Source: Chlamydiota bacterium (GTDB taxonomy: Bacteria > Chlamydiota > Chlamydiia > Chlamydiales > SM23-39). Taken from it: DNA of 64,000 bases. The first letter of the stretch is position 1, and each line of letters starts with the position of its first letter. A model generated the notes under the pieces. It was given only the letters and a program-made list of their open reading frames with translations, was not told the origin of the DNA and searched no databases. The translations under genes and the position numbers were made by a program. Positions 1 through 64,000 of this stretch are shown here, piece by piece. The stretch covers positions 8,137 through 72,136 of the forward strand of contig DAHXLK010000017.1 of assembly GCA_027366035.1 (NCBI GenBank), in the 5' to 3' direction.

Positions 1-176
1 TCTGCGCAGTAGCTGTTGATCCACTTCTGCAACTCCATTTTCTCCTCTTGAGAGAGCTTTTCTACCCCTGTCCGCTTTTGGTCAGAAGGGCTCATAAAAT
101 TATCAAAGGAGCTATCGGGGTCCATTTTATAAGCAAATAATAAAAAAGCGATGAGGAAGGGATATGTCATATGCAT
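1..176 (-). CDS. 5' part of an unidentified ORF running off the left edge (MHMTYPFLIAFLLFAYKMDPDSSFDNFMSPSDQKRTGVEKLSQEEKMELQKWINSYCA...)
   Basis: Hand translation of the minus strand from ATG at 176 (or 170). Hydrophobic N-terminus. Open to position 1. Below the size cut-off of the ORF track. Confidence 0.3.
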   Translation of the reverse strand, partial: MHMTYPFLIAFLLFAYKMDPDSSFDNFMSPSDQKRTGVEKLSQEEKMELQKWINSYCA

Positions 177-194
177 GTATTATAAAAAAACAGG

Positions 195-1691
195 TTAGTT
201 ATGGCAAGGGCAAACACTTATAAGCTGTCGTTTGAGCTCTTTTAGGGCATAAGGATGGTGGTCTTGTTGCAAAGATAGCCTTTCTGCCGCCCGGTAATAA
301 CGCCAGGCGGCGGTATAGTCAAAACGTTGCAAAGAAAGGGTGGAGAGGTAGTAGTTGATTAATGGATCATTGGGATCAATGTCTTCATATTTTTGTAAGA
401 AAATAAGGGCCTCTTTTTCTCGGCCCTGCAGAATCCAGCAACTAGCCAGGGCGAGGAGTCCCGAACGAAACTTGGGATATTTTTGTAAGACCTCCTCTAA
501 TTTTTTTTGTTTTGCAAGGATCGATTCTCTCCTTCCGTTCATTTCCATAAAAATCGCTTTAATTCCTTCTATATCTACCTTTTGATCTAAATAGTCGATG
601 ATAAGGGTGTCTGGGCCAAGGGCATAGTCAGGTATTTTATTTTGAATCTTTTGCAAGAGCTCTTTGCCTTTTGCCGGGTTACCGTTTAAAAGATAATTGA
701 ATCCAAGGAGCTGCTGTAACAGGATATCATCGGGTAAAAATAAAAGGGCTTTTTCATACTGCGCTATCGCTTTGCCATACTCTTCATTTTTAAAGCTCAC
801 AGAAGCTTGGTTCATAAAAGCCAGTCCTACGACCTCTTTTAGCGTTCGGATTTGAAGCGTTTTTACTTGCATGCCTAGATATCTCTCACTAGGGACATGG
901 ATCCCTCGAGCCGTCGTTTCGATATTGAGCTCCTCTTTTCCTTCTTCGAGATAGCGGACATAAATGTGTCCCGGAGGTGTAACAGCTTGTAAATTTAGGC
1001 CGAGGCGCTGAGCTAAGCATAAGTAAAGGATCGATACTCCTAAGCAAACCCCACGTCTTTTATCGATGACGGAGGGGAGAAAGGTGTAGACATCGATATC
1101 TTTAATACTTACTGCTTGAGGGGGAAAGCGAAAACGCATCTCATGGAAAATAAAATGGCTAATTGCTCGAATTTTTTCATAAGGAGTTGCTTGTGGAGAA
1201 AGATGGGCTTGGATTTGAAGGGCCATAAGATCTAGTGATGCTTCATAGACCCTCGCTATCTCTAAAGAAGATTCGGCAAGGAGAAGGGCCCTAGCAACAT
1301 CGATCTCATTAGGGGGGAGGAGGAGGATCTCTTCTAATTTGAAGGTTTGATGGCCTTTTAGCATTCGGTTGTGAAGGTGGGAAGAGAGGCGTTCGATCAG
1401 CTCCAGCTCGTTTTCAGAGATCGAAGGGAGGGTGGCCTCCCTTCGATTGACCAAAGCGATGATTGGCTCTAGCGCAATTTCCGGGAGCTCTTGCATCTTA
1501 TAAGAAGGGCCTAAAAGTTTTATAATACGCTCTAAGGCTAATTGCCCTTCTTTTGTTTCCGGATAAAGCCGGTAGAAAGCGAGATTGTGGGAGATCGATT
1601 GGGGATCTAAGGAGGCATATTTGGCTTTGATACGTGGGTTGGAGGGGAAAAAAATTTCGGCAAAGAGGAGGAAAAGGGAGAAGTATTTCAT
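195..1691 (-). CDS. Transglutaminase-like / TPR-repeat protein (SirB1/YchA-like architecture), N-terminal hydrophobic leader
   Basis: 498-aa ORF. Cys...His core motif RRGVCLGVSILYLCLAQRLGL...PPGHIYVRY is typical of transglutaminase-like folds. The C-terminal half is TPR-like (AIAQYEKALLFLPDD, ALIFLQKYEDIDPND). Confidence 0.7.
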   Translation of the reverse strand: MKYFSLFLLFAEIFFPSNPRIKAKYASLDPQSISHNLAFYRLYPETKEGQLALERIIKLLGPSYKMQELPEIALEPIIALVNRREATLPSISENELELIERLSSHLHNRMLKGHQTFKLEEILLLPPNEIDVARALLLAESSLEIARVYEASLDLMALQIQAHLSPQATPYEKIRAISHFIFHEMRFRFPPQAVSIKDIDVYTFLPSVIDKRRGVCLGVSILYLCLAQRLGLNLQAVTPPGHIYVRYLEEGKEELNIETTARGIHVPSERYLGMQVKTLQIRTLKEVVGLAFMNQASVSFKNEEYGKAIAQYEKALLFLPDDILLQQLLGFNYLLNGNPAKGKELLQKIQNKIPDYALGPDTLIIDYLDQKVDIEGIKAIFMEMNGRRESILAKQKKLEEVLQKYPKFRSGLLALASCWILQGREKEALIFLQKYEDIDPNDPLINYYLSTLSLQRFDYTAAWRYYRAAERLSLQQDHHPYALKELKRQLISVCPCHN

Positions 1692-1856
1692 GGGACTGTT
1701 GAAATCTCCGCTTTGTAGTTAAAATTTGAGCCTTGCAAAGCCGGTTTGATTTTTTTGAAAGTGACATATCCTGCTAAGGTATAGGCGCTTTTAAAAAGAT
1801 CAAATCCGGGGAAGCAAGGCTCAAATTTTAACCAAATGGGAGATCGAAACAGTCCC
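1692..1856 (+). repeat. Family-A long-palindrome MITE-like element, copy A1
   Basis: gggactgttgaaatctcc...ggagatcgaaacagtccc terminal inverted repeats. Perfect 18-nt inner IR ttaaaatttgagccttgc (1719-1736) / gcaaggctcaaattttaa (1814-1831). Flanked by the direct repeat TTCAT (1687-1691 and 1857-1861). Confidence 0.9.
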
Positions 1857-1857
1857 T

Positions 1858-3411
1858 TCATAGCAAACTTCTCATAAAATTGGTGAGTTCATTATGGGAG
1901 ATGATGGCCTCTACTTTCGGCAAAAATCGGTAGGTCCAGTTGGTATCTAAGTTGAGGCCGGGGACGTTGATCCTTTCTTGTAGCGGATCTTTATGAGTTA
2001 GCTCTTCAAAAAGGGCTAGGTATTCTTGCAGGAGGTTGATATGAAAAAGAGAAGGGGTCTTATGAGCATCTTGCAAAAGCTTTTCTCGGATATTGCTAGT
2101 ACATTTAGTTTCGTAGCGCCAACTACGGGTGGCGGCAAACTCTTTAGCTTCCAACGGATTATTTTCCCACCACTGGCGAAGGGTTTCACTGTCATGGGTG
2201 GAAACGGAGGTGAGGCTCACCGGATCGTAGTCCCGGGGCTTTATCAAGCTACCATCTTCTTGTTCATAGCGGGACCATCTTGGAATTTTAGTTCCCGGTA
2301 TTCCCAAATCTTTTAAGGTGGCGTAGACCTCTCCGGGGATAGTTCCAAGATCTTCTGCAATAGGGAGCATGTAACTGGATTGTAACAGCATATTGAGCTT
2401 CTCTCTTCCATGTTCAGGCCATAAATAACGATTATTACAGACAAAAGCCCCATCCATTGCTTTTTTCCCCGGAGGTATCCCCCAGATGCGAAAATAGCCT
2501 ACGACATGGTCCATCCGGTAAAGGTGAAACAGTTTTTCCGCTTCCTGCAAACGTCGGGTCCACCAGAAATAATTCCTGTTTTTATGCTCTGTCCAATTGT
2601 ATAAGGGGGATCCCCACAACTGTCCTTGGGCATTGTACATATCGGGAGGGGCTCCGGCGATAAGGTTTACATTGAAAAGATCTCCATGAAACCAGACGTC
2701 GGCACTTTCGAGGCTGACGGAAAGGGGGATATCTCCTTTTAAAAAAACCCTTTTTTCCGTGGCGTACCGTTTTACCTCTTGCATCTGTTCGTAGCAAAGG
2801 TATTGGACAAAGGATTGGAATTGAAGTTCGTCAGCATGGATTTTCATCAGATGAAAGAGCTCTTTTTCTGGTGGTTTTGGGAAGATAGGGTCTTTTTGGA
2901 TTGCTTGAAAAAGGCCATATTCGGTAAGCCACGGATTTTTATGGAAAAAAGCTTGGAAAGCATGGGCATGGTGTAAATTTTTTTGGTGGCGGCGAAAATA
3001 ATCTTTTAGTAGGGAAAGCTTTCGCCTTTTTACTTCAGCAAAAGGGACATGAGAAGAGCGGTTGCAGTCTTGCAGCGCTTTTAGCTTAGATTGTATTCCG
3101 TCTAACTCATAAAGATCGGGAAGTTTGGTGAGGCGCAGGTAGACGGGGTTGAGGGCGCAAGAAGAGGTGGGGTTAAAAGGGCTGGGGTCGAAGCCGGTAT
3201 CGTGGATGGGGAGGAGTTGGATTACATCTAGTCCTATGTGGCGGGCCCAGTCGATGAGAGGTAAAAGGTCGAAAAACTCTCCTATTCCCAGACTTTCTTC
3301 ACTTAAAAGGGAGGCGAGGTGGAGGCAAAAGCCGTGATGGGGATAAACTCCGATCCGGTGCCAGTGGGGGGCGGAGACCTTAGAAGAGAGGAGGGTGGGT
3401 AAATAGCTCAT
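1858..3411 (-). CDS. malQ: 4-alpha-glucanotransferase (amylomaltase, GH77)
   Basis: 517-aa ORF with GH77-typical segments (LPIHDTG, HLYRMDHVVGYFRIW, PIAEDLGTIP, STHDSETL). Position next to the T3S chaperone/copN as in Chlamydia. Confidence 0.9.
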   Translation of the reverse strand: MSYLPTLLSSKVSAPHWHRIGVYPHHGFCLHLASLLSEESLGIGEFFDLLPLIDWARHIGLDVIQLLPIHDTGFDPSPFNPTSSCALNPVYLRLTKLPDLYELDGIQSKLKALQDCNRSSHVPFAEVKRRKLSLLKDYFRRHQKNLHHAHAFQAFFHKNPWLTEYGLFQAIQKDPIFPKPPEKELFHLMKIHADELQFQSFVQYLCYEQMQEVKRYATEKRVFLKGDIPLSVSLESADVWFHGDLFNVNLIAGAPPDMYNAQGQLWGSPLYNWTEHKNRNYFWWTRRLQEAEKLFHLYRMDHVVGYFRIWGIPPGKKAMDGAFVCNNRYLWPEHGREKLNMLLQSSYMLPIAEDLGTIPGEVYATLKDLGIPGTKIPRWSRYEQEDGSLIKPRDYDPVSLTSVSTHDSETLRQWWENNPLEAKEFAATRSWRYETKCTSNIREKLLQDAHKTPSLFHINLLQEYLALFEELTHKDPLQERINVPGLNLDTNWTYRFLPKVEAIISHNELTNFMRSLL

Positions 3412-3815
3412 GGTGTCGGCAGGTGGCCCGATTCTATCCCCTTTTTATAAGAGATGGCCTTAGGAACTATCTCAAAGAGAAAGTCGGCTAGTTTTCTTCC
3501 ATTTATAGTATCTATATCAAAAGTTTCAAAGAGGAGAAGCTCATTTGCAAAGATATTGTAACCAAAGGTCCCGATCCGGGGATAGAGATGGTTTGCTTGT
3601 AGGGTATGTGTCAGGACATTTTCCCGAAATTTCCCGGGGGGGATAGTGCCGATAAAGGCTCCTACGATAAGTCTTTGCTCCATCTTTTCTAATTCGATTT
3701 GTATCCGGAGGGTCCCTTCTATCATGAGGGTACAGCTATTTTCGCTATCGACATAAAGTGGAATGTCGATCATTTTTCCAAGTTCTATAAGTATCTCTTG
3801 TAGCCTTTCTGTCAT
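3408..3815 (-). CDS. Type III secretion chaperone (CesT/SycE/Scc1-like), partner of CopN
   Basis: 135-aa acidic ORF. 4-nt overlap with both neighbours. Occupies the position of Scc1/SycE (CT088) between malQ and copN. Confidence 0.7.
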   Translation of the reverse strand: MTERLQEILIELGKMIDIPLYVDSENSCTLMIEGTLRIQIELEKMEQRLIVGAFIGTIPPGKFRENVLTHTLQANHLYPRIGTFGYNIFANELLLFETFDIDTINGRKLADFLFEIVPKAISYKKGIESGHLPTP

Positions 3816-4957
3816 GACTCGCTATCTAACTCATCTTCTAATTCTTCTAAAGCCTCTAAAAAAATATCCAACACATCTTGTTTGTGTTTATTGTTTCTAT
3901 AAAGTTTTGGGGCTACCTGTCTAATGGCATCCCTCATTTGGGTAAAAAGGATGATTTTTCCAATCGTTGTAGAGCTGACCCCTAAAAGGGAAGATATTTG
4001 TAAGATTTTATCTATGGAAACATATTTTTCTTGCAATAGTTTGAGAAACTGCTTTGCTAAAAGCTCAAAGGTTACGTCAGCAGGGGCTACTTGATGAAAA
4101 CTTAAAAACTGATTGTGAATCATCTTCATCCGAGATTCAAAAAAAGTGTAGACGCCTAGTATAGCTTGTAAAGTTCTGGTATCGCCTACTAATTTCTGTA
4201 ACTCGGGGCGTGAGATCGACGGCCCTTTTGATTTGATATCGCTGCCGAGCGAATGCAAAAAAAAGTCGACAACTGTCTTTAATTTTTCGAAAGGAAACTG
4301 GGAAAAGAGCTCTTGAAAGAGCTGCTGGGGATCTCTAGGAGAGCCGGTAATATCTCGGTACATATCGCGAAGGGCTGTCGGAGAACCAAGTCCTTTTGAG
4401 GAGAAGTCTAGCGCTTCTTGCTTAATGTTTCTTCCGGCCCGTATTTCCCTTCCATAAGATCGGTTGAAGGCATCTCTTGCTATCTGCAAGTTTTCTTGCA
4501 ACCTTCCTCCTGTCGTTTCAATTAAAAACTCTAGAGCTTCGTCAGCAAGAGAGTAGTCGGGGTAGATTTCTAGGACCTTAGCTAAAAGTGATTCGGGGGT
4601 ATCATTTTGAGATACCCTAGAAAGGAGGAGTTGTAAAGTTTTCGATTGAAACTCGGGATTACGGTCGGAAAATTTGGCAGCGGCATCTTCGGCTTGTTTT
4701 TTCTCTTCTACGATAACTTTGCCCTCTTCGCCATCGTCTTTTTTAGCTACTTTTGGTACCGGTTTTTCTTTTTGGAGCTCTTCTAAAGTTCTTTTAAGCA
4801 TTCCTGCCGGAAGGATCACCCCTTTATTTTCTACCCAATCCTCTAATTTCTCTCGGGAAGGAATTTGATTTGCGTTATGAGAATTTAGGGATTGTTTGGG
4901 AGCGATTTTTGTCGTTTTTATCATGGAATGGGGGATGGGGGTGGGCTGATCGACCAT
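3812..4957 (-). CDS. copN: T3SS gatekeeper SctW (CopN/LcrE family)
   Basis: 381-aa ORF immediately downstream of sctV. Size and position of chlamydial CopN. C-terminal helical HrpJ/YopN-like region. Confidence 0.8.
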   Translation of the reverse strand: MVDQPTPIPHSMIKTTKIAPKQSLNSHNANQIPSREKLEDWVENKGVILPAGMLKRTLEELQKEKPVPKVAKKDDGEEGKVIVEEKKQAEDAAAKFSDRNPEFQSKTLQLLLSRVSQNDTPESLLAKVLEIYPDYSLADEALEFLIETTGGRLQENLQIARDAFNRSYGREIRAGRNIKQEALDFSSKGLGSPTALRDMYRDITGSPRDPQQLFQELFSQFPFEKLKTVVDFFLHSLGSDIKSKGPSISRPELQKLVGDTRTLQAILGVYTFFESRMKMIHNQFLSFHQVAPADVTFELLAKQFLKLLQEKYVSIDKILQISSLLGVSSTTIGKIILFTQMRDAIRQVAPKLYRNNKHKQDVLDIFLEALEELEDELDSES

Positions 4958-4964
4958 ATTTTTT

Positions 4965-7091
4965 TTAAGTTAACTGTATCCTGCCTAGGGGTTGGATGCG
5001 TATTTCAGGGACGATTTCTTGATAGGAGACGACGGGAAGATCGGGAAATTCTCCTTCGATCAATTTTCTTACAAACCGTCGGATTTCGATAGCAGTGATT
5101 ACAACCGGAGGTTGTCCTCCCGAAGGGGTGGGGACGATAGTATTTCTTATCGAGTTTAAAATGAGCTGGGTAGCATCGGGATCGAGTGCTAAATACGAGC
5201 CTGCCGATGTCTGTTTAATCGATCCCCGGACCATATCTTCGATTTCGGGGTCTAACACATAGACCGAAAGGACCGATTGTCCTTGTGAATATTTGTAGGA
5301 GATATAGCGTTTTAAAGTGGAGCGGACGTATTCGGTAAGTAAGACGACATCTTTTTCAGCTTGGGCCCATTCAGATAAAGATTCTAAGATCGTTCGAAGG
5401 TCTTTAATCGATATCTGCTCTTGTACTAGCCTTCGTAAGATATCGGTCAATTTCTGCAAAGGGACGAGGCGGGTTACCTCTTTGACCAGATCGGGGAACG
5501 ATTTTTCTATGAACTCTAAGATGGCCCTTACCTCTTGAATCCCGATAAATTCGGCAGCATGTTGCCGGTAAAATCTAGAGAGATGGAGGATGATTACTTC
5601 TATTGCCGTCCAAAATTTCATCCCTCCTTTAGTAAGGACCTCTTGATACTGGATGGGGACCCAGAGGGTGGGCATGCCAAGGGAGCTTTTAGAGGGGATA
5701 AAGGGGACATTATATCTTTTCAGAGCTTCTTCCGCTTCATTGGTAAGAAGATGATTTAAAAGGATTTTTCCTCTGGTAATGGGGACTTCATTTAGGTGGA
5801 TAGCATATTCATCAGGCTCTAAAGAGGGCGATTCAGTCCTCACATGGACACCCGGAAATCGTACCCCCAGTTCGAAGTAAAGCGAGTGGCGCATTTTTGG
5901 GATCATCTGGTCGATAAAGGAAAGTCCCCCTTTTTCTTTTCGTATAAGGGCAGATAAAGCGTTACCCACCTCTAAGACGATCGGTAGGGTGAGAGTATAT
6001 TCATCGGTGCCCCCTGTTACAATGGCATGACCCTCGACATCGGTCTCTACTGCTGTCATGCCGGCAACTGCCTTTGCTGCCGCTTTTTTCATATTAGCTT
6101 GGACGACAAAACCTAAAGCGGCAGTACCTGTTGCTAGGATAAAAAAGGGGGTGGCCGGAAAGCCGGGGATAAAAGCCATGAGGAATAAGACCCCTCCGGA
6201 GATGAGGAGGGCTTTTGGTTGTTTTAGGATCTGATCCGAAATCTCTTTTCCAAGGTGGGCGTCTTTTCGGTCACTAGAGACCCGTGTCGTTACAATGCCC
6301 GCGGTGATGGCAATCATCAAAGCGGGGATTTGGGAGACAAGGCCATCGCCAATGGAGAGGAGGGAGTAGATCTTCACTGCTTGCCCTAGAGTCATCCCCT
6401 GCATGGCGACTCCGATGATTAGCCCTCCGACTATGTTGATAATAGCGATGACGATACTTGCGATAACATCTCCTTTAACGAATTTCATGGCACCGTCCAT
6501 CGCGCCATAGAGCTGACTTTCTTTGGTAAGGCCGAGCCTTAGTTCTCTAGCTTGATGGGTATCGATGACTCCCGAGCGGAGATCGGCGTCGATAGACATC
6601 TGTTTTCCAGGCATGGCGTCTAAGGTAAATCTGGCGGCCACTTCGGCGACCCTTTCGGCCCCTTTGGTGACCACGATGAATTGGACGATGGTGATGATTA
6701 AGAAGATGATACCGCCGACTACATAGTTGCCCCCTACAACGAAGTGGCCGAACGAGAAGATGATCTTTCCGGCGTTGTGGTGGAGTAAGATTTGCCGTGT
6801 CGAGGAGATGTTGACACCTAAACGGTAGAGGGTAGTGATAAGTAGAAGGCTTGGAAAGATCGACAATTGGATAGCTTTTTGGATATATAGAGCTACAAAA
6901 ATGAGGCAAACGGAAACCATGAGGTTGATCGAAATGAGGATGTCAATGACGTGTGGGGAGACGGGGAAGATCAGCATCATAATGATGCAGATGATGACAA
7001 ATGCTAAGACGAGGTCGCTGGAGCCTGAGACGGTACGTAAGGCCCTGTCTCCTCCTAAAAATTTAGCTAAGCTTTCTAAAAACTTATTCAC
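4965..7091 (-). CDS. sctV: T3SS export apparatus protein SctV (CdsV/LcrD)
   Basis: 708-aa ORF. N-terminal polytopic FHIPEP domain (FVVGGNYVVGGIIFLIITIVQFIVVTKGAERVAEVAARFTLDAMPGKQMSIDADL) plus a cytoplasmic C-terminal domain. Confidence 0.96.
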   Translation of the reverse strand: MNKFLESLAKFLGGDRALRTVSGSSDLVLAFVIICIIMMLIFPVSPHVIDILISINLMVSVCLIFVALYIQKAIQLSIFPSLLLITTLYRLGVNISSTRQILLHHNAGKIIFSFGHFVVGGNYVVGGIIFLIITIVQFIVVTKGAERVAEVAARFTLDAMPGKQMSIDADLRSGVIDTHQARELRLGLTKESQLYGAMDGAMKFVKGDVIASIVIAIINIVGGLIIGVAMQGMTLGQAVKIYSLLSIGDGLVSQIPALMIAITAGIVTTRVSSDRKDAHLGKEISDQILKQPKALLISGGVLFLMAFIPGFPATPFFILATGTAALGFVVQANMKKAAAKAVAGMTAVETDVEGHAIVTGGTDEYTLTLPIVLEVGNALSALIRKEKGGLSFIDQMIPKMRHSLYFELGVRFPGVHVRTESPSLEPDEYAIHLNEVPITRGKILLNHLLTNEAEEALKRYNVPFIPSKSSLGMPTLWVPIQYQEVLTKGGMKFWTAIEVIILHLSRFYRQHAAEFIGIQEVRAILEFIEKSFPDLVKEVTRLVPLQKLTDILRRLVQEQISIKDLRTILESLSEWAQAEKDVVLLTEYVRSTLKRYISYKYSQGQSVLSVYVLDPEIEDMVRGSIKQTSAGSYLALDPDATQLILNSIRNTIVPTPSGGQPPVVITAIEIRRFVRKLIEGEFPDLPVVSYQEIVPEIRIQPLGRIQLT

Positions 7092-8158
7092 TTAAAGAGC
7101 TCCATATTGACATCGGTAGCCTCTTCCAGAGATTTGACCCATTTCAAGATTTCCGCAATCGCCTGATAGGTGTCTTCAGGGATATAGTCGGATATTTTCC
7201 CTTTATAGAAAAGGGCCTGAGCTAACTCTGGATTTCTCATAATAGGGATTTTCAACTCCAGCCCAATCCGGATAATTTCTGATGCGATCTCTCCTTGTCC
7301 CATAGTTAAGATCATAGGAGCCGGATCTTTTTCCTCATAGCCTAAAGCGACAGCGATATGGGTAGGGTTGGTTATGATGGCCCTTGCCCTCCTTGCGGCG
7401 GAGGGCCCTTCTTGGTAGGCGATCTCTCGGAAGGCCTCCCTCCTCCTCCCTTTGGTCAAAGGGTCTCCTTCGGTATCTCGATATTCTTGTTTGACCTCAA
7501 ACTTTTCCATCATCATCTCTTTACCAAAGACCCGTTTTTGGAAGGCTAGGTCGAAAAGACCGATGATGATAAAGAGGATCCCCACCCTAATCGTTACTTT
7601 GATAAGAAAATCGTTAAGGACATAAGCCCCTCCGATAACCGGCATGGTGACGGTGGTAAGCACTTCGGGTACCATATTCCATATCACAAAGTAGATAATA
7701 ATAGCCGCTGCGGTAATCTTGACGATCGACTTTATCAGCTCTATTAGTGTCCGAATTTTGAATTTTTGCTTGATCCCTTCGATCGGATTTAACCTTTTAA
7801 ATTCAAACTTTATCGCTTCAAAAGAAAATACAGGACCTACGACGATGAAGCTGGCAAGAATGCCGATGAAAGTAACGACGACGACAAGTGGTAGCGACAC
7901 TTCTAATATGATTTGTAGGGTGTAGAGCATATAGCCGGCGGCTTTGGTAGCAAAATCTCCTTTAGTGCCGGCTTCTTTAAACATCAAGATAATGAAATTG
8001 CCGAGCTCGCGAAAAAAGTATCCCGATAAGAAAAGGGTGCCTACAATCGCTACTACGAAGGTAAACGCAGAAGGAAAATCTTGCGATTTGGCGACCTGCC
8101 CCTTTTTCCTCGCATCGCGAAGCTTCTTCGGTGTCGCCTTCTCCGTTTTTTCTGCCAT
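7088..8158 (-). CDS. sctU: T3SS export apparatus switch protein SctU (CdsU/YscU)
   Basis: 356-aa ORF. Start MAEKTEKATPKKLRDARKKGQVAKS. NPTH autocleavage motif (AIITNPTHIAVAL). Confidence 0.96.
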   Translation of the reverse strand: MAEKTEKATPKKLRDARKKGQVAKSQDFPSAFTFVVAIVGTLFLSGYFFRELGNFIILMFKEAGTKGDFATKAAGYMLYTLQIILEVSLPLVVVVTFIGILASFIVVGPVFSFEAIKFEFKRLNPIEGIKQKFKIRTLIELIKSIVKITAAAIIIYFVIWNMVPEVLTTVTMPVIGGAYVLNDFLIKVTIRVGILFIIIGLFDLAFQKRVFGKEMMMEKFEVKQEYRDTEGDPLTKGRRREAFREIAYQEGPSAARRARAIITNPTHIAVALGYEEKDPAPMILTMGQGEIASEIIRIGLELKIPIMRNPELAQALFYKGKISDYIPEDTYQAIAEILKWVKSLEEATDVNMELFK

Positions 8159-8272
8159 ACCAACTACAGCCTATCGAAAGTGGGGTAAAAAGCAAATCGA
8201 TTTTGCTCGTAATGTTTTCCTTGTACGCAAATTTTCTTTTTGAGATAGTCACCTCTTTTTTCGAAAAAAAGT

Positions 8273-8971
8273 ATGCAAGAAGTATATGATGTCCCGTATA
8301 AGCCTTATGATTTGGTGCAGTCGGGCTATCTTCATGGGATTTCCAAACATCCGGACCTTCCACTTGTCGATCTCTTTCATCTGATGCATGCTATCTATAA
8401 AAAAGAAGTGGGGGCATACATAAGAAAAAAACTTCCCAACTATAAACTTCTAGCTATAGATAGACCTAAGCCTCGTGGAATTAAGGGGTGTATCGAAGGA
8501 GGCTGGAAGATGATTTTAGTTAGAAATAACATAACTAGCGAGTGTATTGCCGTCTGGTCCGGTGTGGATAATTGGGAGACCGATATTATAAAAACAATCG
8601 TGTATTCATTTGCTGCCCCCGAGGCGTTAATTCAAGAGATGGGGAAATGTTTAGAGCATTGGCAAGAGAAGTTTGGATATATTGGAGTGTTTTTAGGGCA
8701 TTCATTTGGAGGATATTTTGTCTCAAGGGTAAAGCCGGAGAGTGAGTGGCCCGGAAGGTGGAGGATTACTGTCAACGCCCAAGAGCCTTTGTACGAGGGA
8801 AAAAGTCTCCACTTCCGATGTCAAGGAGACCTCCTTTCCTGGGTACTTAACAGTAGAAAAAAATATTGGACCCTGGAAGATGGTTCAAAAGGCCACAGTA
8901 TCAAAGATCTATACCATGTGATCCGAGATGAGGGGATTACTTGGGAGACTATTATACTTCGCCACTCTTAA
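8273..8971 (+). CDS. Hypothetical protein with class-3-lipase-like alpha/beta-hydrolase motifs
   Basis: 232-aa ORF. Nucleophile elbow GHSFGG. Upstream IAVWSGVDNWETD resembles the lipase_3 'AFRGT..W..D' block. Later QGDLL and GHS..DLYH are possible Asp/His. Confidence 0.5.
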   Translation: MQEVYDVPYKPYDLVQSGYLHGISKHPDLPLVDLFHLMHAIYKKEVGAYIRKKLPNYKLLAIDRPKPRGIKGCIEGGWKMILVRNNITSECIAVWSGVDNWETDIIKTIVYSFAAPEALIQEMGKCLEHWQEKFGYIGVFLGHSFGGYFVSRVKPESEWPGRWRITVNAQEPLYEGKSLHFRCQGDLLSWVLNSRKKYWTLEDGSKGHSIKDLYHVIRDEGITWETIILRHS

Positions 8972-9374
8972 AAAGAGGGTGGACGATCGAACAGATTGTC
9001 TGATAGAGGACAGAAAGAGCCATAGGATCTTTACAAGATCCAACAATACCTCCAATCACAACTCCACAGGTGGTTCCTATAACTGTGATAAAAGGATCAT
9101 GAATAGCTCCACCGATTAAGCGAGAAAAGAGGTAGCTACCGCCTACTGTGGGGATTAAGATCGATGCGAGGATTGTTGCCGATGTTAAAATTTTTCTTAC
9201 GGTAGAGAAGCTATCATATTTTTCCCAGTCGATATCTTCCTCTGGCTTTTGAGGGTAAAGCTTATCTATTAATTTATCTGCTAATGTATTAGTTAAATAA
9301 ATGCTGGTAGCGTTAATACCCGTGATAATAAACGGTGTAAAAATTCGTACTGCGAATAATCCTATAGTTGCCAT
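8952..9374 (-). CDS. Small Gly-rich integral membrane protein, unknown function
   Basis: 140-aa ORF with about 3 hydrophobic segments (FAVRIFTPFIITGINATSIYL, ILTSATILASILIPTVGG, ITVIGTTCGVVIGGIVG). No recognisable family. Confidence 0.45.
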   Translation of the reverse strand: MATIGLFAVRIFTPFIITGINATSIYLTNTLADKLIDKLYPQKPEEDIDWEKYDSFSTVRKILTSATILASILIPTVGGSYLFSRLIGGAIHDPFITVIGTTCGVVIGGIVGSCKDPMALSVLYQTICSIVHPLFKSGEV

Positions 9375-9458
9375 AATGTTTTTAAGTTTATCATAGATTG
9401 CTATTTTTTAAAAATAGAATTAAAAATTTACTATTGGGTTTTATGAAAAGTCAGTAAA

Positions 9459-9624
9459 GGGACTGTTGCAATCTTTAGCTTTGCCGTTAAAATTTGAGCC
9501 TTGCAAAGTCGGTTTGATTTTTTTGAAAGCGACATATCCTACTAAGGTATAGGAACTTTTAAAAAAATCAAATTCGAAGAAGCAAGGGTAAAATTTTAAC
9601 TAACCGGGAGATTTCAACAGTCCC
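9459..9624 (+). repeat. Family-A element, copy A2
   Basis: Full-length alignment to A1. Flanked by the perfect direct repeat GTAAA (9454-9458 and 9625-9629). Confidence 0.9.
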
Positions 9625-9656
9625 GTAAATAGTAAAATTTTTATTCCGGTAGCATG

Positions 9657-9822
9657 GGGCTATTTTGATCTTCGCATAGCTTTTAAAATTTGAGCTTTGC
9701 AAGGCCGGTTTGATTTTTTTTTGAAAATGACATATCCTACCAAGGTATAGGCACTTTTAAAAAGATCAAATTCGGGAAAGCAAGGGTAAAATTTTAACCA
9801 AATGGGAGATTTCAACAGTCCC
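9657..9822 (+). repeat. Family-A element, copy A3 (left terminal repeat decayed)
   Basis: Aligns to A1/A2 from ttaaaatttgagctttgc to agatttcaacagtccc. The left end has degenerated to gggctattttgatcttc. It lies 32 bp after A2 and ends 1 nt before the ychF stop codon. Confidence 0.85.
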
Positions 9823-9823
9823 G

Positions 9824-10918
9824 TCATGCATGATAAAACAAAATAACATCTCCATCTTGGACGATATATTCTTTTCCTTCTGACCTAGCTTTACCTGCTT
9901 CTCTAGCTTGAACCCTTCCTTTATAGGTGATCATATCCGAATAGGAGATGACCTCTGCACGAATAAACCCTTTTTCGATATCGCTATGGATACAGCCGGC
10001 AGCTTGGCTAGCTGTCATTCCTTTTTGGATCGTCCACGCACGGGTCTCCATCTCTCCTGCAGTGATGAAGGTAACAAGTCCAAGGAGCTCAAAGGCTGCT
10101 TTGATAAGTCTATTCAGCCCAGTCTCTTCGAGGCCGATGCTGTGTAAAAATTCTTTGGCATCTGCCTCATGTAACTGGGCTATCTCTTCTTCTAATTTGG
10201 CTGAGAGGGGAATTATCTTATTCCCTTCTACGTTTGCATACTCTTGGACACGCCGCGTAAGAGGATTTTCCATGGAGGGAAGGTCGTTTTCGCTGACATT
10301 GGTCACATAGAGAATTTTTTTTAAGGTGAGAAAAGGATATTTTTTTGCGATTTTGGCTTCTTCCTCAGTGAACGAGAATTTTCGAAGGGAAAGATTTTGG
10401 TTGAGATGGGAGAGGATTTTAGTAAAAAGGGCATGTTCTGCCTCTAACTCTTTTTTCCCTTTCATCTGCTTGGCAAGGCGGAAGGTGATGTTTTCGGCCA
10501 TCTGCAGATCAGCTAAGATGAGCTCAAGATTGATAACTTCGATATCTTGGATTGGGTCGATCTCTTGCATGATATGTATGACTTTCTCATCTTCAAAACA
10601 TCGGACTACTTGGATAATGGCATCAGTTTCGCGGATATTGGCGAGAAACTGGTTTCCGAGCCCCTCTCCTTTCGACGCCCCTTTGACAAGCCCTGCGATA
10701 TCGACAAAGGTGACCGTAGCATAGACAATTTTTTTGCTCTTATGGAGGAGGGCCAACTGTTCTAGCCTAGGGTCGATGAGGTTGACAATGCCCAGGTTCG
10801 GGTCGATGGTGCAAAAAGGATAGTTTTCGGCAGCGACCTGTTTTTTGGTGAGGGCATTAAAGAGGGTCGACTTGCCCACGTTGGGAAGCCCTACGATACC
10901 ACAAGAGAGCTCTTTCAT
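9824..10918 (-). CDS. ychF: Ribosome-binding ATPase YchF
   Basis: 364-aa ORF. G1 motif GIVGLPNVGKSTLFNALT. C-terminal TGS-like domain (RAWTIQKGMTASQAAGCIHSDIEKGFIRAEV). Confidence 0.96.
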   Translation of the reverse strand: MKELSCGIVGLPNVGKSTLFNALTKKQVAAENYPFCTIDPNLGIVNLIDPRLEQLALLHKSKKIVYATVTFVDIAGLVKGASKGEGLGNQFLANIRETDAIIQVVRCFEDEKVIHIMQEIDPIQDIEVINLELILADLQMAENITFRLAKQMKGKKELEAEHALFTKILSHLNQNLSLRKFSFTEEEAKIAKKYPFLTLKKILYVTNVSENDLPSMENPLTRRVQEYANVEGNKIIPLSAKLEEEIAQLHEADAKEFLHSIGLEETGLNRLIKAAFELLGLVTFITAGEMETRAWTIQKGMTASQAAGCIHSDIEKGFIRAEVISYSDMITYKGRVQAREAGKARSEGKEYIVQDGDVILFYHA

Positions 10919-11448
10919 AAGGACCTTCCTAACATCGCCTCTGTTTCAAGAGTGTCTCCTTTATTTAGAGCCTCACGAATACGAGAGCTGGAAATGATTT
11001 TGCCTTTATAGGTGACCTTAGGAATGTAGGTCACTTCAAATTCAAGGTTTTTACTAAAAGCACGGACGGAAGCTGCATCGCCTTTGCGATCTTTTCCAAA
11101 CGTAGCCCCTTCTCCAAGCAAGAGGTGGGAGAAATGGAGTTTTTTATGAAGACAGGTGAGAAATTTGTCATAGGGAACTTCGGGGGTAAATGGGAGGATT
11201 ACGACTAAATCTAGGCCAAATTGGTCTAGTAATGTCAATTTTTCTTTCTCGGTCAATAGGGGGGTGAAAGGCGTTTCAGGATGGAGGATAGCTTGGGGAT
11301 GGGAAGAAAAGGTAATGAGGGCCGAAAAGGTATTTGGGATATTTTTTAAAGCTGCAATGAGAGCTTGATGGCCGAGATGAAGACCGTCGAAAGCACCTAA
11401 AGTGATGGCGTAAGAGGGTATTTTATTAAGATTACGGGATATGTGCAT
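10915..11448 (-). CDS. ribF: FMN adenylyltransferase (FAD synthetase) domain protein; RibF lacking the riboflavin-kinase domain
   Basis: 177-aa ORF. Motif ITLGAFDGLHLGHQALI. It ends at ...EAMLGRSL, where bifunctional RibF normally enters the kinase domain. Its stop overlaps the ychF start. Confidence 0.75.
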   Translation of the reverse strand: MHISRNLNKIPSYAITLGAFDGLHLGHQALIAALKNIPNTFSALITFSSHPQAILHPETPFTPLLTEKEKLTLLDQFGLDLVVILPFTPEVPYDKFLTCLHKKLHFSHLLLGEGATFGKDRKGDAASVRAFSKNLEFEVTYIPKVTYKGKIISSSRIREALNKGDTLETEAMLGRSL

Positions 11449-12151
11449 AGAGATGCTCGTGTAAAAGAAAGTGGGGGTTTAAGAGTTCTTTTTCATCGAT
11501 ACAATCTTTTAGGTGAAAGGGGCCCAATCTATTTCGAATGAGGGAAAAAAGATGAGCGCCGCAACCAAGGTTTCTTCCTAAATCATAAGCGACAGAGCGG
11601 ATATAGGTCCCTTTACTACATTGGATGTGGAGTTCTAGGTAGGGATACTTATAGGATAATAGGTGGGTCGAAAGGGTTATTTTGCAAGGAGGTCTCTCTA
11701 CCACTTTGCCTTGCCTAGCGAGCTCATAGAGCTTTTTTCCCCGATGTTTTTTGGCAGAAAACATCGGGGGTATTTGATCGATATCTCCTTGAAAATGGGT
11801 CAGGGCTTTTTCTAGATCGGCTAAGGTGGGCTCTTTAGAAGAAGTAGCCACTATTTTCCCTTCTTTATCATAAGTGTCAGTATCCATGCCTAACTGAATC
11901 TTCACTAGATACTCTTTATCTTGCGTAAGAAAGTAGGGGGCTTGTTTTGTATAGGTTTTACCAAGGAGCATCACCATCACCCCGGAAGCAATAGGGTCTA
12001 ATGTCCCTGAATGGCCAATTTTTTTGATTTTAGCAATTTTACGAAGCTGTCGTACAAGGGAAAAAGAAAAAGTCCCCGAAGTTTTATTGACCGGAAGGAT
12101 CCCCTCATTTCTCGTTTTCATGACGAGAGGACTGCTCTTGATGGATTTCAT
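11432..12151 (-). CDS. truB: tRNA pseudouridine(55) synthase TruB
   Basis: 239-aa ORF. Motif GHSGTLDPIASGVMVMLLG with the catalytic Asp. The start may be the internal Met at 12121. Confidence 0.92.
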   Translation of the reverse strand: MKSIKSSPLVMKTRNEGILPVNKTSGTFSFSLVRQLRKIAKIKKIGHSGTLDPIASGVMVMLLGKTYTKQAPYFLTQDKEYLVKIQLGMDTDTYDKEGKIVATSSKEPTLADLEKALTHFQGDIDQIPPMFSAKKHRGKKLYELARQGKVVERPPCKITLSTHLLSYKYPYLELHIQCSKGTYIRSVAYDLGRNLGCGAHLFSLIRNRLGPFHLKDCIDEKELLNPHFLLHEHLYAHIP

Positions 12152-12479
12152 TTAAAATTTTCTCAATCTTCAGATGCTCTTCCACAGAGGTATCGAGCTT
12201 GAAAGTAAGAGAGGGAAAATAACGGATAACGATTTTTTTAGAAGCAGAGACTGCAATGAAGCCCGCTGCCGATTGCAGTGCTTCGATCGTCTTTTTCTTC
12301 TCTTGTTCATCCCCAATGATGCTGACATAGACTTTGGCATGGTGTAGATCAGCAGATATCTCCACACGAGTTACTGATATAAACTGGGCTATGTTAGGAT
12401 TGCGGACCTCTTTTCGGATTACTTCCGATATTACTTCGGTTAATAAGGAGCCTAATCGCTGTAATCGCTTTTGTTTCAT
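12105..12479 (-). CDS. rbfA: Ribosome-binding factor A
   Basis: 124-aa [24 protein letters not shown]...[18 protein letters not shown] is typical of RbfA. Confidence 0.9.
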
Positions 12480-14761
12480 AACTCTTGTTTTAGGTAGGTG
12501 ATTTCATAGGCTTGCAGGATATCTCCCTCTTTGAGGTTGGTAAAGTTTTCAAGGAGGATTCCACATTCTAAACCTTTAGTAACCTCTTTAACATCCTCTT
12601 TCACCCTTTTTAAAGAGGCTATCTTTCCCTGCCAGATAACTTCTTTGCTACGAATAACACGGATCAAATTGCTACGGGAAACTGTCCCTTCTGTCACCTG
12701 GCAGCCGGCGATAATACCCAGTTGAGAAGATTTGAAAGTTGCTTTGACAACGGCAGTGCCGGTATTGGTCTCTTGCGGGATACGATCGAGTAGTTCTGTC
12801 ATTATATCGCGGACATCATCTACCGCATGGTAGATGATGTTGTGAAGGCGGACTGTCACCTCCTTTAATTTAATAAGACTGTCAGAGTGGGCTTCGATTT
12901 TCGTATGAAAGCCAATAATAGTCGCTTTTGAAGCAGCAGCAAGTTCGATGTCCGATTCGGAGACTTCTCCAATGCTTGTTTGGACGATTTCTAGACGCAC
13001 TTTATCCGAAGGAAGCTTTAAAAGCGAGGTGAGAAGAGCTTCCAGAGAGCCCTGTACGTCGGCTTTTAAAATAAGGGGAAGGACCTTCTTTTCTCCAAAT
13101 TCTTTTTGCTGCTGTAAAATTTTGTCGAGACCGGGTTTTTTCTGTTGCAGGAGTTTTTGCTCCTGTCCTTCCAGGCGGCCCTGGGCGAGCTCTTTGGCCT
13201 CTTTTTCGCTTTTGACCACGATAAATTCTGATCCCGCTTCGACAAGGTCGGAAAGACCGGTAATTTTTACAGGAGTAGAAGGGCCGGCTATTTCCAAGTG
13301 GTTCCCATGTTCATCTTGCATTGTTTTTACGGAACCCCAGTGGAAACCTAAGACGATTGCGTCTCCTTTTTTTAAGGTTCCATTTTGTATGAGGACCGTA
13401 GCTACCGCTCCCATCCCTTTATGCATCTGCGATTCGAGGATGGCCCCACGTGCTCTCGTGCGGGGGTTGGCTCGCAGTTCTAATACCTCTGATTGGAGAG
13501 CGATCATTTCCAATAGTTCAGGGATCCCCTTTCCTGTAGTAGCAGAGCAGTTGACGGTGATAGTAGTTCCTCCCCAAGATTCAGGGAGAAGGTCGTGGTC
13601 GGCAAGTTCTCGGTAAATTTTTTGGGGATCAAAACTTGTTTTATCCGATTTATTGAGGGCGACGATGATAGGTACTTTTGCCTCTTTGGCCTGATTCATC
13701 GCCTCTATTGTCTGCTCTTTCATCCCTTCATCCCCCGCAATGACTAAGACGACAACATCGGTTACATTAGCACCCCTTCCCCGCATTTCAGAAAATGCTT
13801 CGTGGCCGGGGGTATCTAAAATAGTGATCTCTCCGGAATTGGTTTTTGTTTTAAAAGCACCGATATGCTGGGTGATGGCCCCGGCTTCTTCGGAGGTGAT
13901 ATTACTCTTGCGGATAGCATCGATAAGGCTCGTCTTGCCGTGATCGACATGTCCCATGAAGGTGACTACGGGAGCACGGGGCATTAGCTTTTCTTTTGGT
14001 GTTTGGACGATTTCTTCAGCGATGGTTTTGTCGGTGATTTTGAGCCTTTCTTCTTGAGAAGTATCGATTGCGATTTCACAGTCAAAATCATGTCCTAGGA
14101 GCTGTACTGTCGTCTCATCTTCGAGAAAATCGTTTAAGGTAAGGGTGAGCCCTTTCATAAAGAGCTTGGCGATAAGCTGCGAAGCTTTTAACTTCATATC
14201 TTGGGCAAGATCTTTGATCGAAATGGGAAGACGGACAGTAAGCGCTTTAGGGCGGAGGACAAGTTCTTCTATATTCGTCTGTTTGCGAGCGAATCTCCGT
14301 TTTTTTCTCCAAGCCTCTTCTTCTCGTTGATCTCGGAGCCCCAGTCTATCTCTTGCATCAAAACGGGTGGTTTCTTTGCGACGGGGTGGCTTAAAATCTT
14401 TGAAATCTCTAAAACCACCACCTTTACGGCTAGCATCTTCTTCGAGATAGGCTTCTAACCCCTTTTTAGGAGGAGATTTTGGCTCTTCCTTTATCTCTTC
14501 CTTTTTTTCTCCCTCTTTTGAAGGAGGGGCTTTTTCCATAGACTCAACAGGAGGTTTTGCTTCTTCAATAGAAAGGACCTCTTCAGCAGTAGGTAAGATA
14601 CGGGCCCGAGGTTTTTGAACCTCTTCTTCCAAAATAGCTTCTTTAATCCTCACTTTTTTCTTGGGAGGGCCATCTTCCGATATTTTTTTCTTAGGCGCCT
14701 GAATATGAAGAGCTTCGGCAAGCTGAGTGTTTTTAATATTGAGTTTAAGGTTTTTAGCCAA
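12476..14761 (-). CDS. infB: Translation initiation factor IF-2
   Basis: 761-aa ORF. GTPase motifs [21 protein letters not shown]. Charged Lys/Glu-rich N-terminal region. Confidence 0.97.
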
Positions 14762-14764
14762 CGC

Positions 14765-16039
14765 TTATACCTTTTTATGCTTCATTTGTTCTAAAATTTT
14801 GTCCGCGACATCAAAGTAGTTGAAGCCGGGGACCTTGGAAGTAAGCTCATGTGGACTGGCGCTGACTACTTTATATAAGGAGTCAAAACCGGCCGAATTT
14901 AGACTCTCGCTGATAAGGGTGCTCACCCCTTCGATGCGAAGAGGGCTTATGTGTATCGATGGGTCTTCACTTTTAGAAAGCTCTTCCATCTGTAGAGCGA
15001 CATGTTTTTGGTATTCGCTTAATTTTTGCACTTCAAACTCACAGCCGATTAGCTGTGAAATAAGTCTAGCATTCATCCCCCTCTTTCCAATGACGGCCGG
15101 GTAGTCTTCGTCTCCTACAATGATAGAAACAAGATTTTCATTGATCTTCAACTTACGAATTTCAATGGGCGATAGAGCATTTTGTAATAGTTGAAGCATG
15201 TCGTCAGAATAAGGGATGACATCGATCTTTTCATTGTTAAGTTCGCGTATGATATTTTTGATCCTTGTCCCCCGCACACCAACACAAGTCCCTACAGGGT
15301 CGACTTTAGGGTCATAGGAACGGACGGCTAATTTTGTCCGGTAGCCGGCATCTCGGACAATCTTTTCAATAGAAACCGTATTGTCGTTAATCTCAGGAAC
15401 CTCTTGTTTAAAGAGCTCTGCTACAAACCCCGGATGGCTCCGAGTTAGGACTACTTCCGCTCCACCACCTTCCGTATCGTGAACTTCTAAGAGGAGGGCT
15501 TGAACTTTTTCTCCAACTTGATAACGTTCGGTTTTGGGATAAAACCGCTCGGGAAGGAGGGCCTCTACTTTACCGAGATCTACGATGATATTTTTTCCGC
15601 GGACAAAACGTTTGATCGTTCCCGATATAATTTCACCTACACGGTGGCGGTACTCTTGATAGATCACATCTCTTTCGGCTCCACGGAGCTTTTGGCTGAT
15701 AATCTGTCTAGCCGTTTGTGCAGCGATCCTCCCAAAATCTTGGGGGGTAATGATAATTTCTAACCATTGACCTAACTGGCAGTTTGGCTCTAATTCCATC
15801 GCCTCTGTTAGAGAAATCTCCTCTTCGGGAAGCCGAACTACTTCGACAATTTTCTTTTGGGTTACGACCTCAATATCTCCCGTTTTAGGGTGAATTTGGA
15901 TATGAACTTTTCCTATGCCGGAGATACTTTTTCTGGCAGCGGCAAGGAGTGATTCGCGGATCGCTTCGATAACGATCTCACGCTTGATACCTTTTTCCCG
16001 TTCTAGGTATTCGAAAATAGCTACTAAATCTTTGTTCAT
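14765..16039 (-). CDS. nusA: Transcription termination/antitermination factor NusA
   Basis: 424-aa ORF with N-terminal, S1 and two KH domains (GVRGTRIKNIIRELNNEKIDVI, IGKRGMNARLISQLIG). Confidence 0.96.
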   Translation of the reverse strand: MNKDLVAIFEYLEREKGIKREIVIEAIRESLLAAARKSISGIGKVHIQIHPKTGDIEVVTQKKIVEVVRLPEEEISLTEAMELEPNCQLGQWLEIIITPQDFGRIAAQTARQIISQKLRGAERDVIYQEYRHRVGEIISGTIKRFVRGKNIIVDLGKVEALLPERFYPKTERYQVGEKVQALLLEVHDTEGGGAEVVLTRSHPGFVAELFKQEVPEINDNTVSIEKIVRDAGYRTKLAVRSYDPKVDPVGTCVGVRGTRIKNIIRELNNEKIDVIPYSDDMLQLLQNALSPIEIRKLKINENLVSIIVGDEDYPAVIGKRGMNARLISQLIGCEFEVQKLSEYQKHVALQMEELSKSEDPSIHISPLRIEGVSTLISESLNSAGFDSLYKVVSASPHELTSKVPGFNYFDVADKILEQMKHKKV

Positions 16040-16076
16040 AATTTTTTTAAAATTATAGAAAGTGGAGGCTTAGAGA

Positions 16077-17813
16077 TTATTCTTCTTCCCTTTCTTCTTT
16101 TTTCTTCTTCTTGACGATCTTTTTCTTTTCTACCACTATATCATCTCGATTGACCTGATTTTTCTCGATAAGATATTCTTTGATCGATAAAGCAATTTTT
16201 TTATGTTCCGGATCTAATTTTATCACCTTGGAGGTTACCTGATCTCCTTTTTTGACGACCTCTTCGACTTTTCCAAAAGGTTGGTCGGAAAGTTCGGTCA
16301 CGTGGATGAGGGCTTCGATCCCATTTTCCAGTTCGACAAAAGCTCCAAAGGCAGTGGTTTTGGTAACCACCCCTTTTACCAAAGAGCCGATAGGTAGCGC
16401 CTTTTCGATATTTTCCCAAGGGTTGCTTCCGAGCTGTTTCACTCCTAAGGTAATCTTTTTGCTCTCTTTATCTACAGAAAGGACGACTGCTTCTACTTTA
16501 TCCCCTTTCTTAAAGATTTCAGAGGGATGGGAGACTTTTTTGATCCAACTAAGGTCGGAGATATGGATCAGCCCGTCTACTCCCGGCTCTAACTCGACAA
16601 AGGCTCCGTAATTGGTGAGGTTTCTAATTTCGGCAGTTACACTGCTGCCGATAGGATATTTCTCCTCTACATTCTGCCAAGGATTGTGTTCCATTTGCTT
16701 GATTCCAAGGGAAATTTTCCCATCCTCTTTTTGACAAGATAAGACGATAGCTTCGAGCTCATCGCCAATACGGACAGCTTCGCTAGGGTCGGTGATATTC
16801 TTAGTCCAAGACATTTCCGAAACATGTATAAGCCCTTCAATCCCCGGTTCTAGTTCGATAAAAGCACCGTAAGAGACTAAATTGACAATTTTGCCACGAA
16901 CTTTTGTCCCGGGTGGATATTTTTGTTCAATCACTTCCCAGGGATTGGTCTCTTTTTGTTTTAATCCTAGGGCTACCCTCCCCTTTTCTTTATCGATATT
17001 AAGGATGACCACTTCGATTTCTTCACCCATATGTACCATCTCGGAAGGGTGCTTGATCCTTTTCCAAGTCATGTCAGTGATGTGTAAAAGTCCGTCGATT
17101 CCATCGAGATCTAAGAAGACACCAAAGTCGGTAATATTCTTTACTACCCCTTTTCTTAAGTCCCCAACATGGGTGTTTTCTAAAAGCTCTGCCTTTTTAC
17201 AGATTCTCTCTTCTTCTAAAAGCTCCCTTCTTGAAACGACGATATTTTTTCTTTCGATATTGATTTTTAAGATTTTAAAATCATAAGTATTGCCGACGAA
17301 TTCCTCTAAATTTTTAATCCGCTTATTGTCGATTTGAGAGCCCGGAAGGAAGGCTTCCAGTCCAATATCAACCATAAGGCCCCCTTTGACTTTTCTTAGG
17401 ACCTTTCCTTTGACAATCGATCCCTCTTTGCAGTTGCTGACGATATGTTCCCACTGCCTTTGTCTCCTTGCTTTATCCTTAGAAAGGACGATTTGCCCAT
17501 CCGAGCCTTCCGTTTGGTCTAAGAAGACCTCTACTTTAGCTCCTAAAGAGATTTCGGTAGGGTCCCAGAATTCCGCGATAGGTACTAGCCCCTCGGATTT
17601 GAGCCCTACATCGATCACGACGAAATCTTTGATTATTTCGACGATTTTTCCGGTGAGGATTTCTCCTGCAGTCATTAGGGCGACAGAGCCCTCTTCAGCA
17701 GTGGCCTCTTTTTTATGGAGCAGGTCACGAAATTGTTTTGCATCAGCATCGGTATAATCGACATCATCTAAAATATTGGAAGTATTCCAATCGTGGGTAG
17801 TGCTTTTAGGCAT
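16077..17813 (-). CDS. rpsA: 30S ribosomal protein S1
   Basis: 578-aa ORF with six S1 repeats (GxV..ItdFGaFveL...GLiHiSe pattern repeated). Confidence 0.96.
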
Positions 17814-17947
17814 TTATAAGGGGGCTCCTGCTAAAGTGTTAAAGGAAAAAGTCTAGCAAATGCTCAAGAATTTATGCAATAATTTCCCTGGAAGAGTAAA
17901 AAAAATTTGGACTTTTAAATACTTTCTTCATAAATAATTTATAATGT

Positions 17948-18730
17948 ATGAGCACTTTGGTTATGAAATTTGGGGGGAGTAGTGTCACGGCCCCCGAAAA
18001 CTTTCTCTCTATTGCCAATATCATTGTCGAAAGGTCGAAGGTATTTTCTAAAATAGCCGTGGTGATAAGTGCTATGGGAAATACGACGGATCAGCTTATC
18101 GAGCTTGCTAAAAAAGTCCACCCCGACCCTCCAAAAAGGGAGCAGGATATGCTCATTTCAGTAGGGGAAAGGATTAGCAGTGCCCTTTTGGCTATGGCTT
18201 TGGCTCGAAAAGGGAAGGAGGCGATCAGCTTTACCGGAAGTCAGTCGGGTATTATTACTTCTTCTAATCATGCCGATGCTGTGATTATTGACGTCAAACC
18301 GGGGCGTCTTGTTTCCCATCTAAGCCTTGGAAAGATTGTCATTGTCGCCGGGTTTCAAGGAGTTGGGTTAAACGGAGAGATTACTACTTTAGGCAGAGGG
18401 GGGTCGGATACGACAGCTGTAGCTTTAGCGACTGCTCTTGGCGGGTGTAAAGTAGAATTTTATAAAGACGTATCCGGTATGTATGCCCAGGATCCTAAAA
18501 TAAATCCTTTAGCCCATTTTTATCACAAACTAAATTATGATGAGGCTATTGCTATTGCAAAGAAGGGGGGTATTGTCCATCCCCGCGCACTCATTCTCGC
18601 TAAAAAAAACGGCCTTTCCCTCCGGATCTTATCCTTTTTAGAATATAAGACAGGATCGGTAGAGGAATTGGGGACCCATATTGTGCCTGATATAGATAGA
18701 CCTTCCCCTACTTATGAAGAGGTTCCTTAA
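17948..18730 (+). CDS. lysC: Aspartokinase catalytic domain protein (amino-acid kinase family), no ACT regulatory domains
   Basis: 260-aa ORF. Motifs LVMKFGGSSV, AVVISAMGNTTDQLIELA, LGRGGSDTTAVALA. It ends right after the kinase fold. Confidence 0.75.
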   Translation: MSTLVMKFGGSSVTAPENFLSIANIIVERSKVFSKIAVVISAMGNTTDQLIELAKKVHPDPPKREQDMLISVGERISSALLAMALARKGKEAISFTGSQSGIITSSNHADAVIIDVKPGRLVSHLSLGKIVIVAGFQGVGLNGEITTLGRGGSDTTAVALATALGGCKVEFYKDVSGMYAQDPKINPLAHFYHKLNYDEAIAIAKKGGIVHPRALILAKKNGLSLRILSFLEYKTGSVEELGTHIVPDIDRPSPTYEEVP

Positions 18731-20608
18731 GTGAACGAGACCCAAATTGAGATCTTTGATAACCCTGCCCTTTCTTCCAAAGAGGCCGAAGATTATAAAA
18801 AAACGATTCGAACTCTGCTCACTCGCCTCCTTCCGCAAGACAGGTTTTTTTTAGCCACATCGGAAGGGGCTAAGCTCACCTGCCTCAAAGAAGCTCAGCC
18901 TATCCTCCTTTGGTCAGAGCTAGCTTTAGCTCCTTGTAACCTCTCTATTAGCTTTCTCTGTCAGCACCGGCTAAATGCCGGCTTTTTTTTCTATGATATG
19001 CTCCATCGCTGGCTGATTCCGCAAAAGAGGATCAATATCGATCTCTTCTTTGCTGCTGATTTTGTCTTTACCGATCTATCTCCCATTCCTTATACGGTCG
19101 GAGAAATCATTATCCGTTTAAAGACCGAGCAAGAAGTCGAAGAGGTCAAAAGGAGTATGAAGGGGATGGATACCGAGCTCCGCTTGGGTCTTGTTTCTAC
19201 CTATCATGCTAACCGTATTTTGGAATTTAAGGGGTTGCCTCCTGATGGTAAAGTGGCGATGATTCAGGAGAAAATTGGTTCCCTCATCCAAAGTAGGTCG
19301 AAAGATTTCGATAAGAGCATCTTTACCCAGATGCAAAAATTTCTTGTCACCTGTGTCGATGAATTTAAAAGTACTAGAGACTACCACCATATCAGTAGGA
19401 TCATCTCGCTCTTTTATCTCATGAGAAAGCTCCTCAAACAAAAAATGGAAGCCTTTCCTCATGAAAGGCACCAGATCTTAAAATTTTTAAAGACCAAATT
19501 ATCGGGAGAAAAGCCGGTATTAGGGATTCTCGTTGGTCTCAACCTACTAAAAGATAATGAGGTTTTCGAAAAAAATCATCTGATGAATGCCATCTTACAC
19601 TCCATTTCCCATGTTCAAGCGGTAGAAAATTCCCTCATTTTAGATAGGAATAAGGAAAATAACATCCAGACCCTCTATCTAGAAATTGAGAAAAAAGATG
19701 GGGCTGATTTTTTTTATGAAGAGATTCAAAAACTAAAAACTTCCCTCCCGGATCGTCTGCATACCCATATTGAATATATGATGCATCCGATCTTTATGCC
19801 GAGGAATGAAGAAGAGATTCTCCGAAATATTATGGCCTTAGCCCGTCAACTTAAGTATGTACAAGACCTACCGCAGGTGATTATCTCTTTTGATGAGCAG
19901 CAAGGAGAAGGGTTAATCTTTACCGCCATCATCCTCCGAATACTGAAGCCAAAAGGGGAAAAGTTGGAAGATGTCCTTAAAAAGAGCAAAGCTTCCATCC
20001 AAGTAGATAGGATTCGAAAGGTAGGGCTGTTAAGGCGTTACTATGCCAAAGAAGCGGCCGTCCTCCGGATGCAGGTGCCCATTAAAAATTATTTTCGATC
20101 TGACCATTCAGTAGATTTGTATAAGGCTCGCAAAGATGTTTTTGCCAAATTAGAAGAGATTTTTGGACAACTTCGCGACTACAATGGGGGGATGATTTAT
20201 CATCAAAATCAACACTTCTTAGCTTTTAAAGAATCGCTTGGGATTTCCGCGGAGACTCAAGAACTTCTCATCCAAAAATTCTTCTTCTCTTTAACTCCCG
20301 ACCATATGAGAAGTGTGGTAGATGTACAGGTTTTAAAGACCCTCTTCACCCTCCTTCTGCAAACCAAGAAAAAAGATGACTGGATCTTCAAAGAAGAGGA
20401 AAAACACCTCTTTACAATCATTCCATTTCAAGATTCTTTTTTGAAGAAGCGGATAGCGCTAGCCATTGAAAAACTGCAAATCCCATCTAGAGAACTCCTC
20501 TCTTTTTCTGTCGACAACCACGAGTATGCAGCCTTTGGCTACCTTTTCTTAACCGATGATCAGGAAAGAAAGAGATTATTTATCCAGACCTTGCAACAAG
20601 TATTGTAA
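18731..20608 (+). CDS. Large hypothetical protein (625 aa), no recognisable domain
   Basis: Long uninterrupted ORF. GTG start directly abuts the lysC-like stop (TAA 18728-18730). Codon usage is like its neighbours. Confidence 0.6.
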   Translation: MNETQIEIFDNPALSSKEAEDYKKTIRTLLTRLLPQDRFFLATSEGAKLTCLKEAQPILLWSELALAPCNLSISFLCQHRLNAGFFFYDMLHRWLIPQKRINIDLFFAADFVFTDLSPIPYTVGEIIIRLKTEQEVEEVKRSMKGMDTELRLGLVSTYHANRILEFKGLPPDGKVAMIQEKIGSLIQSRSKDFDKSIFTQMQKFLVTCVDEFKSTRDYHHISRIISLFYLMRKLLKQKMEAFPHERHQILKFLKTKLSGEKPVLGILVGLNLLKDNEVFEKNHLMNAILHSISHVQAVENSLILDRNKENNIQTLYLEIEKKDGADFFYEEIQKLKTSLPDRLHTHIEYMMHPIFMPRNEEEILRNIMALARQLKYVQDLPQVIISFDEQQGEGLIFTAIILRILKPKGEKLEDVLKKSKASIQVDRIRKVGLLRRYYAKEAAVLRMQVPIKNYFRSDHSVDLYKARKDVFAKLEEIFGQLRDYNGGMIYHQNQHFLAFKESLGISAETQELLIQKFFFSLTPDHMRSVVDVQVLKTLFTLLLQTKKKDDWIFKEEEKHLFTIIPFQDSFLKKRIALAIEKLQIPSRELLSFSVDNHEYAAFGYLFLTDDQERKRLFIQTLQQVL

Positions 20609-20693
20609 ACTCGTCTTAGCAAAATGTACAAAGTCGAGTGACCTTGCCCTCAAAAACTAGTCCGGTTGAGATTGGAGGTTTGTGATCTTTTTA

Positions 20694-20859
20694 GGGACTG
20701 TTTCGATTTCCCATTTGGTTAAAATTTTACCCCTGCTTCTTCGGATTTGACTTTTTTAAAAGTGCCTATACCTTAGTAGGATATGTCACTTTCAAAAAAA
20801 TCAAACCGACTTTGCAAGGCTCAAATTTTAACGGCAAAGCTAAAGATTTCAACAGTCCC
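20694..20859 (-). repeat. Family-A element, copy A4 (inverted orientation)
   Basis: Reverse complement aligns end to end with A2. gggactgtttcgatttcc...aaagatttcaacagtccc. Confidence 0.9.
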
Positions 20860-20899
20860 TTTTTGGGGGCAAGGTCAACATGCCGGGCGCACCTTTGAG

Positions 20900-20987
20900 A
20901 GCTTGTGTGAACACAGACTCTCAAATTTTGCTGCAAAGCTATCAAAAAGGACAATTTTAGCAAGTAAATGGAGTTTCAAAAAAAGTC
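20900..20987. repeat. Family-B palindromic element, half copy (one arm plus centre)
   Basis: tgtgtgaacacagactctcaaattttgctgcaaagctatcaaaaaggacaattttagcaagtaaatggagtttcaaaaaaagtc matches the arms of the full family-B copy at 26104-26267. Its end touches the nadE stop codon. Confidence 0.75.
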
Positions 20988-22624
20988 TAATGCTTCCATC
21001 GCTGAACGATCGGGAATATCCTCCCTTTGCTAAAAGCCCGTTTGGTTACCCGGATTCCGGGAGGAGCTTGCCGCCTTTTGTATTCGGCGTTATGGATTTT
21101 GTTTATGAGTCCTTGTACAAGATCTAACGAAAGTCCCCTTTTCTTGCTGATATCCGTAGCGCTTAAAAGCTCTTCGACATAATCTTCTTGCACCGCATCA
21201 ACAGTGGTATATTCGGGAAGGGTATCGATATCTCTTTGTCCGGGTTTTAGCTCTGCAGTTGGCTCTTTATCTAAAATAGTTTGGGGAATCACCTTCCGGC
21301 GGCGATTGATAAATCTAGCCAGCTGATAGACCTGAGCTTTAGAGACATCATTTAAGACTCCAAGGCCGCCACACATATCGCCATAAAGAGTGGTGTAACC
21401 CATCGCCATCTCCGATTTATTGCCGGTACTCAAGACAATCGATCCAAATTTATTGGAAAAGGCCATTAAGATTATCCCCCTGATGCGAGACTGGAGGTTT
21501 TCTTCGGTAATATCCGGTTTATTTTTAGAAAAATGGGGGGCCAAAGTATCCAGAAAAGATTGAAACAGAGTATCTATAGAGAGATAAAGGAGTTTTATCT
21601 CCAAATTTTTTACAAGAAGGAGCGAATCTTCATAGCTCTCTTTAGAAGAGTAACGGGTAGGGAGAAAAAGGCAGGTGATGTTTTCTTTACCCAAGGCTTT
21701 TTCAGCAATGCAAGCAACCAGGGCTGAATCGATACCTCCGGATAAACCAAGTAGGGCTTTTTTAAAGCCTTGCTTGGAAAAATAATCCTTCACTCCTAAA
21801 ACTAGGGCAGAAAAGAGATCTTCGTAGATATCTTGTTCAAAGGCGATGGGAGATAGCCCCTGTTCCGTATCGATAATAAGATAGTCTTCTACAAACCCTT
21901 TGGCAACTTGGAGAAGCTCTCCTTTACTGCTCATATAAAGGCTGTAGCCATCAAAGATAAGCTGGTCATTCGCCCCTACTTGGTTGCAATAAACGATCGG
22001 ACATTTCAAAGTTTTTGCCGTAGCCGCAAAAGTAATGACCCTAGTATCTCGCTTTTGAAAATAGTAAGGGGAGGCGGAGAGGTTGAGGAGGAGGTCGGGG
22101 GGATTTTCTGCCAACTCTTTAACAGGGTCTCTCCTATAGTGGGTAAATAAAAGGTCCCCTCCATGTTGCCACATATCTTCACAGATAAGGATGGCGATTT
22201 TTTTTCCTTTATACTCGAAGATTTTCTGCTCTTTACCCGGTTCAAAATACCTCCTTTCATCAAAGACATCATAAGTAGGGAGGAGCGTCTTGTCCTTATA
22301 ACCTACCAGCCTGCCGTCGATAATAACTGCCGCTGAGTTAAAGGCCCCTTTTTCTTTCCCCTCCGGATTTTTCCTCGCCAGCCCTATCACAACCATAAGA
22401 TCGCTAGATGCTTTACAAATTTTTGGCATAACTTCTTCCATCTTTTCTAAAAAGCTCGGGTAGAAAAGGAGATCTTCAGGAGGGTAGCCGCAAAGGGTAA
22501 GTTCTGAGAAAAGGACAATATCGGCTTTTTGTTTTTTCCCTTTAGCGATGGCCTGAAAAATTTTTTTGACATTGTAGGTAAAGTCGCCGATGATTAAATT
22601 AAGTTGGGCTACAAAAATACGCAT
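20987..22624 (-). CDS. nadE: Glutamine-dependent NAD+ synthetase (CN-hydrolase + NAD synthase domains)
   Basis: 545-aa ORF. N-terminal nitrilase-like domain (FSELTLCGYPPEDL, ICEDMW). C-terminal PP-loop LGLSGGIDSALVA. Confidence 0.95.
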   Translation of the reverse strand: MRIFVAQLNLIIGDFTYNVKKIFQAIAKGKKQKADIVLFSELTLCGYPPEDLLFYPSFLEKMEEVMPKICKASSDLMVVIGLARKNPEGKEKGAFNSAAVIIDGRLVGYKDKTLLPTYDVFDERRYFEPGKEQKIFEYKGKKIAILICEDMWQHGGDLLFTHYRRDPVKELAENPPDLLLNLSASPYYFQKRDTRVITFAATAKTLKCPIVYCNQVGANDQLIFDGYSLYMSSKGELLQVAKGFVEDYLIIDTEQGLSPIAFEQDIYEDLFSALVLGVKDYFSKQGFKKALLGLSGGIDSALVACIAEKALGKENITCLFLPTRYSSKESYEDSLLLVKNLEIKLLYLSIDTLFQSFLDTLAPHFSKNKPDITEENLQSRIRGIILMAFSNKFGSIVLSTGNKSEMAMGYTTLYGDMCGGLGVLNDVSKAQVYQLARFINRRRKVIPQTILDKEPTAELKPGQRDIDTLPEYTTVDAVQEDYVEELLSATDISKKRGLSLDLVQGLINKIHNAEYKRRQAPPGIRVTKRAFSKGRIFPIVQRWKH

Positions 22625-22647
22625 AATTAATGTAATATATACCTAAT

Positions 22648-23358
22648 ATGGATAAAGAAAGTAAATATTATGGGGTCCATGCCTGCCTGGCGGTATGGAA
22701 AGAAAGGCCTAAAGATATTATCCGCGTCTATGCCCACCCCGGAAAAATAAAGGCTGTCTCTTCCCTTTTAAAATGGTGTGCCAAAGAAAAAAAAGCCTAC
22801 CACATCCTTGAAGATAACGAACTCGAAAAGCTTACCGATTCGGTCCACCATGAAGGGATCTGCCTCCTTGCTAAGGATCCTCCCCATCCTACTTTACAAA
22901 AATGTTTTTCAGAAGATCTCCTCCTCTTTTTAGCAGGGGTCGGAAATCCTCATAATGTCGGCTCTATCTTGAGAACGTGCGCCCATTTTGGCATCCATTA
23001 CCTACTTGGAGATATCCGGCTTACCCCCTCGGCCAAACGGGTTGCGATCGGCGGGGCCGAAAAGGTCGGGGTAATTACCACCCATTCTCCCATAGACACC
23101 CTACAAAAGTTAAAAGCAAAGGGATTTTCTTTGATCGCCGCCTCTTCCGATACAGGGACCTCTCTGTACTCTTTTTCCTTTCCTAAACAATCGGTCCTTC
23201 TTTTAGGTTCGGAAAGTGATGGTCTCACCCCAGACATCCTCTCTTTAACTACACATAGAATCACCATACCCGGCACCAAAAAAGTAGAAAGTTTAAACGT
23301 CTCGGTCGCTGCCGCCCTCTTTTTGGGCGAGCACTTCCGACAAAAAGGAGGCATATGA
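22648..23358 (+). CDS. TrmH/SpoU-family RNA 2'-O-methyltransferase
   Basis: 236-aa ORF. SpoU motifs (NPHNVGSILRTCAHFG, LLLGSESDGL, ITIPGTKKVESLNVSVAAAL). Confidence 0.88.
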   Translation: MDKESKYYGVHACLAVWKERPKDIIRVYAHPGKIKAVSSLLKWCAKEKKAYHILEDNELEKLTDSVHHEGICLLAKDPPHPTLQKCFSEDLLLFLAGVGNPHNVGSILRTCAHFGIHYLLGDIRLTPSAKRVAIGGAEKVGVITTHSPIDTLQKLKAKGFSLIAASSDTGTSLYSFSFPKQSVLLLGSESDGLTPDILSLTTHRITIPGTKKVESLNVSVAAALFLGEHFRQKGGI

Positions 23359-25142
23359 CAACAGGAACCCTTTCGATCCATAGTGAAAATATTTTGCCCA
23401 TCATCAAAAAATGGCTCTATTCTGACAAAGATATTTTCGTTCGTGAACTAGTCAGCAACAGCTCTGATGCTATTCGAAAACTTAAAGTGTTAGGGGTTAG
23501 CGATACCTTTCGAATAACTATTGCTATCGACAAGGAGGAAAAGACCCTTACCTTCTCCGACAATGGGATCGGGATGACAAAAGAGGAAATAGAAAAATAT
23601 ATCACCCAGATCGCCTTTTCCGGAGCCGAGGAGTTTATCGAAAAATATCAGCTCAAAGAAGAGATCATAGGCCATTTCGGTTTAGGATTTTACTCTTCTT
23701 ATATGGTTAGCAAAAAGGTTGCTATCGACACTCTCTCCTATCAAAAAGGGGCCGAGCCGGCTTTTTGGTCCTGTGATGGTTCTTCTACTTATACAATGGA
23801 AAAAGGGACTCGGAGCCAAAGGGGAACTACCATTACCCTCTATATCGATGAAGAGAGTAGCGAATATTTGCAAGAGGGTAAAATTGGAGAAATTTTAAGA
23901 AAGTATTGTCTTTTCTTCCCCTATCCCATCTTTTTTCATGGCAAAGAGATCAATAATAAAGAGCCTCTGTGGCTAAAAAACCCATCCGAGGTCTCTGATA
24001 AGGAATATATCGATTTTTACCACCAGCTTTATCCTTTAGATCCTGCCCCTATCTTTTGGGTCCATCTCAATATCGATTACCCCTTTCACATGAAAGGGAT
24101 ACTCTATTTCCCTAAAATCCACTCCCGTTTCGACTATCAACAAAGTACGATCAAACTCTTCTGTAACAGGGTCTTTGTATCGGATAACTGTAAAGACCTC
24201 CTTCCCGATTACCTGATGGTCTTACGCGGCGCTATCGACAGCCCCGATATTCCATTAAACGTCTCTCGCTCCTATTTACAGATGGATACCACCGTTCGCC
24301 AGTTAGGAAGCCATGTGAGCAAAAAGATTTCTGATAGGCTCTCCTCTCTTTATAAAACGGAAAAAGAGAGATTTATCGAACACTGGCAAGATGTAGAGAT
24401 GATCATCAAATTGGGCATCTTGCAAGACGAGAAGTTCTATGAACGGGTAAAAGAGTTTCTCATTTGGAAGACAAATGGTGGAAATTGGGTCTCTTTAGAA
24501 GAATATATCGCCTCTCACCCGGATAAAAAAATTTATTATACCGGTGAAGAAAAAGATGAGCCCCACCTTCTTGCTGTGTATAAAGAGAAAAAGATCGAGG
24601 TCCTCTACACCCATCCGTTTATCGACACGCCACTTATCAATTTCTTGGAACGTAAGAAGGAAGGGATTAGTTTTCATCGGATCGATTCTCATGTAGACGA
24701 GCTCTTAGATCCGGCTCGTGAAAAAACCCTCCTCGATAGTGAAGGAAAAACCGAAGCGGGACGGATAGCTGATTTTGTCAGAACTTCTCTGAATATCAAA
24801 GACCTAGAGATAGAGGCGAAAAGTCTAGCCAGCGATTCGCTTCCTGCATTTTTGGTTATCGACGAGGGGATGCGGCGGCTTCGCGATTATATGCAAATGA
24901 CAAAGGAGGCCAGCCCCACATTTCCTGATAAGAAAAAATTTGTTATCAATACGAATAATAGCTTTGTCTTAGCCACCTTCCGTTTACAAAAGGACCATCC
25001 GGATATCGCCAAAGCAATAATGAGACAGATCTATGATCTAACCCTTTTTTCACAAAAAGAGTTAGATATAAAAGAAGTCCCTAAGATGATTGCTAGGAAT
25101 ATGGAGGTTATGGAAAAGCTCATACAATTGAAGAAAGGTTGA
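23355..25142 (+). CDS. htpG: Molecular chaperone HtpG (Hsp90)
   Basis: 595-aa ORF. N-terminal GHKL ATPase motifs (LYSDKDIFVRELVSNSSDAIRKL, DNGIGMTKEE, IGHFGLGFYS). Confidence 0.95.
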   Translation: MTTGTLSIHSENILPIIKKWLYSDKDIFVRELVSNSSDAIRKLKVLGVSDTFRITIAIDKEEKTLTFSDNGIGMTKEEIEKYITQIAFSGAEEFIEKYQLKEEIIGHFGLGFYSSYMVSKKVAIDTLSYQKGAEPAFWSCDGSSTYTMEKGTRSQRGTTITLYIDEESSEYLQEGKIGEILRKYCLFFPYPIFFHGKEINNKEPLWLKNPSEVSDKEYIDFYHQLYPLDPAPIFWVHLNIDYPFHMKGILYFPKIHSRFDYQQSTIKLFCNRVFVSDNCKDLLPDYLMVLRGAIDSPDIPLNVSRSYLQMDTTVRQLGSHVSKKISDRLSSLYKTEKERFIEHWQDVEMIIKLGILQDEKFYERVKEFLIWKTNGGNWVSLEEYIASHPDKKIYYTGEEKDEPHLLAVYKEKKIEVLYTHPFIDTPLINFLERKKEGISFHRIDSHVDELLDPAREKTLLDSEGKTEAGRIADFVRTSLNIKDLEIEAKSLASDSLPAFLVIDEGMRRLRDYMQMTKEASPTFPDKKKFVINTNNSFVLATFRLQKDHPDIAKAIMRQIYDLTLFSQKELDIKEVPKMIARNMEVMEKLIQLKKG

Positions 25143-25245
25143 TACGGCCTCAACTGCCCCTACTTAGTCGCCCCTGAAGTATTCCCAACTGCCCCATGAA
25201 AAATTGGCGTAAATTCAATACTTTTTTTGTTGGTTTTTGTAACAT

Positions 25246-25410
25246 GGGACTGTTGAAATCTCCCATTTGGTTAAAATTTTACCCTTGCTTCTCCGAATTT
25301 GATGCTTTTAAAAGTGCTTATACCTTGGTAGGATATGTCGCTTTCAAAAAAATCACACCGGCTTTGAAAGGTTCAAATTTTAACGGAAAAGCGAAGATCG
25401 AAACAGTCTC
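25246..25410 (-). repeat. Family-A element, copy A5 (inverted orientation, right terminus slightly decayed)
   Basis: gggactgttgaaatctcccatttggttaaaattttacccttgc...gaagatcgaaacagtctc aligns to the reverse complement of A2/A3. Confidence 0.88.
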
Positions 25411-25434
25411 AGAATTGCGAAACAAATTAATGGC

Positions 25435-26103
25435 ATGATATACATCCAGTCGATGAAAGCAAAAATTCAGGTCTTCCCCTCGATTCTTGCGGCCGATTTT
25501 TCCAAACTTGGAGAAGAGGCAAAAAGGGTGGAAGAGGCAGGTGCGGATGGGATCCATATCGATATTATGGATGGCCACTTCGTCCCCAATCTGACACTGG
25601 GACCCAAGGCGGTAGCTGCTATCAACCGGAGTACCAATCTCTTTTTAGATGTCCACTTAATGGTTTATAACCCTTTCGACTACATTGAAAGATTTGTAGA
25701 GGCGGGAGCTAACCGGATCACTTTTCATGCAGAAGCTACGGAAAGCATTGAAGATACTATTAACTTTATCCGTAAATGCGGGGCGAAAGTAGGTCTTGCA
25801 TTCAATCCTGAGACTTCCTTTTCGATGGTTCCTGAATTTTTTCATCAAATCGACCTGATCCTTTTGATGACGGTTCATCCTGGATTCGGAGGGCAAAAGT
25901 TTATGCCGGAAGTGCTTGAAAAGATTCAGCTAACCAAGGAGATGATAGATAAGTTAAAACTCAAAGTAGATATCGAGGTGGATGGTGGTATTGATGAAGT
26001 GACTGGGAAGCAGGCTTTTCAAGCAGGGGCTAATATATTAGTGGCAGGGACCTATATTTTTCAGGATAGTGATTTATCTAAAAGAATTGCGAGCTTGCGA
26101 TAA
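25435..26103 (+). CDS. rpe: Ribulose-phosphate 3-epimerase
   Basis: 222-aa ORF. PSILAADF...HIDIMDGHFVPNLT...MTVHPGFGGQKF. The true start is possibly the Met at 25453 (MKAKIQVFPSIL). Confidence 0.95.
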   Translation: MIYIQSMKAKIQVFPSILAADFSKLGEEAKRVEEAGADGIHIDIMDGHFVPNLTLGPKAVAAINRSTNLFLDVHLMVYNPFDYIERFVEAGANRITFHAEATESIEDTINFIRKCGAKVGLAFNPETSFSMVPEFFHQIDLILLMTVHPGFGGQKFMPEVLEKIQLTKEMIDKLKLKVDIEVDGGIDEVTGKQAFQAGANILVAGTYIFQDSDLSKRIASLR

Positions 26104-26267
26104 TAGACTTCTTTCGAAACTCCATTTGCTCGCTAAAATTGTCCTTTTTGACAGCTTTGCCGCAAAATTTTTCAACCATGTGTTCAAACATGCTCTCAAA
26201 ATTTTGCTGCAAAGTTGTACAAAAATTGCTAATTTTATCAAACAAAGCGAGTTTCGAAAGAAGTCTA
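26104..26267. repeat. Family-B long-palindrome element, full copy B1
   Basis: 19-nt perfect terminal inverted repeats tagacttctttcgaaactc (26104-26122) / gagtttcgaaagaagtcta (26249-26267). The arms are imperfect inverted repeats around the centre caaccatgtgttcaaacatgctc. It fills the whole rpe-stop to yvcK-start gap. Confidence 0.85.
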
Positions 26268-27233
26268 ATGAAAAAAATCGTTGTATTAGGTGGTGGAACG
26301 GGGAATTTTGTCGTCTTAAGAGGTCTTAAGCAGTACGAGGTGGATCTGACGGCGATTGTTTCGATGGCAGACGACGGAGGAAGCACCGGCATTTTGCGCG
26401 ATGAACTGGGTGTGTTGCCCCCCGGCGATGTGAGGCAGTGTTTAGTTGCTCTGTCCAATTCCTCAAGACTATTGCGCAGTTTGATGAATTACCGTTTTGA
26501 AAATGGTAATCTTGGAGGGCATAGTTTTGGTAATTTGCTCCTCTCGGCTCTGGAGAAGGTGACGGGGAGTTTTGAAAAGGCGGTCGAAGAAGCGGGAAAA
26601 ATCTTATATATTCGAGGTAAGGTATTGCCGGTTACGACTCACCAGGTACGGCTTAAGATGATTTTGAGCAACCGAAAGGTTTTGGAAGGTGAGAGGGAGA
26701 TCTATTTGTCACAAGAGATCGATAAAGGCTATAAAAGTATCTTTTTAGAGCCCTATCCTCGAGTCAATCCTAGAGTGTTAGATGAGATCAAAAATGCCGA
26801 TCTTATGGTACTGGGGCCCGGCGGACTTCATACATCCATCATCCCCAACTTTTTAGTTGAAGGGGTCACAGAGGCGATTTGTAAAACGCAGGCAACCAAA
26901 GTGTACGTAACTAATCTAATGAATCGAAAAGGACAGACCACCGGATATAAGGTAAGCGATTATCTAAAAGAAATGGTAACTTATCTAGGAAAAGACTGTA
27001 TCGATTATATTTTGGTAAATAATAAAAAACCTGTCGAAGAGCTGATCGCCAGGTATTCCGAAGAAGGGCAGATTGTTGCAAACGATATGGTCAATGATCC
27101 TAGGGTGATCCATGCCGATATGCTAGGAAATTTTGCGGAAGAAAATAAAAGGGATCTCATCAAGCGCTCTTTGATCAGACATGATAGTAAAAAATTGGCT
27201 CAGGAGTTAATGCGTATTGTTAATCATCTTTGA
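26268..27233 (+). CDS. YvcK/CofD-family (UPF0052) gluconeogenesis-factor-like protein
   Basis: Start chosen at MKKIVVLGGGTGNFVVLRGL (ATG 26268) rather than the track's 26139, which reads through repeat B1. Motif VSMADDGGSTG. Confidence 0.88.
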   Translation: MKKIVVLGGGTGNFVVLRGLKQYEVDLTAIVSMADDGGSTGILRDELGVLPPGDVRQCLVALSNSSRLLRSLMNYRFENGNLGGHSFGNLLLSALEKVTGSFEKAVEEAGKILYIRGKVLPVTTHQVRLKMILSNRKVLEGEREIYLSQEIDKGYKSIFLEPYPRVNPRVLDEIKNADLMVLGPGGLHTSIIPNFLVEGVTEAICKTQATKVYVTNLMNRKGQTTGYKVSDYLKEMVTYLGKDCIDYILVNNKKPVEELIARYSEEGQIVANDMVNDPRVIHADMLGNFAEENKRDLIKRSLIRHDSKKLAQELMRIVNHL

Positions 27234-27882
27234 TCTCGATGACACTTTAATCGATACTTCAGGGTCTCTTACCCCGCACCTCTTGGAAAGGGCATTGAAA
27301 AAAATGGTTGATGGGGGCCTTCAAGTAAAAAATTTTTCTACGGCTCTATATATTTTGAAAACCCTCGATAAAAAAACTGCTAGTAGCGAGGAGACGTTAA
27401 AACTTTTTTTAGCTTATACGCGGGCAGATGTAAAGCTTTTAGAAATAGGGCTAAAAGAGATGAATGAGCTCCCTCCTCAGATACAAGTAAAGCCTATCAT
27501 GGGGGCTATAGCTCTTTTGCAAGAGCTTAGAAAAAGTCATCAGCTTGTATTAGTGACGGCCGGCTCGGTAATCTTCCAAAAAGCCAAATGGGAAAATGCT
27601 GGTATTGATAGCAAGGTTTTTAGTAAAATAGCTATTGCAACTAATGGGGTAAAAAAAATTTATTACGAGCAAATTTTACGAGAATTTCATGCTAAGCCTG
27701 CTGAAACTATTGTCATAGGAGATAGGGTCAAAAAAGATCTTAAACCGGCAAAGGATTTAGGATGTTTAACCATTCATATGAAATGGGGAAGGGGGAGGCT
27801 AGCGGAAGGAACAAGTGGAGTCATCGACTATGCCATTTCTAACCTGAATGAGATTCAAGAAATTTTGATGAGGAAATTATGA
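27217..27882 (+). CDS. HAD-superfamily hydrolase
   Basis: 221-aa ORF. Motif I is IIFDLDDTLIDT. Later motifs are LVTAG and GDRVKKDL. Confidence 0.85.
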   Translation: MLIIFDLDDTLIDTSGSLTPHLLERALKKMVDGGLQVKNFSTALYILKTLDKKTASSEETLKLFLAYTRADVKLLEIGLKEMNELPPQIQVKPIMGAIALLQELRKSHQLVLVTAGSVIFQKAKWENAGIDSKVFSKIAIATNGVKKIYYEQILREFHAKPAETIVIGDRVKKDLKPAKDLGCLTIHMKWGRGRLAEGTSGVIDYAISNLNEIQEILMRKL

Positions 27883-28436
27883 CGACAAGCAATCAACTTT
27901 CTCCCGGAATGACAATCCAGATCGATGGGAAGATCTACCGGGTCGAGACGGTAGTAAAAGTAGCGGCTCCTAAAGGTAGCCCTTTCATCAAGACGAAGCT
28001 CCGCAATATGATCACCGACGAGGTGGTTGAAAAGAGTTTTAAGTTGCAGCAAGAGATTAAAGAGGTCTCTTTAGTGGAGCATACGCTGGAGTTTCTCTAT
28101 CCGGAAGGAAAACAATATCTTTTTTTAGATATTGCGAATTTAGAACAAGTTTCGGTTGCCTCAGGTATTTTAGGGGAGAAGATCCACTATCTGAAAGAGG
28201 GGATACAGCTGAAGGCTATGTTTTATGGATCTACGATTTTCTCTGCCGAACTCCCCCAGTTTTTAGAGCTTATGGTAGTGAAGACAGAAGGAGGGAGCGA
28301 AGAGGGGGCTGTTTCCAATACGACAAAGAAAGCGATATTAGAGACAGGTGCAAAAGTCTTGGTCCCCCTATTTATAGAATCGGGCGATATTGTAAAAGTC
28401 GATACGCACGCAGGGGAATACATACAAAGGGTATAA
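27879..28436 (+). CDS. efp: Elongation factor P
   Basis: 185-aa [34 protein letters not shown]... matches the three-domain EF-P layout. Confidence 0.93.
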
Positions 28437-28440
28437 GAGT

Positions 28441-28869
28441 ATGAAGCCGGAAGAAATTAAAGAACTCATCTCTCTTTTAGAAAAAGGGTCATTAAAAAAG
28501 ATAGTTATCAAAAAAGGGGATTTTGAAATCCAGTTAGAAAAGGATGGGTCTAGCAACTCCTGTGTAGAGAAGACACGTCACGATACTCTTCATGAAAAGG
28601 TAAAATACCCTCCTGAAAGCCCTCCTCCCAAAGCCGGCAACTATGTCTCTTCTCCTATGGTGGGGACTTTTTATGCGGCCCCTTCTGCCAATCAACCTAC
28701 CTTTGTAAAGCTGGGAGATAAGGTATCGGAGGATACGGTTGTCTGTATCATCGAAGCGATGAAAGTAATGAATGAGGTCAAAGCAGGACAAAAAGGAGAA
28801 GTGGCCGAAATCCTTGTCGATAACACACAACCTGTGGAGTTTGGAACGAAACTGTTCCGCATTATATGA
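28441..28869 (+). CDS. accB: Biotin carboxyl carrier protein of acetyl-CoA carboxylase
   Basis: 142-aa ORF. Biotinylation motif [11 protein letters not shown]. Confidence 0.94.
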
Positions 28870-30233
28870 AGAAAATTTTAATAGCCAATAGGGGAGAGAT
28901 TGCCGTCCGCATTATCCGGGCCTGTCACGATTTGGGCCTACAGACAGTTGCTGTCTATTCGGAGTCTGATGCCGAAGCTCTCCATGTCCTTTTGGCTGAT
29001 GAGGCGATCTGTATCGGAGAGGCTCCGTCATCTAAGTCCTATCTTAAAATTTCCAATATCATCTCCGCTTGTGAAATCACCGGTGCCGACGCTATTCACC
29101 CGGGATATGGATTTTTAAGTGAAAATGCTAACTTTGCTAAAATCTGCGAAAGCTGCGGCCTTATTTTTATCGGTCCCCCTTCTTCTGCTATCGGGAAATT
29201 AGGAAATAAGGCTGAGGCGAAAGCGATTGCTAAAAAGGTAAAGTGTCCTATTATTTCCGGTTCTGATGGGATAGTCCTTGATATGAAAGAGGGGATTGGG
29301 GTTGCTAGAAAGGTCGGCTATCCGATTTTCATCAAAGCAGTTGCCGGTGGTGGTGGTAAAGGAATACGTATCGCTTATTCAGAAGAGGAGTTTGCTAAGA
29401 AATTTATGGCGGCCAAAGCTGAAGCCGAGGCTTCTTTTAATAACGGAGATATCTATCTCGAAAAGATGATCGTAAATCCACGCCATGTCGAGGTACAGGT
29501 GGTCGGCGATACGTATGGAAACTATGCCTATTTAGGAGAAAGAGATTGTTCGATCCAGAGGAGGAGGCAAAAGCTTATCGAAGAGACCCCAAGCCCTATT
29601 CTTACCGATTCTATCCGTAAGAAAATTGGGCAAGCGGCTGTAGATATTGTAAAAGAGGTAGGCTACTACTCAGTAGGAACGGTTGAATTTCTCCTCGATG
29701 AGAAGAAGAATTTTTATTTCATGGAGGTCAATACCCGGATACAGGTAGAGCATACGGTGACCGAAGAGTTGACCGGGATCGACCTTGTCCAAGAGCAGAT
29801 TAGGATTGCGCAAGGGAAGCAGCTTTCTTTCAGGCAAAAAGATCTCACCTTTCGAGGGCATGTTATTCAGTGTCGTATCAATGCCGAAAATCCTAATGCC
29901 GGCTTTTCTCCTTGCCCCGGGATCCTCGACTATTATATCTCTCCGGGAGGGCCCCATGTTCGTGTCGATAGCGCCTGCTATACCGGCTATAAGATCCCCC
30001 CCCACTACGATTCGATGATTGCCAAGCTGATTGTCCGTGGAACTAATAGAGAAGATGCGATACGCAAAGTAAGAAGGGCTTTAAAAGAATTTCATATCTC
30101 CGGAGTCCATTCTACGATCCCTTTTCATCAATATATGATGGAAGATAAGCGGTATCTTACAGGAGATTATACGCTGGAATATGTCGATTCTTTAATTGCG
30201 GCCGGTTGTAAGTTTGAGCCAATGAAATCATGA
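28866..30233 (+). CDS. accC: Biotin carboxylase subunit of acetyl-CoA carboxylase
   Basis: 455-aa [44 protein letters not shown]. Confidence 0.97.
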
Positions 30234-31165
30234 AAGGGATCATTTTAGCAGGGGGTAAGGGGACAAGGCTCTATCCGACAACTCTTGCCTTATGCAAACA
30301 GCTCCTTCCCATATTCGATAAGCCGATGATTTATTACCCCCTTTCTACGTTGATGCTAGCGGGAATTTCCGAGATCTTAATTATTTCCACCCCTGAAGAT
30401 ACTCCGATCTTTCAAAGGTTGTTCCAAGACGGCTCACATCTTGGGCTGAAACTTTCTTATGAGGTACAAAAAAAGCCTGAAGGGCTTGCTCAAGCGTTCC
30501 TTATCGGGAAGAATTTTATTGGCAAAGATACTGTTGCCCTTATCTTAGGAGATAATATTTTTCATGGCCACGAACTCGGCCCCCTTTTTACTAGCTGTAC
30601 TTTTCTGAAAAAGGGGGCAATAATCTTTGGCTATCAGGTGAAGGATCCTCACAGATATGGAGTTATTGTCTATAAAAATAATCGTGCGATCAGCCTCGAA
30701 GAGAAGCCCGAGTCTCCACAGTCTCCTTTTGCCGTTCCGGGGCTTTATTTTTATGATAATGATGTGGTACATATCGCAGCTGCTATACAACCTTCCGCAC
30801 GAGGAGAGCTAGAGATTACCGATATCAATAGAGCCTATCTTGAACGGGGGGATTTGCAGGTGAAACTTTTAGGGAGGGGATTTGCTTGGCTCGATACAGG
30901 AACTTTAGAAACCTTTCAGCAAGCATCCCATTTTGTCCAAGTATTGCAAGAAAGACAAGGTTTGAAGATCGCCTGTATCGAAGAGATCGCTTACTATAAA
31001 GGGTTTATCACAAAAGAAGAACTTTACCAAATAGCGGTAAATTATCCGACTAATGATTATGGAAACTATCTCCTACAGATAGCTAAAAATTCTCAAGCCC
31101 AAGAGATTTTAGATAATGAGTCTGTATCCCCTCTACGATTTCATCAGGGTCATCCGTTACCTTGA
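30230..31165 (+). CDS. rmlA: Glucose-1-phosphate thymidylyltransferase
   Basis: 311-aa [21 protein letters not shown]...LGDNIF...EITDIN. It has about 25 extra C-terminal residues that overlap the convergent LOG-family gene. Confidence 0.9.
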
Positions 31166-31754
31166 AAAAAGATAGCTCTTTTGAGGAAAGATTCCCCCTT
31201 TTGACTACTGTTTTTTTCAGCCATTCTAAGAGTCCTTCCCAATACTCTTTTCCTACCAAGTAAATAGGGAAAGCTTGGATTCTTTTGGTTTGAATCAGGG
31301 TGATTGCTTCGAAAAATTCGTCGAGGGTCCCATATCCTCCGGGTAAGACGACAAATCCTTTCGCATAACGGACAAACATCACTTTGCGGATGAAAAAGTA
31401 GCGGTGATTTAAATGGTATTTGGAATCAATATAACGATTAACCTGCTCCTCTTCCGGAAGGATAATACATAGGCCGCACGACTTTCCTTTGGCTTCTTGG
31501 GCTCCTCGATTAGCGGCTTCCATAATACCTGTCCCCCCACCGGTAATGATCCCAAACCCTTTTTTTGCGATTTTTATAGCAATAGTTTTGCAGAGTTCAT
31601 AATAGGTATCTCCTTCTAAAATTCTCAGCGATCCGAAGAAAGCAATAGAGGGGCCAAGCTGAGTCATCGTTTCAAAACCATCGACAAGTTCGGAGACGAT
31701 ACGAAACACTCTCCAGGAATCTAAGGAGGGGACTTTGTGCGGGCCTTCCATCAA
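31083..31754 (-). CDS. LOG-family (TIGR00730) Rossmann-fold nucleotide-binding protein, putative nucleotide 5'-monophosphate nucleosidase
   Basis: 223-aa ORF. Motifs [16 protein letters not shown] and [15 protein letters not shown]. Confidence 0.85.
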
Positions 31755-32641
31755 ATCTTTTTCTGTTTCACCATTTTTTTCAGCGGTCCTTTATCTCCGC
31801 TGATCCCCTTACCATAAGCTACCTCGTGAAGATTTTCAATAGCCATAAACGAAAGGGGGTCTTCTCGTAAAACAATCTCTTTTAGCGTGGAGAGGTCTAG
31901 CCTTTCTAAAATTACCATCAAAATATCCCGGTCTTCTCCCGAATAGCCACCCCTTCCTTTAATGATAGTAAGTCCGAGGCCCATCTCATGCATAATGAGT
32001 TTGCTAAGCCTTTCAGGGTCAGAAGATACGATCATTACCGATTTGAGCTCATCGAGGCCGGAGATCATGGTGTCGATCATTTTGAAGGCAACAACATAGA
32101 CAAGGAGCGATTGCAGGGCAATATGCCAGTCCATAAAGATAAGGCCATAAGCGCCAAAGATAAAGATGTTGAAAAACAAGATGATCTGTCCCACAGTATA
32201 TCCCTTTTTCCTATTGAGGATAATGGCTAAGATTTCCGTTCCGTCGGTACAGCCTCCATTTCGGATGATGAGGCCGGCCCCTGCTCCTAGCATGGCGCCA
32301 CCGATGACGACAATTTCAAAGAGGTCCCCTTGAAATGGAGGGGCAGACTCTAAGACTGCCAGGAATAAAGCGAAAACAACCGTAGCGAAGAACATGTGGA
32401 TGACAAAGCTTCTTCGGATATGCTTATATGCCATATAAATAAACGGCAAATTAAGGAAGATGATAAAAAGAGAAAGCCATTTTCCTCCTATGAGCCTGGC
32501 TAGGATCAGGGCTATTCCTATCACTCCGCCATCGATCAAGTAATTGGGGAAGATAAAGACTCGAATGGCAAGGGCGGCCAGGAAAGCACCTATAGCGATC
32601 CAGAGGATATCGATAATTTTAGAAGGTATAGTTTTTTTCAT
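31751..32641 (-). CDS. YitT-family membrane protein (DUF2179 C-terminal domain)
   Basis: 296-aa ORF. Five or six TM segments, then a soluble C-terminal domain (GLTIIKGRGGYSGEDRDILMVIL). Confidence 0.8.
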   Translation of the reverse strand: MKKTIPSKIIDILWIAIGAFLAALAIRVFIFPNYLIDGGVIGIALILARLIGGKWLSLFIIFLNLPFIYMAYKHIRRSFVIHMFFATVVFALFLAVLESAPPFQGDLFEIVVIGGAMLGAGAGLIIRNGGCTDGTEILAIILNRKKGYTVGQIILFFNIFIFGAYGLIFMDWHIALQSLLVYVVAFKMIDTMISGLDELKSVMIVSSDPERLSKLIMHEMGLGLTIIKGRGGYSGEDRDILMVILERLDLSTLKEIVLREDPLSFMAIENLHEVAYGKGISGDKGPLKKMVKQKKI

Positions 32642-32661
32642 TTACCGGCCACTAATAAGAT

Positions 32662-32735
32662 CGCGGGAGACGGGGCTTGAACCCGCAACTTCCGCCGTGA
32701 CAGGGCGGTGCTCTAACCAATTGAACTACTCCCGC
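32662..32735 (-). tRNA. tRNA-Asp (anticodon GTC)
   Basis: Hand-folded cloverleaf. Acceptor gcgggag/ctcccgc. Anticodon stem ccgcc/ggcgg with loop ctGTCac. T-loop ttcaagc. Discriminator G. Confidence 0.9.
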
Positions 32736-32749
32736 AACATAGCAAGATT

Positions 32750-32822
32750 TGGGCGCAACAGGACTCGAACCTATGACCGCCTGTGTGTAAGACAGGAGCT
32801 CTACCAGCTGAGCTATACGCCC
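32750..32822 (-). tRNA. tRNA-Val (anticodon TAC)
   Basis: Hand-folded cloverleaf. Acceptor gggcgta/tgcgccc. Anticodon stem cctgt/acagg with loop ctTACac. T-loop ttcgagt. Confidence 0.9.
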
Positions 32823-32874
32823 AAAAACTAGTCTGTAAATTTATAAGTTTTAAGAATTTTCTACAAGAAGATTT

Positions 32875-32908
32875 GCCCCCCTCCATTAACGGACAAGGGG
32901 GGCTTTTT
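32875..32908. terminator. GC-rich hairpin (gcccccc...gggggc) followed by a T-run on the plus strand
   Basis: 7-bp G/C stem 32875-32881 / 32897-32903, then ttttt at 32904-32908. It lies between the DUF378 gene and tRNA-Val. The strand of action is unclear. Confidence 0.35.
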
Positions 32909-32913
32909 AAAAA

Positions 32914-33120
32914 CTATATTTTTCTTGATAGAGATTTGAAATTAAGGACAAAGACCACTGCCGCTATCCCAAATAGCACATCGACTAGGTCTGCTAACCA
33001 ATTGGGTCCCAATAGATAATTAACCATATCGAGTTCCCAAAGGGCATAAATTCCCCAAAGTATTCCAGAAATAGTTATCAAAATAAAAGATACCCCTTCT
33101 AATTTTTTCATCATATACAC
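32914..33120 (-). CDS. DUF378-family small membrane protein (paralog 1 of 3)
   Basis: 68 aa. ILWGIYALWELDMVNYLLGPNWLADLVDVLFGIAAVVFVL. Confidence 0.8.
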   Translation of the reverse strand: MYMMKKLEGVSFILITISGILWGIYALWELDMVNYLLGPNWLADLVDVLFGIAAVVFVLNFKSLSRKI

Positions 33121-33125
33121 ACCAT

Positions 33126-33344
33126 TTAATTAACTTTTCCTTTTATTATAGATCTAGCGTTAAGTAAAAAAAATACCCCTGCAAGGCCAAAGGCTACGTA
33201 AATCGAACTAGAAAACCAATTAGGACCAAGTAAGTAATTGATTAGATCTACTTCCCAAAGACCATAAACACCCCAAAGTACTGCAGAGACAGTTAATAAT
33301 CCAAAACAGAAACTTTTAAGATTTTTTATCATATGAACACCCAT
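33126..33344 (-). CDS. DUF378-family small membrane protein (paralog 2 of 3)
   Basis: 72 aa. VLWGVYGLWEVDLINYLLGPNWFSSSIYVAFGLAGVFFLL. Confidence 0.8.
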   Translation of the reverse strand: MGVHMIKNLKSFCFGLLTVSAVLWGVYGLWEVDLINYLLGPNWFSSSIYVAFGLAGVFFLLNARSIIKGKVN

Positions 33345-33449
33345 ATTTACATAAACTCTCTAATTTTTATTTTATATAAAACTTATTTTAATTAAAGTAA
33401 ATGTTTCAAGGACACTGGGTGTTTATATCCTTAATATATTGGTGTTTAA

Positions 33450-33659
33450 TTATTTAAACCATTTCTTCCTAGCATGCTGATAGGTGACGGCTAAAAATAT
33501 CCCGGAAAACCCAAAAATGACGTAGATAATGTCTGTGAGCCATATAGGACCTAATAAACATGTTATTAGTTCGAAGTCAAACAACCCTACTATCCCCCAT
33601 AAAATCCCTGAAAGAATTGAAAGGATAAAACTACCTATAAAAATCTTTTTTAGTATCAT
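33450..33659 (-). CDS. DUF378-family small membrane protein (paralog 3 of 3)
   Basis: 69 aa. ILWGIVGLFDFELITCLLGPIWLTDIIYVIFGFSGIFLAV. Confidence 0.8.
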   Translation of the reverse strand: MILKKIFIGSFILSILSGILWGIVGLFDFELITCLLGPIWLTDIIYVIFGFSGIFLAVTYQHARKKWFK

Positions 33660-34435
33660 AGTTTTGTAAATATCTCCTCAAAATAAACCTTGTGTTTTTC
33701 AAGGTGTTCATGATCTGTTAATTCATTTACATGGACAGGGACGGCAGTGATGTAGCCTTTATCTAACCAAGAGACATCACTATCTGCCTCTTCCGTACAT
33801 TCTTTCCACTTTCCTCCCAACCAAAAATAAGGATCTCCTTCGGGATGGATCCTCCTGTCCGGATTATCGGTCCAAAATCCTTTCCCCTGTCTAGTCATTT
33901 TGAATCCTTTGATTTTTTCGTGCTTGCTAATGGGGAAATTGACATTTATTAGGGTTCCGGTTTTAGGGGGGTGACGCATGAAATGATCGACAATAGGATG
34001 AATATATTTTACGAACCTTTCATAGCTGGGATTATTGAAATCGGAAGAGGAAAAGGCGATTCCCGGCAAGTCGTTTCTATAGACCCCTTCGATCACACCT
34101 CCGATGGTCCCGCTATAAAGCACCGTCCTTCCGCTATTTGATCCTCGGTTAATACCCGATACAATACAGTCGGGAGGGGCATCCATTAATGTGTTTAGAG
34201 CTAACTTGACACAGTCGCTGGGAGTGCCGGTGACGCTATAGGCTTTATCTCCGTTTTCCCAGGGTATCTGGAAGATTTTTAAAGGTTTGGCAAGGGTCAT
34301 AGAAAGGCCGGAGCCGGATCGTTCATTGATGGGGGCGACGATGGTGATCTTTGCTTTTCCCGTTAGGGCTTTATATAGATACTTTAGCCCTTCGGCATAG
34401 ATGCCGTCGTCATTCACTAGCAGTATATTTCTCAT
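33656..34435 (-). CDS. surE: 5'/3'-nucleotidase SurE
   Basis: Start taken at MRNILLVNDDGI (the track ORF extends 12 codons further, to 34471). Motifs GINRGSN and LYSGTIGG. Confidence 0.92.
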   Translation of the reverse strand: MRNILLVNDDGIYAEGLKYLYKALTGKAKITIVAPINERSGSGLSMTLAKPLKIFQIPWENGDKAYSVTGTPSDCVKLALNTLMDAPPDCIVSGINRGSNSGRTVLYSGTIGGVIEGVYRNDLPGIAFSSSDFNNPSYERFVKYIHPIVDHFMRHPPKTGTLINVNFPISKHEKIKGFKMTRQGKGFWTDNPDRRIHPEGDPYFWLGGKWKECTEEADSDVSWLDKGYITAVPVHVNELTDHEHLEKHKVYFEEIFTKL

Positions 34436-35858
34436 TTTTCCCTTCATAATATTTAGTAATATAGGAAACAAGATAAATTGTAAAAAGACTTAAACAAAAC
34501 CCGGGGAGCATCGCCGGAATTTCACTTTTTAAAGCGGGCCAAAGGGCTCCTATCAGCCCTCCTACAATGATACCCCATAAGCCGCCATGCCGGTTGATCT
34601 TTTTAGAATACAGAGAGGTTAAAAGGAGGGGGCCAAAAGCAGATCCTAATCCGGCCCAGGCGTAGAAGACGAGTTTATAAATCGTCGATATCTTAAAAAA
34701 GGCGATCACAAAAGCGGTGATAGAGATTAATACTACGCTAATTCTGGAGACCCGGAGGAGATCGGAGCTTGTAGCATCCCTTTGAACCAATCTCTTATAG
34801 AAATCTTCTGACAAGCTAGAGGCTGCCACTAAAATTTGTGCCGCCATCACATTGGTAGTGGCGGCTAGTATTGCGCATAAGACAAGCCCTGCAAAAAAAG
34901 GAAAAAAATACTCTTTAACTATGGAGAGGATGAGGAGCTCTGGATTGGACAGTTTTTCCGGAAAATAGAAGATTCCCAAAAACCCAATCAGTGTGGCCGC
35001 AATTAAAGCGGTGATTTGCCAGCTAAGCCCTAGTATCATGGATTTAAATATATCCCGTATATTTTTAATGCCCATGAATTTAGTGATGATATGTGGTTGT
35101 CCGAAATAACCTAGTCCCCAGCCGCAGGTAAGGAAGAAGATTTGCAGCCATGTTTTAGAGGAAAAATCGGGAAATAGCGAGGTGGTTAAGTGGAGGGTTT
35201 TGGCGGCGCTAGCTGCTTTATCAAAGCTTTCTATTTTTACTAGAAGATAAATAGGGATAAAGACGATCACTCCCAGTAAAAAAAACCCTTGTACTAAATC
35301 GATCCAGGCAACGGTTTTATAGCCTCCTAAAAAAACGTAGAGCATGACAATAAAAAGGCCAAGAGAGATGCCCATCCAGTAGTGGAGGTTGAAGAGTGTT
35401 TCTACTAGTAGGCCCATCCCTATGAGTCCTGAGGAGATATAGATCGTATAGAAAAGAAGGGAGATGATGGCGGAGACAATTCTAATCTTGCCTCCCGGAT
35501 CAACGATTCTATTTTCGAAATAGGCGTTTAAGGTGAGGCTGTTGGTTTGTTCGGTGATGATCCGGATACGTGGCGCTATGAATTGCCAGTTGCAATACAT
35601 GAATATTGTCAGGCCTATCGCAGCCCAAGTATTGAAAAGGCCGCCGGAATAGATGAGGGCAGGGTAGGCTAAAAAAAGCCAGCTACTCATATCGCTTGCG
35701 TGTGCCGATAAAGCAGTTAGCCAAAAGTTGAGCGACCGATCTCCTAAGATGAATTCGGTATCGGTTTTTTGTTTATGGGTGGTGAGGAGACCGATTCCTA
35801 ATAATAGAGCAAAATAGATGAAAAAAGTGGCGTACTGAATGATGTGCATAACAATCAA
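34410..35858 (-). CDS. Sodium:solute symporter family transporter (PanF/PutP-like)
   Basis: 482-aa polytopic ORF. SSF signature region GGYKTVAWIDLVQG. Confidence 0.85.
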   Translation of the reverse strand: MIVMHIIQYATFFIYFALLLGIGLLTTHKQKTDTEFILGDRSLNFWLTALSAHASDMSSWLFLAYPALIYSGGLFNTWAAIGLTIFMYCNWQFIAPRIRIITEQTNSLTLNAYFENRIVDPGGKIRIVSAIISLLFYTIYISSGLIGMGLLVETLFNLHYWMGISLGLFIVMLYVFLGGYKTVAWIDLVQGFFLLGVIVFIPIYLLVKIESFDKAASAAKTLHLTTSLFPDFSSKTWLQIFFLTCGWGLGYFGQPHIITKFMGIKNIRDIFKSMILGLSWQITALIAATLIGFLGIFYFPEKLSNPELLILSIVKEYFFPFFAGLVLCAILAATTNVMAAQILVAASSLSEDFYKRLVQRDATSSDLLRVSRISVVLISITAFVIAFFKISTIYKLVFYAWAGLGSAFGPLLLTSLYSKKINRHGGLWGIIVGGLIGALWPALKSEIPAMLPGFCLSLFTIYLVSYITKYYEGKNEKYTASE

Positions 35859-35868
35859 AATTATATAA

Positions 35869-36600
35869 TTATGGTTTTAATGTTGCCAGGAAAAGGTTAC
35901 CTCTAGCATGGGGGTAGAGTTTTTCCATTTCTTGAATTAATTGCTCTGTTTTTTTTCTTTGTGAGTTTTGTCCTACGGGGCAGAGGCAAGAGACCCTGTT
36001 GAACCCATACTTTTTTGAAAACTCGTACAATAGTTTTTCGGGGACATAAATAAGTGGTCTTATGATCCTAACTCCATAGTCTCGCATTTCTACTACTGGG
36101 ATATTGCCTTCTGCTTCTCCTTTATGAAGTAAGTTCATGAGAAAAGTTTGGATCGAGTCGTCTCGGTGGTGGCCAAAAGCTATGATTTTAGCTCCTACTT
36201 CCTTTGCCTTTCGAAAGAGGAGACTCCTCCTTTCTCTAGAGCAGCTATAGCACTCAAGTCCTTCTTGTTTTTGTTGCGAAGTTAGTTGGATAAAGTTCAC
36301 CCCCAGCTCTTTACAAATCCCTTTCAAAAAGGGGAGGCTGACACCGGAGCCGCAGGAGAATTCTCCGTCGACATGGAGGGCCTGCAAAGAAAGTTTAGGA
36401 AAGCCCCGACCCAAAATAGCTTGAAGCAAAAAAAGGAGGCTTAAAGAGTCTTTGCCGCCGCTTAAAGCGATAGCGAGTGCCTCTCCCCCCCCTTCTAGCA
36501 TTTGAAAATCATATAAAGCTTTACGTATCAAGCTTTCTAACTGTTTCCCTAAAGAGGTCCAAGGAGGTCTAGCGATAGGCAGCAGTATTTTCATAGACAA
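35869..36600 (-). CDS. ttcA: PP-loop ATPase, tRNA 2-thiocytidine synthetase TtcA-like
   Basis: 243-aa ORF. SGGKDS PP-loop. GHHRDDSIQTFLMNLLHKG. Cys pairs CYSC and CLCP. Confidence 0.8.
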   Translation of the reverse strand: MSMKILLPIARPPWTSLGKQLESLIRKALYDFQMLEGGGEALAIALSGGKDSLSLLFLLQAILGRGFPKLSLQALHVDGEFSCGSGVSLPFLKGICKELGVNFIQLTSQQKQEGLECYSCSRERRSLLFRKAKEVGAKIIAFGHHRDDSIQTFLMNLLHKGEAEGNIPVVEMRDYGVRIIRPLIYVPEKLLYEFSKKYGFNRVSCLCPVGQNSQRKKTEQLIQEMEKLYPHARGNLFLATLKP

Positions 36601-36648
36601 ATGATCTTCAGCTATGATAGCCTATATGGCAATTAAATAAATTTTTAT

Positions 36649-36894
36649 ATGAAAAAACCTGGTAGAAATGACCCTTGTCCATGTGGTTCTGGAAAAAAAT
36701 TTAAAAAATGCTGTGAATCTGTGATGATTGGAAAAAAATTTATGGCTAGTAAGCTGGATCAAGTATCTTCCTTACAAGGAAAGGTTACCGGCCTTACTTC
36801 CTTTTTTAAAACTAATGTCGCTACTCCCAATTCTGAAGAATCTAAAAAAAGCTTCCAAGCTACTTCTCCCCCTTCTAAGCGAGAGAATACTTGA
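36649..36894 (+). CDS. Small SEC-C metal-binding motif protein
   Basis: 81 aa. N-terminal [20 protein letters not shown]. Confidence 0.7.
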
Positions 36895-36936
36895 GGCTAA
36901 ACGATTTTTTTTGTTAAAGTTTCTAGCTATAATCCT

Positions 36937-37009
36937 GCTGGTGTAGCTCAATTGGTAGAGCACCTGACTTGTAATCAGGCGGTTGAGGGTTCAATTCCTT
37001 TCGCCAGCA
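36937..37009 (+). tRNA. tRNA-Thr (anticodon TGT)
   Basis: Acceptor gctggtg/cgccagc. D-arm agctcaattggtagagc. Anticodon stem cctga/tcagg with loop ctTGTaa. T-loop ttcaatt. Confidence 0.9.
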
Positions 37010-37024
37010 ATCTGTTATCATAAT

Positions 37025-37106
37025 GGGGGTGTCGCATAGTGGCAATTGCAAGAGACTGTAAATCTCTCGCCTTCGGGCTTCGTCAGTTCGAGTCTGACCG
37101 CCCCCA
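37025..37106 (+). tRNA. tRNA-Tyr (anticodon GTA), class II with long variable arm
   Basis: Acceptor gggggtg/cgccccc. Anticodon stem agaga/tctct with loop ctGTAaa. Variable arm cgccttcgggcttcg. T-arm gtcag-ttcgagt-ctgac. The 3' 24 nt overlap the recombinase ORF. Confidence 0.9.
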
Positions 37107-38570
37107 TTCTTCCGGACGATTCTTAAAGTCCAGCATCGTTAAGAACGGCTCTCTCACTGAAACTGAGAGACTTCCGTCCTTCAGTTGCAAGTTCTGAAAT
37201 ACTAAATCTAAAAGTTGACGTTTTTCATCCACTTCAGAACTCTCGAAGATCTTGCGAGCACGGGTTGCCAGGTTCATCACCAGGTTCGCCGTGATATAAA
37301 AGTTTAGATCGGCCTTTTCATGTCGCTTCATCTGATCCATGATCTCAGTTTGGCGACCTTTGTATGTCGTCACCCTTTCAAGGTACATCCGTTCGTCGAT
37401 GAGGCCGTCCAACTTGTCGTCATAGATTTGGTTGAGGCGTTTTTGAATGCGGTCTTGCTCTTTTCGTAGCGCTTGGAGGCTTTCCGAATGGAACAGAGCT
37501 TCTGATTCATGGATGCCCTTGAGATAACGCGTCACATCGGCGATCTGTTGTTCGGACAGAGAGATCCTATCAAAATAGGTTGATAAAGAAGCGATCAACG
37601 GCTCCTCGCGGACGTAGACCCTCTTGCAGTTACCCTTGGCATTCGTGCAGCTGTAGTAGATATAGCGTTCTTTTTTAATCTCTGGGGTTACGATACAGCC
37701 GCAATCGGAGCAGGTAATCAGACCGCGCAATACAAAAGGTTCGCTCACCGATTTGTGTGGTTTCTTATGATATCCATTGGCTACATCTTGCGCTCGTTGG
37801 TAGAGGTCTCGGGAAATGAGTGGTTGGTAGTGATGCTCGACGAGACCATATTTGGTTTGCATCATCCCCGAATAAAACGGTTTTTTGAGGATTTCATCAA
37901 TCACCGATTTAGCGATTTTATGCCCTTTTTTACTTCTGAACCCCATCCGCTCAGCCTCTTCTTGGAGTTTTAGCAGAGAGTAGTTGCCTGTTGCGTATAG
38001 CTCGAACAGTTTCGTGATGAATGGCGCGCGCTCGGGATCTGGAACGATTGTTTTGTCGCCATTTTCCTGCGCCACGTGCATGTAACCAAGAGGGGCTAGC
38101 CCAATCCAAATTCCATTTTTTGCTGCCTGCTCCTTGCTCCGTTTCACGTTATCGCTCAATTGGAGAACGTAACTTCTTGCGAACATTACTCCCATATCCC
38201 ATCTCAGGATGTCGGCGCTATTCGATTTGAGGTTCAAAACTAGTCCTTCGCGCATGAAATGGATTTCGACTTTGCCTTCTTTCCGGAGGTCCTCTAAGAC
38301 GACAGACTCTTTGAAGCTCCTCTGGACGCGATCAATCGTATCTGCGACAAGCGCGACAATTTCCTTGGATTTGTGAATCCGCTCGATGATCTTTTCGAAT
38401 TCCTTCCGTGTTTCCTTAGTCGAAGATTCGGTGATTTTAAAGACTTCCTCTATCTCCAACCCCCTGCGGGAGGCATACTCTCGCAAACGCCGTTCCTGGG
38501 CTGGAATAGACTGTCCTTCTTCTTGCTCTTTACTCGACACTCTGGCAAGCAGTATTGCTTTCATGGCCAA
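37083..38570 (-). CDS. Large serine recombinase (resolvase/invertase N-domain + recombinase domain + zinc ribbon + coiled coil)
   Basis: 495-aa ORF. N-terminal AILLARVSSKEQEEGQSIPAQ with the catalytic Ser. Zinc ribbon CSDCGCIVTPE...YYSCTNAKGNC. The last 8 codons (EEWGRSDSN) lie inside tRNA-Tyr. Confidence 0.9.
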   Translation of the reverse strand: MAMKAILLARVSSKEQEEGQSIPAQERRLREYASRRGLEIEEVFKITESSTKETRKEFEKIIERIHKSKEIVALVADTIDRVQRSFKESVVLEDLRKEGKVEIHFMREGLVLNLKSNSADILRWDMGVMFARSYVLQLSDNVKRSKEQAAKNGIWIGLAPLGYMHVAQENGDKTIVPDPERAPFITKLFELYATGNYSLLKLQEEAERMGFRSKKGHKIAKSVIDEILKKPFYSGMMQTKYGLVEHHYQPLISRDLYQRAQDVANGYHKKPHKSVSEPFVLRGLITCSDCGCIVTPEIKKERYIYYSCTNAKGNCKRVYVREEPLIASLSTYFDRISLSEQQIADVTRYLKGIHESEALFHSESLQALRKEQDRIQKRLNQIYDDKLDGLIDERMYLERVTTYKGRQTEIMDQMKRHEKADLNFYITANLVMNLATRARKIFESSEVDEKRQLLDLVFQNLQLKDGSLSVSVREPFLTMLDFKNRPEEWGRSDSN

Positions 38571-38603
38571 ACCTTTATTACTTCTTTTCGGGTCGCTATT
38601 ATA

Positions 38604-39194
38604 TCACTTTTCCTCTGACAAGTCCTCGACTAAATTTTGCGGAACAAAGCCAATTTGTGGTTCTTGGCTCTTTCTTTCAGACTGTAGTACCCTAAGCTCA
38701 GCAAGGGATCTGAAAAGGATTTTTTCCAAAGAAATTTCATACCTTGAGAGTAACGCCAATTCGTCTCCCTGGTATCCCCCAAGGACTTCGATAATCCCGC
38801 TACTATCGAATCTGCGTGAGGCATGGTTGATCAACATCGATTCCATCTGCGTGACCCTTGATAGTCGCCAAGCGGCGGCTAAAGCCCTTTCACAGAATAA
38901 CTGCTCAAGGAGTCCTTCAGGGATGAATTGTTCGTAAAATTCCGTCTTCAAAGCTTCAAATTCTTTTTTAGATTCTCCCTCCAACACTACTTGTCTGCTG
39001 AATACCCCATGTTTTAGAGGGTTCTTGGCAAGGGCTGACTTGCCTTCGATAGATTTTGGACCAGTTGATCGTTGGGCGTTCAGGCGGTTTGAATCTAACT
39101 GTTTTTGTGATGCCATATTTTGCTCCTGTTTCTCATTTCCGATTTCTGGATTTTCTATAGGAATCGGAAAATCGGAAAGGTGTGGATTGTTCAT
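38604..39194 (-). CDS. Hypothetical protein (196 aa) of the island
   Basis: ORF with a 4-nt overlap to the primase gene. The motif NRLNAQRSTGPKSIEGKSALAKNPLKHGVFS recurs, to my recollection, in uncharacterised integrase-linked proteins. No function can be assigned. Confidence 0.55.
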   Translation of the reverse strand: MNNPHLSDFPIPIENPEIGNEKQEQNMASQKQLDSNRLNAQRSTGPKSIEGKSALAKNPLKHGVFSRQVVLEGESKKEFEALKTEFYEQFIPEGLLEQLFCERALAAAWRLSRVTQMESMLINHASRRFDSSGIIEVLGGYQGDELALLSRYEISLEKILFRSLAELRVLQSERKSQEPQIGFVPQNLVEDLSEEK

Positions 39195-40909
39195 ATAAGT
39201 CCTTGTTCTTTAGCCTTTTTCTTTCTTGTTTCAACTTGAGATTTGCTCAACCCTGTGCGGCTAGCCGTCTGTTCGATCGTTAACCCCTCTTTAAGGGCCT
39301 GAGCTACCTTTTCGACTTCAGAATCAGTCTTTGGCTCAGCGATCTCCCAAAGCCAAAGCCCGTCGTCCTCTTCTGTTAGGCGGACTTGGAAAGGCGCAGC
39401 ATCGTCACCAGCAAAATGTCGTGTTTTTTCGAAGACGACCTCAAACGCAGCTCCTTGATCAGCGCAATGTCCAGGAGGCTGTTTTAAAGTAATGACGCAA
39501 TCGAGGATATCTTCCCTTTTGCTGGTGCCGCGTTGTTGACCCGTTTTTGCCGCATGGTGGATGAAGAGTACGGATTTCCCTTTTTTCCGAAGTTCTAGCG
39601 CCCAATCTTGCACGGGTTGCCAACTTTCAGCTTCATTTTCGATCCCACTGCGAAACAGGGTAGACACGTTGTCGATGATAATGAGATCGCTGTCAGCAAT
39701 CAAATCCTCCAAGATATCCCGCTCTTCTTTGATCGAAAGGTCTGGCATTGCGCCTTCTTGCAAATCGGGCGTGATCAGCCTGAGATAAGATGGATCTGGA
39801 AGTTTTAGGTCTTCTGAGAGAGAAATCCGTTGCAAGCGCTCCTGCATGGCCCCAGCGGGCATTTCCCCGTCAATGTATAAGACCTTTCTTGGCCTTGGCG
39901 CATTCCACTTTAGGAAAGACCCGCCAGTGGCAACAGCATAGGCAATCCCTAGAGCTACGTGAGTTTTTCCCACACCCCGTTTTGCGTACAAAAGGCATAA
40001 CCCTTGCGATGGAAGAAAGGGGGCAAGGATCATTTCCCTTTTCGGCAATTTCATTTGTAAAAACTCTTCTAGCGTGACTGCCCTGATTTTCGCTTTTGGG
40101 GTAGATGGGGAATAATCTGTCGTGGCAGCTAAAAGTTTAAGGAGAGAGTCTGTAGTGTTGCCTTCCGCAAGCCAATCGCTAACGTCCTTGCCGTGCGATT
40201 CTTGATATTCGATCCCAGGGAGATCTATTACGCGGAGGCGTTTGACTTTGCCGTAGAGAGTTTTACATAACAAATTTTTCCGTTCGATCCCAGTTTTGTC
40301 CATATCATAAAGAACGGCGACATCACAATTTCGTAGAACGGCAGTGAAATCGTCGGGCCACTTGAGTGATTCAGGAGTAGTGGTCGCCACAAGGCCGTAT
40401 TGGGCCAATTTGTCAGCATCCTTTTCTCCTTCGACCAGAAATACTGTGTTGCCCTCATGGGTCGCTTGTAAAACCTCCGGAAGTCGATAGAGGATTTTCC
40501 GGCACCCCTCAAGATTCCTCACGATTTCCCCTTTTTCGTTGAATCTTTCCCAGTAAAAGCTTTTTAGTTTTCCATTAAACCCAGGCTCGATTCGGATTTT
40601 TGAAAAGAGCGCTTTGCCTTGCTCGTCGCGATAGGGATATTCTATTCGCCTTTTGGCTGTTTCAGCCTCTTTACCGAGTTTCACGGGGAACAAGTCAGTG
40701 ATTGCAATACCTAGGGAAGCGCAAATGTTTTCAGGAACGCATCCAGCAAAACACTTAACGAGGATTTTTCCGTCATCGCCCTCGTTAATGGAAAGACTCG
40801 GATTAGAGTCGTCGTGGGAAGGGCATCGCAAGCTGTATCCATGTCCCGATTTCCGTGCTTCAAATCCTGTTTTTCTTTCGACTAGGCGAATAAATTCTTC
40901 GATCATCAT
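39191..40909 (-). CDS. Primase (CHC2 zinc finger + TOPRIM) fused to RecA-like AAA ATPase (RepA/AAA_25-type) with C-terminal HTH
   Basis: 572-aa ORF. Zinc finger CPSHDDSNPSLS...KCFAGC. TOPRIM VFLVEGEKDADKL and VLYDMDKTG. Walker A AKRGVGKTH. Walker B LIIIDNV. C-terminal LTIEQTASRTGLSKSQV. Confidence 0.85.
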   Translation of the reverse strand: MMIEEFIRLVERKTGFEARKSGHGYSLRCPSHDDSNPSLSINEGDDGKILVKCFAGCVPENICASLGIAITDLFPVKLGKEAETAKRRIEYPYRDEQGKALFSKIRIEPGFNGKLKSFYWERFNEKGEIVRNLEGCRKILYRLPEVLQATHEGNTVFLVEGEKDADKLAQYGLVATTTPESLKWPDDFTAVLRNCDVAVLYDMDKTGIERKNLLCKTLYGKVKRLRVIDLPGIEYQESHGKDVSDWLAEGNTTDSLLKLLAATTDYSPSTPKAKIRAVTLEEFLQMKLPKREMILAPFLPSQGLCLLYAKRGVGKTHVALGIAYAVATGGSFLKWNAPRPRKVLYIDGEMPAGAMQERLQRISLSEDLKLPDPSYLRLITPDLQEGAMPDLSIKEERDILEDLIADSDLIIIDNVSTLFRSGIENEAESWQPVQDWALELRKKGKSVLFIHHAAKTGQQRGTSKREDILDCVITLKQPPGHCADQGAAFEVVFEKTRHFAGDDAAPFQVRLTEEDDGLWLWEIAEPKTDSEVEKVAQALKEGLTIEQTASRTGLSKSQVETRKKKAKEQGLI

Positions 40910-40930
40910 TATTACCTCTTTATTAATTTG

Positions 40931-41200
40931 TTACGTCACATTCCCGAGTACTTTTTCTGCTTTTTCGCACACGACTTTTTCAATTTCTCTGCTCAACTCT
41001 TGGGTGGTGGGATGGCAAATTGTTTGACTTCCTTCCCCGATCCTCTTTGTGGGGTAAGTGATTCTGTAGCCAGAGCCGTCCCTTTTGCGATGGACTCCAA
41101 TTGAACTGACATAAAAACGTCCATCTAGCTCAACGCATGCGAACGCCATCAGCCCGTCTTGCGGGTGGATGGGAAGGATTTCCACTTTTGTGACTGCCAT
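40931..41200 (-). CDS. SpoVG-like small DNA/RNA-binding protein
   Basis: 89-aa ORF. The pattern V.KVEILPIHPQDGLMAFACVELDGRFYVSSIGVHRKRDGSGYRITYPTKR......ICHP parallels the SpoVG fold signature (V.V....G.lkAfasv.ld..f.v..i.v.....g.fv.mPs.r........HP). Confidence 0.45.
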   Translation of the reverse strand: MAVTKVEILPIHPQDGLMAFACVELDGRFYVSSIGVHRKRDGSGYRITYPTKRIGEGSQTICHPTTQELSREIEKVVCEKAEKVLGNVT

Positions 41201-41362
41201 AAAGCTCCGGATTGTTACGTCTGTCTATTCGAAGCAGCAGGTCAAAAAACTGTCCTAATCGATCTTCCGTAGAAGCCACGATAGGGGAAAGGGCAGACCT
41301 GTGCTTTTTCATACCCCCAAAATAATGGATCTGTTGCTCATGTGAGCGCATTTGCACGCAAG

Positions 41363-41402
41363 TGCGACTGGATCAGAATTTTTTGAGATAAAATGCGACT
41401 GG
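41363..41402. promoter_or_regulatory. Pair of 9-bp direct repeats TGCGACTGG spaced 31 bp apart in the divergent intergenic region of the island
   Basis: tgcgactgg at 41363-41371 and 41394-41402, about 80-115 bp upstream of the 475-aa gene start. Possible operator or iteron. Confidence 0.3.
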
Positions 41403-41479
41403 TGTATGCTAGAGTTAGACAGCAACCGATACTTTTTAGCCTGAGGCGCGATCTAAAAATGTAATAAGGAAGTGAAAAA

Positions 41480-42907
41480 ATGAGTCTCGCAGTCAGTCAA
41501 TCTTTGCTTTTGCTGAATTGTCTAGAACGATTCGAAAAGCAGTCTAAAGAAATCCAACATAGGAATGAGCTTGTCGAGTTATTTTGCACTCAGGTCATTC
41601 CTTTCCTCACCGAGAACGGACTCCTTGATGCTCTACGTAAGAATTGGGCGCGTCAACGGGATCAGATGAATTTAAGGGTGAGGGAAACTGAAGCCAAAGC
41701 CCTAGAAGAAATACAAGCAACGGCTGATGAAATACGATTAGCCGTCGGCGTTTGCTCAGATGAAGTTATTAAGGCAAAGCAAGAGTTGATCCAACGCCTT
41801 ATATCAGGTGAAGAGAAATGGTATGGCACGCCGCTTTATCGAATCCTCTTTGGTGAACTGAAGCAGCTTCTTCAATGTTTATTAGAAGCTGGGCATGAGC
41901 ACATTTGCGTCAAATATGCGAAATTAGGAGTTCGTAGGATCTATGTTCAGCGAGAGAATCCAATCAAACGATGGATGATTATTCGCAATGGAGGACAGAA
42001 CGGAATTCCTCTCACTGCAAAAGAAGCTGCAAATGCCAAGAAAAAGGGCGAGAAGGGTCTTGTTTCCTTTTACTCCGATCTCGAGTTGGTTGAAGAAACT
42101 TTCATCGAGGAATTCTCATTCGCGCCAAGCGTTCTGGACGCGTATGAGGCAATGGATTCCGTACATTGGGATCGTTTTCAAGATCCAGCCGTCGTCTGGT
42201 GGTATTTTGAAACGGCCTTTTGGTATTGGAAGACAACGGAGTTTTATTTCAACGAGATCCTGCGTCCGAAAAATGGCAATGATCTTGGAAAGCACTTTCA
42301 GACAACTTGTGAACAAGCGACATGGCGTGAAATCGCTGATGCAAGGGATAGAGTTAACGACGCAAGCAGGATTCCTGTGATTTTTACAACAGGGTTTTTT
42401 AGAACAGGGCTTCGTACGTTGGCTAACGCTATTGCTGTTTATCTTTCTCAAGATCCGACAACTTTGGAAGCCTCGCCTCACAAAATAAATGATTCCCTAA
42501 CGCATTTTGAGCTTGTTCTCGATGGCAATGAATTATGGGTACATGTCTCTTTTGAGAATCAAGCAATCGAAAAATTCTTTGTCCAAAAATTCAACGAAGG
42601 GCCAGATCTTACTGGATCCCGACTTCACCAATTTGCAAAAGGACTTGTAGAAGATCCCGTTGAAGGAACTAAGAAAGCAAAATTAGTTCGAAAATGGGAA
42701 TCTGCGTCAAAGCATATTAATCGTTTGAAATTACCGATGCTTCTAAAGCAAAAGTTTTTTGCTAAATCGTATAGTTCTCATTTCGATTTTAAGGGGGCAA
42801 GAATATCGCTAGGGAGCGATCTGAATGAAGTTAGGCTGATCCTAAAAGATTTGAGGCAGAATCATTTAAAATCTAAGGAACGGGTTGAAAATGGGAAAGA
42901 TGGATGA
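41480..42907 (+). CDS. Hypothetical protein (475 aa), first gene of the R-M-containing cassette
   Basis: Long ORF with an AAGGAAG SD-like sequence upstream. Its 3' end overlaps the methyltransferase ORF by 23 nt. I recognise no domain. Confidence 0.6.
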   Translation: MSLAVSQSLLLLNCLERFEKQSKEIQHRNELVELFCTQVIPFLTENGLLDALRKNWARQRDQMNLRVRETEAKALEEIQATADEIRLAVGVCSDEVIKAKQELIQRLISGEEKWYGTPLYRILFGELKQLLQCLLEAGHEHICVKYAKLGVRRIYVQRENPIKRWMIIRNGGQNGIPLTAKEAANAKKKGEKGLVSFYSDLELVEETFIEEFSFAPSVLDAYEAMDSVHWDRFQDPAVVWWYFETAFWYWKTTEFYFNEILRPKNGNDLGKHFQTTCEQATWREIADARDRVNDASRIPVIFTTGFFRTGLRTLANAIAVYLSQDPTTLEASPHKINDSLTHFELVLDGNELWVHVSFENQAIEKFFVQKFNEGPDLTGSRLHQFAKGLVEDPVEGTKKAKLVRKWESASKHINRLKLPMLLKQKFFAKSYSSHFDFKGARISLGSDLNEVRLILKDLRQNHLKSKERVENGKDG

Positions 42908-43922
42908 GAAGAGAAACACGCCGGACAAGAGAATGAAGGTCGTCGATCTTTTTTGCGGATGTGGAGGATTGTCTTTAGGATTTCAAAACGCTGGCTTTGA
43001 AATATTAGCGGCCTATGATGCATGGGATACTGCTATAGAATGCTATAAAGAGAATTTTCATCATCCTGCTTCTTGTTTAGATCTTTCAGCAGTGGATCAT
43101 GCGATCGCCGAGATCAGACAGTGGAATTGTGATATTATCATAGGAGGCCCGCCATGTCAGGATTTTTCTCATGCTGGGAAACGGCAAGAAGGCGCTCGGG
43201 CTAATCTTACTACATGCTTTGCCAAGATTGTGTCTGCGATAAAGCCCGCATGGTTTGTAATGGAAAACGTTGATAGGGCGATTACAAGCGCTTCTTATGC
43301 ACAAGCAAGGAATATTTTTCTGAACGCTGGATATGGGATTTCAGAATTAGTCCTTGATGCTAGCTTTTGTGGCGCTCCCCAGAAGAGGAAACGGTTATTT
43401 TGCATAGGAAGATTAGGAGAAGAAAACGAATTTATAGTAGAACGCATTCAAAAAAGAATGAGCAAGAAACCGATGACAGTTCGTGAACATTTAGGGAGTG
43501 AGCTTGGAATAGAGCATTACTATAGGCACCCGAGAAACTACAATCGGAGAGCAGTATTCTCAATTGATGAACCTTCTCCAACTATTAGAGGCGTAAATCG
43601 GCCCATACCTATGGGGTATCCAGGACATGCGCAAGATTCTGCTCCTATTGATTCTTTGATTCGTCCTTTGACTTCTCTGGAAAGGGCTAGAATTCAAACA
43701 TTTCCAGTCGATTATAAATGGGTAGGATCAAAAACTGAACAGGAAACCATGATAGGCAATGCGGTTCCAGTAAAGTTGGCTGAGTTCGTTGGGCGATCCA
43801 TATTAGACGAGAATTGCAATCAAGGGAACGCGAGAAGATTATCTTTTAGCTCATCTCCTGAAAACCATATCGTAACTTTTGCTAAATCAGCACGGTGCGA
43901 ACAGCTATCCTTCAGGCTTTAG
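42885..43922 (+). CDS. DNA (cytosine-5)-methyltransferase
   Basis: Motif I DLFCGCGG, IV GGPPCQDFS, VI ENV, VIII QKRKRLF, X GNAVP. The true start may be the Met at 42900 or 42933 (MKVVDLFCGCGG). Confidence 0.93.
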   Translation: MKMGKMDEKRNTPDKRMKVVDLFCGCGGLSLGFQNAGFEILAAYDAWDTAIECYKENFHHPASCLDLSAVDHAIAEIRQWNCDIIIGGPPCQDFSHAGKRQEGARANLTTCFAKIVSAIKPAWFVMENVDRAITSASYAQARNIFLNAGYGISELVLDASFCGAPQKRKRLFCIGRLGEENEFIVERIQKRMSKKPMTVREHLGSELGIEHYYRHPRNYNRRAVFSIDEPSPTIRGVNRPIPMGYPGHAQDSAPIDSLIRPLTSLERARIQTFPVDYKWVGSKTEQETMIGNAVPVKLAEFVGRSILDENCNQGNARRLSFSSSPENHIVTFAKSARCEQLSFRL

Positions 43923-43928
43923 AGCAAT

Positions 43929-45050
43929 ATGACAGACTTTAAAGATACAGATCCTAAATTATACGGCATTAATCATTCAAATCGTGATGGAGATGATCTG
44001 TGGGGGAAAAACCAATTTAATAGCACGTTTCCTGTTGCTCTTATGTGTTTTATGCGGGATCAACAGGTTCCTGCTGCATATTTGTCTATCACAAAGAAAC
44101 TGAACGTATCTGTTTCTGAAATATCATTCGACCAAGTTTTAGATACAAATATTCCGAACAAGGATCTTTATTTTCTTTTTGAGGGGAAATTTGATCCTTA
44201 TCAAGATTTTGCGTACGATGACATAGGATCAATTGATCTTGTTGTAACTGAGAGCGTTCGTGATTCAGCAGCTCGATCGTACGGATCAATGCCTGGTCGT
44301 TTTTTAAGACCGCTGGAGATAAAACTCACGGTCGTACCCGATCATACTACGCATAAAGAGCTAGAGCGACTTTGGGGACCCGAACTTGTTATCCGACCTG
44401 CTACCACAATCTACTGCGCACTAGGAATCGCCCACTCTTGCAAGACAGCAAAAGTCCTAGGAAAGGTCAGAGCCATTTTTGAGCCTCTTTGCCATTCTAT
44501 AAAGGATTGGGATAACGAACATGAAATTAATGCAAGGGTTGACGACATTTTAGAGTCCTTGGATCGGTTTCAATCTGAAATGTGGCAACTGCAAAAACCT
44601 ATGTTGATGCAGCCTATCTGGAAAACGGAAGGGAAAAGTCCTATTTTGATGAAGAATGCGTTTGATATTTTTATCTGGAGCGATTTTGCTTTATGCCGAT
44701 TATTTCTCGATTTGTCGAGAGGAGGAGCCGAACGGAAAGAGGTCAACCGATTTGTAAGAAGCGCTGCACGTCTTGCAAGATTTTTATATGAAGTTTCTAC
44801 TAGGGGCAAAGTGAACGTGAAGAACATTTATACTGAAATGGCGCACAATAGGCAGACGGATAAGGAATTCGCAGTCAGCGGGAAAAAAACGCATTCTTAT
44901 ATGAGCTCAAAATATTTGTCGAACCCAAGAATCCAGAGAGATGCATTACGTCACATTATCCTCAATGGAGGGGAGCAAAAATTAAATCCCGAAAGGCGCT
45001 TTGACCAGACAGTCTATTTTACGACCAAACACATTTTTGAAAGCTCGTAA
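43929..45050 (+). CDS. Putative type II restriction endonuclease (PD-ExK type), cognate to the adjacent methyltransferase
   Basis: 373-aa ORF starting 6 nt after the MTase and abutting vsr. Candidate catalytic motif SIDLVV...PLEIKLT (D...ExK). Specificity is not determinable. Confidence 0.6.
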   Translation: MTDFKDTDPKLYGINHSNRDGDDLWGKNQFNSTFPVALMCFMRDQQVPAAYLSITKKLNVSVSEISFDQVLDTNIPNKDLYFLFEGKFDPYQDFAYDDIGSIDLVVTESVRDSAARSYGSMPGRFLRPLEIKLTVVPDHTTHKELERLWGPELVIRPATTIYCALGIAHSCKTAKVLGKVRAIFEPLCHSIKDWDNEHEINARVDDILESLDRFQSEMWQLQKPMLMQPIWKTEGKSPILMKNAFDIFIWSDFALCRLFLDLSRGGAERKEVNRFVRSAARLARFLYEVSTRGKVNVKNIYTEMAHNRQTDKEFAVSGKKTHSYMSSKYLSNPRIQRDALRHIILNGGEQKLNPERRFDQTVYFTTKHIFESS

Positions 45051-45506
45051 ATGGATGTCTTTTCCAAGAAGAAAAGAAGCGAAATCATGTCAAAAGTCAG
45101 GGGGAAGGACACCGCCCCTGAGATCAAAGTACGGAAATCTCTTTTCGCCCTGGGTTTTAGATACAGGCTAAATGTTCGAAAGATCCCTGGGAAGCCGGAT
45201 ATCGTGCTGCGTAAATACGAAGCGTTGATATTCGTCCATGGTTGTTTCTGGCACGGCCATCATTGTCGGATTGGTAATTTACCGGTAAGTAATAGCGCCT
45301 ACTGGCAACGCAAAATGGAAAGGAACAGAGCCAGAGACAAGATGAACCTTAAGCGTTTAAGGATGATGGGTTGGAGGGTCTTAACGGTTTGGGAATGCGC
45401 CTTAGCCGGTAAGGGGAGATTGCCGTCGGATCTCCTATCTAGGAAGCTGAATACATGGATCGTGGGAAGCAGACAGGTCGGTAATATTCAAGGGTTAAAG
45501 AATTGA
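45051..45506 (+). CDS. vsr: Very-short-patch repair endonuclease Vsr
   Basis: 151-aa ORF. DTAPEIKVRKSLFALGFRYRLNVRKIPGKPDIVLRKYEALIFVHGCFWHGHHC is the Vsr signature. Confidence 0.92.
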   Translation: MDVFSKKKRSEIMSKVRGKDTAPEIKVRKSLFALGFRYRLNVRKIPGKPDIVLRKYEALIFVHGCFWHGHHCRIGNLPVSNSAYWQRKMERNRARDKMNLKRLRMMGWRVLTVWECALAGKGRLPSDLLSRKLNTWIVGSRQVGNIQGLKN

Positions 45507-45553
45507 TTGGTTTGTTTGCGAGTCTGAAATATTAATTCATCTTCTTTTTAATT

Positions 45554-46303
45554 ATGCGCGCGTTTTATTCTTTTAGCATGAAAAAAATTAGTCGTTCAAA
45601 AATTGATTTGTTTTTGTCTTGCCCTTGTTGTTTTTATTTGGATCAGCTTTGTAAGGTCTCTCGTCCTTCCATACCAAAGTTTACGATCAACGATGCTGTT
45701 GATGGGTTGCTCAAGAAAGAATTTGATGTTTATCGTAATGCAGGCAAGCCTCATCCGTTGATGAGCCAATTCGCAATCGATGCGGTTCCCTTTCAACACC
45801 CAGATATTGAAAAATGGCGTAAAAATAAAATTGGCATCCAAGTTTCACATGAAGCGACCTCGTTCTTGGTTTACGGGGCTATTGACGATGTCTGGGTTGA
45901 TAAAACTGGGACGCTCTACATTGTGGATTACAAGGCCACCAGCATTAAGGATATTCCGACTCTGGATGGGCGAGATGCCTATAAAAGGCAAATAGAAGTT
46001 TACCAGTGGCTTTTTCGTCAAAATGGCTTCAAAGTGTCCAACACAGGGTATTTCGTCTACTGCAATGGGAAAAAAAATGCAGAATCCTTCAACGGACGGA
46101 TTGATTTTGATATGCAGATTTTGTCTTATGAGGGCGATGTTTCGTGGGTAGAGCCGACGCTGTTTAAGATCCGTTCGGCCATGGATGCACAGGAAATACC
46201 TGTTTCTTCAGAGCATTGCGAATATTGCGCTTTCCGCGAAGAAGGTGTAGCTGTACTACGCGAGAGAACTCAATCCGTTTTTCCCGTAAGTTTGACAACC
46301 TAA
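45554..46303 (+). CDS. PD-(D/E)XK nuclease, Cas4/RecB-like with Cys cluster
   Basis: 249-aa ORF. GAIDDVWVDKTGTLYIVDYKAT (D...DYK). N-terminal SCPCCFY and C-terminal EHCEYCAF cysteines resemble a Cas4-type Fe-S cluster. Confidence 0.7.
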   Translation: MRAFYSFSMKKISRSKIDLFLSCPCCFYLDQLCKVSRPSIPKFTINDAVDGLLKKEFDVYRNAGKPHPLMSQFAIDAVPFQHPDIEKWRKNKIGIQVSHEATSFLVYGAIDDVWVDKTGTLYIVDYKATSIKDIPTLDGRDAYKRQIEVYQWLFRQNGFKVSNTGYFVYCNGKKNAESFNGRIDFDMQILSYEGDVSWVEPTLFKIRSAMDAQEIPVSSEHCEYCAFREEGVAVLRERTQSVFPVSLTT

Positions 46304-46387
46304 TATTTTAACATTTAATAATTTAGACTGTAATGCATCAAATCCTTTTGAGAAACGTTCCCAATCAAAAGTTCTGAATTCGTCCAG

Positions 46388-46545
46388 TCGCCCCCATTTC
46401 TGGCTTTGGGGAGAATTTCCCGTTTTTTTTCAGGTTCTTTTGAAAAACTCTCCTCGGCAAGCTTATCAAAGCTTGCCCACGTCGTAGTTTTTCAAAATTA
46501 CCTGAAAAAATTCCGAGAACTTCCCCCCAAATCCCTCATGGGGGC
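46388..46545. repeat. About 158-bp imperfect palindrome whose two tips copy the tRNA-Tyr 3' end (cgcccccat / atgggggcg)
   Basis: Centre ggcaagctt-atca-aagcttgcc (46455-46476). The arms align as inverted repeats (tttttcaaaa, cctgaaaaaa and ccccaaa blocks) out to 46388 and 46545. Confidence 0.75.
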
Positions 46546-46582
46546 GGTCTCGCCTCCATTTTCTAACTAGCGAAGGCAAGTT

Positions 46583-46774
46583 CTATAAAATATGGATCAC
46601 ACTTGTGACAACTCCAAGAATATGAAAATTCATCTGGCTTGAAATATCGAGTGGAGAAAAAGCATCATTTTCTGCAAGAAGTCGGATTTTATTTTTCTCG
46701 ATATGCAAACGTTTTACAGTAAACTCACCATTCACTGTGGCAATGACAACTTTTCCGTGTTGAGGTTCTACTAC
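46583..46774 (-). pseudogene. umuD: UmuD/LexA-type S24 peptidase, C-terminal fragment only
   Basis: HGKVVIATVNGEFTVKRLHIEKNKIRLLAENDAFSPLDISSQMNFHILGVVTSVIH parallels E. coli UmuD [20 protein letters not shown]...[25 protein letters not shown]. The Ser-containing N-terminal half is missing. Confidence 0.7.
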
Positions 46775-47002
46775 AATTTTCCATGAACTGCAATAATAAA
46801 CATTTAAAAATCCGAAGAAGACCGTGTCCTTAATATAAGGATTATCATTTTCCAATTTCTTGAGTTTTTTCTCGACTGATTTGAACGATCAAATCTTAGC
46901 AAATTTACGATAGTTGTGGTTTTCGGGTACTAAATCTTCTAACCAAATAATTTCAGCTTGTTGAATGGAACCCTTCTTAAAAAACAGAAAATTGTAAAAC
47001 AT
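46775..47002 (-). pseudogene. Remnant of an IS5/IS1182-type transposase N-terminus (InsH_N-like), with an in-frame stop, fused to the umuD fragment
   Basis: The minus-strand translation reads MFYNFLFFKKGSIQQAEIIWLEDLVPENHNYRKFAKI*SFKSVEKKLKKLENDNPYIKDTVFFGFLNVYY. The L.DLVPE.H.YRK block is typical of this transposase N-domain. Confidence 0.35.
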
Positions 47003-47016
47003 CCTTGAAAAGGATT

Positions 47017-47050
47017 CCAGATTTCAACAGTCCCCTTTTGGAGGCAAGAT
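47017..47050. repeat. Isolated right end of a family-A element plus conserved flank
   Basis: ccagatttcaacagtcccc ttttggaggcaagatc matches the right end and flank of copy A4 (aaagatttcaacagtccc tttttgggggcaaggtc, 20842-20876). The rest of the element is absent. Confidence 0.7.
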
Positions 47051-47066
47051 CATATTGCATAATGTC

Positions 47067-47471
47067 TCAGATTAACTCTAAAGATTTTTGTTTTATTTTA
47101 AGGATTATTTGAGAAAGTCCGTTTGCTCGATTCATGGAGAGGCTGGAGTATATTTTTAAGTCATTTAAAAGTTTTGGTTGAAGGATAAGGATTTCCTTTA
47201 AAGGTTTTCCATTATAGATCAAGATCAAAATATATAGGAGACCCGCAGAAATAAGGGAGTTAGAAGATCCTTCGAAATAAATATTGTCTTTTTCTTTATA
47301 AGCGTGGAGGTGGACGATACTTTGACAGCCGGGGACTTGGTAGAAAGGGGTTTTGTAGATATCGGCAAGAGGGGGGAGGAGCCGGCCTAATTCGATAATT
47401 TTAGAGTAGGTCGCTTCTTTAGTGGTGCAATTTTGAAAAAGGGAATGTAATTTTTGAATCTTTTCTTCCAT
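47067..47471 (-). CDS. sufE: Cysteine desulfuration protein SufE
   Basis: 134-aa ORF. YQVPGCQSIVHL active-site Cys motif and SufE-like length. Confidence 0.85.
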   Translation of the reverse strand: MEEKIQKLHSLFQNCTTKEATYSKIIELGRLLPPLADIYKTPFYQVPGCQSIVHLHAYKEKDNIYFEGSSNSLISAGLLYILILIYNGKPLKEILILQPKLLNDLKIYSSLSMNRANGLSQIILKIKQKSLELI

Positions 47472-47571
47472 AGGATGATGCCTAAAAGTCTAACTTACAA
47501 TGCTATTAATTGTTGACATAAATGTAGAAAATATTGTTTTATAATAGCATTTTCTAGCAAGTTTTGAGGGC

Positions 47572-47790
47572 ATGTCGAAAGAAGAGACGATTAAAGTTGA
47601 TGGGAAGGTTGAAGAGCTTTTGCCCAACATGAATTTTAAAGTCTCTTTAGCAAATGGGATGCATGTCGTTGCCCACCTTTGCGGGAAAATGAGGATGAGA
47701 AATATCCGTGTATATGCCGGAGATATGGTGACGGTAGAAATGTCTCCCTATGACTTGTCGAAGGCGAGGATCATTTACAGACACAAATAG
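47572..47790 (+). CDS. infA: Translation initiation factor IF-1
   Basis: 72-aa [66 protein letters not shown]. Confidence 0.96.
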
Positions 47791-47837
47791 TTTGATTTAA
47801 TTTATTTATAGGAGTATCGTTTTTGTCTTTGATCCAA

Positions 47838-47909
47838 GCCCAGGTAGCTCAGTGGCAGAGCACTTGCATGGTAAGCAAGAGGTCGTAGGTTCAATTCCTA
47901 TTCTGGGCA
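47838..47909 (+). tRNA. tRNA-Thr (anticodon GGT)
   Basis: Acceptor gcccagg/tctgggc. Anticodon stem cttgc/gcaag with loop atGGTaa. T-loop ttcaatt. Immediately upstream of tuf, as in other Chlamydiota. Confidence 0.9.
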
Positions 47910-47946
47910 AGATGCGTATTGTATAAATTTTGGAGGAAAAGTAGCA

Positions 47947-49131
47947 ATGGCAAAAGAAGCATTTCAGAGGACGAAACCTCACGTAAACATCGGAACTATC
48001 GGACATGTTGACCACGGTAAAACTACCCTGACCGCTGCGATCACCAAAGTACTCGCAGAAAAAGGGATGGCTAAGTTTCGTGACTACGCCTCTATCGATA
48101 ACTCTCCCGAAGAAAAAGCAAGGGGGATTACCATCAACTCTACCCACGTAGAATACCAAACCGATAAGAGACATTATGCGCACGTCGACTGCCCCGGCCA
48201 CGCCGACTATGTTAAAAATATGATCACCGGTGCAGCTCAGATGGATGGAGCTATTCTGGTAGTGGCCGCAACTGATGGTCCCATGCCTCAGACTAAAGAG
48301 CATATTCTCTTGGCAAGACAAGTAGGGGTCCCTGCCGTCGTTGTTTTCTTAAATAAGATGGATATGATTGGCAAGGGAGATGAAGAATTAGTCGACTTAG
48401 TTGAAATGGAGCTTACGGAGCTATTAGAAGCAAAAGGATATAAAAATGTCCCTATTATTCGAGGCTCAGCGTTGAAGGCACTTGAAGGCGATCCTGCTTA
48501 TGTAGAGAGTATTTGGCAGTTGATGAAAACAGTCGATGAAAAGATCCCTACACCAAAACGGGAGATCGATAAACCTTTCTTGATGCCAATTGAGGATGTC
48601 TTTTCCATATCCGGGCGAGGAACTGTAGTCACTGGCCGTATCGAAAGGGGTATATTAAAACTCAATGACAAACTTCAAATTGTAGGGCTGCGAGATACGA
48701 GAGAGACGGTAGCAACGGGGCTTGAAATGTTCAATAAAATTCTTGATGAAGCTCATGCGGGAGAAAATATCGGAGTATTGATCCGAGGTATGGAAAAGCA
48801 TGATGTCGAAAGGGGGATGGTGTTAGCTGCGCCCAATAGCTGTAAACCTCACACCCAGTTTCAAGGAGCCGTATACGTTCTAACTAAGGAAGAAGGGGGA
48901 AGGCATAAACCCTTCTTTAGCGGGTATCGTCCTCAATTTTTCTTTAGAACAACGGATGTGACGGGGACAGTAACCCTTCCAACGGGGACGGAGATGGTGA
49001 TGCCGGGAGATAATATTGAAATTTCTGCAGAACTTCTTGCTCCGGTTGCGATGGAAGAGGGGATGCGTTTTGCCATACGTGAAGGGGGCAGAACTATTGG
49101 TGCCGGTACTGTGTCAAAAATCCTCAAGTAA
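47947..49131 (+). CDS. tuf: Elongation factor Tu
   Basis: 394-aa [25 protein letters not shown]. Confidence 0.99.
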
Positions 49132-49138
49132 AATTGCA

Positions 49139-49211
49139 GGGTGTGTAGCTCAGCTGGTAGAGCAGCGATCTCCAAAGTCGCCGGTCGGGGGTTCGAGTCC
49201 CTCCGCACTCG
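49139..49211 (+). tRNA. tRNA-Trp (anticodon CCA)
   Basis: Acceptor gggtgtg/cgcactc (two G-U pairs). D-arm gctcagctggtagagc. Anticodon loop ctCCAaa. T-loop ttcgagt. Confidence 0.88.
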
Positions 49212-49235
49212 TTTATAAAGGAAAAAAAATAAACT

Positions 49236-49475
49236 ATGACGGCAATTTTGACAACGGCACCGGCTAAAGAAAAGAAGAAAAAATATCCCTTTTTTCGAGA
49301 GGTACAGCAAGAACTATCTAAAGTTTCTTGGACGACTAAAGAGGAGATACAGTTGTGTACGAAAGTGGTAGTTTTTTCTACTTTTGCCTTTGGGCTGGCT
49401 ATCTACCTAACTGACTTGGCATTGCGGGGAGTATTAAATCTGATATTTCTCATAGGGAGAGGGATCGGCGGATAG
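49236..49475 (+). CDS. secE: Preprotein translocase subunit SecE
   Basis: 79-aa ORF. FFREVQQELSKVSWTTKEE followed by a single TM. Conserved position before nusG. Confidence 0.9.
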   Translation: MTAILTTAPAKEKKKKYPFFREVQQELSKVSWTTKEEIQLCTKVVVFSTFAFGLAIYLTDLALRGVLNLIFLIGRGIGG

Positions 49476-50012
49476 ATGCATAAGTGGTATGTAATACAGG
49501 TGATGGCAGGCCAGGAAAAAAAGACAAAAAAAGCTATCGAGGATAATCGTGGAACCAAAGAGATGCTCGACCTTATTTCAGAGGTTCTTATCCCTACTGA
49601 AAATGTCTCCGAGGTGAAGAAAGGGGAGCAGAAAGTAAGCGAAAAAAAGATTTGGCCGGGATACCTTTTAATTAAAATGGCTTTAACTGATGAGTCGTGG
49701 GTCTATGTGAAACATTCCACCGGAGTTTTAGACTTTTTAGGAGGAGACAAACCTACAGCGTTATCGGACAAAGAGGTGGGGGATATTTTAAAAGATCTTG
49801 AAGAGAAGAAACAAGGGGTCGTTCAAAAACATAAATTTACTATCGGCGATAAGGTGAAGATCACGGATGGGGTATTCGTCAATTTTGTCGGAACCGTGAC
49901 CGAGGTATTTCATGATAAAGGGAGGCTTAGCGTCCTTGTTTCCATTTTTGGAAGAGATACTAGAGTTGATGATTTAGAATTCTGGCAGGTAGAACAAGTA
50001 ACAGGCGATTAG
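49476..50012 (+). CDS. nusG: Transcription termination/antitermination factor NusG
   Basis: 178-aa [17 protein letters not shown]... NGN domain and a C-terminal KOW ([21 protein letters not shown]). Confidence 0.96.
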
Positions 50013-50016
50013 AAAT

Positions 50017-50445
50017 ATGGCAAAAAAATTGTTAAAAGTAGTCAAGCTGCAAATTCCTGCAGGAAAAGCGAATCCGGCTCCCCCAATAGGACCGGCCCTT
50101 GGTTCTGCCGGGGTGAATATCATGGCTTTTTGTAAAGATTTTAATGCCAAGACACAAGATAAAGCAGGAGACATCTTGCCCGTCATTATCAATGTATATC
50201 AAGATAAGAGCTTTACCTTTGAAACCAAAGAGCCTCCTGTTTCCCGGATGATTTTAAAAGAGCTTGGGTTAGAGTCGGGATCCGGAGTTCCCAACCGAGA
50301 TAAAATAGGGAAATTAAAAAGATCTCAAGTACGAGGCATTGTCCAAAAAAAAGCCCCCGACTTACGAGTAGCTTCTCCTGAGGCTGCTGAAAAGTTAATC
50401 ATGGGAACAGCGAGATCTATGGGTGTGGATATTATCGAGGATTAA
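50017..50445 (+). CDS. rplK: 50S ribosomal protein L11
   Basis: 142-aa [23 protein letters not shown]. Confidence 0.98.
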
Positions 50446-50446
50446 T

Positions 50447-51142
50447 ATGAAATACGTATCGAAGAGAAAAAAAAATATAGCTGCTATTTTTGATCCTTTA
50501 AAGTTTTATAAGCTTGAAGATGCGATTGCAATTTTAAAGAAATGCCCTTCTTTGAAGTTTGATTCTTCTGTAGATGTAGCTATTAAAGTTGGTGTCGACA
50601 CTTCTAAATCCGAGCAGATGGTGCGAGGTACTGTCTCTCTCCCTCATGGGACGGGAAAAAAGATAGTAATACTTGTTTTTGCCAAAGGGGAAAAAGCGAA
50701 AGAGGCTCTAGATGCCGGAGCCGATTATGCCGGAGCTGAAGATCTGTTAGAAAAGGTAAAAAATGGATGGACCGATTTTGATGCGGTCATCTCTACCCCT
50801 GATATGATGAGGGAGGTAGGCAAGCTGGGGAAAGTTTTAGGTCCAAAAGGGTTGATGCCTACACCAAAGGCAGGGACGGTTACCAACGATCTAGTTAAAG
50901 CTATCCAAGAGATGAAGGCGGGTAAGATCGAATTTAAAATGGATAAAGGCGGAGTAATTCAAAATGCGATTGGCAAGCTCTCCTTTGAGGATAAAAACTT
51001 AAAGGAAAACGCTACGGTCTATTTTCAAACGATTTTGAGATCGAGACCACCTGCTGCAAAAGGGACATTTATCCACTCCTTTATCCTCACCTCGACAATG
51101 GGACCAGGACTTAAGATTGACACAAGCGGATGGGTGGCATGA
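50447..51142 (+). CDS. rplA: 50S ribosomal protein L1
   Basis: Start taken at [10 protein letters not shown] (ATG 50447), just after the rplK stop. [26 protein letters not shown]. Confidence 0.96.
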
Positions 51143-51648
51143 GAAAAGAAAAACAATTTTTACTGGATGATTTCGAAGAAAAGTTGCAAGGGGCAAAGGC
51201 GATTATCGTTGCGAAATATAGTAGTATTGAGCCCAATCTTTCGTGGCAATTTCGAAAGGACCTTGCTCAGTGTGACAGCTCTCTTACTGTGGTAAAGAAA
51301 AGTATATTTTTAAAAGCTTTAAAGAAAATTGGCCTGACGACTACAGAGGAAGCTCTTGAAGGAAATATAGGGTTTATCACTTCCGAAGAAGATCCCCTTC
51401 CGATGACCAAAGTCGTTAGCAAATTTATAAGCGATTACGAAGGGAAACTAGAGGTTCTTTTTGGCCGAGTTGAAGGGCAAAAAATTACCGGTAAAGATGT
51501 GCAGGTGCTAGCCAAACTCCCCCCTCTCAATGAAATGAGAGCTATTTTCTTAGGTCTCTTAACAGCTCCGATGAGCGGGGTTCTGAGTGTTATGGAGAGT
51601 GTGCTAACTAGCCTAGTCTATGCGATAGAAAATAAATCAACTAAATGA
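51139..51648 (+). CDS. rplJ: 50S ribosomal protein L10
   Basis: Start taken at MRKEKQ (ATGA overlap with the rplA stop). Position between rplA and rplL. Confidence 0.9.
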
Positions 51649-51658
51649 GGTAAAAGCC

Positions 51659-52057
51659 GTGAGTACGCAAAATATTGAAGAAATTGTAGAGCTACTAAGT
51701 AAGCTCTCTGTCTTGGATTTATCCAAATTAAAGACTGCTTTAGAGGATAAATGGGGAGTAAAAGCTGCCGCTGCCGTTGCTGTAGCCCAAGCTCCTCAAG
51801 CAGCTGTCGGAGAAGCAGCCCCTGCCGCTTCCGAATCTACCGACTTTAAAGTAACTTTGGAGGAAGCTGCCAATGATAAAAAAATTGGGGTGATTAAAGT
51901 TGTCAGAGAGGTGACGGGCCTTGGGCTCAAAGAGGCGAAAGATATCGTTGAAGGAGCCCCAAAAGTTTTGAAAGAGTCTGCTCCTAAAGCAGAGGCAGAA
52001 GAGATTTCAAAAAAGATCTCGGCCGCTGGCGGAAAAGTCTCTCTTAAAGGTCTATAA
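51659..52057 (+). CDS. rplL: 50S ribosomal protein L7/L12
   Basis: 132-aa ORF (GTG start). Ala-rich hinge. C-terminal domain [27 protein letters not shown]. Confidence 0.97.
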
Positions 52058-52085
52058 AGAATTTACTTTAAAGGAGGGATAGTAG

Positions 52086-55000
52086 ATGCAGAAAAAACTG
52101 CCTAAGCGTTTGAGCTTCAAGAAAAAAGAGGAGATTATCGATCTCCCTAACCTTATAGAAATACAGGTCAAATCTTATACCCAGTTCTTGCAAGCCAATC
52201 TCTTGCCTCATGAAAGAGAATCTATCGGGTTACAGGAAGTCTTTAACGAGATTTTTCCGATCAAATCTTATGATGAAAAGACTTCTTTGGAGTTTCTTTC
52301 TTATAATTTGGGAGTTCCCAAATATACTCCTGATGAGAGTATTCGTAGAGGCATCACTTATAACGTCACTTTAAAGGTAAAGTTTCGCCTTACCGACGAA
52401 ACGGGTATTAAAGAAGAAGAGGTCTATATGGGGACAATCCCGGTAATGACCGAAGAGGGGACTTTTATTATAAATGGAGCAGAAAGGGTCATTGTCTCTC
52501 AACTACACCGATCTCCCGGTATATCTTTTGAGCAAGAGAGGCACTCCAAGGGAAACATCCTCTACTCTTTTAGAATTATCCCTTATCGAGGGAGCTGGTT
52601 AGAAGCATCCTTTGATATCAACGACATGATCTATGTCTATATGGATAGAAAAAAGAGGAGGAGGAAGATTTTGGGAACATCTTTTATCCGTACCCTTGGT
52701 TATTCTAGTGATGCCGATATTATCGAAGAATTTTTTGACACGCAGAAGGTAAAGATCAAAAATGAGAAAGATTTTATCAAGCTCGTTGGAAAAATTTTAG
52801 CCGAAGATGTGATCGATGAGACCTCTGGGCTCGTTTATGGAAAGGCAAAAGAGAAACTGACGACCGCAATGCTCAAACGAATGTTGGATAGTGGTATTCA
52901 AGCGATTCGGATTGCCGAAAATGCTGATGAGACACATCCGATTATCCGAATGCTTGCTAAAGATACGACAGATTCTTATGAGTCTGCCTTGAAAGATTTT
53001 TATAGAAAAATCCGTCCCGGTGAGCCGGCAACCCTTGCAAATGCTAGATCGACGATCATGCGCCTTTTCTTCGATTCTAAACGGTATAATTTGGGAAAAG
53101 TCGGTCGTTACAAACTTAACCGAAAATTAGATTTAGGTGTTTCGGATGAAGAGCTAAACAACATTACTTTAAGAAAAGAAGACATCATCCATGCGATTAA
53201 ATACCTCATTCGTTTACGAATGGGGGATGAGAAAGCGTTGATTGATGATATTGACCATTTGGGCAACCGTAGGGTTCGCTCGGTTGGAGAGCTCATACAA
53301 AATCAATGTCGTATTGGACTGGCCCGTATGGAAAAGATTATTAAAGAGAGGATGAATCTTTTTGATTTTTCTTCCGACACCATGACACCGGGGAAAATTA
53401 TTTCTGCCAAAGGATTAGTAGGAGTATTGAAAGATTTTTTTGGAAGATCTCAGCTCTCTCAATTTATGGATCAGACCAATCCGATTTCAGAACTTACCCA
53501 TAAAAGGAGGCTTTCTTGTCTAGGACCCGGAGGGTTGAATCGCGAGCGTGCAGGCTTTGAAGTTCGTGACGTGCATGCCTCTCACTATGGGAGAATTTGT
53601 CCTATTGAAACCCCTGAAGGGCCAAATATCGGTCTTATTACCTCCCTTTCTACTTTTGCTAAAATCAACGAATTTGGTTTTATCGAAACTCCTTATAGGA
53701 TAGTCCGTGAAGGGGTGGTTACCGATGAGATCGAATACATGACGGCAGATCAGGAAGAAAATTATGTTATTGCCCAAGCTTCTGTAGAATTAGATGAGCA
53801 CAACTGTTTTGTCAATAAAATTTGCTGGGGAAGATCAAAAGGGGAACCGAATGAAGTAGATACCTCTTTAGTGACCCATATGGATGTATCTCCCAAGCAG
53901 ATTGTCTCGATTGTGGCAGGTCTTATCCCTTTTTTAGAACACGACGACGCTAACCGGGCACTTATGGGCTCGAACATGCAAAGGCAAGCGGTCCCTCTCA
54001 TGAAGACTGAAGCGCCTATTGTAGGGACCGGTTTAGAAGCTAGGACGGCGAAAGACTCCGGAGCTGTTGTCATTGCAGAGGAAGATGGAATTATCGATTA
54101 TGTGGATGGGTTTAAAATTGTCATCGCTCCTAAAGATAATCCGATGAACAAGCGGACCTATCCATTAAAAAAGTTTATGCGTTCTAATGCAGGAACCTGT
54201 ATCAACCAAACTCCCCTTTGTCACGTAGGAGAAAAGATACGAGCGGGGGATGTGATTGCGGATGGCCCTGCTACCGAAAATGGGGAGATGGCTTTGGGGA
54301 AAAACGTCCTGGTCGCTTTTATGCCGTGGTGTGGCTATAACTATGAAGACGCTATCATCATCTCTGAAAAACTGATTAAAGAAGATACCTATACTTCGAT
54401 CTATTTAGAAGAATTTGAACTCACAGCCAGAGATACCAAGCTAGGGAAAGAGGAGATCACCCGTGATATCCCTAATGTCTCAGAAGAGGCCCTTGCTAAT
54501 CTAGGGGAAGATGGGATTATTCGCATTGGGGCCGAAGTGAAGCCCGGCGATATCCTAGTTGGAAAAATCACCCCAAAATCGGAAACCGAACTTTCTCCTG
54601 AAGAGAGGCTACTTCGAGCGATTTTTGGTGAAAAAGCAGCCGATGTCCGTGATGCTTCTTTAACGGCTCCTCCGGGGACAGAAGGGGTGGTCATGGATGT
54701 CAAAGTTTTTTCCAGAAAAGACCGTCTTTCCAAAACTGATGACGAACTTGTCGAAGAAACGAGCCGGATCAAAGATATCCATATCGATTACAAGACAAAA
54801 GAGGCCGAACTCCAAATGGAATTTCATGAAAAGTTAGGAGCGTTGTTATTAGGAGAAAAGCTCCTTCATCCGATCCTTCATCGAAAAACAGCCGAGGTGA
54901 TTATCGCAGAAGGGGCGGAGATCACCCAAGAGATGTTAGAGGTCCTAGAAAGTGAAAAGGCCGAAGATCTCATCATGCCGGAGCAAGAGCTGTATACGGA

Positions 55001-55862
55001 ACTAAGGAAGATCCTCCGTCAATATGACCACGACTTGCAAGTGCTGCAAACAGCTCATAAGGCAGAAATTGAATTTACTCGAAAAGGGGATACCGATTTA
55101 GACCCGGGAGTTATTCGTCAAGTGAAAGTTTATATCGCTACCAAGAGAAAGTTGCAGGTAGGAGATAAAATGGCCGGACGCCATGGCAATAAAGGGGTTA
55201 TCGCTAAACTAGTCCCAGAAGCCGACATGCCTTACCTTGAAAATGGAGATACAATAGAGATCATCTTAAATCCACTTGGCGTACCTTCTCGTATGAATAT
55301 GGGGCAGCTTTTAGAGACTCATCTTGGCTACGCGGCTAAAAAGGCAGGGATCTATGTGAAGAGTTCTGTCTTCGAAGGATTCCCTGAGTCCCGCATCTGG
55401 GAAATGATGAAAGAGCAAAAGATCTCAGAAGATGGAAAAATGTATCTTTACGATGGTAGGTCGGGAGAGAGATTTGATAGCCGTGTCGTTGTAGGCTATA
55501 TCTACATGTTAAAGCTAAGCCATCTGGTTGCCGATAAGATTCACGCCAGGTCCATTGGTCCCTACTCTCTTGTCACTCAACAGCCTCTTGGAGGTAAAGC
55601 ACAAATGGGGGGACAGCGATTTGGAGAAATGGAGGTATGGGCATTAGAGGCTTATGGCGCCGCCCATCTATTACAGGAGATGCTCACCGTTAAATCGGAC
55701 GATGTAGCCGGAAGAACCCGTATCTATGAATCCATTGTCAAAGGAGAGAATACTTTGAACGCCGGGACGCCGGAATCGTTCAATGTACTTGTGAAGGAGA
55801 TGCAAGGATTATGCCTAGATATTCGAACAGAATATGTTGAAGAAGGAGCTGTAAATGTTTGA
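52086..55862 (+). CDS. rpoB: DNA-directed RNA polymerase subunit beta
   Basis: 1258-aa ORF with conserved blocks ([42 protein letters not shown]). Confidence 0.99.
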
Positions 55863-58800
55863 TGAGGATTTCAAAGGTTCTCAATTTGATAAGTTGACCA
55901 TCAAGATCGCCTCTGAAGATGTCATCCGAACCGGTTGGTCTCGTGGAGAGATTAAAAAACCGGAGACCATCAACTATAGGACGTTTAAACCTGAAAAAGG
56001 GGGCCTTTTTTGTGAAAAGATTTTTGGTCCTACCAGAGATTGGGAGTGTGCTTGCGGTAAATATAAAAAGATCAAGCACAAAGGAATTGTTTGCGATCGT
56101 TGCGGCGTCGAGGTGACCCTTTCGAAAGTAAGAAGGGAGAGGATGGCTCATATCGATCTTGCCGTTCCTGTCGTCCATATCTGGTTTTTTAAAACGATGC
56201 CTTCTAGGATCGGCAATATTCTAGGTCTTTCCACTTCTGATTTGGAGCGTGTTATCTATTATGAAGAGTTTATCGTCACCGATCCCGGCAGGACCGATCT
56301 TACCAAAAAACAGCTTCTTAATGACAACGAATTCCGCGAAGCGCAAGATAAATGGGGAACCGACTCTTTTACAGTTAAAATGGGGGGAGAGGCGATTGCC
56401 GAGCTCCTCAAAACCGAAGATCTATCCCTTTTAATCCTTGATCTCAAAGAAAAGCTCAAGAAAACAAAATCGATGCAAGCAAGGGTAAAGCTTGCTAAAC
56501 GGTTAAAGATTATCGAAGGTTTTCAATCCTCCCCTAACAAATCCGACTGGATGGTCCTTTCCTGCGTTCCTGTCATCCCTCCCGACCTTAGACCTTTGGT
56601 CCCTCTCGATGGAGGAAGATTTGCTACTTCAGATCTCAACGATCTTTATCGAAGAGTTATCAACCGGAACAATCGTTTGAAATCGATTCTCAAGCTCAAA
56701 ACTCCCGATGTGATCATCCGCAATGAAAAGAGGATGCTCCAAGAGGCAGTCGATGCACTTTTCGATAACGGAAGGCATGGGCATCCTGTGATGGGAGCAG
56801 GGAATAGGCCGCTAAAAGCCCTGTCTGAGATGTTGAAAGGTAAGCAAGGGAGGTTTCGACAAAACTTGCTAGGAAAAAGGGTCGATTATTCCGGAAGGTC
56901 GGTCATCGTGGTAGGTCCTGAGCTTAGGTTTAACCAGTGTGGATTGCCAAAGCAGATGGCTCTAGAGCTTTTTGAACCCTTCATCGTAAAAAGGCTCAAA
57001 GATTTAAACTATGTCTATACCATCCGTAGTGCTAAAAAGATGATCCAAAAACAATCGACAGAAGTTTGGGATGTGTTGGAGGAGATCATCAAAGGGCATC
57101 CCGTACTCCTCAACCGGGCCCCTACCCTTCACCGTTTAGGGATCCAGGCATTTGAACCTGTCCTTATCGAAGGGAAAGCGATCCGTATCCATCCTTTAGT
57201 AACACCGGCTTTTAATGCCGATTTTGATGGAGATCAGATGGCGGTCCATGTCCCTCTATCGATTGAAGCCCAGTTGGAGACCAAGCTCCTTATGATGGCG
57301 CCGGATAATATTTTCCTCCCTTCTTCAGGGAAGCCGGTAGCTGTTCCTAGTCAAGATATGATTTTAGGCCTCTATTATTTGATGCATGATCCTATCGTGA
57401 TTGCTGAGGAACATGGGCGTAAGACCAAAATCTTCTCTTCTCCGGCGGAGGTTCTAGTCGCTATGGATGCTTCCGGAAGCTATAACTGGTTTAACGGAAA
57501 GGATAATCTGACAAGGCGTGATGATTTAGGCTTTGGGATCCATATCCATGAGAAAATCAAAGTGCTTATCGATGGTGGCATTATTGAGACTACCCCCGGA
57601 AGGGTTCTTTTCAATACGATTGTCCCTAAAGAGTTGGGCTTTCAAAACTATGCTCTGCGTAAGAAAAGACTTTCCGAGCTAGTTTTAGAATGTAATAAGA
57701 AGGTAGGACTAGAGGCAACGGTCCAATTTCTCGATAATATGAAGGCTCTTGGTTTTGCGAAGGCAACCAAAGCGGCCCTTTCCATGGGCGTCTGCGATGT
57801 CCGTATCCCTGCGAACAAACAAAAAATAATTGATGAAGCCAACAAACGGGTGGCCAAAGTAAAAAAACAATATGATGATGGGATTATTACTGAAAAAGAG
57901 CGAAAATCCAAAATTATCAGTATTTGGACCGAAGTTACCGACTACCTCTCTGAAGAGTTATTCAAACTCTTAAAAGAGGTCTCAGCAGATGGGCTTAATC
58001 CCCTTTATTTGATGATGGATTCGGGAGCACGTGGTAACCGTTCGCAGGTACAACAGCTGGGTGCCCTTCGTGGATTGATGGCAAAACCTTCTAGAGAGAT
58101 CATCGAATCTCCTATTACGGCAAATTTCCGTGAAGGGTTAACGGTATTGGAATATTGGATTTCTACTCACGGTGCCCGTAAAGGTCTTGCCGATACGGCC
58201 CTAAAGACTGCCGACTCCGGATATCTTACCCGAAGACTTGTCGACGTATCGCAAGATGTGATCATCACCGAAGAAGATTGTGGTACCTTAAATGGGATAG
58301 AAGTTTCTGCGATCAAACAAGGACAAGAGGAGCTCCTCCCTTTAAAAGACCGTATTTTTGGAAGGGCTACTTGCGATCCTATCTTCCTTCCGGGGGATAG
58401 TACCAAACAGCTTGCTAAAACTAACGAAGTCCTTACTATGCTCCAATCCGAAGCTATTGATGATGCAGGTATTGAAACCATCCGTATCCGTTCTGTCCTT
58501 ACTTGTGAGAGTAGGAGGGGTGCCTGTGCAAAATGTTACGGCCTGAATCTGGCAACAGGGAATTTGGTAGGCTTTGGCGAAGCGGTGGGGATTATCGCTG
58601 CCCAATCGATTGGGGAACCCGGCACACAGCTTACGATGAGGACCTTCCACTCCGGAGGTATTGCCTCTACTTTGTTAAGTCCCGAACTTCTCTCTGATTT
58701 TGATGGTATTTTAGTCTATATCGATTTGAGAACGGTACAAGATGAAGAAGGGCATTGGTTAGCTCTTAATAAAAATGGCTCTATCCATATCGTCCGGGAT

Positions 58801-60033
58801 GAAAATAGGACATTAGAAGAGTATAAAAAACTTCTCAATATGAAATCGATCGAACCGCTACAAACTTTTAACCTCGAACTAGGTACAAAGATTTTTCTCT
58901 CAGACGGAGCTAAAGTTTCTAAGGGGCAGAAATTGGGAGAATGGGAGCAGCACTCTAGTCCTATCATTTGCGAACGTCCCGGTTATGTCAGATATGATGA
59001 CCTTGTCGAAGGGATCTCTACTCAAAAAGAGATCAATAAGCAGACAGGGCAGGTCGAATTGATTGTCAAACAACACCGAGGAGAGCTCCATCCTCAAATT
59101 GCTATCTATGCCGACTCCCATTATTCGGAGTTGATCGGTACCTACGCGATCCCTTCCGGAGCATCGATTTCAGTGAAGGAGGGACAGCATGTGAAAGTAG
59201 GTATGATCCTTGCCAAACTTTCTAGAGGAGCTATTAAGACAAGAGATATTACCGGAGGTCTTCCCCGTGTCGCCGAGCTTTTCGAAGCTAGGCGACCTAA
59301 AGAGGCTGCTGAAATTGCTAAAATCGACGGTATTGTCGATTTCAAAGGGGTCCAAAAGAACAAGAGGATTTTAGTGGTTAAAGATGAGGTTTCCGGAATG
59401 GAAGAAGAACACCTCATCCCACTTACAAAACATTTGATCATTCAGCGTGGCGATCATGTCGTCAAAGGGCAGCAGCTCACCGAGGGGCTTATCGTCCCGC
59501 AGGAGATTCTCGAAGTCTGCGGCGTTCGCGAATTACAGAAATATATGGTCAACCAGGTTCAAGAAGTCTATCGTCTCCAAGGTGTTGACATCAACGATAA
59601 ACACATCGAAATTATCGTCCGTCAGATGTTGCAGAAGGTGAAGGTTATTGACCCCGGTGACACCACTTTTCTCTATGGGGAAAATGTCGATAAGAAACGG
59701 TTTCATCAATTGAATACTAAGACATTAGGAGAAGGAGGCAAGCCTGCCCAGGCAGCGCCTGTCCTATTAGGTATCACTAAAGCTTCTTTGGGTACCGAGT
59801 CGTTTGTCTCTGCGGCCTCTTTTCAAGAGACAACCCGTGTCCTTACCGATGCGGCTAGTGAAGGAAAGACCGATTATCTCCTTGATTTTAAGGCCAACCT
59901 TATTATGGGGCATATGATTCCCGGTGGTACTGGCTATGAATACCATAAGAAGGTGAAGAAGTTTGTCGACCGTGAGCTGGAAGAAGAGCTCATCTTTGAT
60001 TTTGGCGAAAAGCATGAGGAATCCTTAGTTTAA
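55855..60033 (+). CDS. rpoC: DNA-directed RNA polymerase subunit beta'
   Basis: 1392-aa ORF. Zinc motif CACGKYKK...CDRCGVEV. Catalytic NADFDGDQM. Confidence 0.99.
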
Positions 60034-60198
60034 GGGATTGTTGAAATCTCCGCTTTGCCGTTAAAATTTGAGTCTTGCAAAGCCGGTTTAATTTTTTTGA
60101 AAGTGACATATCCTACTAAGGTATAGGCTCTTTTAAAAAGATCAAATCCGAGGAAGCAAGAGTAAAATTTTAATCAAACGGAAGATCGAAACAATCTT
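60034..60198 (+). repeat. Family-A element, copy A6 (termini slightly decayed)
   Basis: gggattgttgaaatctccgctttgccgttaaaatttgagtcttgc...ggaagatcgaaacaatctt. Starts at the nucleotide after the rpoC TAA. Confidence 0.88.
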
Positions 60199-60260
60199 AG
60201 TATAGCTATTTTCCAAAAAATCAAATCTGGTGAAACTTGGATCTCACAAGGAATCCTGTT

Positions 60261-60293
60261 AAAAAAAAGGACTCTGTAGATACAAAGTCCTTT
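60261..60293 (-). terminator. Rho-independent terminator downstream of the small basic ORF
   Basis: The minus strand reads aaaggact-ttgtatctacag-agtccttt followed by ttttt (8-bp perfect stem, 12-nt loop, T-run). It lies about 27 nt after the ORF stop. Confidence 0.7.
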
Positions 60294-60319
60294 AACATAA
60301 TAATTTCCAAAAAAAGAAA

Positions 60320-60424
60320 TTAGCAAATGCAAGACTTGGATCGTTTCCTAGATTTTCGAGTAGTTTTTCTTGCCGTTTTCCTTTTGACGGAACGTCTTTT
60401 TCCTTTTCCTTTTTTTTTAGCCAT
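60320..60424 (-). CDS. Unannotated 34-aa extremely basic peptide MAKKKGKGKRRSVKRKTARKTTRKSRKRSKSCIC
   Basis: Hand translation. ATG at 60424 is preceded by AAGGAGG (60430-60436) with a 5-nt spacer. TAA at 60320-60322. A terminator follows. 18 of 34 residues are K/R. Missed by the 60-aa ORF cut-off. Confidence 0.6.
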   Translation of the reverse strand: MAKKKGKGKRRSVKRKTARKTTRKSRKRSKSCIC

Positions 60425-60591
60425 AGGTTCCTCCTTTTAACATGAATTATTGGCTCTAATTTAACCAATAATGATGATGTCATTTTAATGCAACAAATTC
60501 ATAAAAATTTTTTTCTGTTTTATTAGAAATAGGTATTTATAAAAGGCTTAAAAATTAAGGGTAACCAAAAACTCTGTGTGCTTTTCATACA

Positions 60592-60758
60592 GGGACTGTT
60601 GAAATCTCCGCTTTGCCGTTAAAATTTGGGCCTTGCTTCCCCGGATTTTATCTTTTTAAAAGTGCCTATACCTTAGTAGAGGATATGTCACTTTCAAAAA
60701 AATCAAACCGACTTTGCAAGGCTCAAATTTTAACCAAATGGGAGGTCGAAACAGTCCC
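60592..60758. repeat. Family-A element, copy A7: outer arms in plus orientation, inner core (60637-60715) inverted
   Basis: The outer parts match A1 collinearly (gggactgttgaaatctccgctttgccgttaaaatttgggccttgc ... gcaaggctcaaattttaaccaaatgggaggtcgaaacagtccc). The segment between the 18-nt inner inverted repeats matches the reverse complement of the A1 core. Confidence 0.88.
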
Positions 60759-60788
60759 TTTATACTCGAGAGCGCCATCCGGAGATTT

Positions 60789-62591
60789 TTATGTTTTCGT
60801 CTTTCTTTTGTAATAGGAAAAACTTAAGAAAAAGCAAATGATTGCAACTATCCATACAACAATATTCGGTAGAGTGATCCAAGAATAGCCGGGTTCAGGT
60901 AAAGACCCCATCCGCGGAGATAAAGGCCAAAACAATAGGTTGACTCCACCACGAATGTTTCCTTGAGGGACAAAACCAAAGACGCGGCTATCTGAACTTC
61001 TGGCATGGTTATCCCCTAAAACAAGGTACATATTCTCAGGAACGTACAGACCGTTTTTCTTCAAAAGCTCTACCTGCAGCTTCCCATCCTTAATAGGGGA
61101 GCCAAGGTCGATGAAAGGGGTATCTGTTGCCTTTTCTTTTTGGATAAAGGATTGTAGTTCAGGGTCATTTTCTTGATAAATAGGATGTCCCATAGCATAA
61201 AGATCGTGATCGCGGAAGTAGATGTATCGAGAAGGTCTAGCGATATGGAGGTGAAATTCATTGCCTAAATTATAAAAGAGCTGTAAACGTTCCGGCGTAC
61301 GGAGATAAAGAGGATGATTTTTTGCCAGCTCCTTTGTGATGCTAGACCAGAGAACCTTATAGGCTTTCCCATCTTGAAACTCATAGGTCCCATCAGGGAC
61401 GCCTTCTAGTTTGGGAAGAAACTCTTCCGCTACATCTCGGGAACCATAGAGAGAGGCCCGCCCATTTTTCACGACGAATCTTGCTGTATAAAGGGACAAA
61501 AATAGCCGGTCGATCGCCTTGTCCGACAAGGGTAGGATAGAGGTGGTATAGCTAAGGCCCGGACGGACCCTTCCATATTCATCACGGATAATTTTTACGG
61601 GGTGCATCGAAGGGTGATGGGTAATTTCCAAAAATAGGGGGGCTTTTTCTTGAGAGGTAATCTCTTTCCCGGAAACGATTTTTCCCATCCCATAGTTTTT
61701 AAAACCCCAAAGATCACCATAGGTATTGGGTACTACACTAGCCGATCCGGCTCTCGGTATGGGGAGCATTTCTCCAGAACCTTCCCCAAAAACCGAAGCG
61801 GTTAGTTTAGCGATCGGTTCATTCATTTGGTAGAGAGTCGCAGAGGTAAAAATCCCGTGAGTGGCCATCTGCCCCGTCTTCACCTTCCCATCAAAATGGA
61901 TAAAAGGGATGTGCTCCATTTCATGAAACCATGATCTTTCTTTATATTCGGTAATCTCGTTCCCGTCACGGTCTATCCCATAGAGGAGGCCGCCATAAAA
62001 ATAAAGGAGGTCGCCTGGCTTGGCTATGAGCCTTTTTACAAACTGCTTTTTCCCCGGAATGAGATAAAAATACATCGTATTCACATCAGGGATATCCATA
62101 TCCTCCCCTGTAAATACGACTATCTGTCCTCTTTTTATAAGGTCAGATCCAAAATAAAATTGCGAAGTACTCAGAGGGACATTCAAACCAAAATCAGTTT
62201 TGAAAACGAAGACAAAGTCTTGTTCTTTCAAAGTGGGACGCATAGAACCGGTAGGAATTACATAGGGTTCAAACCATGTCTGCCGAATAAGGATGGCAAT
62301 AGCTAAGGCAAACGATAACCCTAGGATAAACTGAAAGGTCTTCTCTAAAGGGGTTCTCGGAAGAAAGAGGGCCATATCTTTTTCTATTTCGCGGCAAAGT
62401 TCTTCTGCTTTTTTCCGCTCTTTTCCCCCTATCGCCTCTTTTAAAGCTTTTAGCTTTTCTTCAAAATGTCTCCCCTTATCGGTAACTTTCTTCTTTTTTC
62501 GGTAGCGTTTACTAGCTGCATGAAGGATTTTGCGACATTTGTGTAAGGAATACATAATTAAGGATATTAGTATAGCGATTTCTCCTACCAC
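60789..62591 (-). CDS. lepB: Signal peptidase I (long chlamydial-type LepB)
   Basis: 600-aa ORF. Catalytic Ser box IPTGSMRPTL. KRLIAKPGD. C-terminal box LGDNHARSSDSR. N- and C-terminal TM segments. Confidence 0.92.
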   Translation of the reverse strand: MVGEIAILISLIMYSLHKCRKILHAASKRYRKKKKVTDKGRHFEEKLKALKEAIGGKERKKAEELCREIEKDMALFLPRTPLEKTFQFILGLSFALAIAILIRQTWFEPYVIPTGSMRPTLKEQDFVFVFKTDFGLNVPLSTSQFYFGSDLIKRGQIVVFTGEDMDIPDVNTMYFYLIPGKKQFVKRLIAKPGDLLYFYGGLLYGIDRDGNEITEYKERSWFHEMEHIPFIHFDGKVKTGQMATHGIFTSATLYQMNEPIAKLTASVFGEGSGEMLPIPRAGSASVVPNTYGDLWGFKNYGMGKIVSGKEITSQEKAPLFLEITHHPSMHPVKIIRDEYGRVRPGLSYTTSILPLSDKAIDRLFLSLYTARFVVKNGRASLYGSRDVAEEFLPKLEGVPDGTYEFQDGKAYKVLWSSITKELAKNHPLYLRTPERLQLFYNLGNEFHLHIARPSRYIYFRDHDLYAMGHPIYQENDPELQSFIQKEKATDTPFIDLGSPIKDGKLQVELLKKNGLYVPENMYLVLGDNHARSSDSRVFGFVPQGNIRGGVNLLFWPLSPRMGSLPEPGYSWITLPNIVVWIVAIICFFLSFSYYKRKTKT

Positions 62592-62839
62592 GTCAATGTT
62601 GAAAGTTTGTCGATAAGTCGAAAGAAGAGCTCTATTTGTTTTTTTAAATCGCTGAATTGCAAATAGAAAGAGGAACAGAGGAGAAGCGTCTTAAATTATT
62701 AAAAATAAATGAGTTATTTCTGAATTTCCCGTTAGTTGTTATTTTTTTACTTCGATTAATGGCTTATTTTGAAAATTATGTTCATAACTTGTTAAGGAAA
62801 ATATTAAGTTTTTGCAAAAGAGTAAGGGATTCAAGTCGT

Positions 62840-63553
62840 TTATTTGGAAGGCAGGTCCGGGTAAAGCGAGGATAAATTTCTTCCGGAATCGATCACTTTA
62901 GAAACGACAGTATTGCCGGTTCCTAAAACCTGGATCCAAAAAGGAAAGGGATAGTTGTCGGCAAAGTAGAATTCTACCGTCTTACCTGCAAGCTCAGAGC
63001 CGTCTTTTGGCCAATCGACATAATAGACAGAGAATTTAGGGCAAGGGAGGGCTTTCCCCTCGACAACAGCAGGTGGGGACCAAATTGTTCTACGATCGAT
63101 CTCTTCAGTAGGAGGTGGTGGGGGCCCCACTCTTTTCCTCATCTTAGCCGGCTCTTCGGTGAAGGATAGGTGAAAGAGGGAAGAGATAAAATGACTTTGA
63201 TCTCGCATTTCGACCCAAGAAGAGCGGGTATAAGAATAGGCCCTAATGACAGTTGCCTCTTTAATAGCTATTTCATACAGGACCCAAGAGGTATGCCCTT
63301 TAGCCCCTGCAAAAATCCATTGCTGCCATTCATTACGAATCGAAGGGGTAAGGGGGGAAGGGAAAGAGATCTCTTCTAAAAATAGCCGTTCTTTATTGAA
63401 AGAATGGATCCGAATCAAAGAGATGTTTTTGTCCTGTTCGGTGACGATATAATCTCCCGGTGCCACATGCTTTACTCGGTCTTGAAAAAAATTGGCAAAG
63501 ATAAGAGGTGGAAGAAATAAAAGAAATAATAACTTTTTCATTGTAAAATACAA
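62840..63553 (-). CDS. Secreted/periplasmic hypothetical protein
   Basis: 237-aa ORF. Signal-peptide-like MKKLLFLLFLPPLIFANFF. No recognisable domain. Confidence 0.55.
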   Translation of the reverse strand: MYFTMKKLLFLLFLPPLIFANFFQDRVKHVAPGDYIVTEQDKNISLIRIHSFNKERLFLEEISFPSPLTPSIRNEWQQWIFAGAKGHTSWVLYEIAIKEATVIRAYSYTRSSWVEMRDQSHFISSLFHLSFTEEPAKMRKRVGPPPPPTEEIDRRTIWSPPAVVEGKALPCPKFSVYYVDWPKDGSELAGKTVEFYFADNYPFPFWIQVLGTGNTVVSKVIDSGRNLSSLYPDLPSK

Positions 63554-63710
63554 TTACGGGACATACTGTAATCGCGCTTTTGTTTTAGCATGATACAAAT
63601 TGCTAGCAAAAAAGGGTTGCTCCTTTAAAAGGTGGTAGTATTATTCTCCACAAAGTTTAGAACTTAACATTCTCATAATAACCGAGGGTAAAACCTCAAA
63701 AAACTATAAG

Positions 63711-63872
63711 GGGACTGTTTCGATCTTCCATTTGGTTAAAATTTTACCCTTGCTTCCCCGGAGTTGATCTTTTTCAAGCGCCTATACCTTAGTAGGATAT
63801 GTCACTTTCAAAAAAATCAAACCGGCTTTGCTAGGCTCAGATTGTAACCAAATGGGAGATCGAAACAGCCCC
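63711..63872 (-). repeat. Family-A element, copy A8 (core in minus orientation; mosaic subterminal modules)
   Basis: gggactgtttcgatcttccatttggttaaaattttacccttgc...gctaggctcagattgtaaccaaatgggagatcgaaacagcccc. Both subterminal 9-mers are of the ccaaatggg type. Confidence 0.85.
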
Positions 63873-63885
63873 TTTTTAGAGGGAT

Positions 63886-64000
63886 TTATTCTTTTGTCTC
63901 GACATCTTCGACTTCCACCTCCGGTTCCTCTCCTGATTTATTGGGAGTCGGTCCCTCTGCCCCCTTTTTTTGGAGCTCTTCGCCAATCTTCTGGATACTT
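63886..64000 (-). CDS. 3' end of a gene running off the right edge; acidic tail reminiscent of a DnaK C-terminus
   Basis: The minus-strand translation is ...SIQKIGEELQKKGAEGPTPNKSGEEPEVEVEDVETKE*, with stop TAA at 63886-63888. The identification is tentative. Confidence 0.35.
   Translation of the reverse strand, partial: SIQKIGEELQKKGAEGPTPNKSGEEPEVEVEDVETKE

Follow-up and report, generated by a model that had tools for sequence, protein, structure and literature searches.

ICE/IME-CIME accretion produces tandem arrays and decayed remnants at a single attachment site (Pavlovic 2004 and Bellanger 2011, as cited in PMC5704250). The locus described here resembles such arrays, as they are outlined in PMC5704250, in that copies of the target 3' end mark the junctions, a functional island adjoins decayed material and the integrase gene lies beside the target. 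It differs from them in that the arrays, as far as that outline goes, have direct repeats only, whereas here we find one inverted copy and a 153-bp full-length palindrome without recognisable element arms. The ssrA islands of Dehalococcoides, with their CcrB-like serine recombinase, are likewise similar: a small RNA gene has attL at its 3' end with a reverse-strand recombinase gene beside it, a direct repeat of that 3' end is found at the far boundary with a conserved island-side motif just upstream of it, and there are many tandem islands and remnants (PMC3146451). A relative of the present island (L046) is also located at a tmRNA gene. Inverted repeats of the target end are not described for the Dehalococcoides islands, and their hosts and cargo differ from those found here (PMC3146451).

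Palindromes of other kinds also offer points of comparison with this locus. Inverted duplication, or quasipalindrome extension, by template switching in replication is a general mechanism. Its products share with the present palindrome a short perfect central hairpin, arms in which neighbouring unique DNA is repeated in inverted orientation, and a single, locus-specific copy; here, however, the arms are 24% diverged in a blockwise and transversion-rich manner and a direct copy of the attachment core abuts the end. ERIC-like and MITE-like repeats, including a family of about 165 bp that is resident in this DNA, are also palindromes of about 150-170 bp that are imperfect over the whole unit and lie between genes, but the palindrome studied here is present in one copy, is unlike the resident family and has the tRNA/att core as its tips. 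The attP site of the CTX phage folds as single-stranded DNA, its two inverted dif-like sites pairing in a hairpin of about 150 nt that is used by the XerCD tyrosine recombinases through single-strand exchange, whereas a serine recombinase cuts both strands. Our palindrome and CTX attP are alike in forming an imperfect hairpin, about 150 nt long, with a base that would restore the chromosomal attachment core as a duplex; the difference is that ours is chromosomal, is outside the island and is associated with a serine recombinase, with nothing pointing to single-stranded DNA.

The window, by which we mean the whole 64-kb stretch of DNA that was analysed, from an uncultured member of the Chlamydiota as judged by the names of recombinase homologues, has the gene order tRNA-Thr, tRNA-Tyr, island, palindrome, relic S24-peptidase gene, repeat fragment, sufE, infA, tRNA-Thr, tuf. 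The features of the island and its target are as follows.

37025-37106, plus strand: tRNA-Tyr (GTA), the integration target (ARAGORN; Rfam tRNA, 54 bits).
37083-38570, minus strand: large serine recombinase gene, 495 aa, its last 8 codons drawn from the tRNA-Tyr 3' end (Pfam; the C-termini of homologues run into tRNA sequence).
37108-46388, no strand assigned: integrative island, 9.3 kb (ORFs, Pfam, core repeat and comparison with related islands).
46361-46388, plus strand: island-side arm of attR (P arm), CCAATCAAAAGTTCTGAATTCGTCCAGT, which mimics the tRNA T-arm and acceptor (motif in related loci; alignment A2).

Neither the island nor its attachment sites are out of the ordinary; they belong to a known kind, in which a serine-recombinase island occupies a tRNA 3' end. 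A recombinase with three domains (Pfam Resolvase, 6.9e-15; Recombinase, 1.2e-11; Zn_ribbon_recom, 1.6e-08) adjoins the target gene and overlaps tRNA-Tyr with its 3' end; it has more than 2000 homologues, and those that are named come from Chlamydiota. The core CGCCCCCAT at the tRNA-Tyr 3' end (37099-37107) is the present attL and is repeated directly, as CGCCCCCAT(T), at 46389-46397, where the island-side arm that is conserved among related islands comes to its end. From the CGTCC...GGACG symmetry of the reconstructed attP, the crossover would fall at CC inside GCCCCCAT. Excision at that position would be expected to yield an attB reading ...GTCTGACCGCCCCCAT|TTCTGGCTTTGGGG and an attP reading ...TTCGTCCAGTCGCCCCCAT|TCTTCCGGACG.

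The genes of the island are those for the recombinase, a 196-aa unknown, primase/AAA_25, SpoVG-like, a 475-aa unknown, C5 methyltransferase, HindVP-type endonuclease, Vsr and PD-(D/E)XK nuclease. Its cargo at 42885-46303 comprises, by Pfam, a restriction-modification module (C5 methyltransferase, HindVP-type endonuclease and Vsr mismatch endonuclease) followed by the nuclease, which is PD-(D/E)XK/Cas4-like. The reading frame of the recombinase crosses the attachment site (37083-38570 on the minus strand with 46280-46397 on the minus strand): the integrated gene ends ...EEWGRSDSN* in tRNA-Tyr sequence at 495 aa, and in the reconstructed circular form it would run on through ...EEWGRLDEFRTFDWERFSKG... 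to 534 aa. Homologues of the recombinase are annotated with tails of translated tRNA (WGRLDSNQRRP...). At each target used by the recombinase family in loci L031-L087, which are tRNA-Tyr, Met, Leu, Asn, Gln, Asp, Ala and Arg together with tmRNA, the 3' end of the recombinase gene is fused to the 3' end of the target.

Related loci were collected by scanning metagenome contigs with an alignment of recombinase homologues, which gave 80 loci, and exact look-ups added more. In 14 of the fetched loci the far end of the island has ATGGGGGCGnnTGGACGnATTCAGAACT or a version of this motif that suits a different target gene, and directly past the core the flanks diverge; these loci include a short-read contig identical to the window (L023), leaving 13 besides. 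The attR arm in the window fits the family consensus perfectly. When six islands were aligned in tRNA orientation (alignment A2) they proved near-invariant over CCAGTCAAAAGTTCTGAAnnCGTCCAnnCGCCCCCA, up to CGCCCCCA, and unrelated immediately after it. The five relatives in this comparison share the island-side arm, have unrelated flanks, and in no case (0/5) carry the palindrome. Island similarity thus stops exactly at the core, and the palindrome is host-side DNA rather than island DNA; judged by this comparison, everything rightward from 46398 is not island DNA. The degenerate tRNA-like stretch at 46361-46388 was missed by the initial annotation as what it is, the conserved island-side arm and not a decayed copy of the host tRNA. 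In one relative (L024, 2030-2140, minus strand) the island abuts only the 3' half of tRNA-Tyr, with no full tRNA called there, and its end, TCCAGTCGCCCCCAT, has 15 nt in common without a difference with the window's island-side arm (compared with 46375-46397), which implies that the window arm mimics a tRNA-Tyr variant from another host.

What follows the core varies among the relatives. It is a plain terminator hairpin in four of them (L077, L035, L050 and L103) and a set of short direct repeats in L031. In L046 a second recombinase gene stands in series at the tmRNA gene (3560-3790), a true tandem, and in L026 (about 2000-2280) and L028 (about 4600-4900) the island is followed directly by an element whose first gene encodes a tyrosine integrase. 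The likeness of CGCCTCCAT-TTTCTAACTAGC, just to the right of our palindrome, to the L026 junction CGCCCCCAC-TTTCTTAACTAGC was set aside because L028 differs at the same place. The related island L019, at tRNA-Tyr (700-935; GCA_964594545.1, CAZQNB010000003.1), is flanked by a palindromic insert: the order is CCGCCCCCAT, 205 nt with two hairpin units of about 70 nt, ATTGGGGGC-AA-GCCCCCAT, and then a relic recombinase 3' end (tblastn E = 3.5e-8). Its cores are laid out direct / inverted / direct, as in the window, with an unrelated interior sequence; elsewhere in the island family this layout was seen in L019 alone.

The palindrome and the core copy to its right are made up as follows.

46389-46464, plus strand: left arm, the host-side flank of attR (repeat detection, blastn, arm alignment).
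46389-46397, plus strand: core copy D1, CGCCCCCAT, which is both the attR core and the left tip (identical to 37099-37107; island similarity ends there).
46456-46477, no strand assigned: perfect central hairpin GGCAAGCTT-ATCA-AAGCTTGCC (from the sequence; 9-bp stem, 4-nt loop).
46469-46549, plus strand: right arm, an inverted copy of the left arm (repeat detection, blastn, arm alignment).
46538-46549, minus strand: core copy I, GACCGCCCCCAT, 12 nt that repeat the tRNA-Tyr 3' end exactly and in inverted orientation (blastn, 12/12 to 37107..37096).
46551-46559, plus strand: core copy D2, CGCCTCCAT, 8/9 against the core and in direct orientation (scan for close inverted-direct core pairs).

The initial annotation described a 158-bp stretch that folds back on itself, and repeat detection, blastn, shuffling and RNA folding all bear this out. 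We place the imperfect palindrome at 46389-46549, with 61 matches, 18 mismatches and 6 gap columns in a global alignment of the arms; repeat detection gave arms at 46389-46449 and 46486-46546. Its symmetry is far above chance: the local self-reverse-complement score was 111, against 17.9 +/- 3.9 (maximum 33) in 300 shuffles, and blastn of the region against its own reverse complement gave 76% identity over 163 columns. Folded as RNA, the palindrome reaches -79 kcal/mol (z = -9.6) on the plus strand and -95 kcal/mol (z = -11.4) on the minus strand, energies and z scores being listed in the order plus, then minus. The central hairpin contributes a fold of -14.2 kcal/mol on the plus strand and -17.4 kcal/mol on the minus strand. 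Its two AAGCTT (HindIII) sites are present as previously described, but the centre lies one base to the right of the 46455-46476 given for it before.

Comparison of the region with itself and with tRNA-Tyr, which had been proposed as a check, recovered by blastn both the palindrome and its two tRNA-like tips. The left tip does copy the tRNA-Tyr acceptor end directly (CGCCCCCAT at 46389-46397 equals 37099-37107). The claim that the right tip mimics the tRNA end on the other strand, with a 4-nt gap, was equally accurate: ATGGGGGCGGTC (46538-46549) agrees at 12 of 12 positions with the reverse complement of tRNA-Tyr 37096-37107, and across a 4-nt gap the next four bases, CGAG, also fit the tRNA. 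The core part of this copy is 46538-46546, so that the exact match extends beyond it. Deeper into tRNA-Tyr the likeness is weak (anchored alignment, p about 0.007-0.02), with a GCCTTCG 7-mer at the right distance, and a search of the right flank for a longer inverted half of tRNA-Tyr gave no match to the tRNA model. The third core copy, D2, had been overlooked. Together I and D2 form a 9-bp stem with the loop GTCT followed by TTTT (-15.2 kcal/mol, z = -3.1), and we put at about 0.002 the probability that an 8/9 core would turn up within 20 nt by chance. Tested as a third copy of the trailer, the sequence after D2 was not significantly like that after D1 (p = 0.08). None of the other tRNAs in the window has an inverted copy of its own end downstream.

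Mismatches between the arms are clustered in blocks, and 14 of the 18 are transversions; wobble bias, looked for as a sign of strand-specific RNA structure, was absent (2 vs 2). The best-kept block, TTTTTTCAGGTnnTTTTGAAAAACT, has 23 of 25 positions the same in both arms. Within 40 nt of the core the left arm has a weak hairpin and a T8 run (46407-46430), detected as a terminator pattern, the hairpin having z = 0. In a search of the window against Rfam 15 only tRNAs passed the gathering score, so that the palindrome matches no family there; 46300-47100 gave only sub-threshold, generic hairpin matches to miRNA precursor models.

To the right of the palindrome lie the remains of a gene, a repeat fragment and then the first intact host gene.

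46583-46771, minus strand: relic umuD, the C-terminal 62 residues and stop only (Pfam Peptidase_S24; homologues are named DNA polymerase V subunit).
47019-47052, no strand assigned: end fragment of the repeat of about 165 bp (34 nt, 91% identical to 20844-20877).
47067-47471, minus strand: sufE, the first intact host gene on the right (Pfam SufE).

The umuD relic has 66% identity to residues 94-155 only of a 155-aa homologue (tblastn), the N-terminal catalytic part having gone. In relatives umuD is followed by umuC, and tblastn did not find umuC anywhere in the window. A umuD relic without umuC marks the palindrome's right edge as a boundary created by rearrangement or deletion. With umuC and most of umuD lost and a third, degenerate core present, the neighbourhood appears to be a decaying rearrangement hotspot. 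As for the intact genes beyond it, exact look-ups of SufE and IF-1 returned the same organism only, and the best non-self match to SufE is only 48% identical, the databases containing no close relative of this host.

Most likely the palindrome is a scar left by a single structural event, on the host side of the attachment site at the island's right end. Its origin we tentatively ascribe to an old inverted duplication of the tRNA-Tyr end and its trailer, later parted from the tRNA by integration of the island. Before the island arrived, the left arm, as the putative native trailer, would have followed directly after tRNA-Tyr. An inverted duplication may then have copied the trailer and with it the final 12 nt of the tRNA, or perhaps 16, and a template switch in replication, or a fold-back, at a small hairpin containing AAGCTT is the likely mechanism. 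The product would have read ...GACCGCCCCCAT-arm-loop-arm-ATGGGGGCGGTC, and its arms would subsequently have drifted apart to about 76% identity. Integration of the island at CC inside GCCCCCAT would later have split the tRNA from its old trailer.

The right tip bears on the order of these events: ahead of the core it has the GAC of the tRNA (GAC-CGCCCCCAT) where the island arm has AGT (AGT-CGCCCCCAT). Copying thus seems to have preceded the present island, at a time when tRNA and left arm were still contiguous; the order of events hangs on just these three extra matches, which have a chance of 1/64. The duplication account is further supported by the relatives in which the core is followed by a plain terminator hairpin, since the left arm in the window likewise has a hairpin and T8. 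Counting against it are the arm mismatches, whose transversion-rich, blockwise pattern is unlike simple drift of a duplicate by point mutation, the position of D2 beside the inverted tip, which a plain fold-back duplication does not explain, the parallel in L019, which hints at something recurrent rather than a one-off, and the weakness of the left-arm hairpin (z = 0).

If the duplication account is true, the first 20 nt or so of the left arm would be the host half-site of attR that is used in excision. The rest of the palindrome would probably be no more than a transcription stop between the island and the convergent relic genes, with the weak hairpin and T8, the 9-bp central hairpin, and the 9-bp I-D2 hairpin with UUUU as candidate stop elements. 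As the scar of an attachment site the palindrome is unusual; nothing points to a function, and no second copy was found where we searched. Under the duplication account it would be a well-resolved example of the decay of a tRNA integration hotspot beside relic genes and repeat fragments, useful for setting correct island boundaries in chlamydial metagenome-assembled genomes and not a new mechanism.

The main alternative, possible but unlikely, is that the palindrome is a miniature accretion remnant bounded by cores, like a cis-mobilizable element. The 153 bp or so enclosed by D1 and D2 would be all that decay has left of an earlier element integrated at the tRNA-Tyr core; the present island would have entered the regenerated tRNA end, and the palindromic shape would derive from both ends of the old element or from a later fold-back. 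Accretion followed by decay is an established route to arrays (PMC5704250, PMC3146451), and tandem arrays are common at such sites in relatives (L046, L026, L028 and L019). In L019 the core layout is the same and the second direct core precedes a relic recombinase 3' end, and the unit in the window has a direct core on either side, D1 (9/9) and D2 (8/9). The initial annotation had proposed an attachment-site remnant inverted by accretion, and much of this stands, in that the attR core forms the left tip, an inverted tRNA end forms the right, and tandem accretion does occur in relatives. The part that fails is that accretion gave the inversion: nhmmer found no recognisable second island arm inside the palindrome, and site-specific accretion gives direct repeats, so that an inverted copy needs another mechanism. 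Accretion thus leaves both the inverted core and the full-length symmetry unexplained. Moreover, D1 is an exact flanking site, but D2, at 8/9, lacks a recognisable island-side arm, with no CGTCC motif at the right distance, and the absence of significant similarity between the sequences after D2 and D1 also speaks against the remnant. Neither nhmmer with a recombinase 3'-end profile nor tblastn with the recombinase C-terminus detected an interior derived from a recognisable integrative element, although the same tblastn finds the relic in L019, and neither arm is like the arms of the island family or a recombinase 3' end. The arms had been considered as relics of a recombinase 3' end by analogy with L019 and L046; tblastn was negative in the palindrome and the nhmmer profile gave E = 0.48 in a 1.4-kb search.

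It is rather improbable that the palindrome is a selected RNA or DNA structure, either a bidirectional terminator or insulator or the source of a long hairpin RNA from the minus strand. The very stable folds on both strands, the three terminator-like sub-elements, the location between convergent genes and the high conservation of some arm blocks, TTTTTTCAGGTnnTTTTGAAAAACT among them, would all suit such a role. A terminator, however, needs neither 158 bp nor a copy of a tRNA end, and the gene on the right is a pseudogene. The even split among wobble mismatches, the lack of homologues of the palindrome from which covariation could be read and the lack of an Rfam family, with only sub-threshold matches of the miRNA-precursor type, also argue against selection on structure.

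That the palindrome is a working part of the recombination system we regard as a distant prospect. The inverted tip and its arm would then be a second, head-to-head host half-site or an accessory binding platform, which would let the recombinase invert DNA, integrate either way or control excision. The inverted site does copy 12 nt on the tRNA side and, with about 70% agreement, the first 20 nt on the trailer side, and the island looks intact, with an attR arm that agrees perfectly with the family consensus. In large serine recombinases a non-palindromic crossover dinucleotide imposes one orientation, and the crossover CC suggested by the symmetry of attP is not palindromic; nothing inverted was seen at the site. 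The recombinase-binding structure put forward earlier is not supported by comparison with the related islands: similarity among the six ends at the core, and the other five have the same arm with unrelated flanks and no palindrome, an absence that argues against a family-wide role in binding the recombinase.

Equally slight is the prospect that the 153-bp unit enclosed by the direct cores D1 and D2 represents a tiny non-autonomous passenger residing inside serine-recombinase attachment sites in Chlamydiota. Fold-back of the unit would rebuild a duplex tRNA-Tyr core from D1 and the inverted tip, and the island recombinase could carry or move it. The different palindromic insert in L019 would be a second example, and the total is two examples only. 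Were the direct / inverted / direct layout to prove recurrent, it would point to small palindromic elements, or recombinase-driven rearrangements, that are specific to attachment sites.

The copy number of the palindrome was assessed in several collections. No second copy was found in the 64-kb window and 9.8 kb more of the source contig, obtained from an 84.6-kb metagenome contig (ERZ27233573 k141_863314), which makes about 74 kb, nor in about 1 Mb of related loci. The search for further copies that had been called for is in this way answered for 74 kb of contig and the related loci. A 20-base pattern kept in both arms gave only 17 single chance matches in the species-representative (GTDB) genomes, the source genome not being among the matches, and 4 chance matches in viral contigs (IMG/VR), where a pattern from the centre gave 0; BLAST against plasmids and phages gave no match to the palindrome. 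A short-read Logan contig passes unbroken through the palindrome, whereas another of that run breaks off within the abundant repeat. This repeat, itself palindromic and about 165 bp long, occurs at least 8 times in 64 kb; the copies are 85-91% identical and have ends like GGGACTGTTGAAATC.

1692-1858, 9458-9624, 9683-9826, 20693-20860, 25246-25408, 60032-60193, 60591-60760 and 63711-63875: copies of the repeat of about 165 bp.

The two palindromic families A and B that the initial annotation had kept apart are one and the same, this repeat, and are unrelated to the palindrome: 46389-46549 has no similarity to the repeat, which was itself absent from all the related loci fetched. That the palindrome belongs to a third dispersed family finds no support, given its single copy in the window and the additional 9.8 kb and its absence from the collections searched. 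A dispersed palindromic repeat or MITE that landed at the island boundary by chance is thus very unlikely, for although such elements thrive here and the resident unit is of similar size, there is one copy in 74 kb of contig, a short-read contig spans it, there is no target-site duplication outside its tips, and its left "terminal repeat" is the attR core itself, a 9-nt coincidence with a sequence that every island of the family needs. The inverted tip, moreover, shares in the symmetry with the attR core, so that the event that made the palindrome copied the core, which in itself makes the chance landing of a mobile element very unlikely.

Two minor features of the surrounding DNA may be recorded. 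The window has another unique imperfect palindrome at 26145-26224, its 37-nt arms being 78% complementary and 6 nt apart. Upstream of the window on the source contig (L104, 17249-21384) lie a gene for an IS4-type DDE transposase and a gene for a protein with a NEL domain, an E3 ligase-like effector.

What the first reader, a model, noticed from the sequence alone, without database searches (positions are those of the whole stretch)
60199..60591. Unannotated 34-aa protamine-like basic peptide gene, bracketed by two palindromic elements
The 393-bp segment between copies A6 and A7 contains a compact minus-strand expression unit:
- A consensus Shine-Dalgarno AAGGAGG at 60430-60436.
- A 5-nt spacer, then the ATG at 60424.
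- A 34-codon ORF, MAKKKGKGKRRSVKRKTARKTTRKSRKRSKSCIC, in which 18 of 34 residues are Lys or Arg and the C-terminus is Cys-Ile-Cys.
- A TAA stop at 60320-60322.
- An 8-bp-stem, T-run terminator at 60261-60293.

Codons 3-5 form an A9 homopolymer, a potential slippage tract.

The K/R/T/A-rich composition recalls the chlamydial histone-like proteins (Hc1/Hc2) and nucleic-acid-condensing peptides, but in miniature.

Two elements whose outer arms are in the same orientation flank the segment. It therefore looks like cargo of a composite element.
Basis: seen in the sequence. Interest (0 to 1): 0.6.

Follow-up and report, generated by a model that had tools for sequence, protein, structure and literature searches.

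The report
Orphan tiny polycationic peptide gene candidate
Between rpoC and lepB of an environmental chlamydia lies a neat, unannotated mini-gene for a 34-residue, extremely positively charged peptide; its signals look real, but it has no detectable relative anywhere, so whether it is made and what it does remain unproven.

Summary
On the minus strand there is AAGGAGG (60436-60430), a 5-nt spacer, ATG at 60424, a 34-codon ORF (18 K/R, no D/E/N/Q, C-terminal CIC), TAA at 60322-60320, and a strong intrinsic terminator (60293-60266 plus T8). The 393-bp segment lies exactly between two 165/167-bp palindromic MITE-like repeats.

The purely cationic frame is not explained by A-richness (dinucleotide shuffles, P about 4e-4). 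Full AAGGAGG-ATG-ORF units otherwise mark real gene starts in this window, such as rpoB. In 916 kb of chlamydial DNA it is the only such ORF.

Every homology test was negative: Pfam, NCBIfam, PHROGs, PDB, 1.84 billion representative proteins, the 5.8-billion word-indexed set, and viral and metagenome scans. 74 relatives' rpoC loci and two lepB loci also lack it. The host lineage has no close sequenced relative (lepB at most 54% identical), so conservation cannot be tested.

Membership in Hc1/Hc2 or any ribosomal-protein family is not supported. The "composite-element cargo" idea is not supported either: the repeats look like independent solo insertions, and the junction may even be an assembly join.

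Best reading: a lineage-specific, probably translated nucleic-acid-binding polycation, analogous to ScvA, Hc2 or protamine. Confidence is moderate and interest modest.

The parts
60320..60424 (-). 34-codon ORF (ATG 60424 to TAA 60322-60320) encoding MAKKKGKGKRRSVKRKTARKTTRKSRKRSKSCIC. It is an iterated [K/R]2-3-[S/T]-x motif with a C-terminal Cys-Ile-Cys.
   Evidence: Frame-specific K/R-only content, P about 4e-4. Arg is encoded by AGG, AGA, CGA and CGT across the repeated RK[T/S] units. Synonymous choice favours gene-like usage by about 8 bits over local composition.
60430..60436 (-). Shine-Dalgarno AAGGAGG, 5 nt upstream of the ATG.
   Evidence: Of 44 long ORFs taken at their longest-ORF start, only rpoB and the 23355 gene have the same 7-mer and rpoC has a 6-mer. 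Chance expectation is 0.33 per window for SD+ATG+ORF>=30.
60410..60418 (-). A9 homopolymer (codons 3-5, Lys-Lys-Lys), a possible slippage tract.
   Evidence: A8/A11 give a 43/44-aa peptide in the alternative open frame; A10/A7 give 25/24-aa basic peptides.
60258..60293 (-). Intrinsic terminator: 12-bp stem, 4-nt loop and T8 tail, beginning 27 nt after the stop codon.
   Evidence: the only minus-strand terminator-like site in 59900-60900; the hairpin is in both the MFE and centroid structures, z = -4.2.
60446..60472 (-). 10-bp inverted repeat ATTATTGGTT-N7-AGCCAATAAT, 10-36 nt upstream of the SD. It could be a 5'-UTR hairpin or an operator-like palindrome; its role is unknown.
   Evidence: The hairpin is present in both the MFE and centroid folds. 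The core motif occurs only once in the window.
60473..60591 (-). AT-rich upstream spacer with only weak sigma-70-like candidates (for example TATAAA at about 60541-60536). No consensus promoter was found.
   Evidence: The scan found no minus-strand promoter-like site upstream of the ORF. The sequence was read.
60592..60758 (.). Palindromic MITE-like repeat copy A7 (167 bp), between the lepB stop and the peptide unit. It would be transcribed if lepB transcripts read through.
60034..60198 (.). Palindromic MITE-like repeat copy A6 (165 bp), starting directly after the rpoC stop codon.
   Evidence: The DNA hairpin fold has z = -5.7.
60789..62555 (-). lepB (signal peptidase I, 588 aa as called in public data). 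It lies upstream on the same strand, with no terminator between it and the peptide ORF.
   Evidence: PF10502. Terminator scan.
55855..60033 (+). rpoC, convergent with the peptide unit.

Best explanation
The segment holds a genuine, lineage-specific small gene.

Shown:
- A consensus Shine-Dalgarno at optimal spacing from an ATG.
- A 34-codon frame that encodes only basic and small or hydroxyl residues.
- An efficient-looking intrinsic terminator 27 nt after the stop.

Inferred transcription: the RNA arises either by read-through from lepB, since no terminator intervenes and transcripts would carry the A7 hairpin, or from a weak promoter of its own in the AT-rich spacer. It ends at the terminator before reaching A6 and rpoC.

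Inferred product: a roughly 4-kDa, about +17 charged, intrinsically disordered polycation built from iterated [K/R]2-3-[S/T] units. Such a peptide can hardly do anything other than bind polyanions.

Most likely function: it coats and condenses nucleic acid, either the nucleoid or ribosomal and other RNA, as an abundant counter-ion peptide. This is the way Coxiella ScvA, chlamydial Hc2 and protamines are thought to act. Its C-terminal Cys-x-Cys could allow disulfide cross-linking in an oxidised, EB-like stage.

The A9 tract at codons 3-5 could modulate output by slippage or by ribosome sliding. This is inferred from general knowledge of poly(A) tracts, not tested here.
For: - SD, ATG, ORF and terminator are all present at the stated coordinates.
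- AAGGAGG-N3-9-ATG with an ORF of at least 30 codons occurs 4 times against 0.33 expected. The other three are real or probable gene starts.
- Strong SDs are rare in this genome and are seen at rpoB, rpoC and tuf-type genes.
- The K/R-only frame is not a by-product of A-richness: P = 4e-4 in dinucleotide shuffles and <5e-6 in mononucleotide shuffles. The other two frames contain D/E/N/Q/L/F.
- Arg in the repeated RK[T/S] units uses both AGR and CGN codons and Ser uses only TCY, giving about +8 bits for gene-like synonymous usage.
- It is the only SD-led ORF of 25-60 aa with K+R >= 0.42 and at most 1 acidic residue in 916 kb of chlamydial DNA read in six frames.
- There is no terminator between lepB and the ORF.
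- The A-rich, weakly structured start region leaves the SD largely unpaired in the centroid fold.
- A precedent exists for such peptides in a developmental intracellular bacterium: ScvA (PMC13568565, citing Heinzen et al. 1996).
Against: - No homolog was found by any method. There is no counterpart near rpoC in 74 relatives or near lepB in two relatives.
- As a result there is no evidence of purifying selection.
- Searches with a 34-aa low-complexity query have little power, so absence of hits is weak evidence either way.
- No consensus promoter was found.
- An open frame is cheap in T-poor DNA: 9-29% of shuffles have no stop.
- The finding was picked because it looked extreme, so a look-elsewhere effect applies. 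About 0.3 chance SD-ATG-ORF units are expected per 64 kb overall, and roughly 0.04 in intergenic DNA.
- There are no expression data.
- The function is inferred from composition only.
Confidence: 0.45

Rival explanations
1. It is a chance ORF. A purine-rich, T-poor spacer left at a repeat-rich junction happens to contain an SD-like heptamer, an ATG and an open frame. The terminator belongs to lepB, and no functional peptide is made.
For: - There are no homologs and no conservation.
- An open frame is expected in 9-29% of shuffles, and a second frame (63 aa) is open too.
- About 0.33 SD-ATG-ORF units are expected per window by chance.
- There is no promoter consensus.
- The terminator would in any case be needed for lepB.
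- The finding was selected for looking unusual.
Against: - The frame-specific absence of D/E/N/Q together with 18 K/R has P about 4e-4 even when dinucleotides are preserved.
- The heptamer is intergenic and at ideal spacing, like those at rpoB and the 23355 gene.
- The unit is unique among 916 kb of comparable DNA.
- Arg and Ser codon choices look gene-like.
Confidence: 0.33
2. The functional product is an RNA, either the lepB 3' UTR or a small RNA bounded by the upstream hairpin and the terminator. The ORF is incidental or serves only as a ribosome-loading or stability element.
For: - The segment has a defined 3' end at a strong terminator.
- There is a 10-bp hairpin just upstream of the SD.
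- A long single-stranded A-rich tract is typical of regulator-binding sites.
- No protein homolog was found.
Against: - No Rfam family matches except long-hairpin artefacts on the flanking repeats.
- The overall fold of the unit is not unusually stable (z = -1.8).
- An RNA-only role does not explain the frame-specific amino-acid bias.
- No covariation test is possible.
Confidence: 0.1
3. The peptide is a host-directed or membrane-directed polybasic effector. It would be a secreted NLS/nucleolar-targeting-like peptide, or a polybasic stretch with C-terminal cysteines that become lipidated or cross-linked, similar to polybasic-plus-Cys membrane anchors.
For: - KRKTARKTTRKSRKRSK resembles classical basic nuclear or nucleolar targeting sequences, and RRS/RKS/KRS motifs resemble basophilic-kinase sites. 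This rests on sequence reading and general knowledge only.
- The organism is a chlamydia, a member of an obligately host-associated phylum.
Against: - There is no secretion signal that can be assessed here.
- The C-terminus SCIC is not a CaaX box, because the Cys is not at position -4.
- Nothing in the neighbourhood links the peptide to secretion.
- The idea is purely compositional.
Confidence: 0.07
4. This is the first reader's reading: the 393-bp unit is cargo of a composite mobile element formed by repeats A6 and A7.
For: - Two copies of the same repeat family bracket the segment.
- Their first 38 nt are identical and in direct orientation.
- The locus is a synteny break relative to other chlamydiae.
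Against: - The repeats are 165-bp non-coding palindromes with 8 copies in 64 kb, mostly solo, and one tandem pair has nothing between its members.
- Several copies have their own 5-bp direct flanks: TTCAT, GTAAA and TTTTT perfect, A6 AGTTTA/AGTATA and A7 TCATAC/TTATAC imperfect.
- Over most of its length A7 matches A6 better in reverse (85% against 78%).
- No second copy of the 393-bp segment exists in the window, in 79 loci, or in plasmids.
- There is no transposase nearby.
- An independent assembly breaks inside both repeats, so even the linkage is unconfirmed.
Confidence: 0.03

Closest known systems
Coxiella burnetii ScvA (small-cell-variant protein A)
   Same: Both are unusually small, very basic peptides of about 30 aa, encoded by a stand-alone mini-gene in an obligate intracellular bacterium with a developmental cycle. 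ScvA is proposed to help condense chromatin and is restricted to its lineage (PMC13568565, citing Heinzen et al. 1996).
   Different: There is no detectable sequence similarity; no hit was found in 1.84 billion representative proteins. From my own knowledge, ScvA is Arg/Gln-rich, whereas this peptide is Lys/Arg/Ser/Thr-rich and ends in Cys-x-Cys. Expression and DNA binding of the present peptide are untested.
Chlamydial histone-like proteins Hc2 (HctB) and Hc1 (HctA)
   Same: Both come from the same phylum. Both have K/R/T-rich low-complexity sequence built from short iterated basic units. From my own knowledge, Hc2 has Cys residues near its C-terminus, and Hc1/Hc2 condense the nucleoid late in the cycle.
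   Different: The peptide is 5-6 times shorter and has only 2 Ala, whereas Hc2 is Lys/Ala-rich. It matches no Pfam family at E <= 10 and has no detectable homolog of any kind. It works like Hc2 at most by analogy and is not a family member.
Tiny basic ribosomal proteins (bS22, bTHX, bL34, bL36, eL41)
   Same: They share the size range of 25-46 aa, extreme basicity, a strong SD, and stand-alone or operon-end genes. Their function is to neutralise rRNA charge.
   Different: No NCBIfam or Pfam model matches. No chain of any solved ribosome matches; the best PDB hit is a eukaryotic L3 fragment at E = 2.5. Ribosomal proteins are conserved across relatives, whereas this peptide is absent near the syntenic anchors of more than 74 chlamydiae and from all predicted proteomes.
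Protamines (for example mammalian P1)
   Same: Both are short, Arg/Lys-dominated, Ser/Thr-interspersed polycations with cysteines that can cross-link. Protamines condense DNA (my own knowledge).
   Different: Protamines are eukaryotic and Arg-dominated. There is no homology, as the Pfam scan was negative. The resemblance is compositional only.
Bacterial MITE / long palindromic repeat families (Correia/NEMIS, ERIC/IRU, Rickettsia RPE); this entry concerns the flanking elements, not the peptide
   Same: The elements are about 165 bp, non-coding and imperfectly palindromic with terminal inverted repeats. They occur in many intergenic copies, have short AT-rich direct flanks, and probably fold as long RNA hairpins when co-transcribed. 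The general properties of the class are reviewed in PMC10969869 and PMC2229807.
   Different: No sequence relationship to a named family was established. Rfam gives only spurious microRNA-precursor hits far below the gathering scores. The partner transposase is unknown.

Membership tests
Chlamydial Hc1/Hc2 histone-like proteins | Significant match to the family profile or to family members. | tested here: not met
   Pfam-A hmmscan gave 0 families at E <= 10. phmmer against 1.84 billion representatives gave 0 hits at E <= 1e-3. The word-indexed search of 5.8 billion proteins gave none at E <= 10.
Chlamydial Hc1/Hc2 histone-like proteins | A protein of roughly 125-240 aa with long Lys/Ala-rich repeat arrays (my own knowledge). 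| tested here: not met
   The peptide is 34 aa, has 2 Ala, and has only about 5 short [K/R]2-3-[S/T]-x units.
Chlamydial Hc1/Hc2 histone-like proteins | Late-cycle expression and nucleoid condensation. | not testable with these tools
   No expression or binding data are available. No recognisable late (sigma-28-type) or sigma-66 consensus promoter was found (manual reading).
Small ribosomal proteins (bS22, bTHX, bL34, bL36 and others) | Match to a curated family model or to a chain in a solved ribosome. | tested here: not met
   NCBIfam gave only a meaningless 7-bit hit at E = 6.3. Pfam gave none. The best PDB hit is E = 2.5 to a eukaryotic L3 fragment.
Small ribosomal proteins (bS22, bTHX, bL34, bL36 and others) | Conservation across related genomes. 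| tested here: not met
   No counterpart was found in 79 chlamydial loci totalling 852 kb. None was found among predicted proteins of all public genomes and metagenomes. Caveat: only rpoC- and lepB-anchored regions of relatives could be read, not whole genomes.
Coxiella ScvA-type small basic developmental peptide (a functional class, not a homology family) | A stand-alone gene for a very basic peptide of 40 aa or fewer in a developmental intracellular bacterium. | tested here: met
   34 aa, pI about 12. It has its own SD and terminator. The chlamydial host is inferred from rpoB/rpoC/lepB relatives.
Coxiella ScvA-type small basic developmental peptide (a functional class, not a homology family) | Stage-specific synthesis and association with condensed chromatin. 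| not testable with these tools
   This needs transcriptomics or proteomics and localisation in the organism.
Genuine protein-coding gene | Translation-initiation and termination signals in the correct geometry. | tested here: met
   AAGGAGG, 5 nt, ATG; TAA; terminator 27 nt downstream. Enrichment over chance is shown.
Genuine protein-coding gene | Reading frame conserved under purifying selection in relatives. | tested here: inconclusive
   No relative carries the locus. The nearest lepB is 54% identical and the nearest rpoC C-terminus 86%, so there is nothing to compare.
Composite transposon with cargo | Two copies of a mobile element acting as one unit: a target duplication at the outer ends only, a transposase source, and the unit found at more than one site. 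| tested here: not met
   Individual copies carry their own direct flanks. There is no transposase within the region. The segment is single-copy in all data searched.
MITE-like palindromic repeat (flanking elements A6/A7) | Short non-coding element with terminal inverted repeats, many dispersed copies, and short target-site duplications. | tested here: met
   There are 8 copies of 162-167 bp with termini GGGACTGTT...AACAGTCCC, all intergenic. Perfect 5-bp direct flanks occur in 3 copies and imperfect ones in three others.

The most novel reading that the evidence does not exclude
A previously unseen, lineage-specific bacterial "mini-protamine". It would be a 4-kDa, +17 peptide made at high level late in the chlamydial cycle. 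It would compact the nucleoid (or ribosomes) and be locked by disulfides through its C-terminal Cys-x-Cys, paralleling both sperm protamines and the disulfide-cross-linked EB envelope. Output would be tuned by slippage or ribosome sliding on the A9 tract. This would be an independent, non-homologous invention of the ScvA/Hc2 solution, and possibly a de novo gene born in repeat-flanked spacer DNA.
Probability: 0.12. Interest if true: 0.6.

Novelty: new member of a known kind. Interest (0 to 1): 0.3.

Why it matters
If the peptide is real, it adds a third, unrelated example, after Hc1/Hc2 and ScvA, of developmental intracellular bacteria using tiny polycations. It would also be a clean candidate for de novo gene birth in repeat-bordered spacer DNA of an environmental chlamydia.

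It also illustrates a blind spot. A 34-aa K/R peptide is skipped by gene callers: it is absent from about 15 billion predicted proteins. Trypsin would shred it, so standard annotation and bottom-up proteomics would never see it.

If it is not real, it is a useful calibration case. It shows how convincing a chance SD-ORF-terminator unit can look in T-poor DNA.

Tried and rejected
- **Family libraries.** NCBIfam, Pfam and PHROGs scans gave nothing.
- **PDB.** The chain search gave only an E = 2.5 fragment of eukaryotic L3.
- **The search for homologous proteins and the search for related loci.** Both refuse queries under 40 aa. A head-to-tail doubled peptide was accepted. It gave no confirmed locus in viral or metagenome contigs, and 341 word-sharing proteins, none at E <= 10.
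- **Exhaustive phmmer** over 1.84 billion representatives gave 0 hits. Power is low for 34 aa.
- **Exact look-ups.** The peptide is not on record, and neither the peptide nor the 63-aa alternative-frame ORF is in the protein collection.
- **Exact 40-mer in metagenomes:** none.
- **Plasmid blastn** of the 393 bp: none.
- **Relatives.** tblastn of the peptide against 75 loci gave only K/R noise. Weak blastn hits downstream of rpoC in L046, L018 and L013 were read and are chance: no ORF there, or inside tal. A 31-aa gene called downstream of lepB in L078 is unrelated.
- **Sigma-28-like reading** of GCCAATAA upstream was rejected because there is no -35 at the proper spacing (manual reading).
- **Operator test.** The upstream palindrome was tested as a recurrent operator and occurs only once.
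- **Rfam.** The microRNA-precursor hits on the flanking repeats are hairpin artefacts far below the gathering scores.
- **Source organism.** A 2026 Hydra-symbiont paper was checked as a possible source and rejected because its GC is 51% against 43% here.
- **Structure prediction** was not attempted. A 34-aa polycation without an alignment would give a meaningless model.
Full report
**1. The observation**

The region was read on both strands and ORFs were listed.
- AAGGAGG lies at 60436-60430, followed by a 5-nt spacer and ATG at 60424-60422.
- The 34-codon ORF encodes MAKKKGKGKRRSVKRKTARKTTRKSRKRSKSCIC. It has 11 K and 7 R, and no D, E, N or Q. Calculated mass is 3.98 kDa, pI about 12 and charge about +17.5.
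- TAA lies at 60322-60320 and the A9 run at 60418-60410.
- The terminator is better than described. It has a 12-bp stem, a 4-nt loop and a T8 tail at 60293..60258. It is the only minus-strand terminator-like site between 59900 and 60900. It is kept in both the MFE and centroid folds, z = -4.2.
- The two bracketing repeats are 60034-60198 and 60592-60758, so the unique segment is exactly 60199-60591.
- The peptide is not in a collection of about 15 billion predicted proteins or its gene index, so "unannotated" holds.

**2. Context**

- The segment lies between rpoC (55855-60033, +) and lepB (60789-62555, -; PF10502). The peptide ORF is on the lepB strand, downstream of it, and convergent with rpoC.
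- rpoB/rpoC relatives place the genome among environmental Chlamydiota. The best rpoC C-terminus match is 86% identical.
- The lineage is isolated. Apart from a 100% self-match, the best lepB in 5.8 billion proteins is 54% identical.
- In 74 relatives rpoC is never next to lepB. In two lepB relatives the order is CT021-like, then lepB, then variable genes, then ileS. The rpoC|lepB junction is therefore specific to this genome or to this assembly.
- Two contigs of an independent Logan assembly (SRR33270664) are 100% identical to 51548-60068 and 60705-62737, and both stop inside the repeats. The sequence is solid. The linkage rpoC-A6-segment-A7-lepB is not independently confirmed.

**3. Is the ORF more than chance?**

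Openness alone is weak evidence.
- The coding strand is 48% A and 16% T. 9.9% of mononucleotide shuffles and 29% of dinucleotide shuffles have no stop.
- A 63-aa ORF is open in a second frame.

Three other observations go beyond that.
- Frame-specific composition. No stop, K+R >= 17 and no acidic residue together occurred in 0 of 200,000 mononucleotide shuffles and in 4e-4 of dinucleotide-preserving shuffles. Absence of D/E/N/Q alone has P = 8e-4. The other frames read KEKEKDVPSKGKRQEKLLENLGND... and KRKRKKTFRQKENGKKNYSKI.
- The SD. AAGGAGG occurs 33 times in the window. Followed by ATG at 3-9 nt and an ORF of at least 30 codons, it occurs 4 times against 0.33 expected. The other three are the rpoB start, the 23355 gene start, and a probable true start at 8510. 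Of 44 long ORFs taken at their longest start, only rpoB, rpoC and the 23355 gene have an SD core of 6 nt or more.
- Codon choice. The iterated RK[T/S] units encode Arg with AGG, AGA, CGA and CGT, and Ser only with TCY. This gives about 8 bits in favour of gene-like synonymous usage over local composition.

In 916 kb of chlamydial DNA (79 loci plus the window) read in six frames, this is the only SD-led ATG ORF of 25-60 aa with K+R >= 0.42 and at most 1 acidic residue.

Against this, the finding was selected for looking unusual. No consensus promoter lies upstream; only weak candidates are visible. No terminator separates lepB from the ORF, so read-through transcription across repeat A7 is the simplest source of mRNA.

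**4. Homology**

Nothing was found.
- NCBIfam, Pfam-A and PHROGs gave no family.
- The PDB, including all ribosome chains, gave nothing better than E = 2.5.
- Exhaustive phmmer against 1.84 billion representatives gave 0 hits at E <= 1e-3.
- The word-indexed 5.8-billion set, queried with a doubled peptide, gave none at E <= 10.
- Back-translated pattern scans of viral and JGI metagenome contigs gave none confirmed.
- An exact 40-mer in metagenomes gave none, and plasmids gave none.
- Weak blastn hits in relatives were read and dismissed.

The power of these searches for a 34-aa low-complexity query is low, and the lineage has no close relative. The negative result shows an orphan; it does not show a non-gene. 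It does exclude membership in Hc1/Hc2 and in any small ribosomal-protein family. A ribosomal protein should also be conserved among relatives.

**5. The flanking elements and the "cargo" idea**

- The repeat is a 162-167-bp imperfect palindrome with termini GGGACTGTT...AACAGTCCC. It has 8 copies in 64 kb, all intergenic, including one tandem pair 31 bp apart. It folds as a long hairpin, z = -5.7.
- Three copies have perfect 5-bp direct flanks (TTCAT, GTAAA, TTTTT). A6 and A7 have imperfect ones of their own (AGTTTA/AGTATA and TCATAC/TTATAC). This pattern is expected for independent MITE insertions.
- A7 shares an identical 38-nt terminal stretch with A6 in direct orientation, but otherwise matches A6 better in reverse, 85% against 78%. 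This could reflect recombination or gene conversion between copies, or an assembly path through the repeat.
- There is no transposase and no second copy of the 393-bp segment.

The composite-element reading is not supported. The repeats are better seen as the usual occupants of this genome's intergenic spacers, possibly marking a rearrangement breakpoint.

**6. What it most likely is and how it would work**

I favour a real, lineage-specific small gene with a nucleic-acid-binding product, at about 0.45. The mRNA would come from lepB read-through or a weak own promoter. It would be translated efficiently from a consensus SD in an unstructured A-rich start region and terminated at 60258.

- The product is a disordered polycation of iterated [K/R]2-3-[S/T] units. 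Its only plausible activity is electrostatic binding of nucleic acid.
- Because it is lineage-restricted, a nucleoid- or RNA-condensing role like Coxiella ScvA (PMC13568565, citing Heinzen 1996) or chlamydial Hc2 fits better than a core ribosomal role.
- The Cys-x-Cys end could cross-link. This is inference only.
- The A9 tract could cause slippage. A8 would give a 43-aa, largely non-basic peptide.

Rivals are a chance ORF (about 0.33), a functional RNA or 3' UTR (about 0.10), a host- or membrane-directed polybasic peptide (about 0.07), and composite-transposon cargo (about 0.03).

**7. Novelty and score**

Tiny basic peptides (ScvA, Hc2, protamines, bS22/bTHX/eL41) are a known kind. This one would be a new, non-homologous member.

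A specialist would find it plausible rather than startling. Without expression data or relatives it cannot be raised above a well-formed candidate. Interest is 0.3.

The most novel reading not excluded is a disulfide-lockable bacterial mini-protamine born de novo in repeat-flanked spacer DNA. I give it a probability of about 0.12 and an interest of about 0.6 if true.

Noticed in passing
window 1692-1856, 9459-9624, 9656-9822, 20694-20859, 25246-25410, 60034-60198, 60592-60758, 63711-63872: A family of 162-167-bp imperfect palindromes (termini GGGACTGTT...AACAGTCCC) with 8 copies in 64 kb, all intergenic. One is a tandem pair 31 bp apart. 5-bp direct flanks are perfect in 3 copies. This is MITE-like, and no named family or transposase was identified. 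Rfam gives only spurious microRNA-precursor hits.
   Followed up: partly
window 60033-60070 vs 60591-60628; 60592-60758: Repeat A7 is chimeric relative to A6. Their first 38 nt are identical in direct orientation, but the rest of A7 matches A6 better in reverse (85% against 78%). This suggests recombination or gene conversion between copies, or an assembly path through the palindrome.
   Followed up: partly
window 60033/60789 junction; L001, L076: The rpoC-lepB adjacency is absent from 74 chlamydial relatives and from two lepB relatives, which have CT021-like, lepB, variable genes, ileS. Independent Logan contigs (100% identical to 51548-60068 and 60705-62737) stop inside A6 and A7. The junction is either a lineage-specific rearrangement at repeats or an assembly join.
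   Followed up: partly
window 60292-60483 (-) and 60410-60418: A 63-aa ORF is open in a second frame across the same DNA but has no SD. A -1 change in the A9 tract would fuse the peptide's start to that frame, giving the 43-aa MAKKKEKEKDVPSKGKRQEKLLENLGNDPSLAFANFFFWKLLC.
   Followed up: yes
window 60327-60440 (+): Antisense to the basic ORF is a 37-aa hydrophobic ORF (MQDLDRFLDFRVVFLAVFLLTERLFPFPFFLAIGSSF), the mirror image of a Lys-rich frame. No SD is visible upstream, so it is probably meaningless.
   Followed up: no
window 63876-64000 (-): An ORF running off the window end finishes with a K/R-rich tail (...AKSSKKRGQRDRLPINQERNRRWKSKMSRQKNKSL). Its stop codon lies three bases beyond the end of repeat copy 63711-63872. 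The repeat may have reshaped the gene's 3' end.
   Followed up: no
window 8273-8971 (+), internal ATG at 8510: AAGGAGG followed 7 nt later by an in-frame ATG lies inside the longest ORF. The true start of this gene is probably 8510 (153 aa) rather than 8273.
   Followed up: no
window 60446-60472 (-): A 10-bp inverted repeat, ATTATTGGTT-N7-AGCCAATAAT, lies just upstream of the SD. Its core occurs only once in the window, so it is not a recurrent operator here. Its function is unknown.
   Followed up: partly
window 60789-62591 (-): Public gene calls give lepB as 588 aa, starting 12 codons downstream of the longest-ORF GTG. The lineage is isolated: the next-best lepB in 5.8 billion proteins is only 54% identical, although rpoB/rpoC are 80-86% identical to several uncultured chlamydiae.
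   Followed up: yes

Follow-up and report, generated by a model that had tools for sequence, protein, structure and literature searches.

Template switching at short inverted repeats is known to yield both homogenization of the two arms and inversion of the spacer that they enclose (PMC8604942). In the yeast study, nine of ten spacer inversions were located at inverted repeats whose arms were already perfect (PMC8604942), and inversions of hairpin loops have been seen in bacterial RNA genes (PMC8794818). The spacers documented in these studies measure 2-8 nt, compared with 79 nt in the case described here (PMC8604942, PMC8794818). A second point of comparison is the Correia element (CREE) of Neisseria, for which inversion in place between inverted repeats is reported in a review (PMC10969869) that cites Elbeyioglu et al. 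(2017); Siddique et al. (2011) is likewise cited here through that review.

We describe here a family of nested palindromic repeats in a 64,000-nt stretch of chlamydial DNA (the window), one copy of which, A7, carries its core in the opposite orientation to that of its own arms. A first-pass annotation had drawn attention to this copy and had offered two readings of it: an invertible segment acting as a DNA-inversion switch, or template switching during replication of the palindrome.

Anatomy of the repeat family

A profile search of the window defines eight full copies of about 165 bp (162-167 bp; Table 1). From the outside inwards, each copy consists of a TIR, a subterminal module, an 18-nt inner inverted repeat and a core of 77-79 nt, followed by the mirror-image modules. 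The TIRs, GGGACTGTT..../....AACAGTCCC, bound both ends in every copy and exist in two variants, a (TGAAAT) and b (TTCGAT), which are combined among the copies as a/b, b/a, a/a and b/b. The inner repeats are imperfect in most copies, a GAGCC-type repeat on the left being paired with a TACCC-type repeat on the right. This pattern lies far above chance, since the 18-nt TIR motif occurs ten times in the window and the 18-nt inner-repeat motif 16 times, compared with 0.06 and 0.16 occurrences expected from shuffled sequences. All 16 inner-repeat matches of the window fall within the eight full copies, with no solo inner unit, and the extra 17.6 kb of the source contig (84.6 kb in all) contain neither further copies nor solo inner units. 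The sample of copies is n = 8, drawn from a single assembly of a single sample.

Compared with its own reverse complement, a whole element shows 65-77% identity, and on folding it forms a single hairpin (-47 to -90 kcal/mol on the strand carrying the core in its forward orientation). The repeat is thus a nested quasi-palindrome that forms one long hairpin. When native cores and cores flipped in silico are folded side by side, stability moves between the strands and gives no signal that discriminates between the two orientations.

Table 1. Coordinates of the repeat copies, the parts of A7, related elements and neighbouring mobile features (window positions unless another locus is named)
Feature	Position	Strand	Description
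A1	1692-1856	+	Canonical core orientation; both inner repeats of GAGCC type (18/18)
A2	9459-9624	+	Canonical; perfect 5-bp TSD GTAAA
A3	9656-9822	+	Canonical, more diverged; 31 nt downstream of A2
A4	20694-20859	-	Canonical; reverse-oriented insertion
A5	25246-25411	-	Canonical interior; TIR variants a and b exchanged compared with A1, A4 and A6
A6	60034-60199	+	Canonical; begins directly after the rpoC stop codon
A7	60592-60758	+	Arms canonical, core reversed
A7 left TIR	60592-60609	+	GGGACTGTTGAAATCTCC, a type; exact match to the family TIR
A7 L-type subterminal module	60610-60618	+	GCTTTGCCG; canonical left-arm orientation; same as in A2, A4 and A6
A7 left inner inverted repeat	60619-60636	+	TTAAAATTTGGGCCTTGC; GAGCC type with one A>G change
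A7 core	60637-60715	-	79 nt; reverse-complemented with respect to the A7 arms
A7 right inner inverted repeat	60716-60733	+	GCAAGGCTCAAATTTTAA; GAGCC type as in A1
A7 R-type subterminal module	60734-60741	+	CCAAATGG; canonical right-arm orientation
A7 right TIR	60742-60758	+	GAGGTCGAAACAGTCCC, b type
A8	63711-63872	-	Mosaic; both outer arms (subterminal module and TIR) of R/b type, remainder canonical
Solo TIR remnant	47019-47034	-	16 nt, AGATTTCAACAGTCCC
Related element, L018	21827-21990 (L018)		
Related element, L063	4285-4450 (L063)		
Related element, L061	3031-3192 (L061)		
Related element, L079	17034-17214 (L079)		
Related element, L017	664-814 (L017)		
IS1634-family IS	141-2036 (L091)		About 8 kb upstream of the window on the same contig; perfect 18-bp IRs CCCGAGTTTGACACCTGA
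Island: large serine recombinase	37083-38570	-	495 aa; Resolvase, Recombinase and Zn-ribbon domains
Island: primase/helicase-like protein	39191-40909		
Island: C5 DNA methyltransferase	42885-43922		
Island: putative restriction enzyme	43929-45050		
Island: Vsr-like endonuclease	45051-45506		
Island: PD-(D/E)XK-like protein	45554-46303		

The core of A7 is inverted relative to its own arms

The first-pass annotation had described A7 as a copy whose arms are collinear with those of A1 and whose core is the near-exact reverse complement of the A1 core. On re-reading, the coordinates and sequences of both copies are as it gave them, and its description of their arrangement stands. Global alignment in both orientations gives 73 identical positions out of 79 (92%) between the A1 core (1737-1813) and the reverse complement of the A7 core, compared with 54 out of 81 (67%) when the two cores are read directly; the latter value is high because the core is itself a quasi-palindrome. 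The A7 core measures 79 nt, compared with 77 nt in A1, and carries the conserved centre of the family, GACATATCC..GGTATAGGC, on its minus strand.

Because palindromic symmetry could mislead such a comparison, orientation was scored only at 29 informative columns, which are invariant in A2, A4, A5 and A6 and distinguish the forward from the reverse-complement reading. In A7, the forward state is seen at each of the four informative sites in the left arm and its inner repeat and at each of the three in the right arm. The copy is reverse at 20 of the 21 informative core sites (the remaining one fits neither orientation) and at the informative site of the right inner repeat. The flip is thus bounded by the 18-nt inner repeats, as had been proposed, and the junctions lie at exactly the positions that they occupy in canonical copies. 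Counts of differences give the same picture: the left arm of A7 differs at three positions from the left arms of A1 and A6, compared with 7-15 from reverse-complemented right arms; its right arm differs at a single position from that of A1, compared with 5-12 from reverse-complemented left arms; and its core shows 6-12 differences from the other copies when flipped (six from A1, seven from A4 and from A6, eight from A8), compared with 25-30 when collinear. A1 is therefore the nearest relative of A7 in the left arm, the core and the right arm alike. A pair of GAGCC-type inner repeats, left and right, is moreover confined to A1 and A7, with 18 of 18 matching positions in A1 and 17 of 18 in A7, in line with the earlier description, and the core end CCGGGGAA is common to A1, A7 and A8.

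Departures from the canonical layout are also seen in A1 and A8. A1 is forward at every informative site except that of the right inner repeat, which has been converted to the left type, giving the perfect 18/18 pair. A8, which had been called a mosaic, indeed carries subterminal modules of the CCAAATGG type on both sides: it is reverse solely in the left subterminal module, and its left outer arm (TIR variant b and R module) corresponds to the right one in reverse complement. The conversion of the A1 inner repeat and the duplication of the A8 outer arm are most likely signatures of copying from one arm to the other.

The A7 arrangement in two assemblies

The window is part of the MEGAHIT k=141 contig k141_863314 (84,645 bp; ENA ERZ27233573), in which contig positions correspond to window positions plus 9,981, with no mismatch over the stretch compared. 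As the source is a short-read metagenome assembly, and as an independent Logan assembly (SRR33270664) breaks at every copy, which indicates that these repeats are hard to assemble, we considered whether the palindrome of A7 could have been traversed wrongly or whether halves of different copies could have been stitched together. Such an artefact is unlikely, and we put its probability very low, because several observations hold the copy together. From its L module to its R module, A7 spans 132 nt, which fits within a single 141-mer, and its two inner repeats share exact runs of only 10 nt and 7 nt, far below any k used. SNPs private to A7 lie in the centre of the core as well as in the left inner repeat and right TIR, and chain its junctions to one another. 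Moreover, the right junction is present as a read-derived 31-mer in the second assembler: the Logan contig L086 begins at window position 60705 with AAACCGACTTTGCAAGGCTCAAATTTTAACC. This 31-mer runs from the end of the reversed core through the right inner repeat to the opening two bases (CC) of the R module, and is exactly the first one not shared with A4. This contig extends 11 nt past the inner repeat into the end of the reversed core, with no branch. Finally, the same junction between reversed core end, inner repeat and R module recurs in A8 with different SNPs.

Exact-protein look-ups for other strains or samples returned only the source ENA contig and broken Logan contigs of one run. It should be noted for annotation and assembly in general that nested palindromes of this kind break short-read assemblies, and that mosaic copies may be mistaken for switches.

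Relatives and ancestral polarity

Relatives of the element were sought by profile and TIR searches in about 1.7 Mb of chlamydial MAG loci (reached via RpoC) and in one metagenome scan. Related elements are found in other chlamydial MAGs: in L018, L082, L083 and L084, which form one family, and in L063, L061, L079 and L017. They share the nested plan, with a TIR of the GAGSYAGTTGCAAAACTC form, subterminal modules resembling GCTTYGG and CCRAATGG, inner repeats that are unequal between left and right, and conserved asymmetric centres (GACATATCC..GGTATAGGC, CACATACTC..GAGTAGGGC and similar). Four-bp TSDs flank the elements of L018 (GATA) and L083 (GTTC). The same TIR also bounds short elements with unrelated interiors (L078, 2339-2420; L036, about 20988-21060), whereas a TIR-like match in L019 was rejected as a chance match between rplJ and rplL. 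The element thus belongs to a superfamily that is spread among environmental Chlamydiota. On the other hand, core-motif scans for the window's own family found no member in GTDB species genomes or JGI metagenomes, a broader pattern recovered three copies, all of a sister family, and a scan of viral contigs and a BLAST search of a plasmid collection with the element were both empty.

The relatives were oriented by their arms and the centre was scored afterwards. In five lineages the centre ACATA..TAGG has a constant orientation with respect to the inner repeats, which are of GATGATTTTGG type on the left and of CAAAAGSGCG type on the right; in L079 the strand was set by the arms and the centre then agreed, which is an independent check. 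As seven window copies and five other lineages are canonical, the canonical arrangement of core and arms is ancestral and has been stable over deep divergence, and A7 is a rare derived state. The anatomy of the element, the inversion in A7, its derived polarity and its kinship with A1 can all be read directly from the alignments. The conservation of an asymmetric centre across distant families hints at a possible orientation-sensitive function.

Insertion sites and genomic context

All copies are intergenic, and only spurious ORFs cross the eight of them. Perfect 5-bp TSDs flank A1 (TTCAT) and A2, those of the other window copies being decayed or absent. The case of A1 is particularly instructive. 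Its TSD, which reads ATGAA on the strand of the genes, interrupts an ATGA that was ancestrally shared by the malQ stop codon and the start codon of the following gene. From the flanks at 1689-1691 and 1857-1861, the empty site reconstructs to ...CTATGAAATAC..., with the malQ stop TGA overlapping the downstream ATG; since the insertion, the stop has come from one copy of the TSD and the start from the other. As the empty site restores an intact stop/start overlap, this reconstruction is good evidence for true transposition, and it illustrates how such insertions can split overlapping stop and start codons without damage to either gene. GGAGAT, at the end of A1, precedes the start codon of this downstream gene by about 14 nt and is a candidate for its ribosome-binding site.

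No Rfam family matches the element at gathering threshold; at a permissive E-value, Rfam gave only tRNAs and sub-threshold models of long hairpins (plant miRNA precursors), so that a known RNA family was set aside. Since it is non-coding, intergenic, multi-copy, bounded by TIRs, associated with TSDs and without an Rfam family, the element behaves as a MITE-like mobile repeat. A cognate autonomous IS with matching ends, one of the marks of a MITE, is absent from the 84.6-kb contig. The sole transposase on this contig is of the IS1634 family (547 aa; NF033559, 367 bits). Its IS was examined as a parent and, despite a promising internal 10-mer, AGTTGCAAAA, rejected, since its true ends (Table 1) bear no significant similarity to those of the MITE. 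This IS adjoins a gene for a 676-aa NEL-domain protein (a T3SS effector-type E3 ligase).

The window carries the T3SS genes cdsU, cdsV and copN, the malQ gene, the ychF-ribF-truB-rbfA-infB-nusA-rpsA genes and the tuf-secE-nusG-rplKAJL-rpoBC genes, and its RpoC is at most 84% identical to those of Chlamydiales and Parachlamydiales MAGs. Gene content and RpoC identity together assign the window to an uncultured Chlamydiota lineage for which GTDB contains no species-level representative. Copies of the element are clustered at certain intergenic sites: the tandem pair A2 and A3, both in the same orientation, lies between a 140-aa ORF and ychF, and the convergent genes rpoC and lepB enclose A6 and A7, with 393 nt between the two. 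Between A6 and A7, a terminator-like hairpin with a 12-bp stem followed by a T-run is located on the lepB strand (60266-60293, minus strand). An apparent genomic island (36936-46303; Table 1) lies beside tRNA-Thr and tRNA-Tyr; no direct repeats of at least 16 nt that could serve as att repeats are found at its edges. The solo TIR remnant, at about 47.0 kb, sits near the far edge of this island, and the flank outside it (CTTTTGGAGGCAAGATCA) is similar to the A4 flank at 20860-20880 (TTTTTGGGGGCAAGGTCA), which suggests a second short repeat or a preferred target.

Origin of the inversion

With moderate confidence, we read A7 as the product of a one-off template-switch inversion in an A1-type copy, that is, as a fixed mutational fossil and not a programmed switch. 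The ancestral element would have had the layout TIR, L module (GCTTTGCCG), GAGCC-type repeat, forward core, TACCC-type repeat, R module (CCAAATGG) and TIR, and the immediate ancestor of A7 would have been an A1-like copy in which the inner repeats were already identical. Reciprocal exchange within the inner repeats of a canonical GAGCC/TACCC copy cannot yield GAGCC on both sides; given an A1-like parent, a flip of the core alone suffices to produce A7. During replication, the nascent strand may have jumped to the complementary strand in one arm, copied the spacer backwards and returned in the other arm, so that the 77-79-nt spacer between the 18-nt inner repeats would have been inverted in place in a single event. 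The same template switching could homogenize arms, giving the perfect inner repeats of A1 and a left outer arm copied from the right one in A8. The spacer of A7 is found as a reverse complement with arms and length preserved, and it is derived with respect to an un-inverted ancestor, as in template-switch inversions. We favour template switching because arm homogenization together with spacer inversion is its documented footprint; of the two readings offered by the first-pass annotation, it is the one in better agreement with the data; that template switching was the mechanism, and that it acted in one event, is our inference. Spacer inversions on a scale of about 79 nt have reportedly been seen in E. 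coli plasmid work.

A serious rival, which we consider rather doubtful, is recombination instead of a replication error, either a RecA-type crossover between the 18-nt inner repeats or ectopic conversion from a copy lying antiparallel. Its product would be identical to that of template switching. Nearby copies in both orientations offer possible donors (A6 at 393 bp from A7, with A2 and A3 likewise only 31 bp apart), and the mosaicism at three nested junctions (TIR variant/module, module/inner repeat and inner repeat/core) is what exchange between copies is expected to leave. However, efficient RecA recombination usually needs more than 18 bp of homology, so that the inner repeats fall below the usual minimum, and a loop of 79 bp is very stiff for a physical crossover; as to conversion, no donor core is closer to that of A7 than the A1 core. 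It is hardly credible, on the other hand, that the inner repeats and core constitute an independent mobile unit that was inserted, or reinserted, in the opposite direction within the outer palindrome. The nested architecture with its two sets of inverted repeats would accommodate such a unit, as would the unrelated interiors that the superfamily TIR bounds in L078 and L036. Yet all 16 inner-repeat matches reside in full copies, with none solo in the window or in the extra 17.6 kb, the A7 junctions coincide exactly with the canonical positions, and a single orientation is fixed across five other lineages.

The reading of A7 as a genuine reversible switch, with the inner repeats as recombination sites and a core that flips appreciably and thereby alters an orientation-dependent signal, was the one emphasized by the first-pass annotation. 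The architecture is indeed that of an inverton, a segment bounded by inverted repeats; the centre is conserved and asymmetric across distant chlamydial families, so that its orientation could matter; and in-place inversion has been reported for the Correia elements of Neisseria (review PMC10969869, citing Elbeyioglu et al. 2017). Nevertheless, an active switch is not supported, and we regard this reading as improbable. Seven window copies and all the relatives share one core orientation, against a single window copy with the other (7:1); under free switching, a count of at most one flipped copy in eight has p = 0.035. About ten substitutions or indels separate A7 from its closest canonical relative, A1, so that the flip is not demonstrably recent. 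A scan of A6 and A7 for sigma-70-like promoters and intrinsic-terminator-like sites found neither. The search for an invertase or recombinase that the annotation had suggested found no small serine or tyrosine invertase near A7 in the window, whose sole recombinase is the large serine integrase of the island, 22 kb away. A spacer of 79 bp is moreover very short for synapsis by an invertase, and the inner repeats of most copies are imperfect. From the ORF maps, the core strand expected in transcripts of the neighbouring genes is the minus strand in A1, A2, A3 and A5 and the plus strand in A6, A7 and A8, a 4:3 split without bias. The Logan contig is unbranched at the A7 inner repeat, which is weak evidence because assembly prunes minor variants. 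For the family-wide version of this reading, in which the core is a recurrently flipping module driven by the hairpin or by a recombinase and the centre ACATA..TAGG is an orientation-dependent signal, we see an equally slim prospect. Were recurrent flipping real, an obligate intracellular bacterium would carry reversible micro-switches in the form of chlamydial MITEs dispersed over its operon junctions, and a reversible flip would add a new regulatory device to a lineage from which few are known; the evidence points away from this.

Comparison with known systems

No prior description of the family was found in the literature, in Rfam, among plasmids or among viral contigs, and this MITE-like superfamily of environmental Chlamydiota is apparently undescribed. 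By its architecture and setting, the Correia element (CREE/NEMIS) of Neisseria appears to be the nearest biological object. Both are hairpin MITEs of about 100-200 bp, located at intergenic sites and operon junctions and co-transcribed with their neighbours, and both show subtypes defined by alternative variants of the left and right ends. The likeness to this element of another phylum is functional and architectural only, with no demonstrated sequence homology. The two also differ in what inverts: in CREE it is the element between its terminal repeats, which changes promoters borne by the ends, whereas here it is the inner core, and no promoter was detected. The target of CREE is TA, compared with the 5-bp TSD of the present family.

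What A7 has in common with invertons of the Hin/Gin/Fim type and with shufflons is a DNA segment that lies reversed between inverted repeats. These systems differ from it in that here no cognate recombinase was found, no promoter is seen, the segment measures only 79 bp, the substrates are dispersed in multiple copies and the orientation is conserved. The Rickettsia palindromic elements and the QMITEs of Coxiella are likewise small palindromic repeats that have proliferated in an obligate intracellular lineage and are tolerated at gene junctions. We found no sequence relationship with them, and they differ from the present family in its nested double-inverted-repeat layout and in the conservation of its centre across chlamydial lineages.

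As regards mechanism, the nearest known process would be the inversion of an inverted-repeat spacer or loop by template switching. In quasipalindrome mutagenesis of the Ripley type (PMC8604942, PMC8794818), as in A7, the spacer becomes its exact reverse complement with arms and length kept. The arms are already perfect or near-perfect in both, and arm homogenization accompanies the inversion, as seen here in A1 and A8. The differences lie in the spacer, which measures a few nucleotides in the documented natural cases and 79 nt in A7, and in the substrate, which here is a multi-copy mobile element, so that templates from other copies are possible as well. The value of the finding is modest but real: the palindrome-templated mutation that A7 suggests has been documented mostly for spacers of a few nucleotides, and this family offers a clean natural case in which inversion of a long (79-nt) spacer and arm homogenization occur together. 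A mutational process that is already known, at work in a new MITE-like family, best explains the flip of A7.
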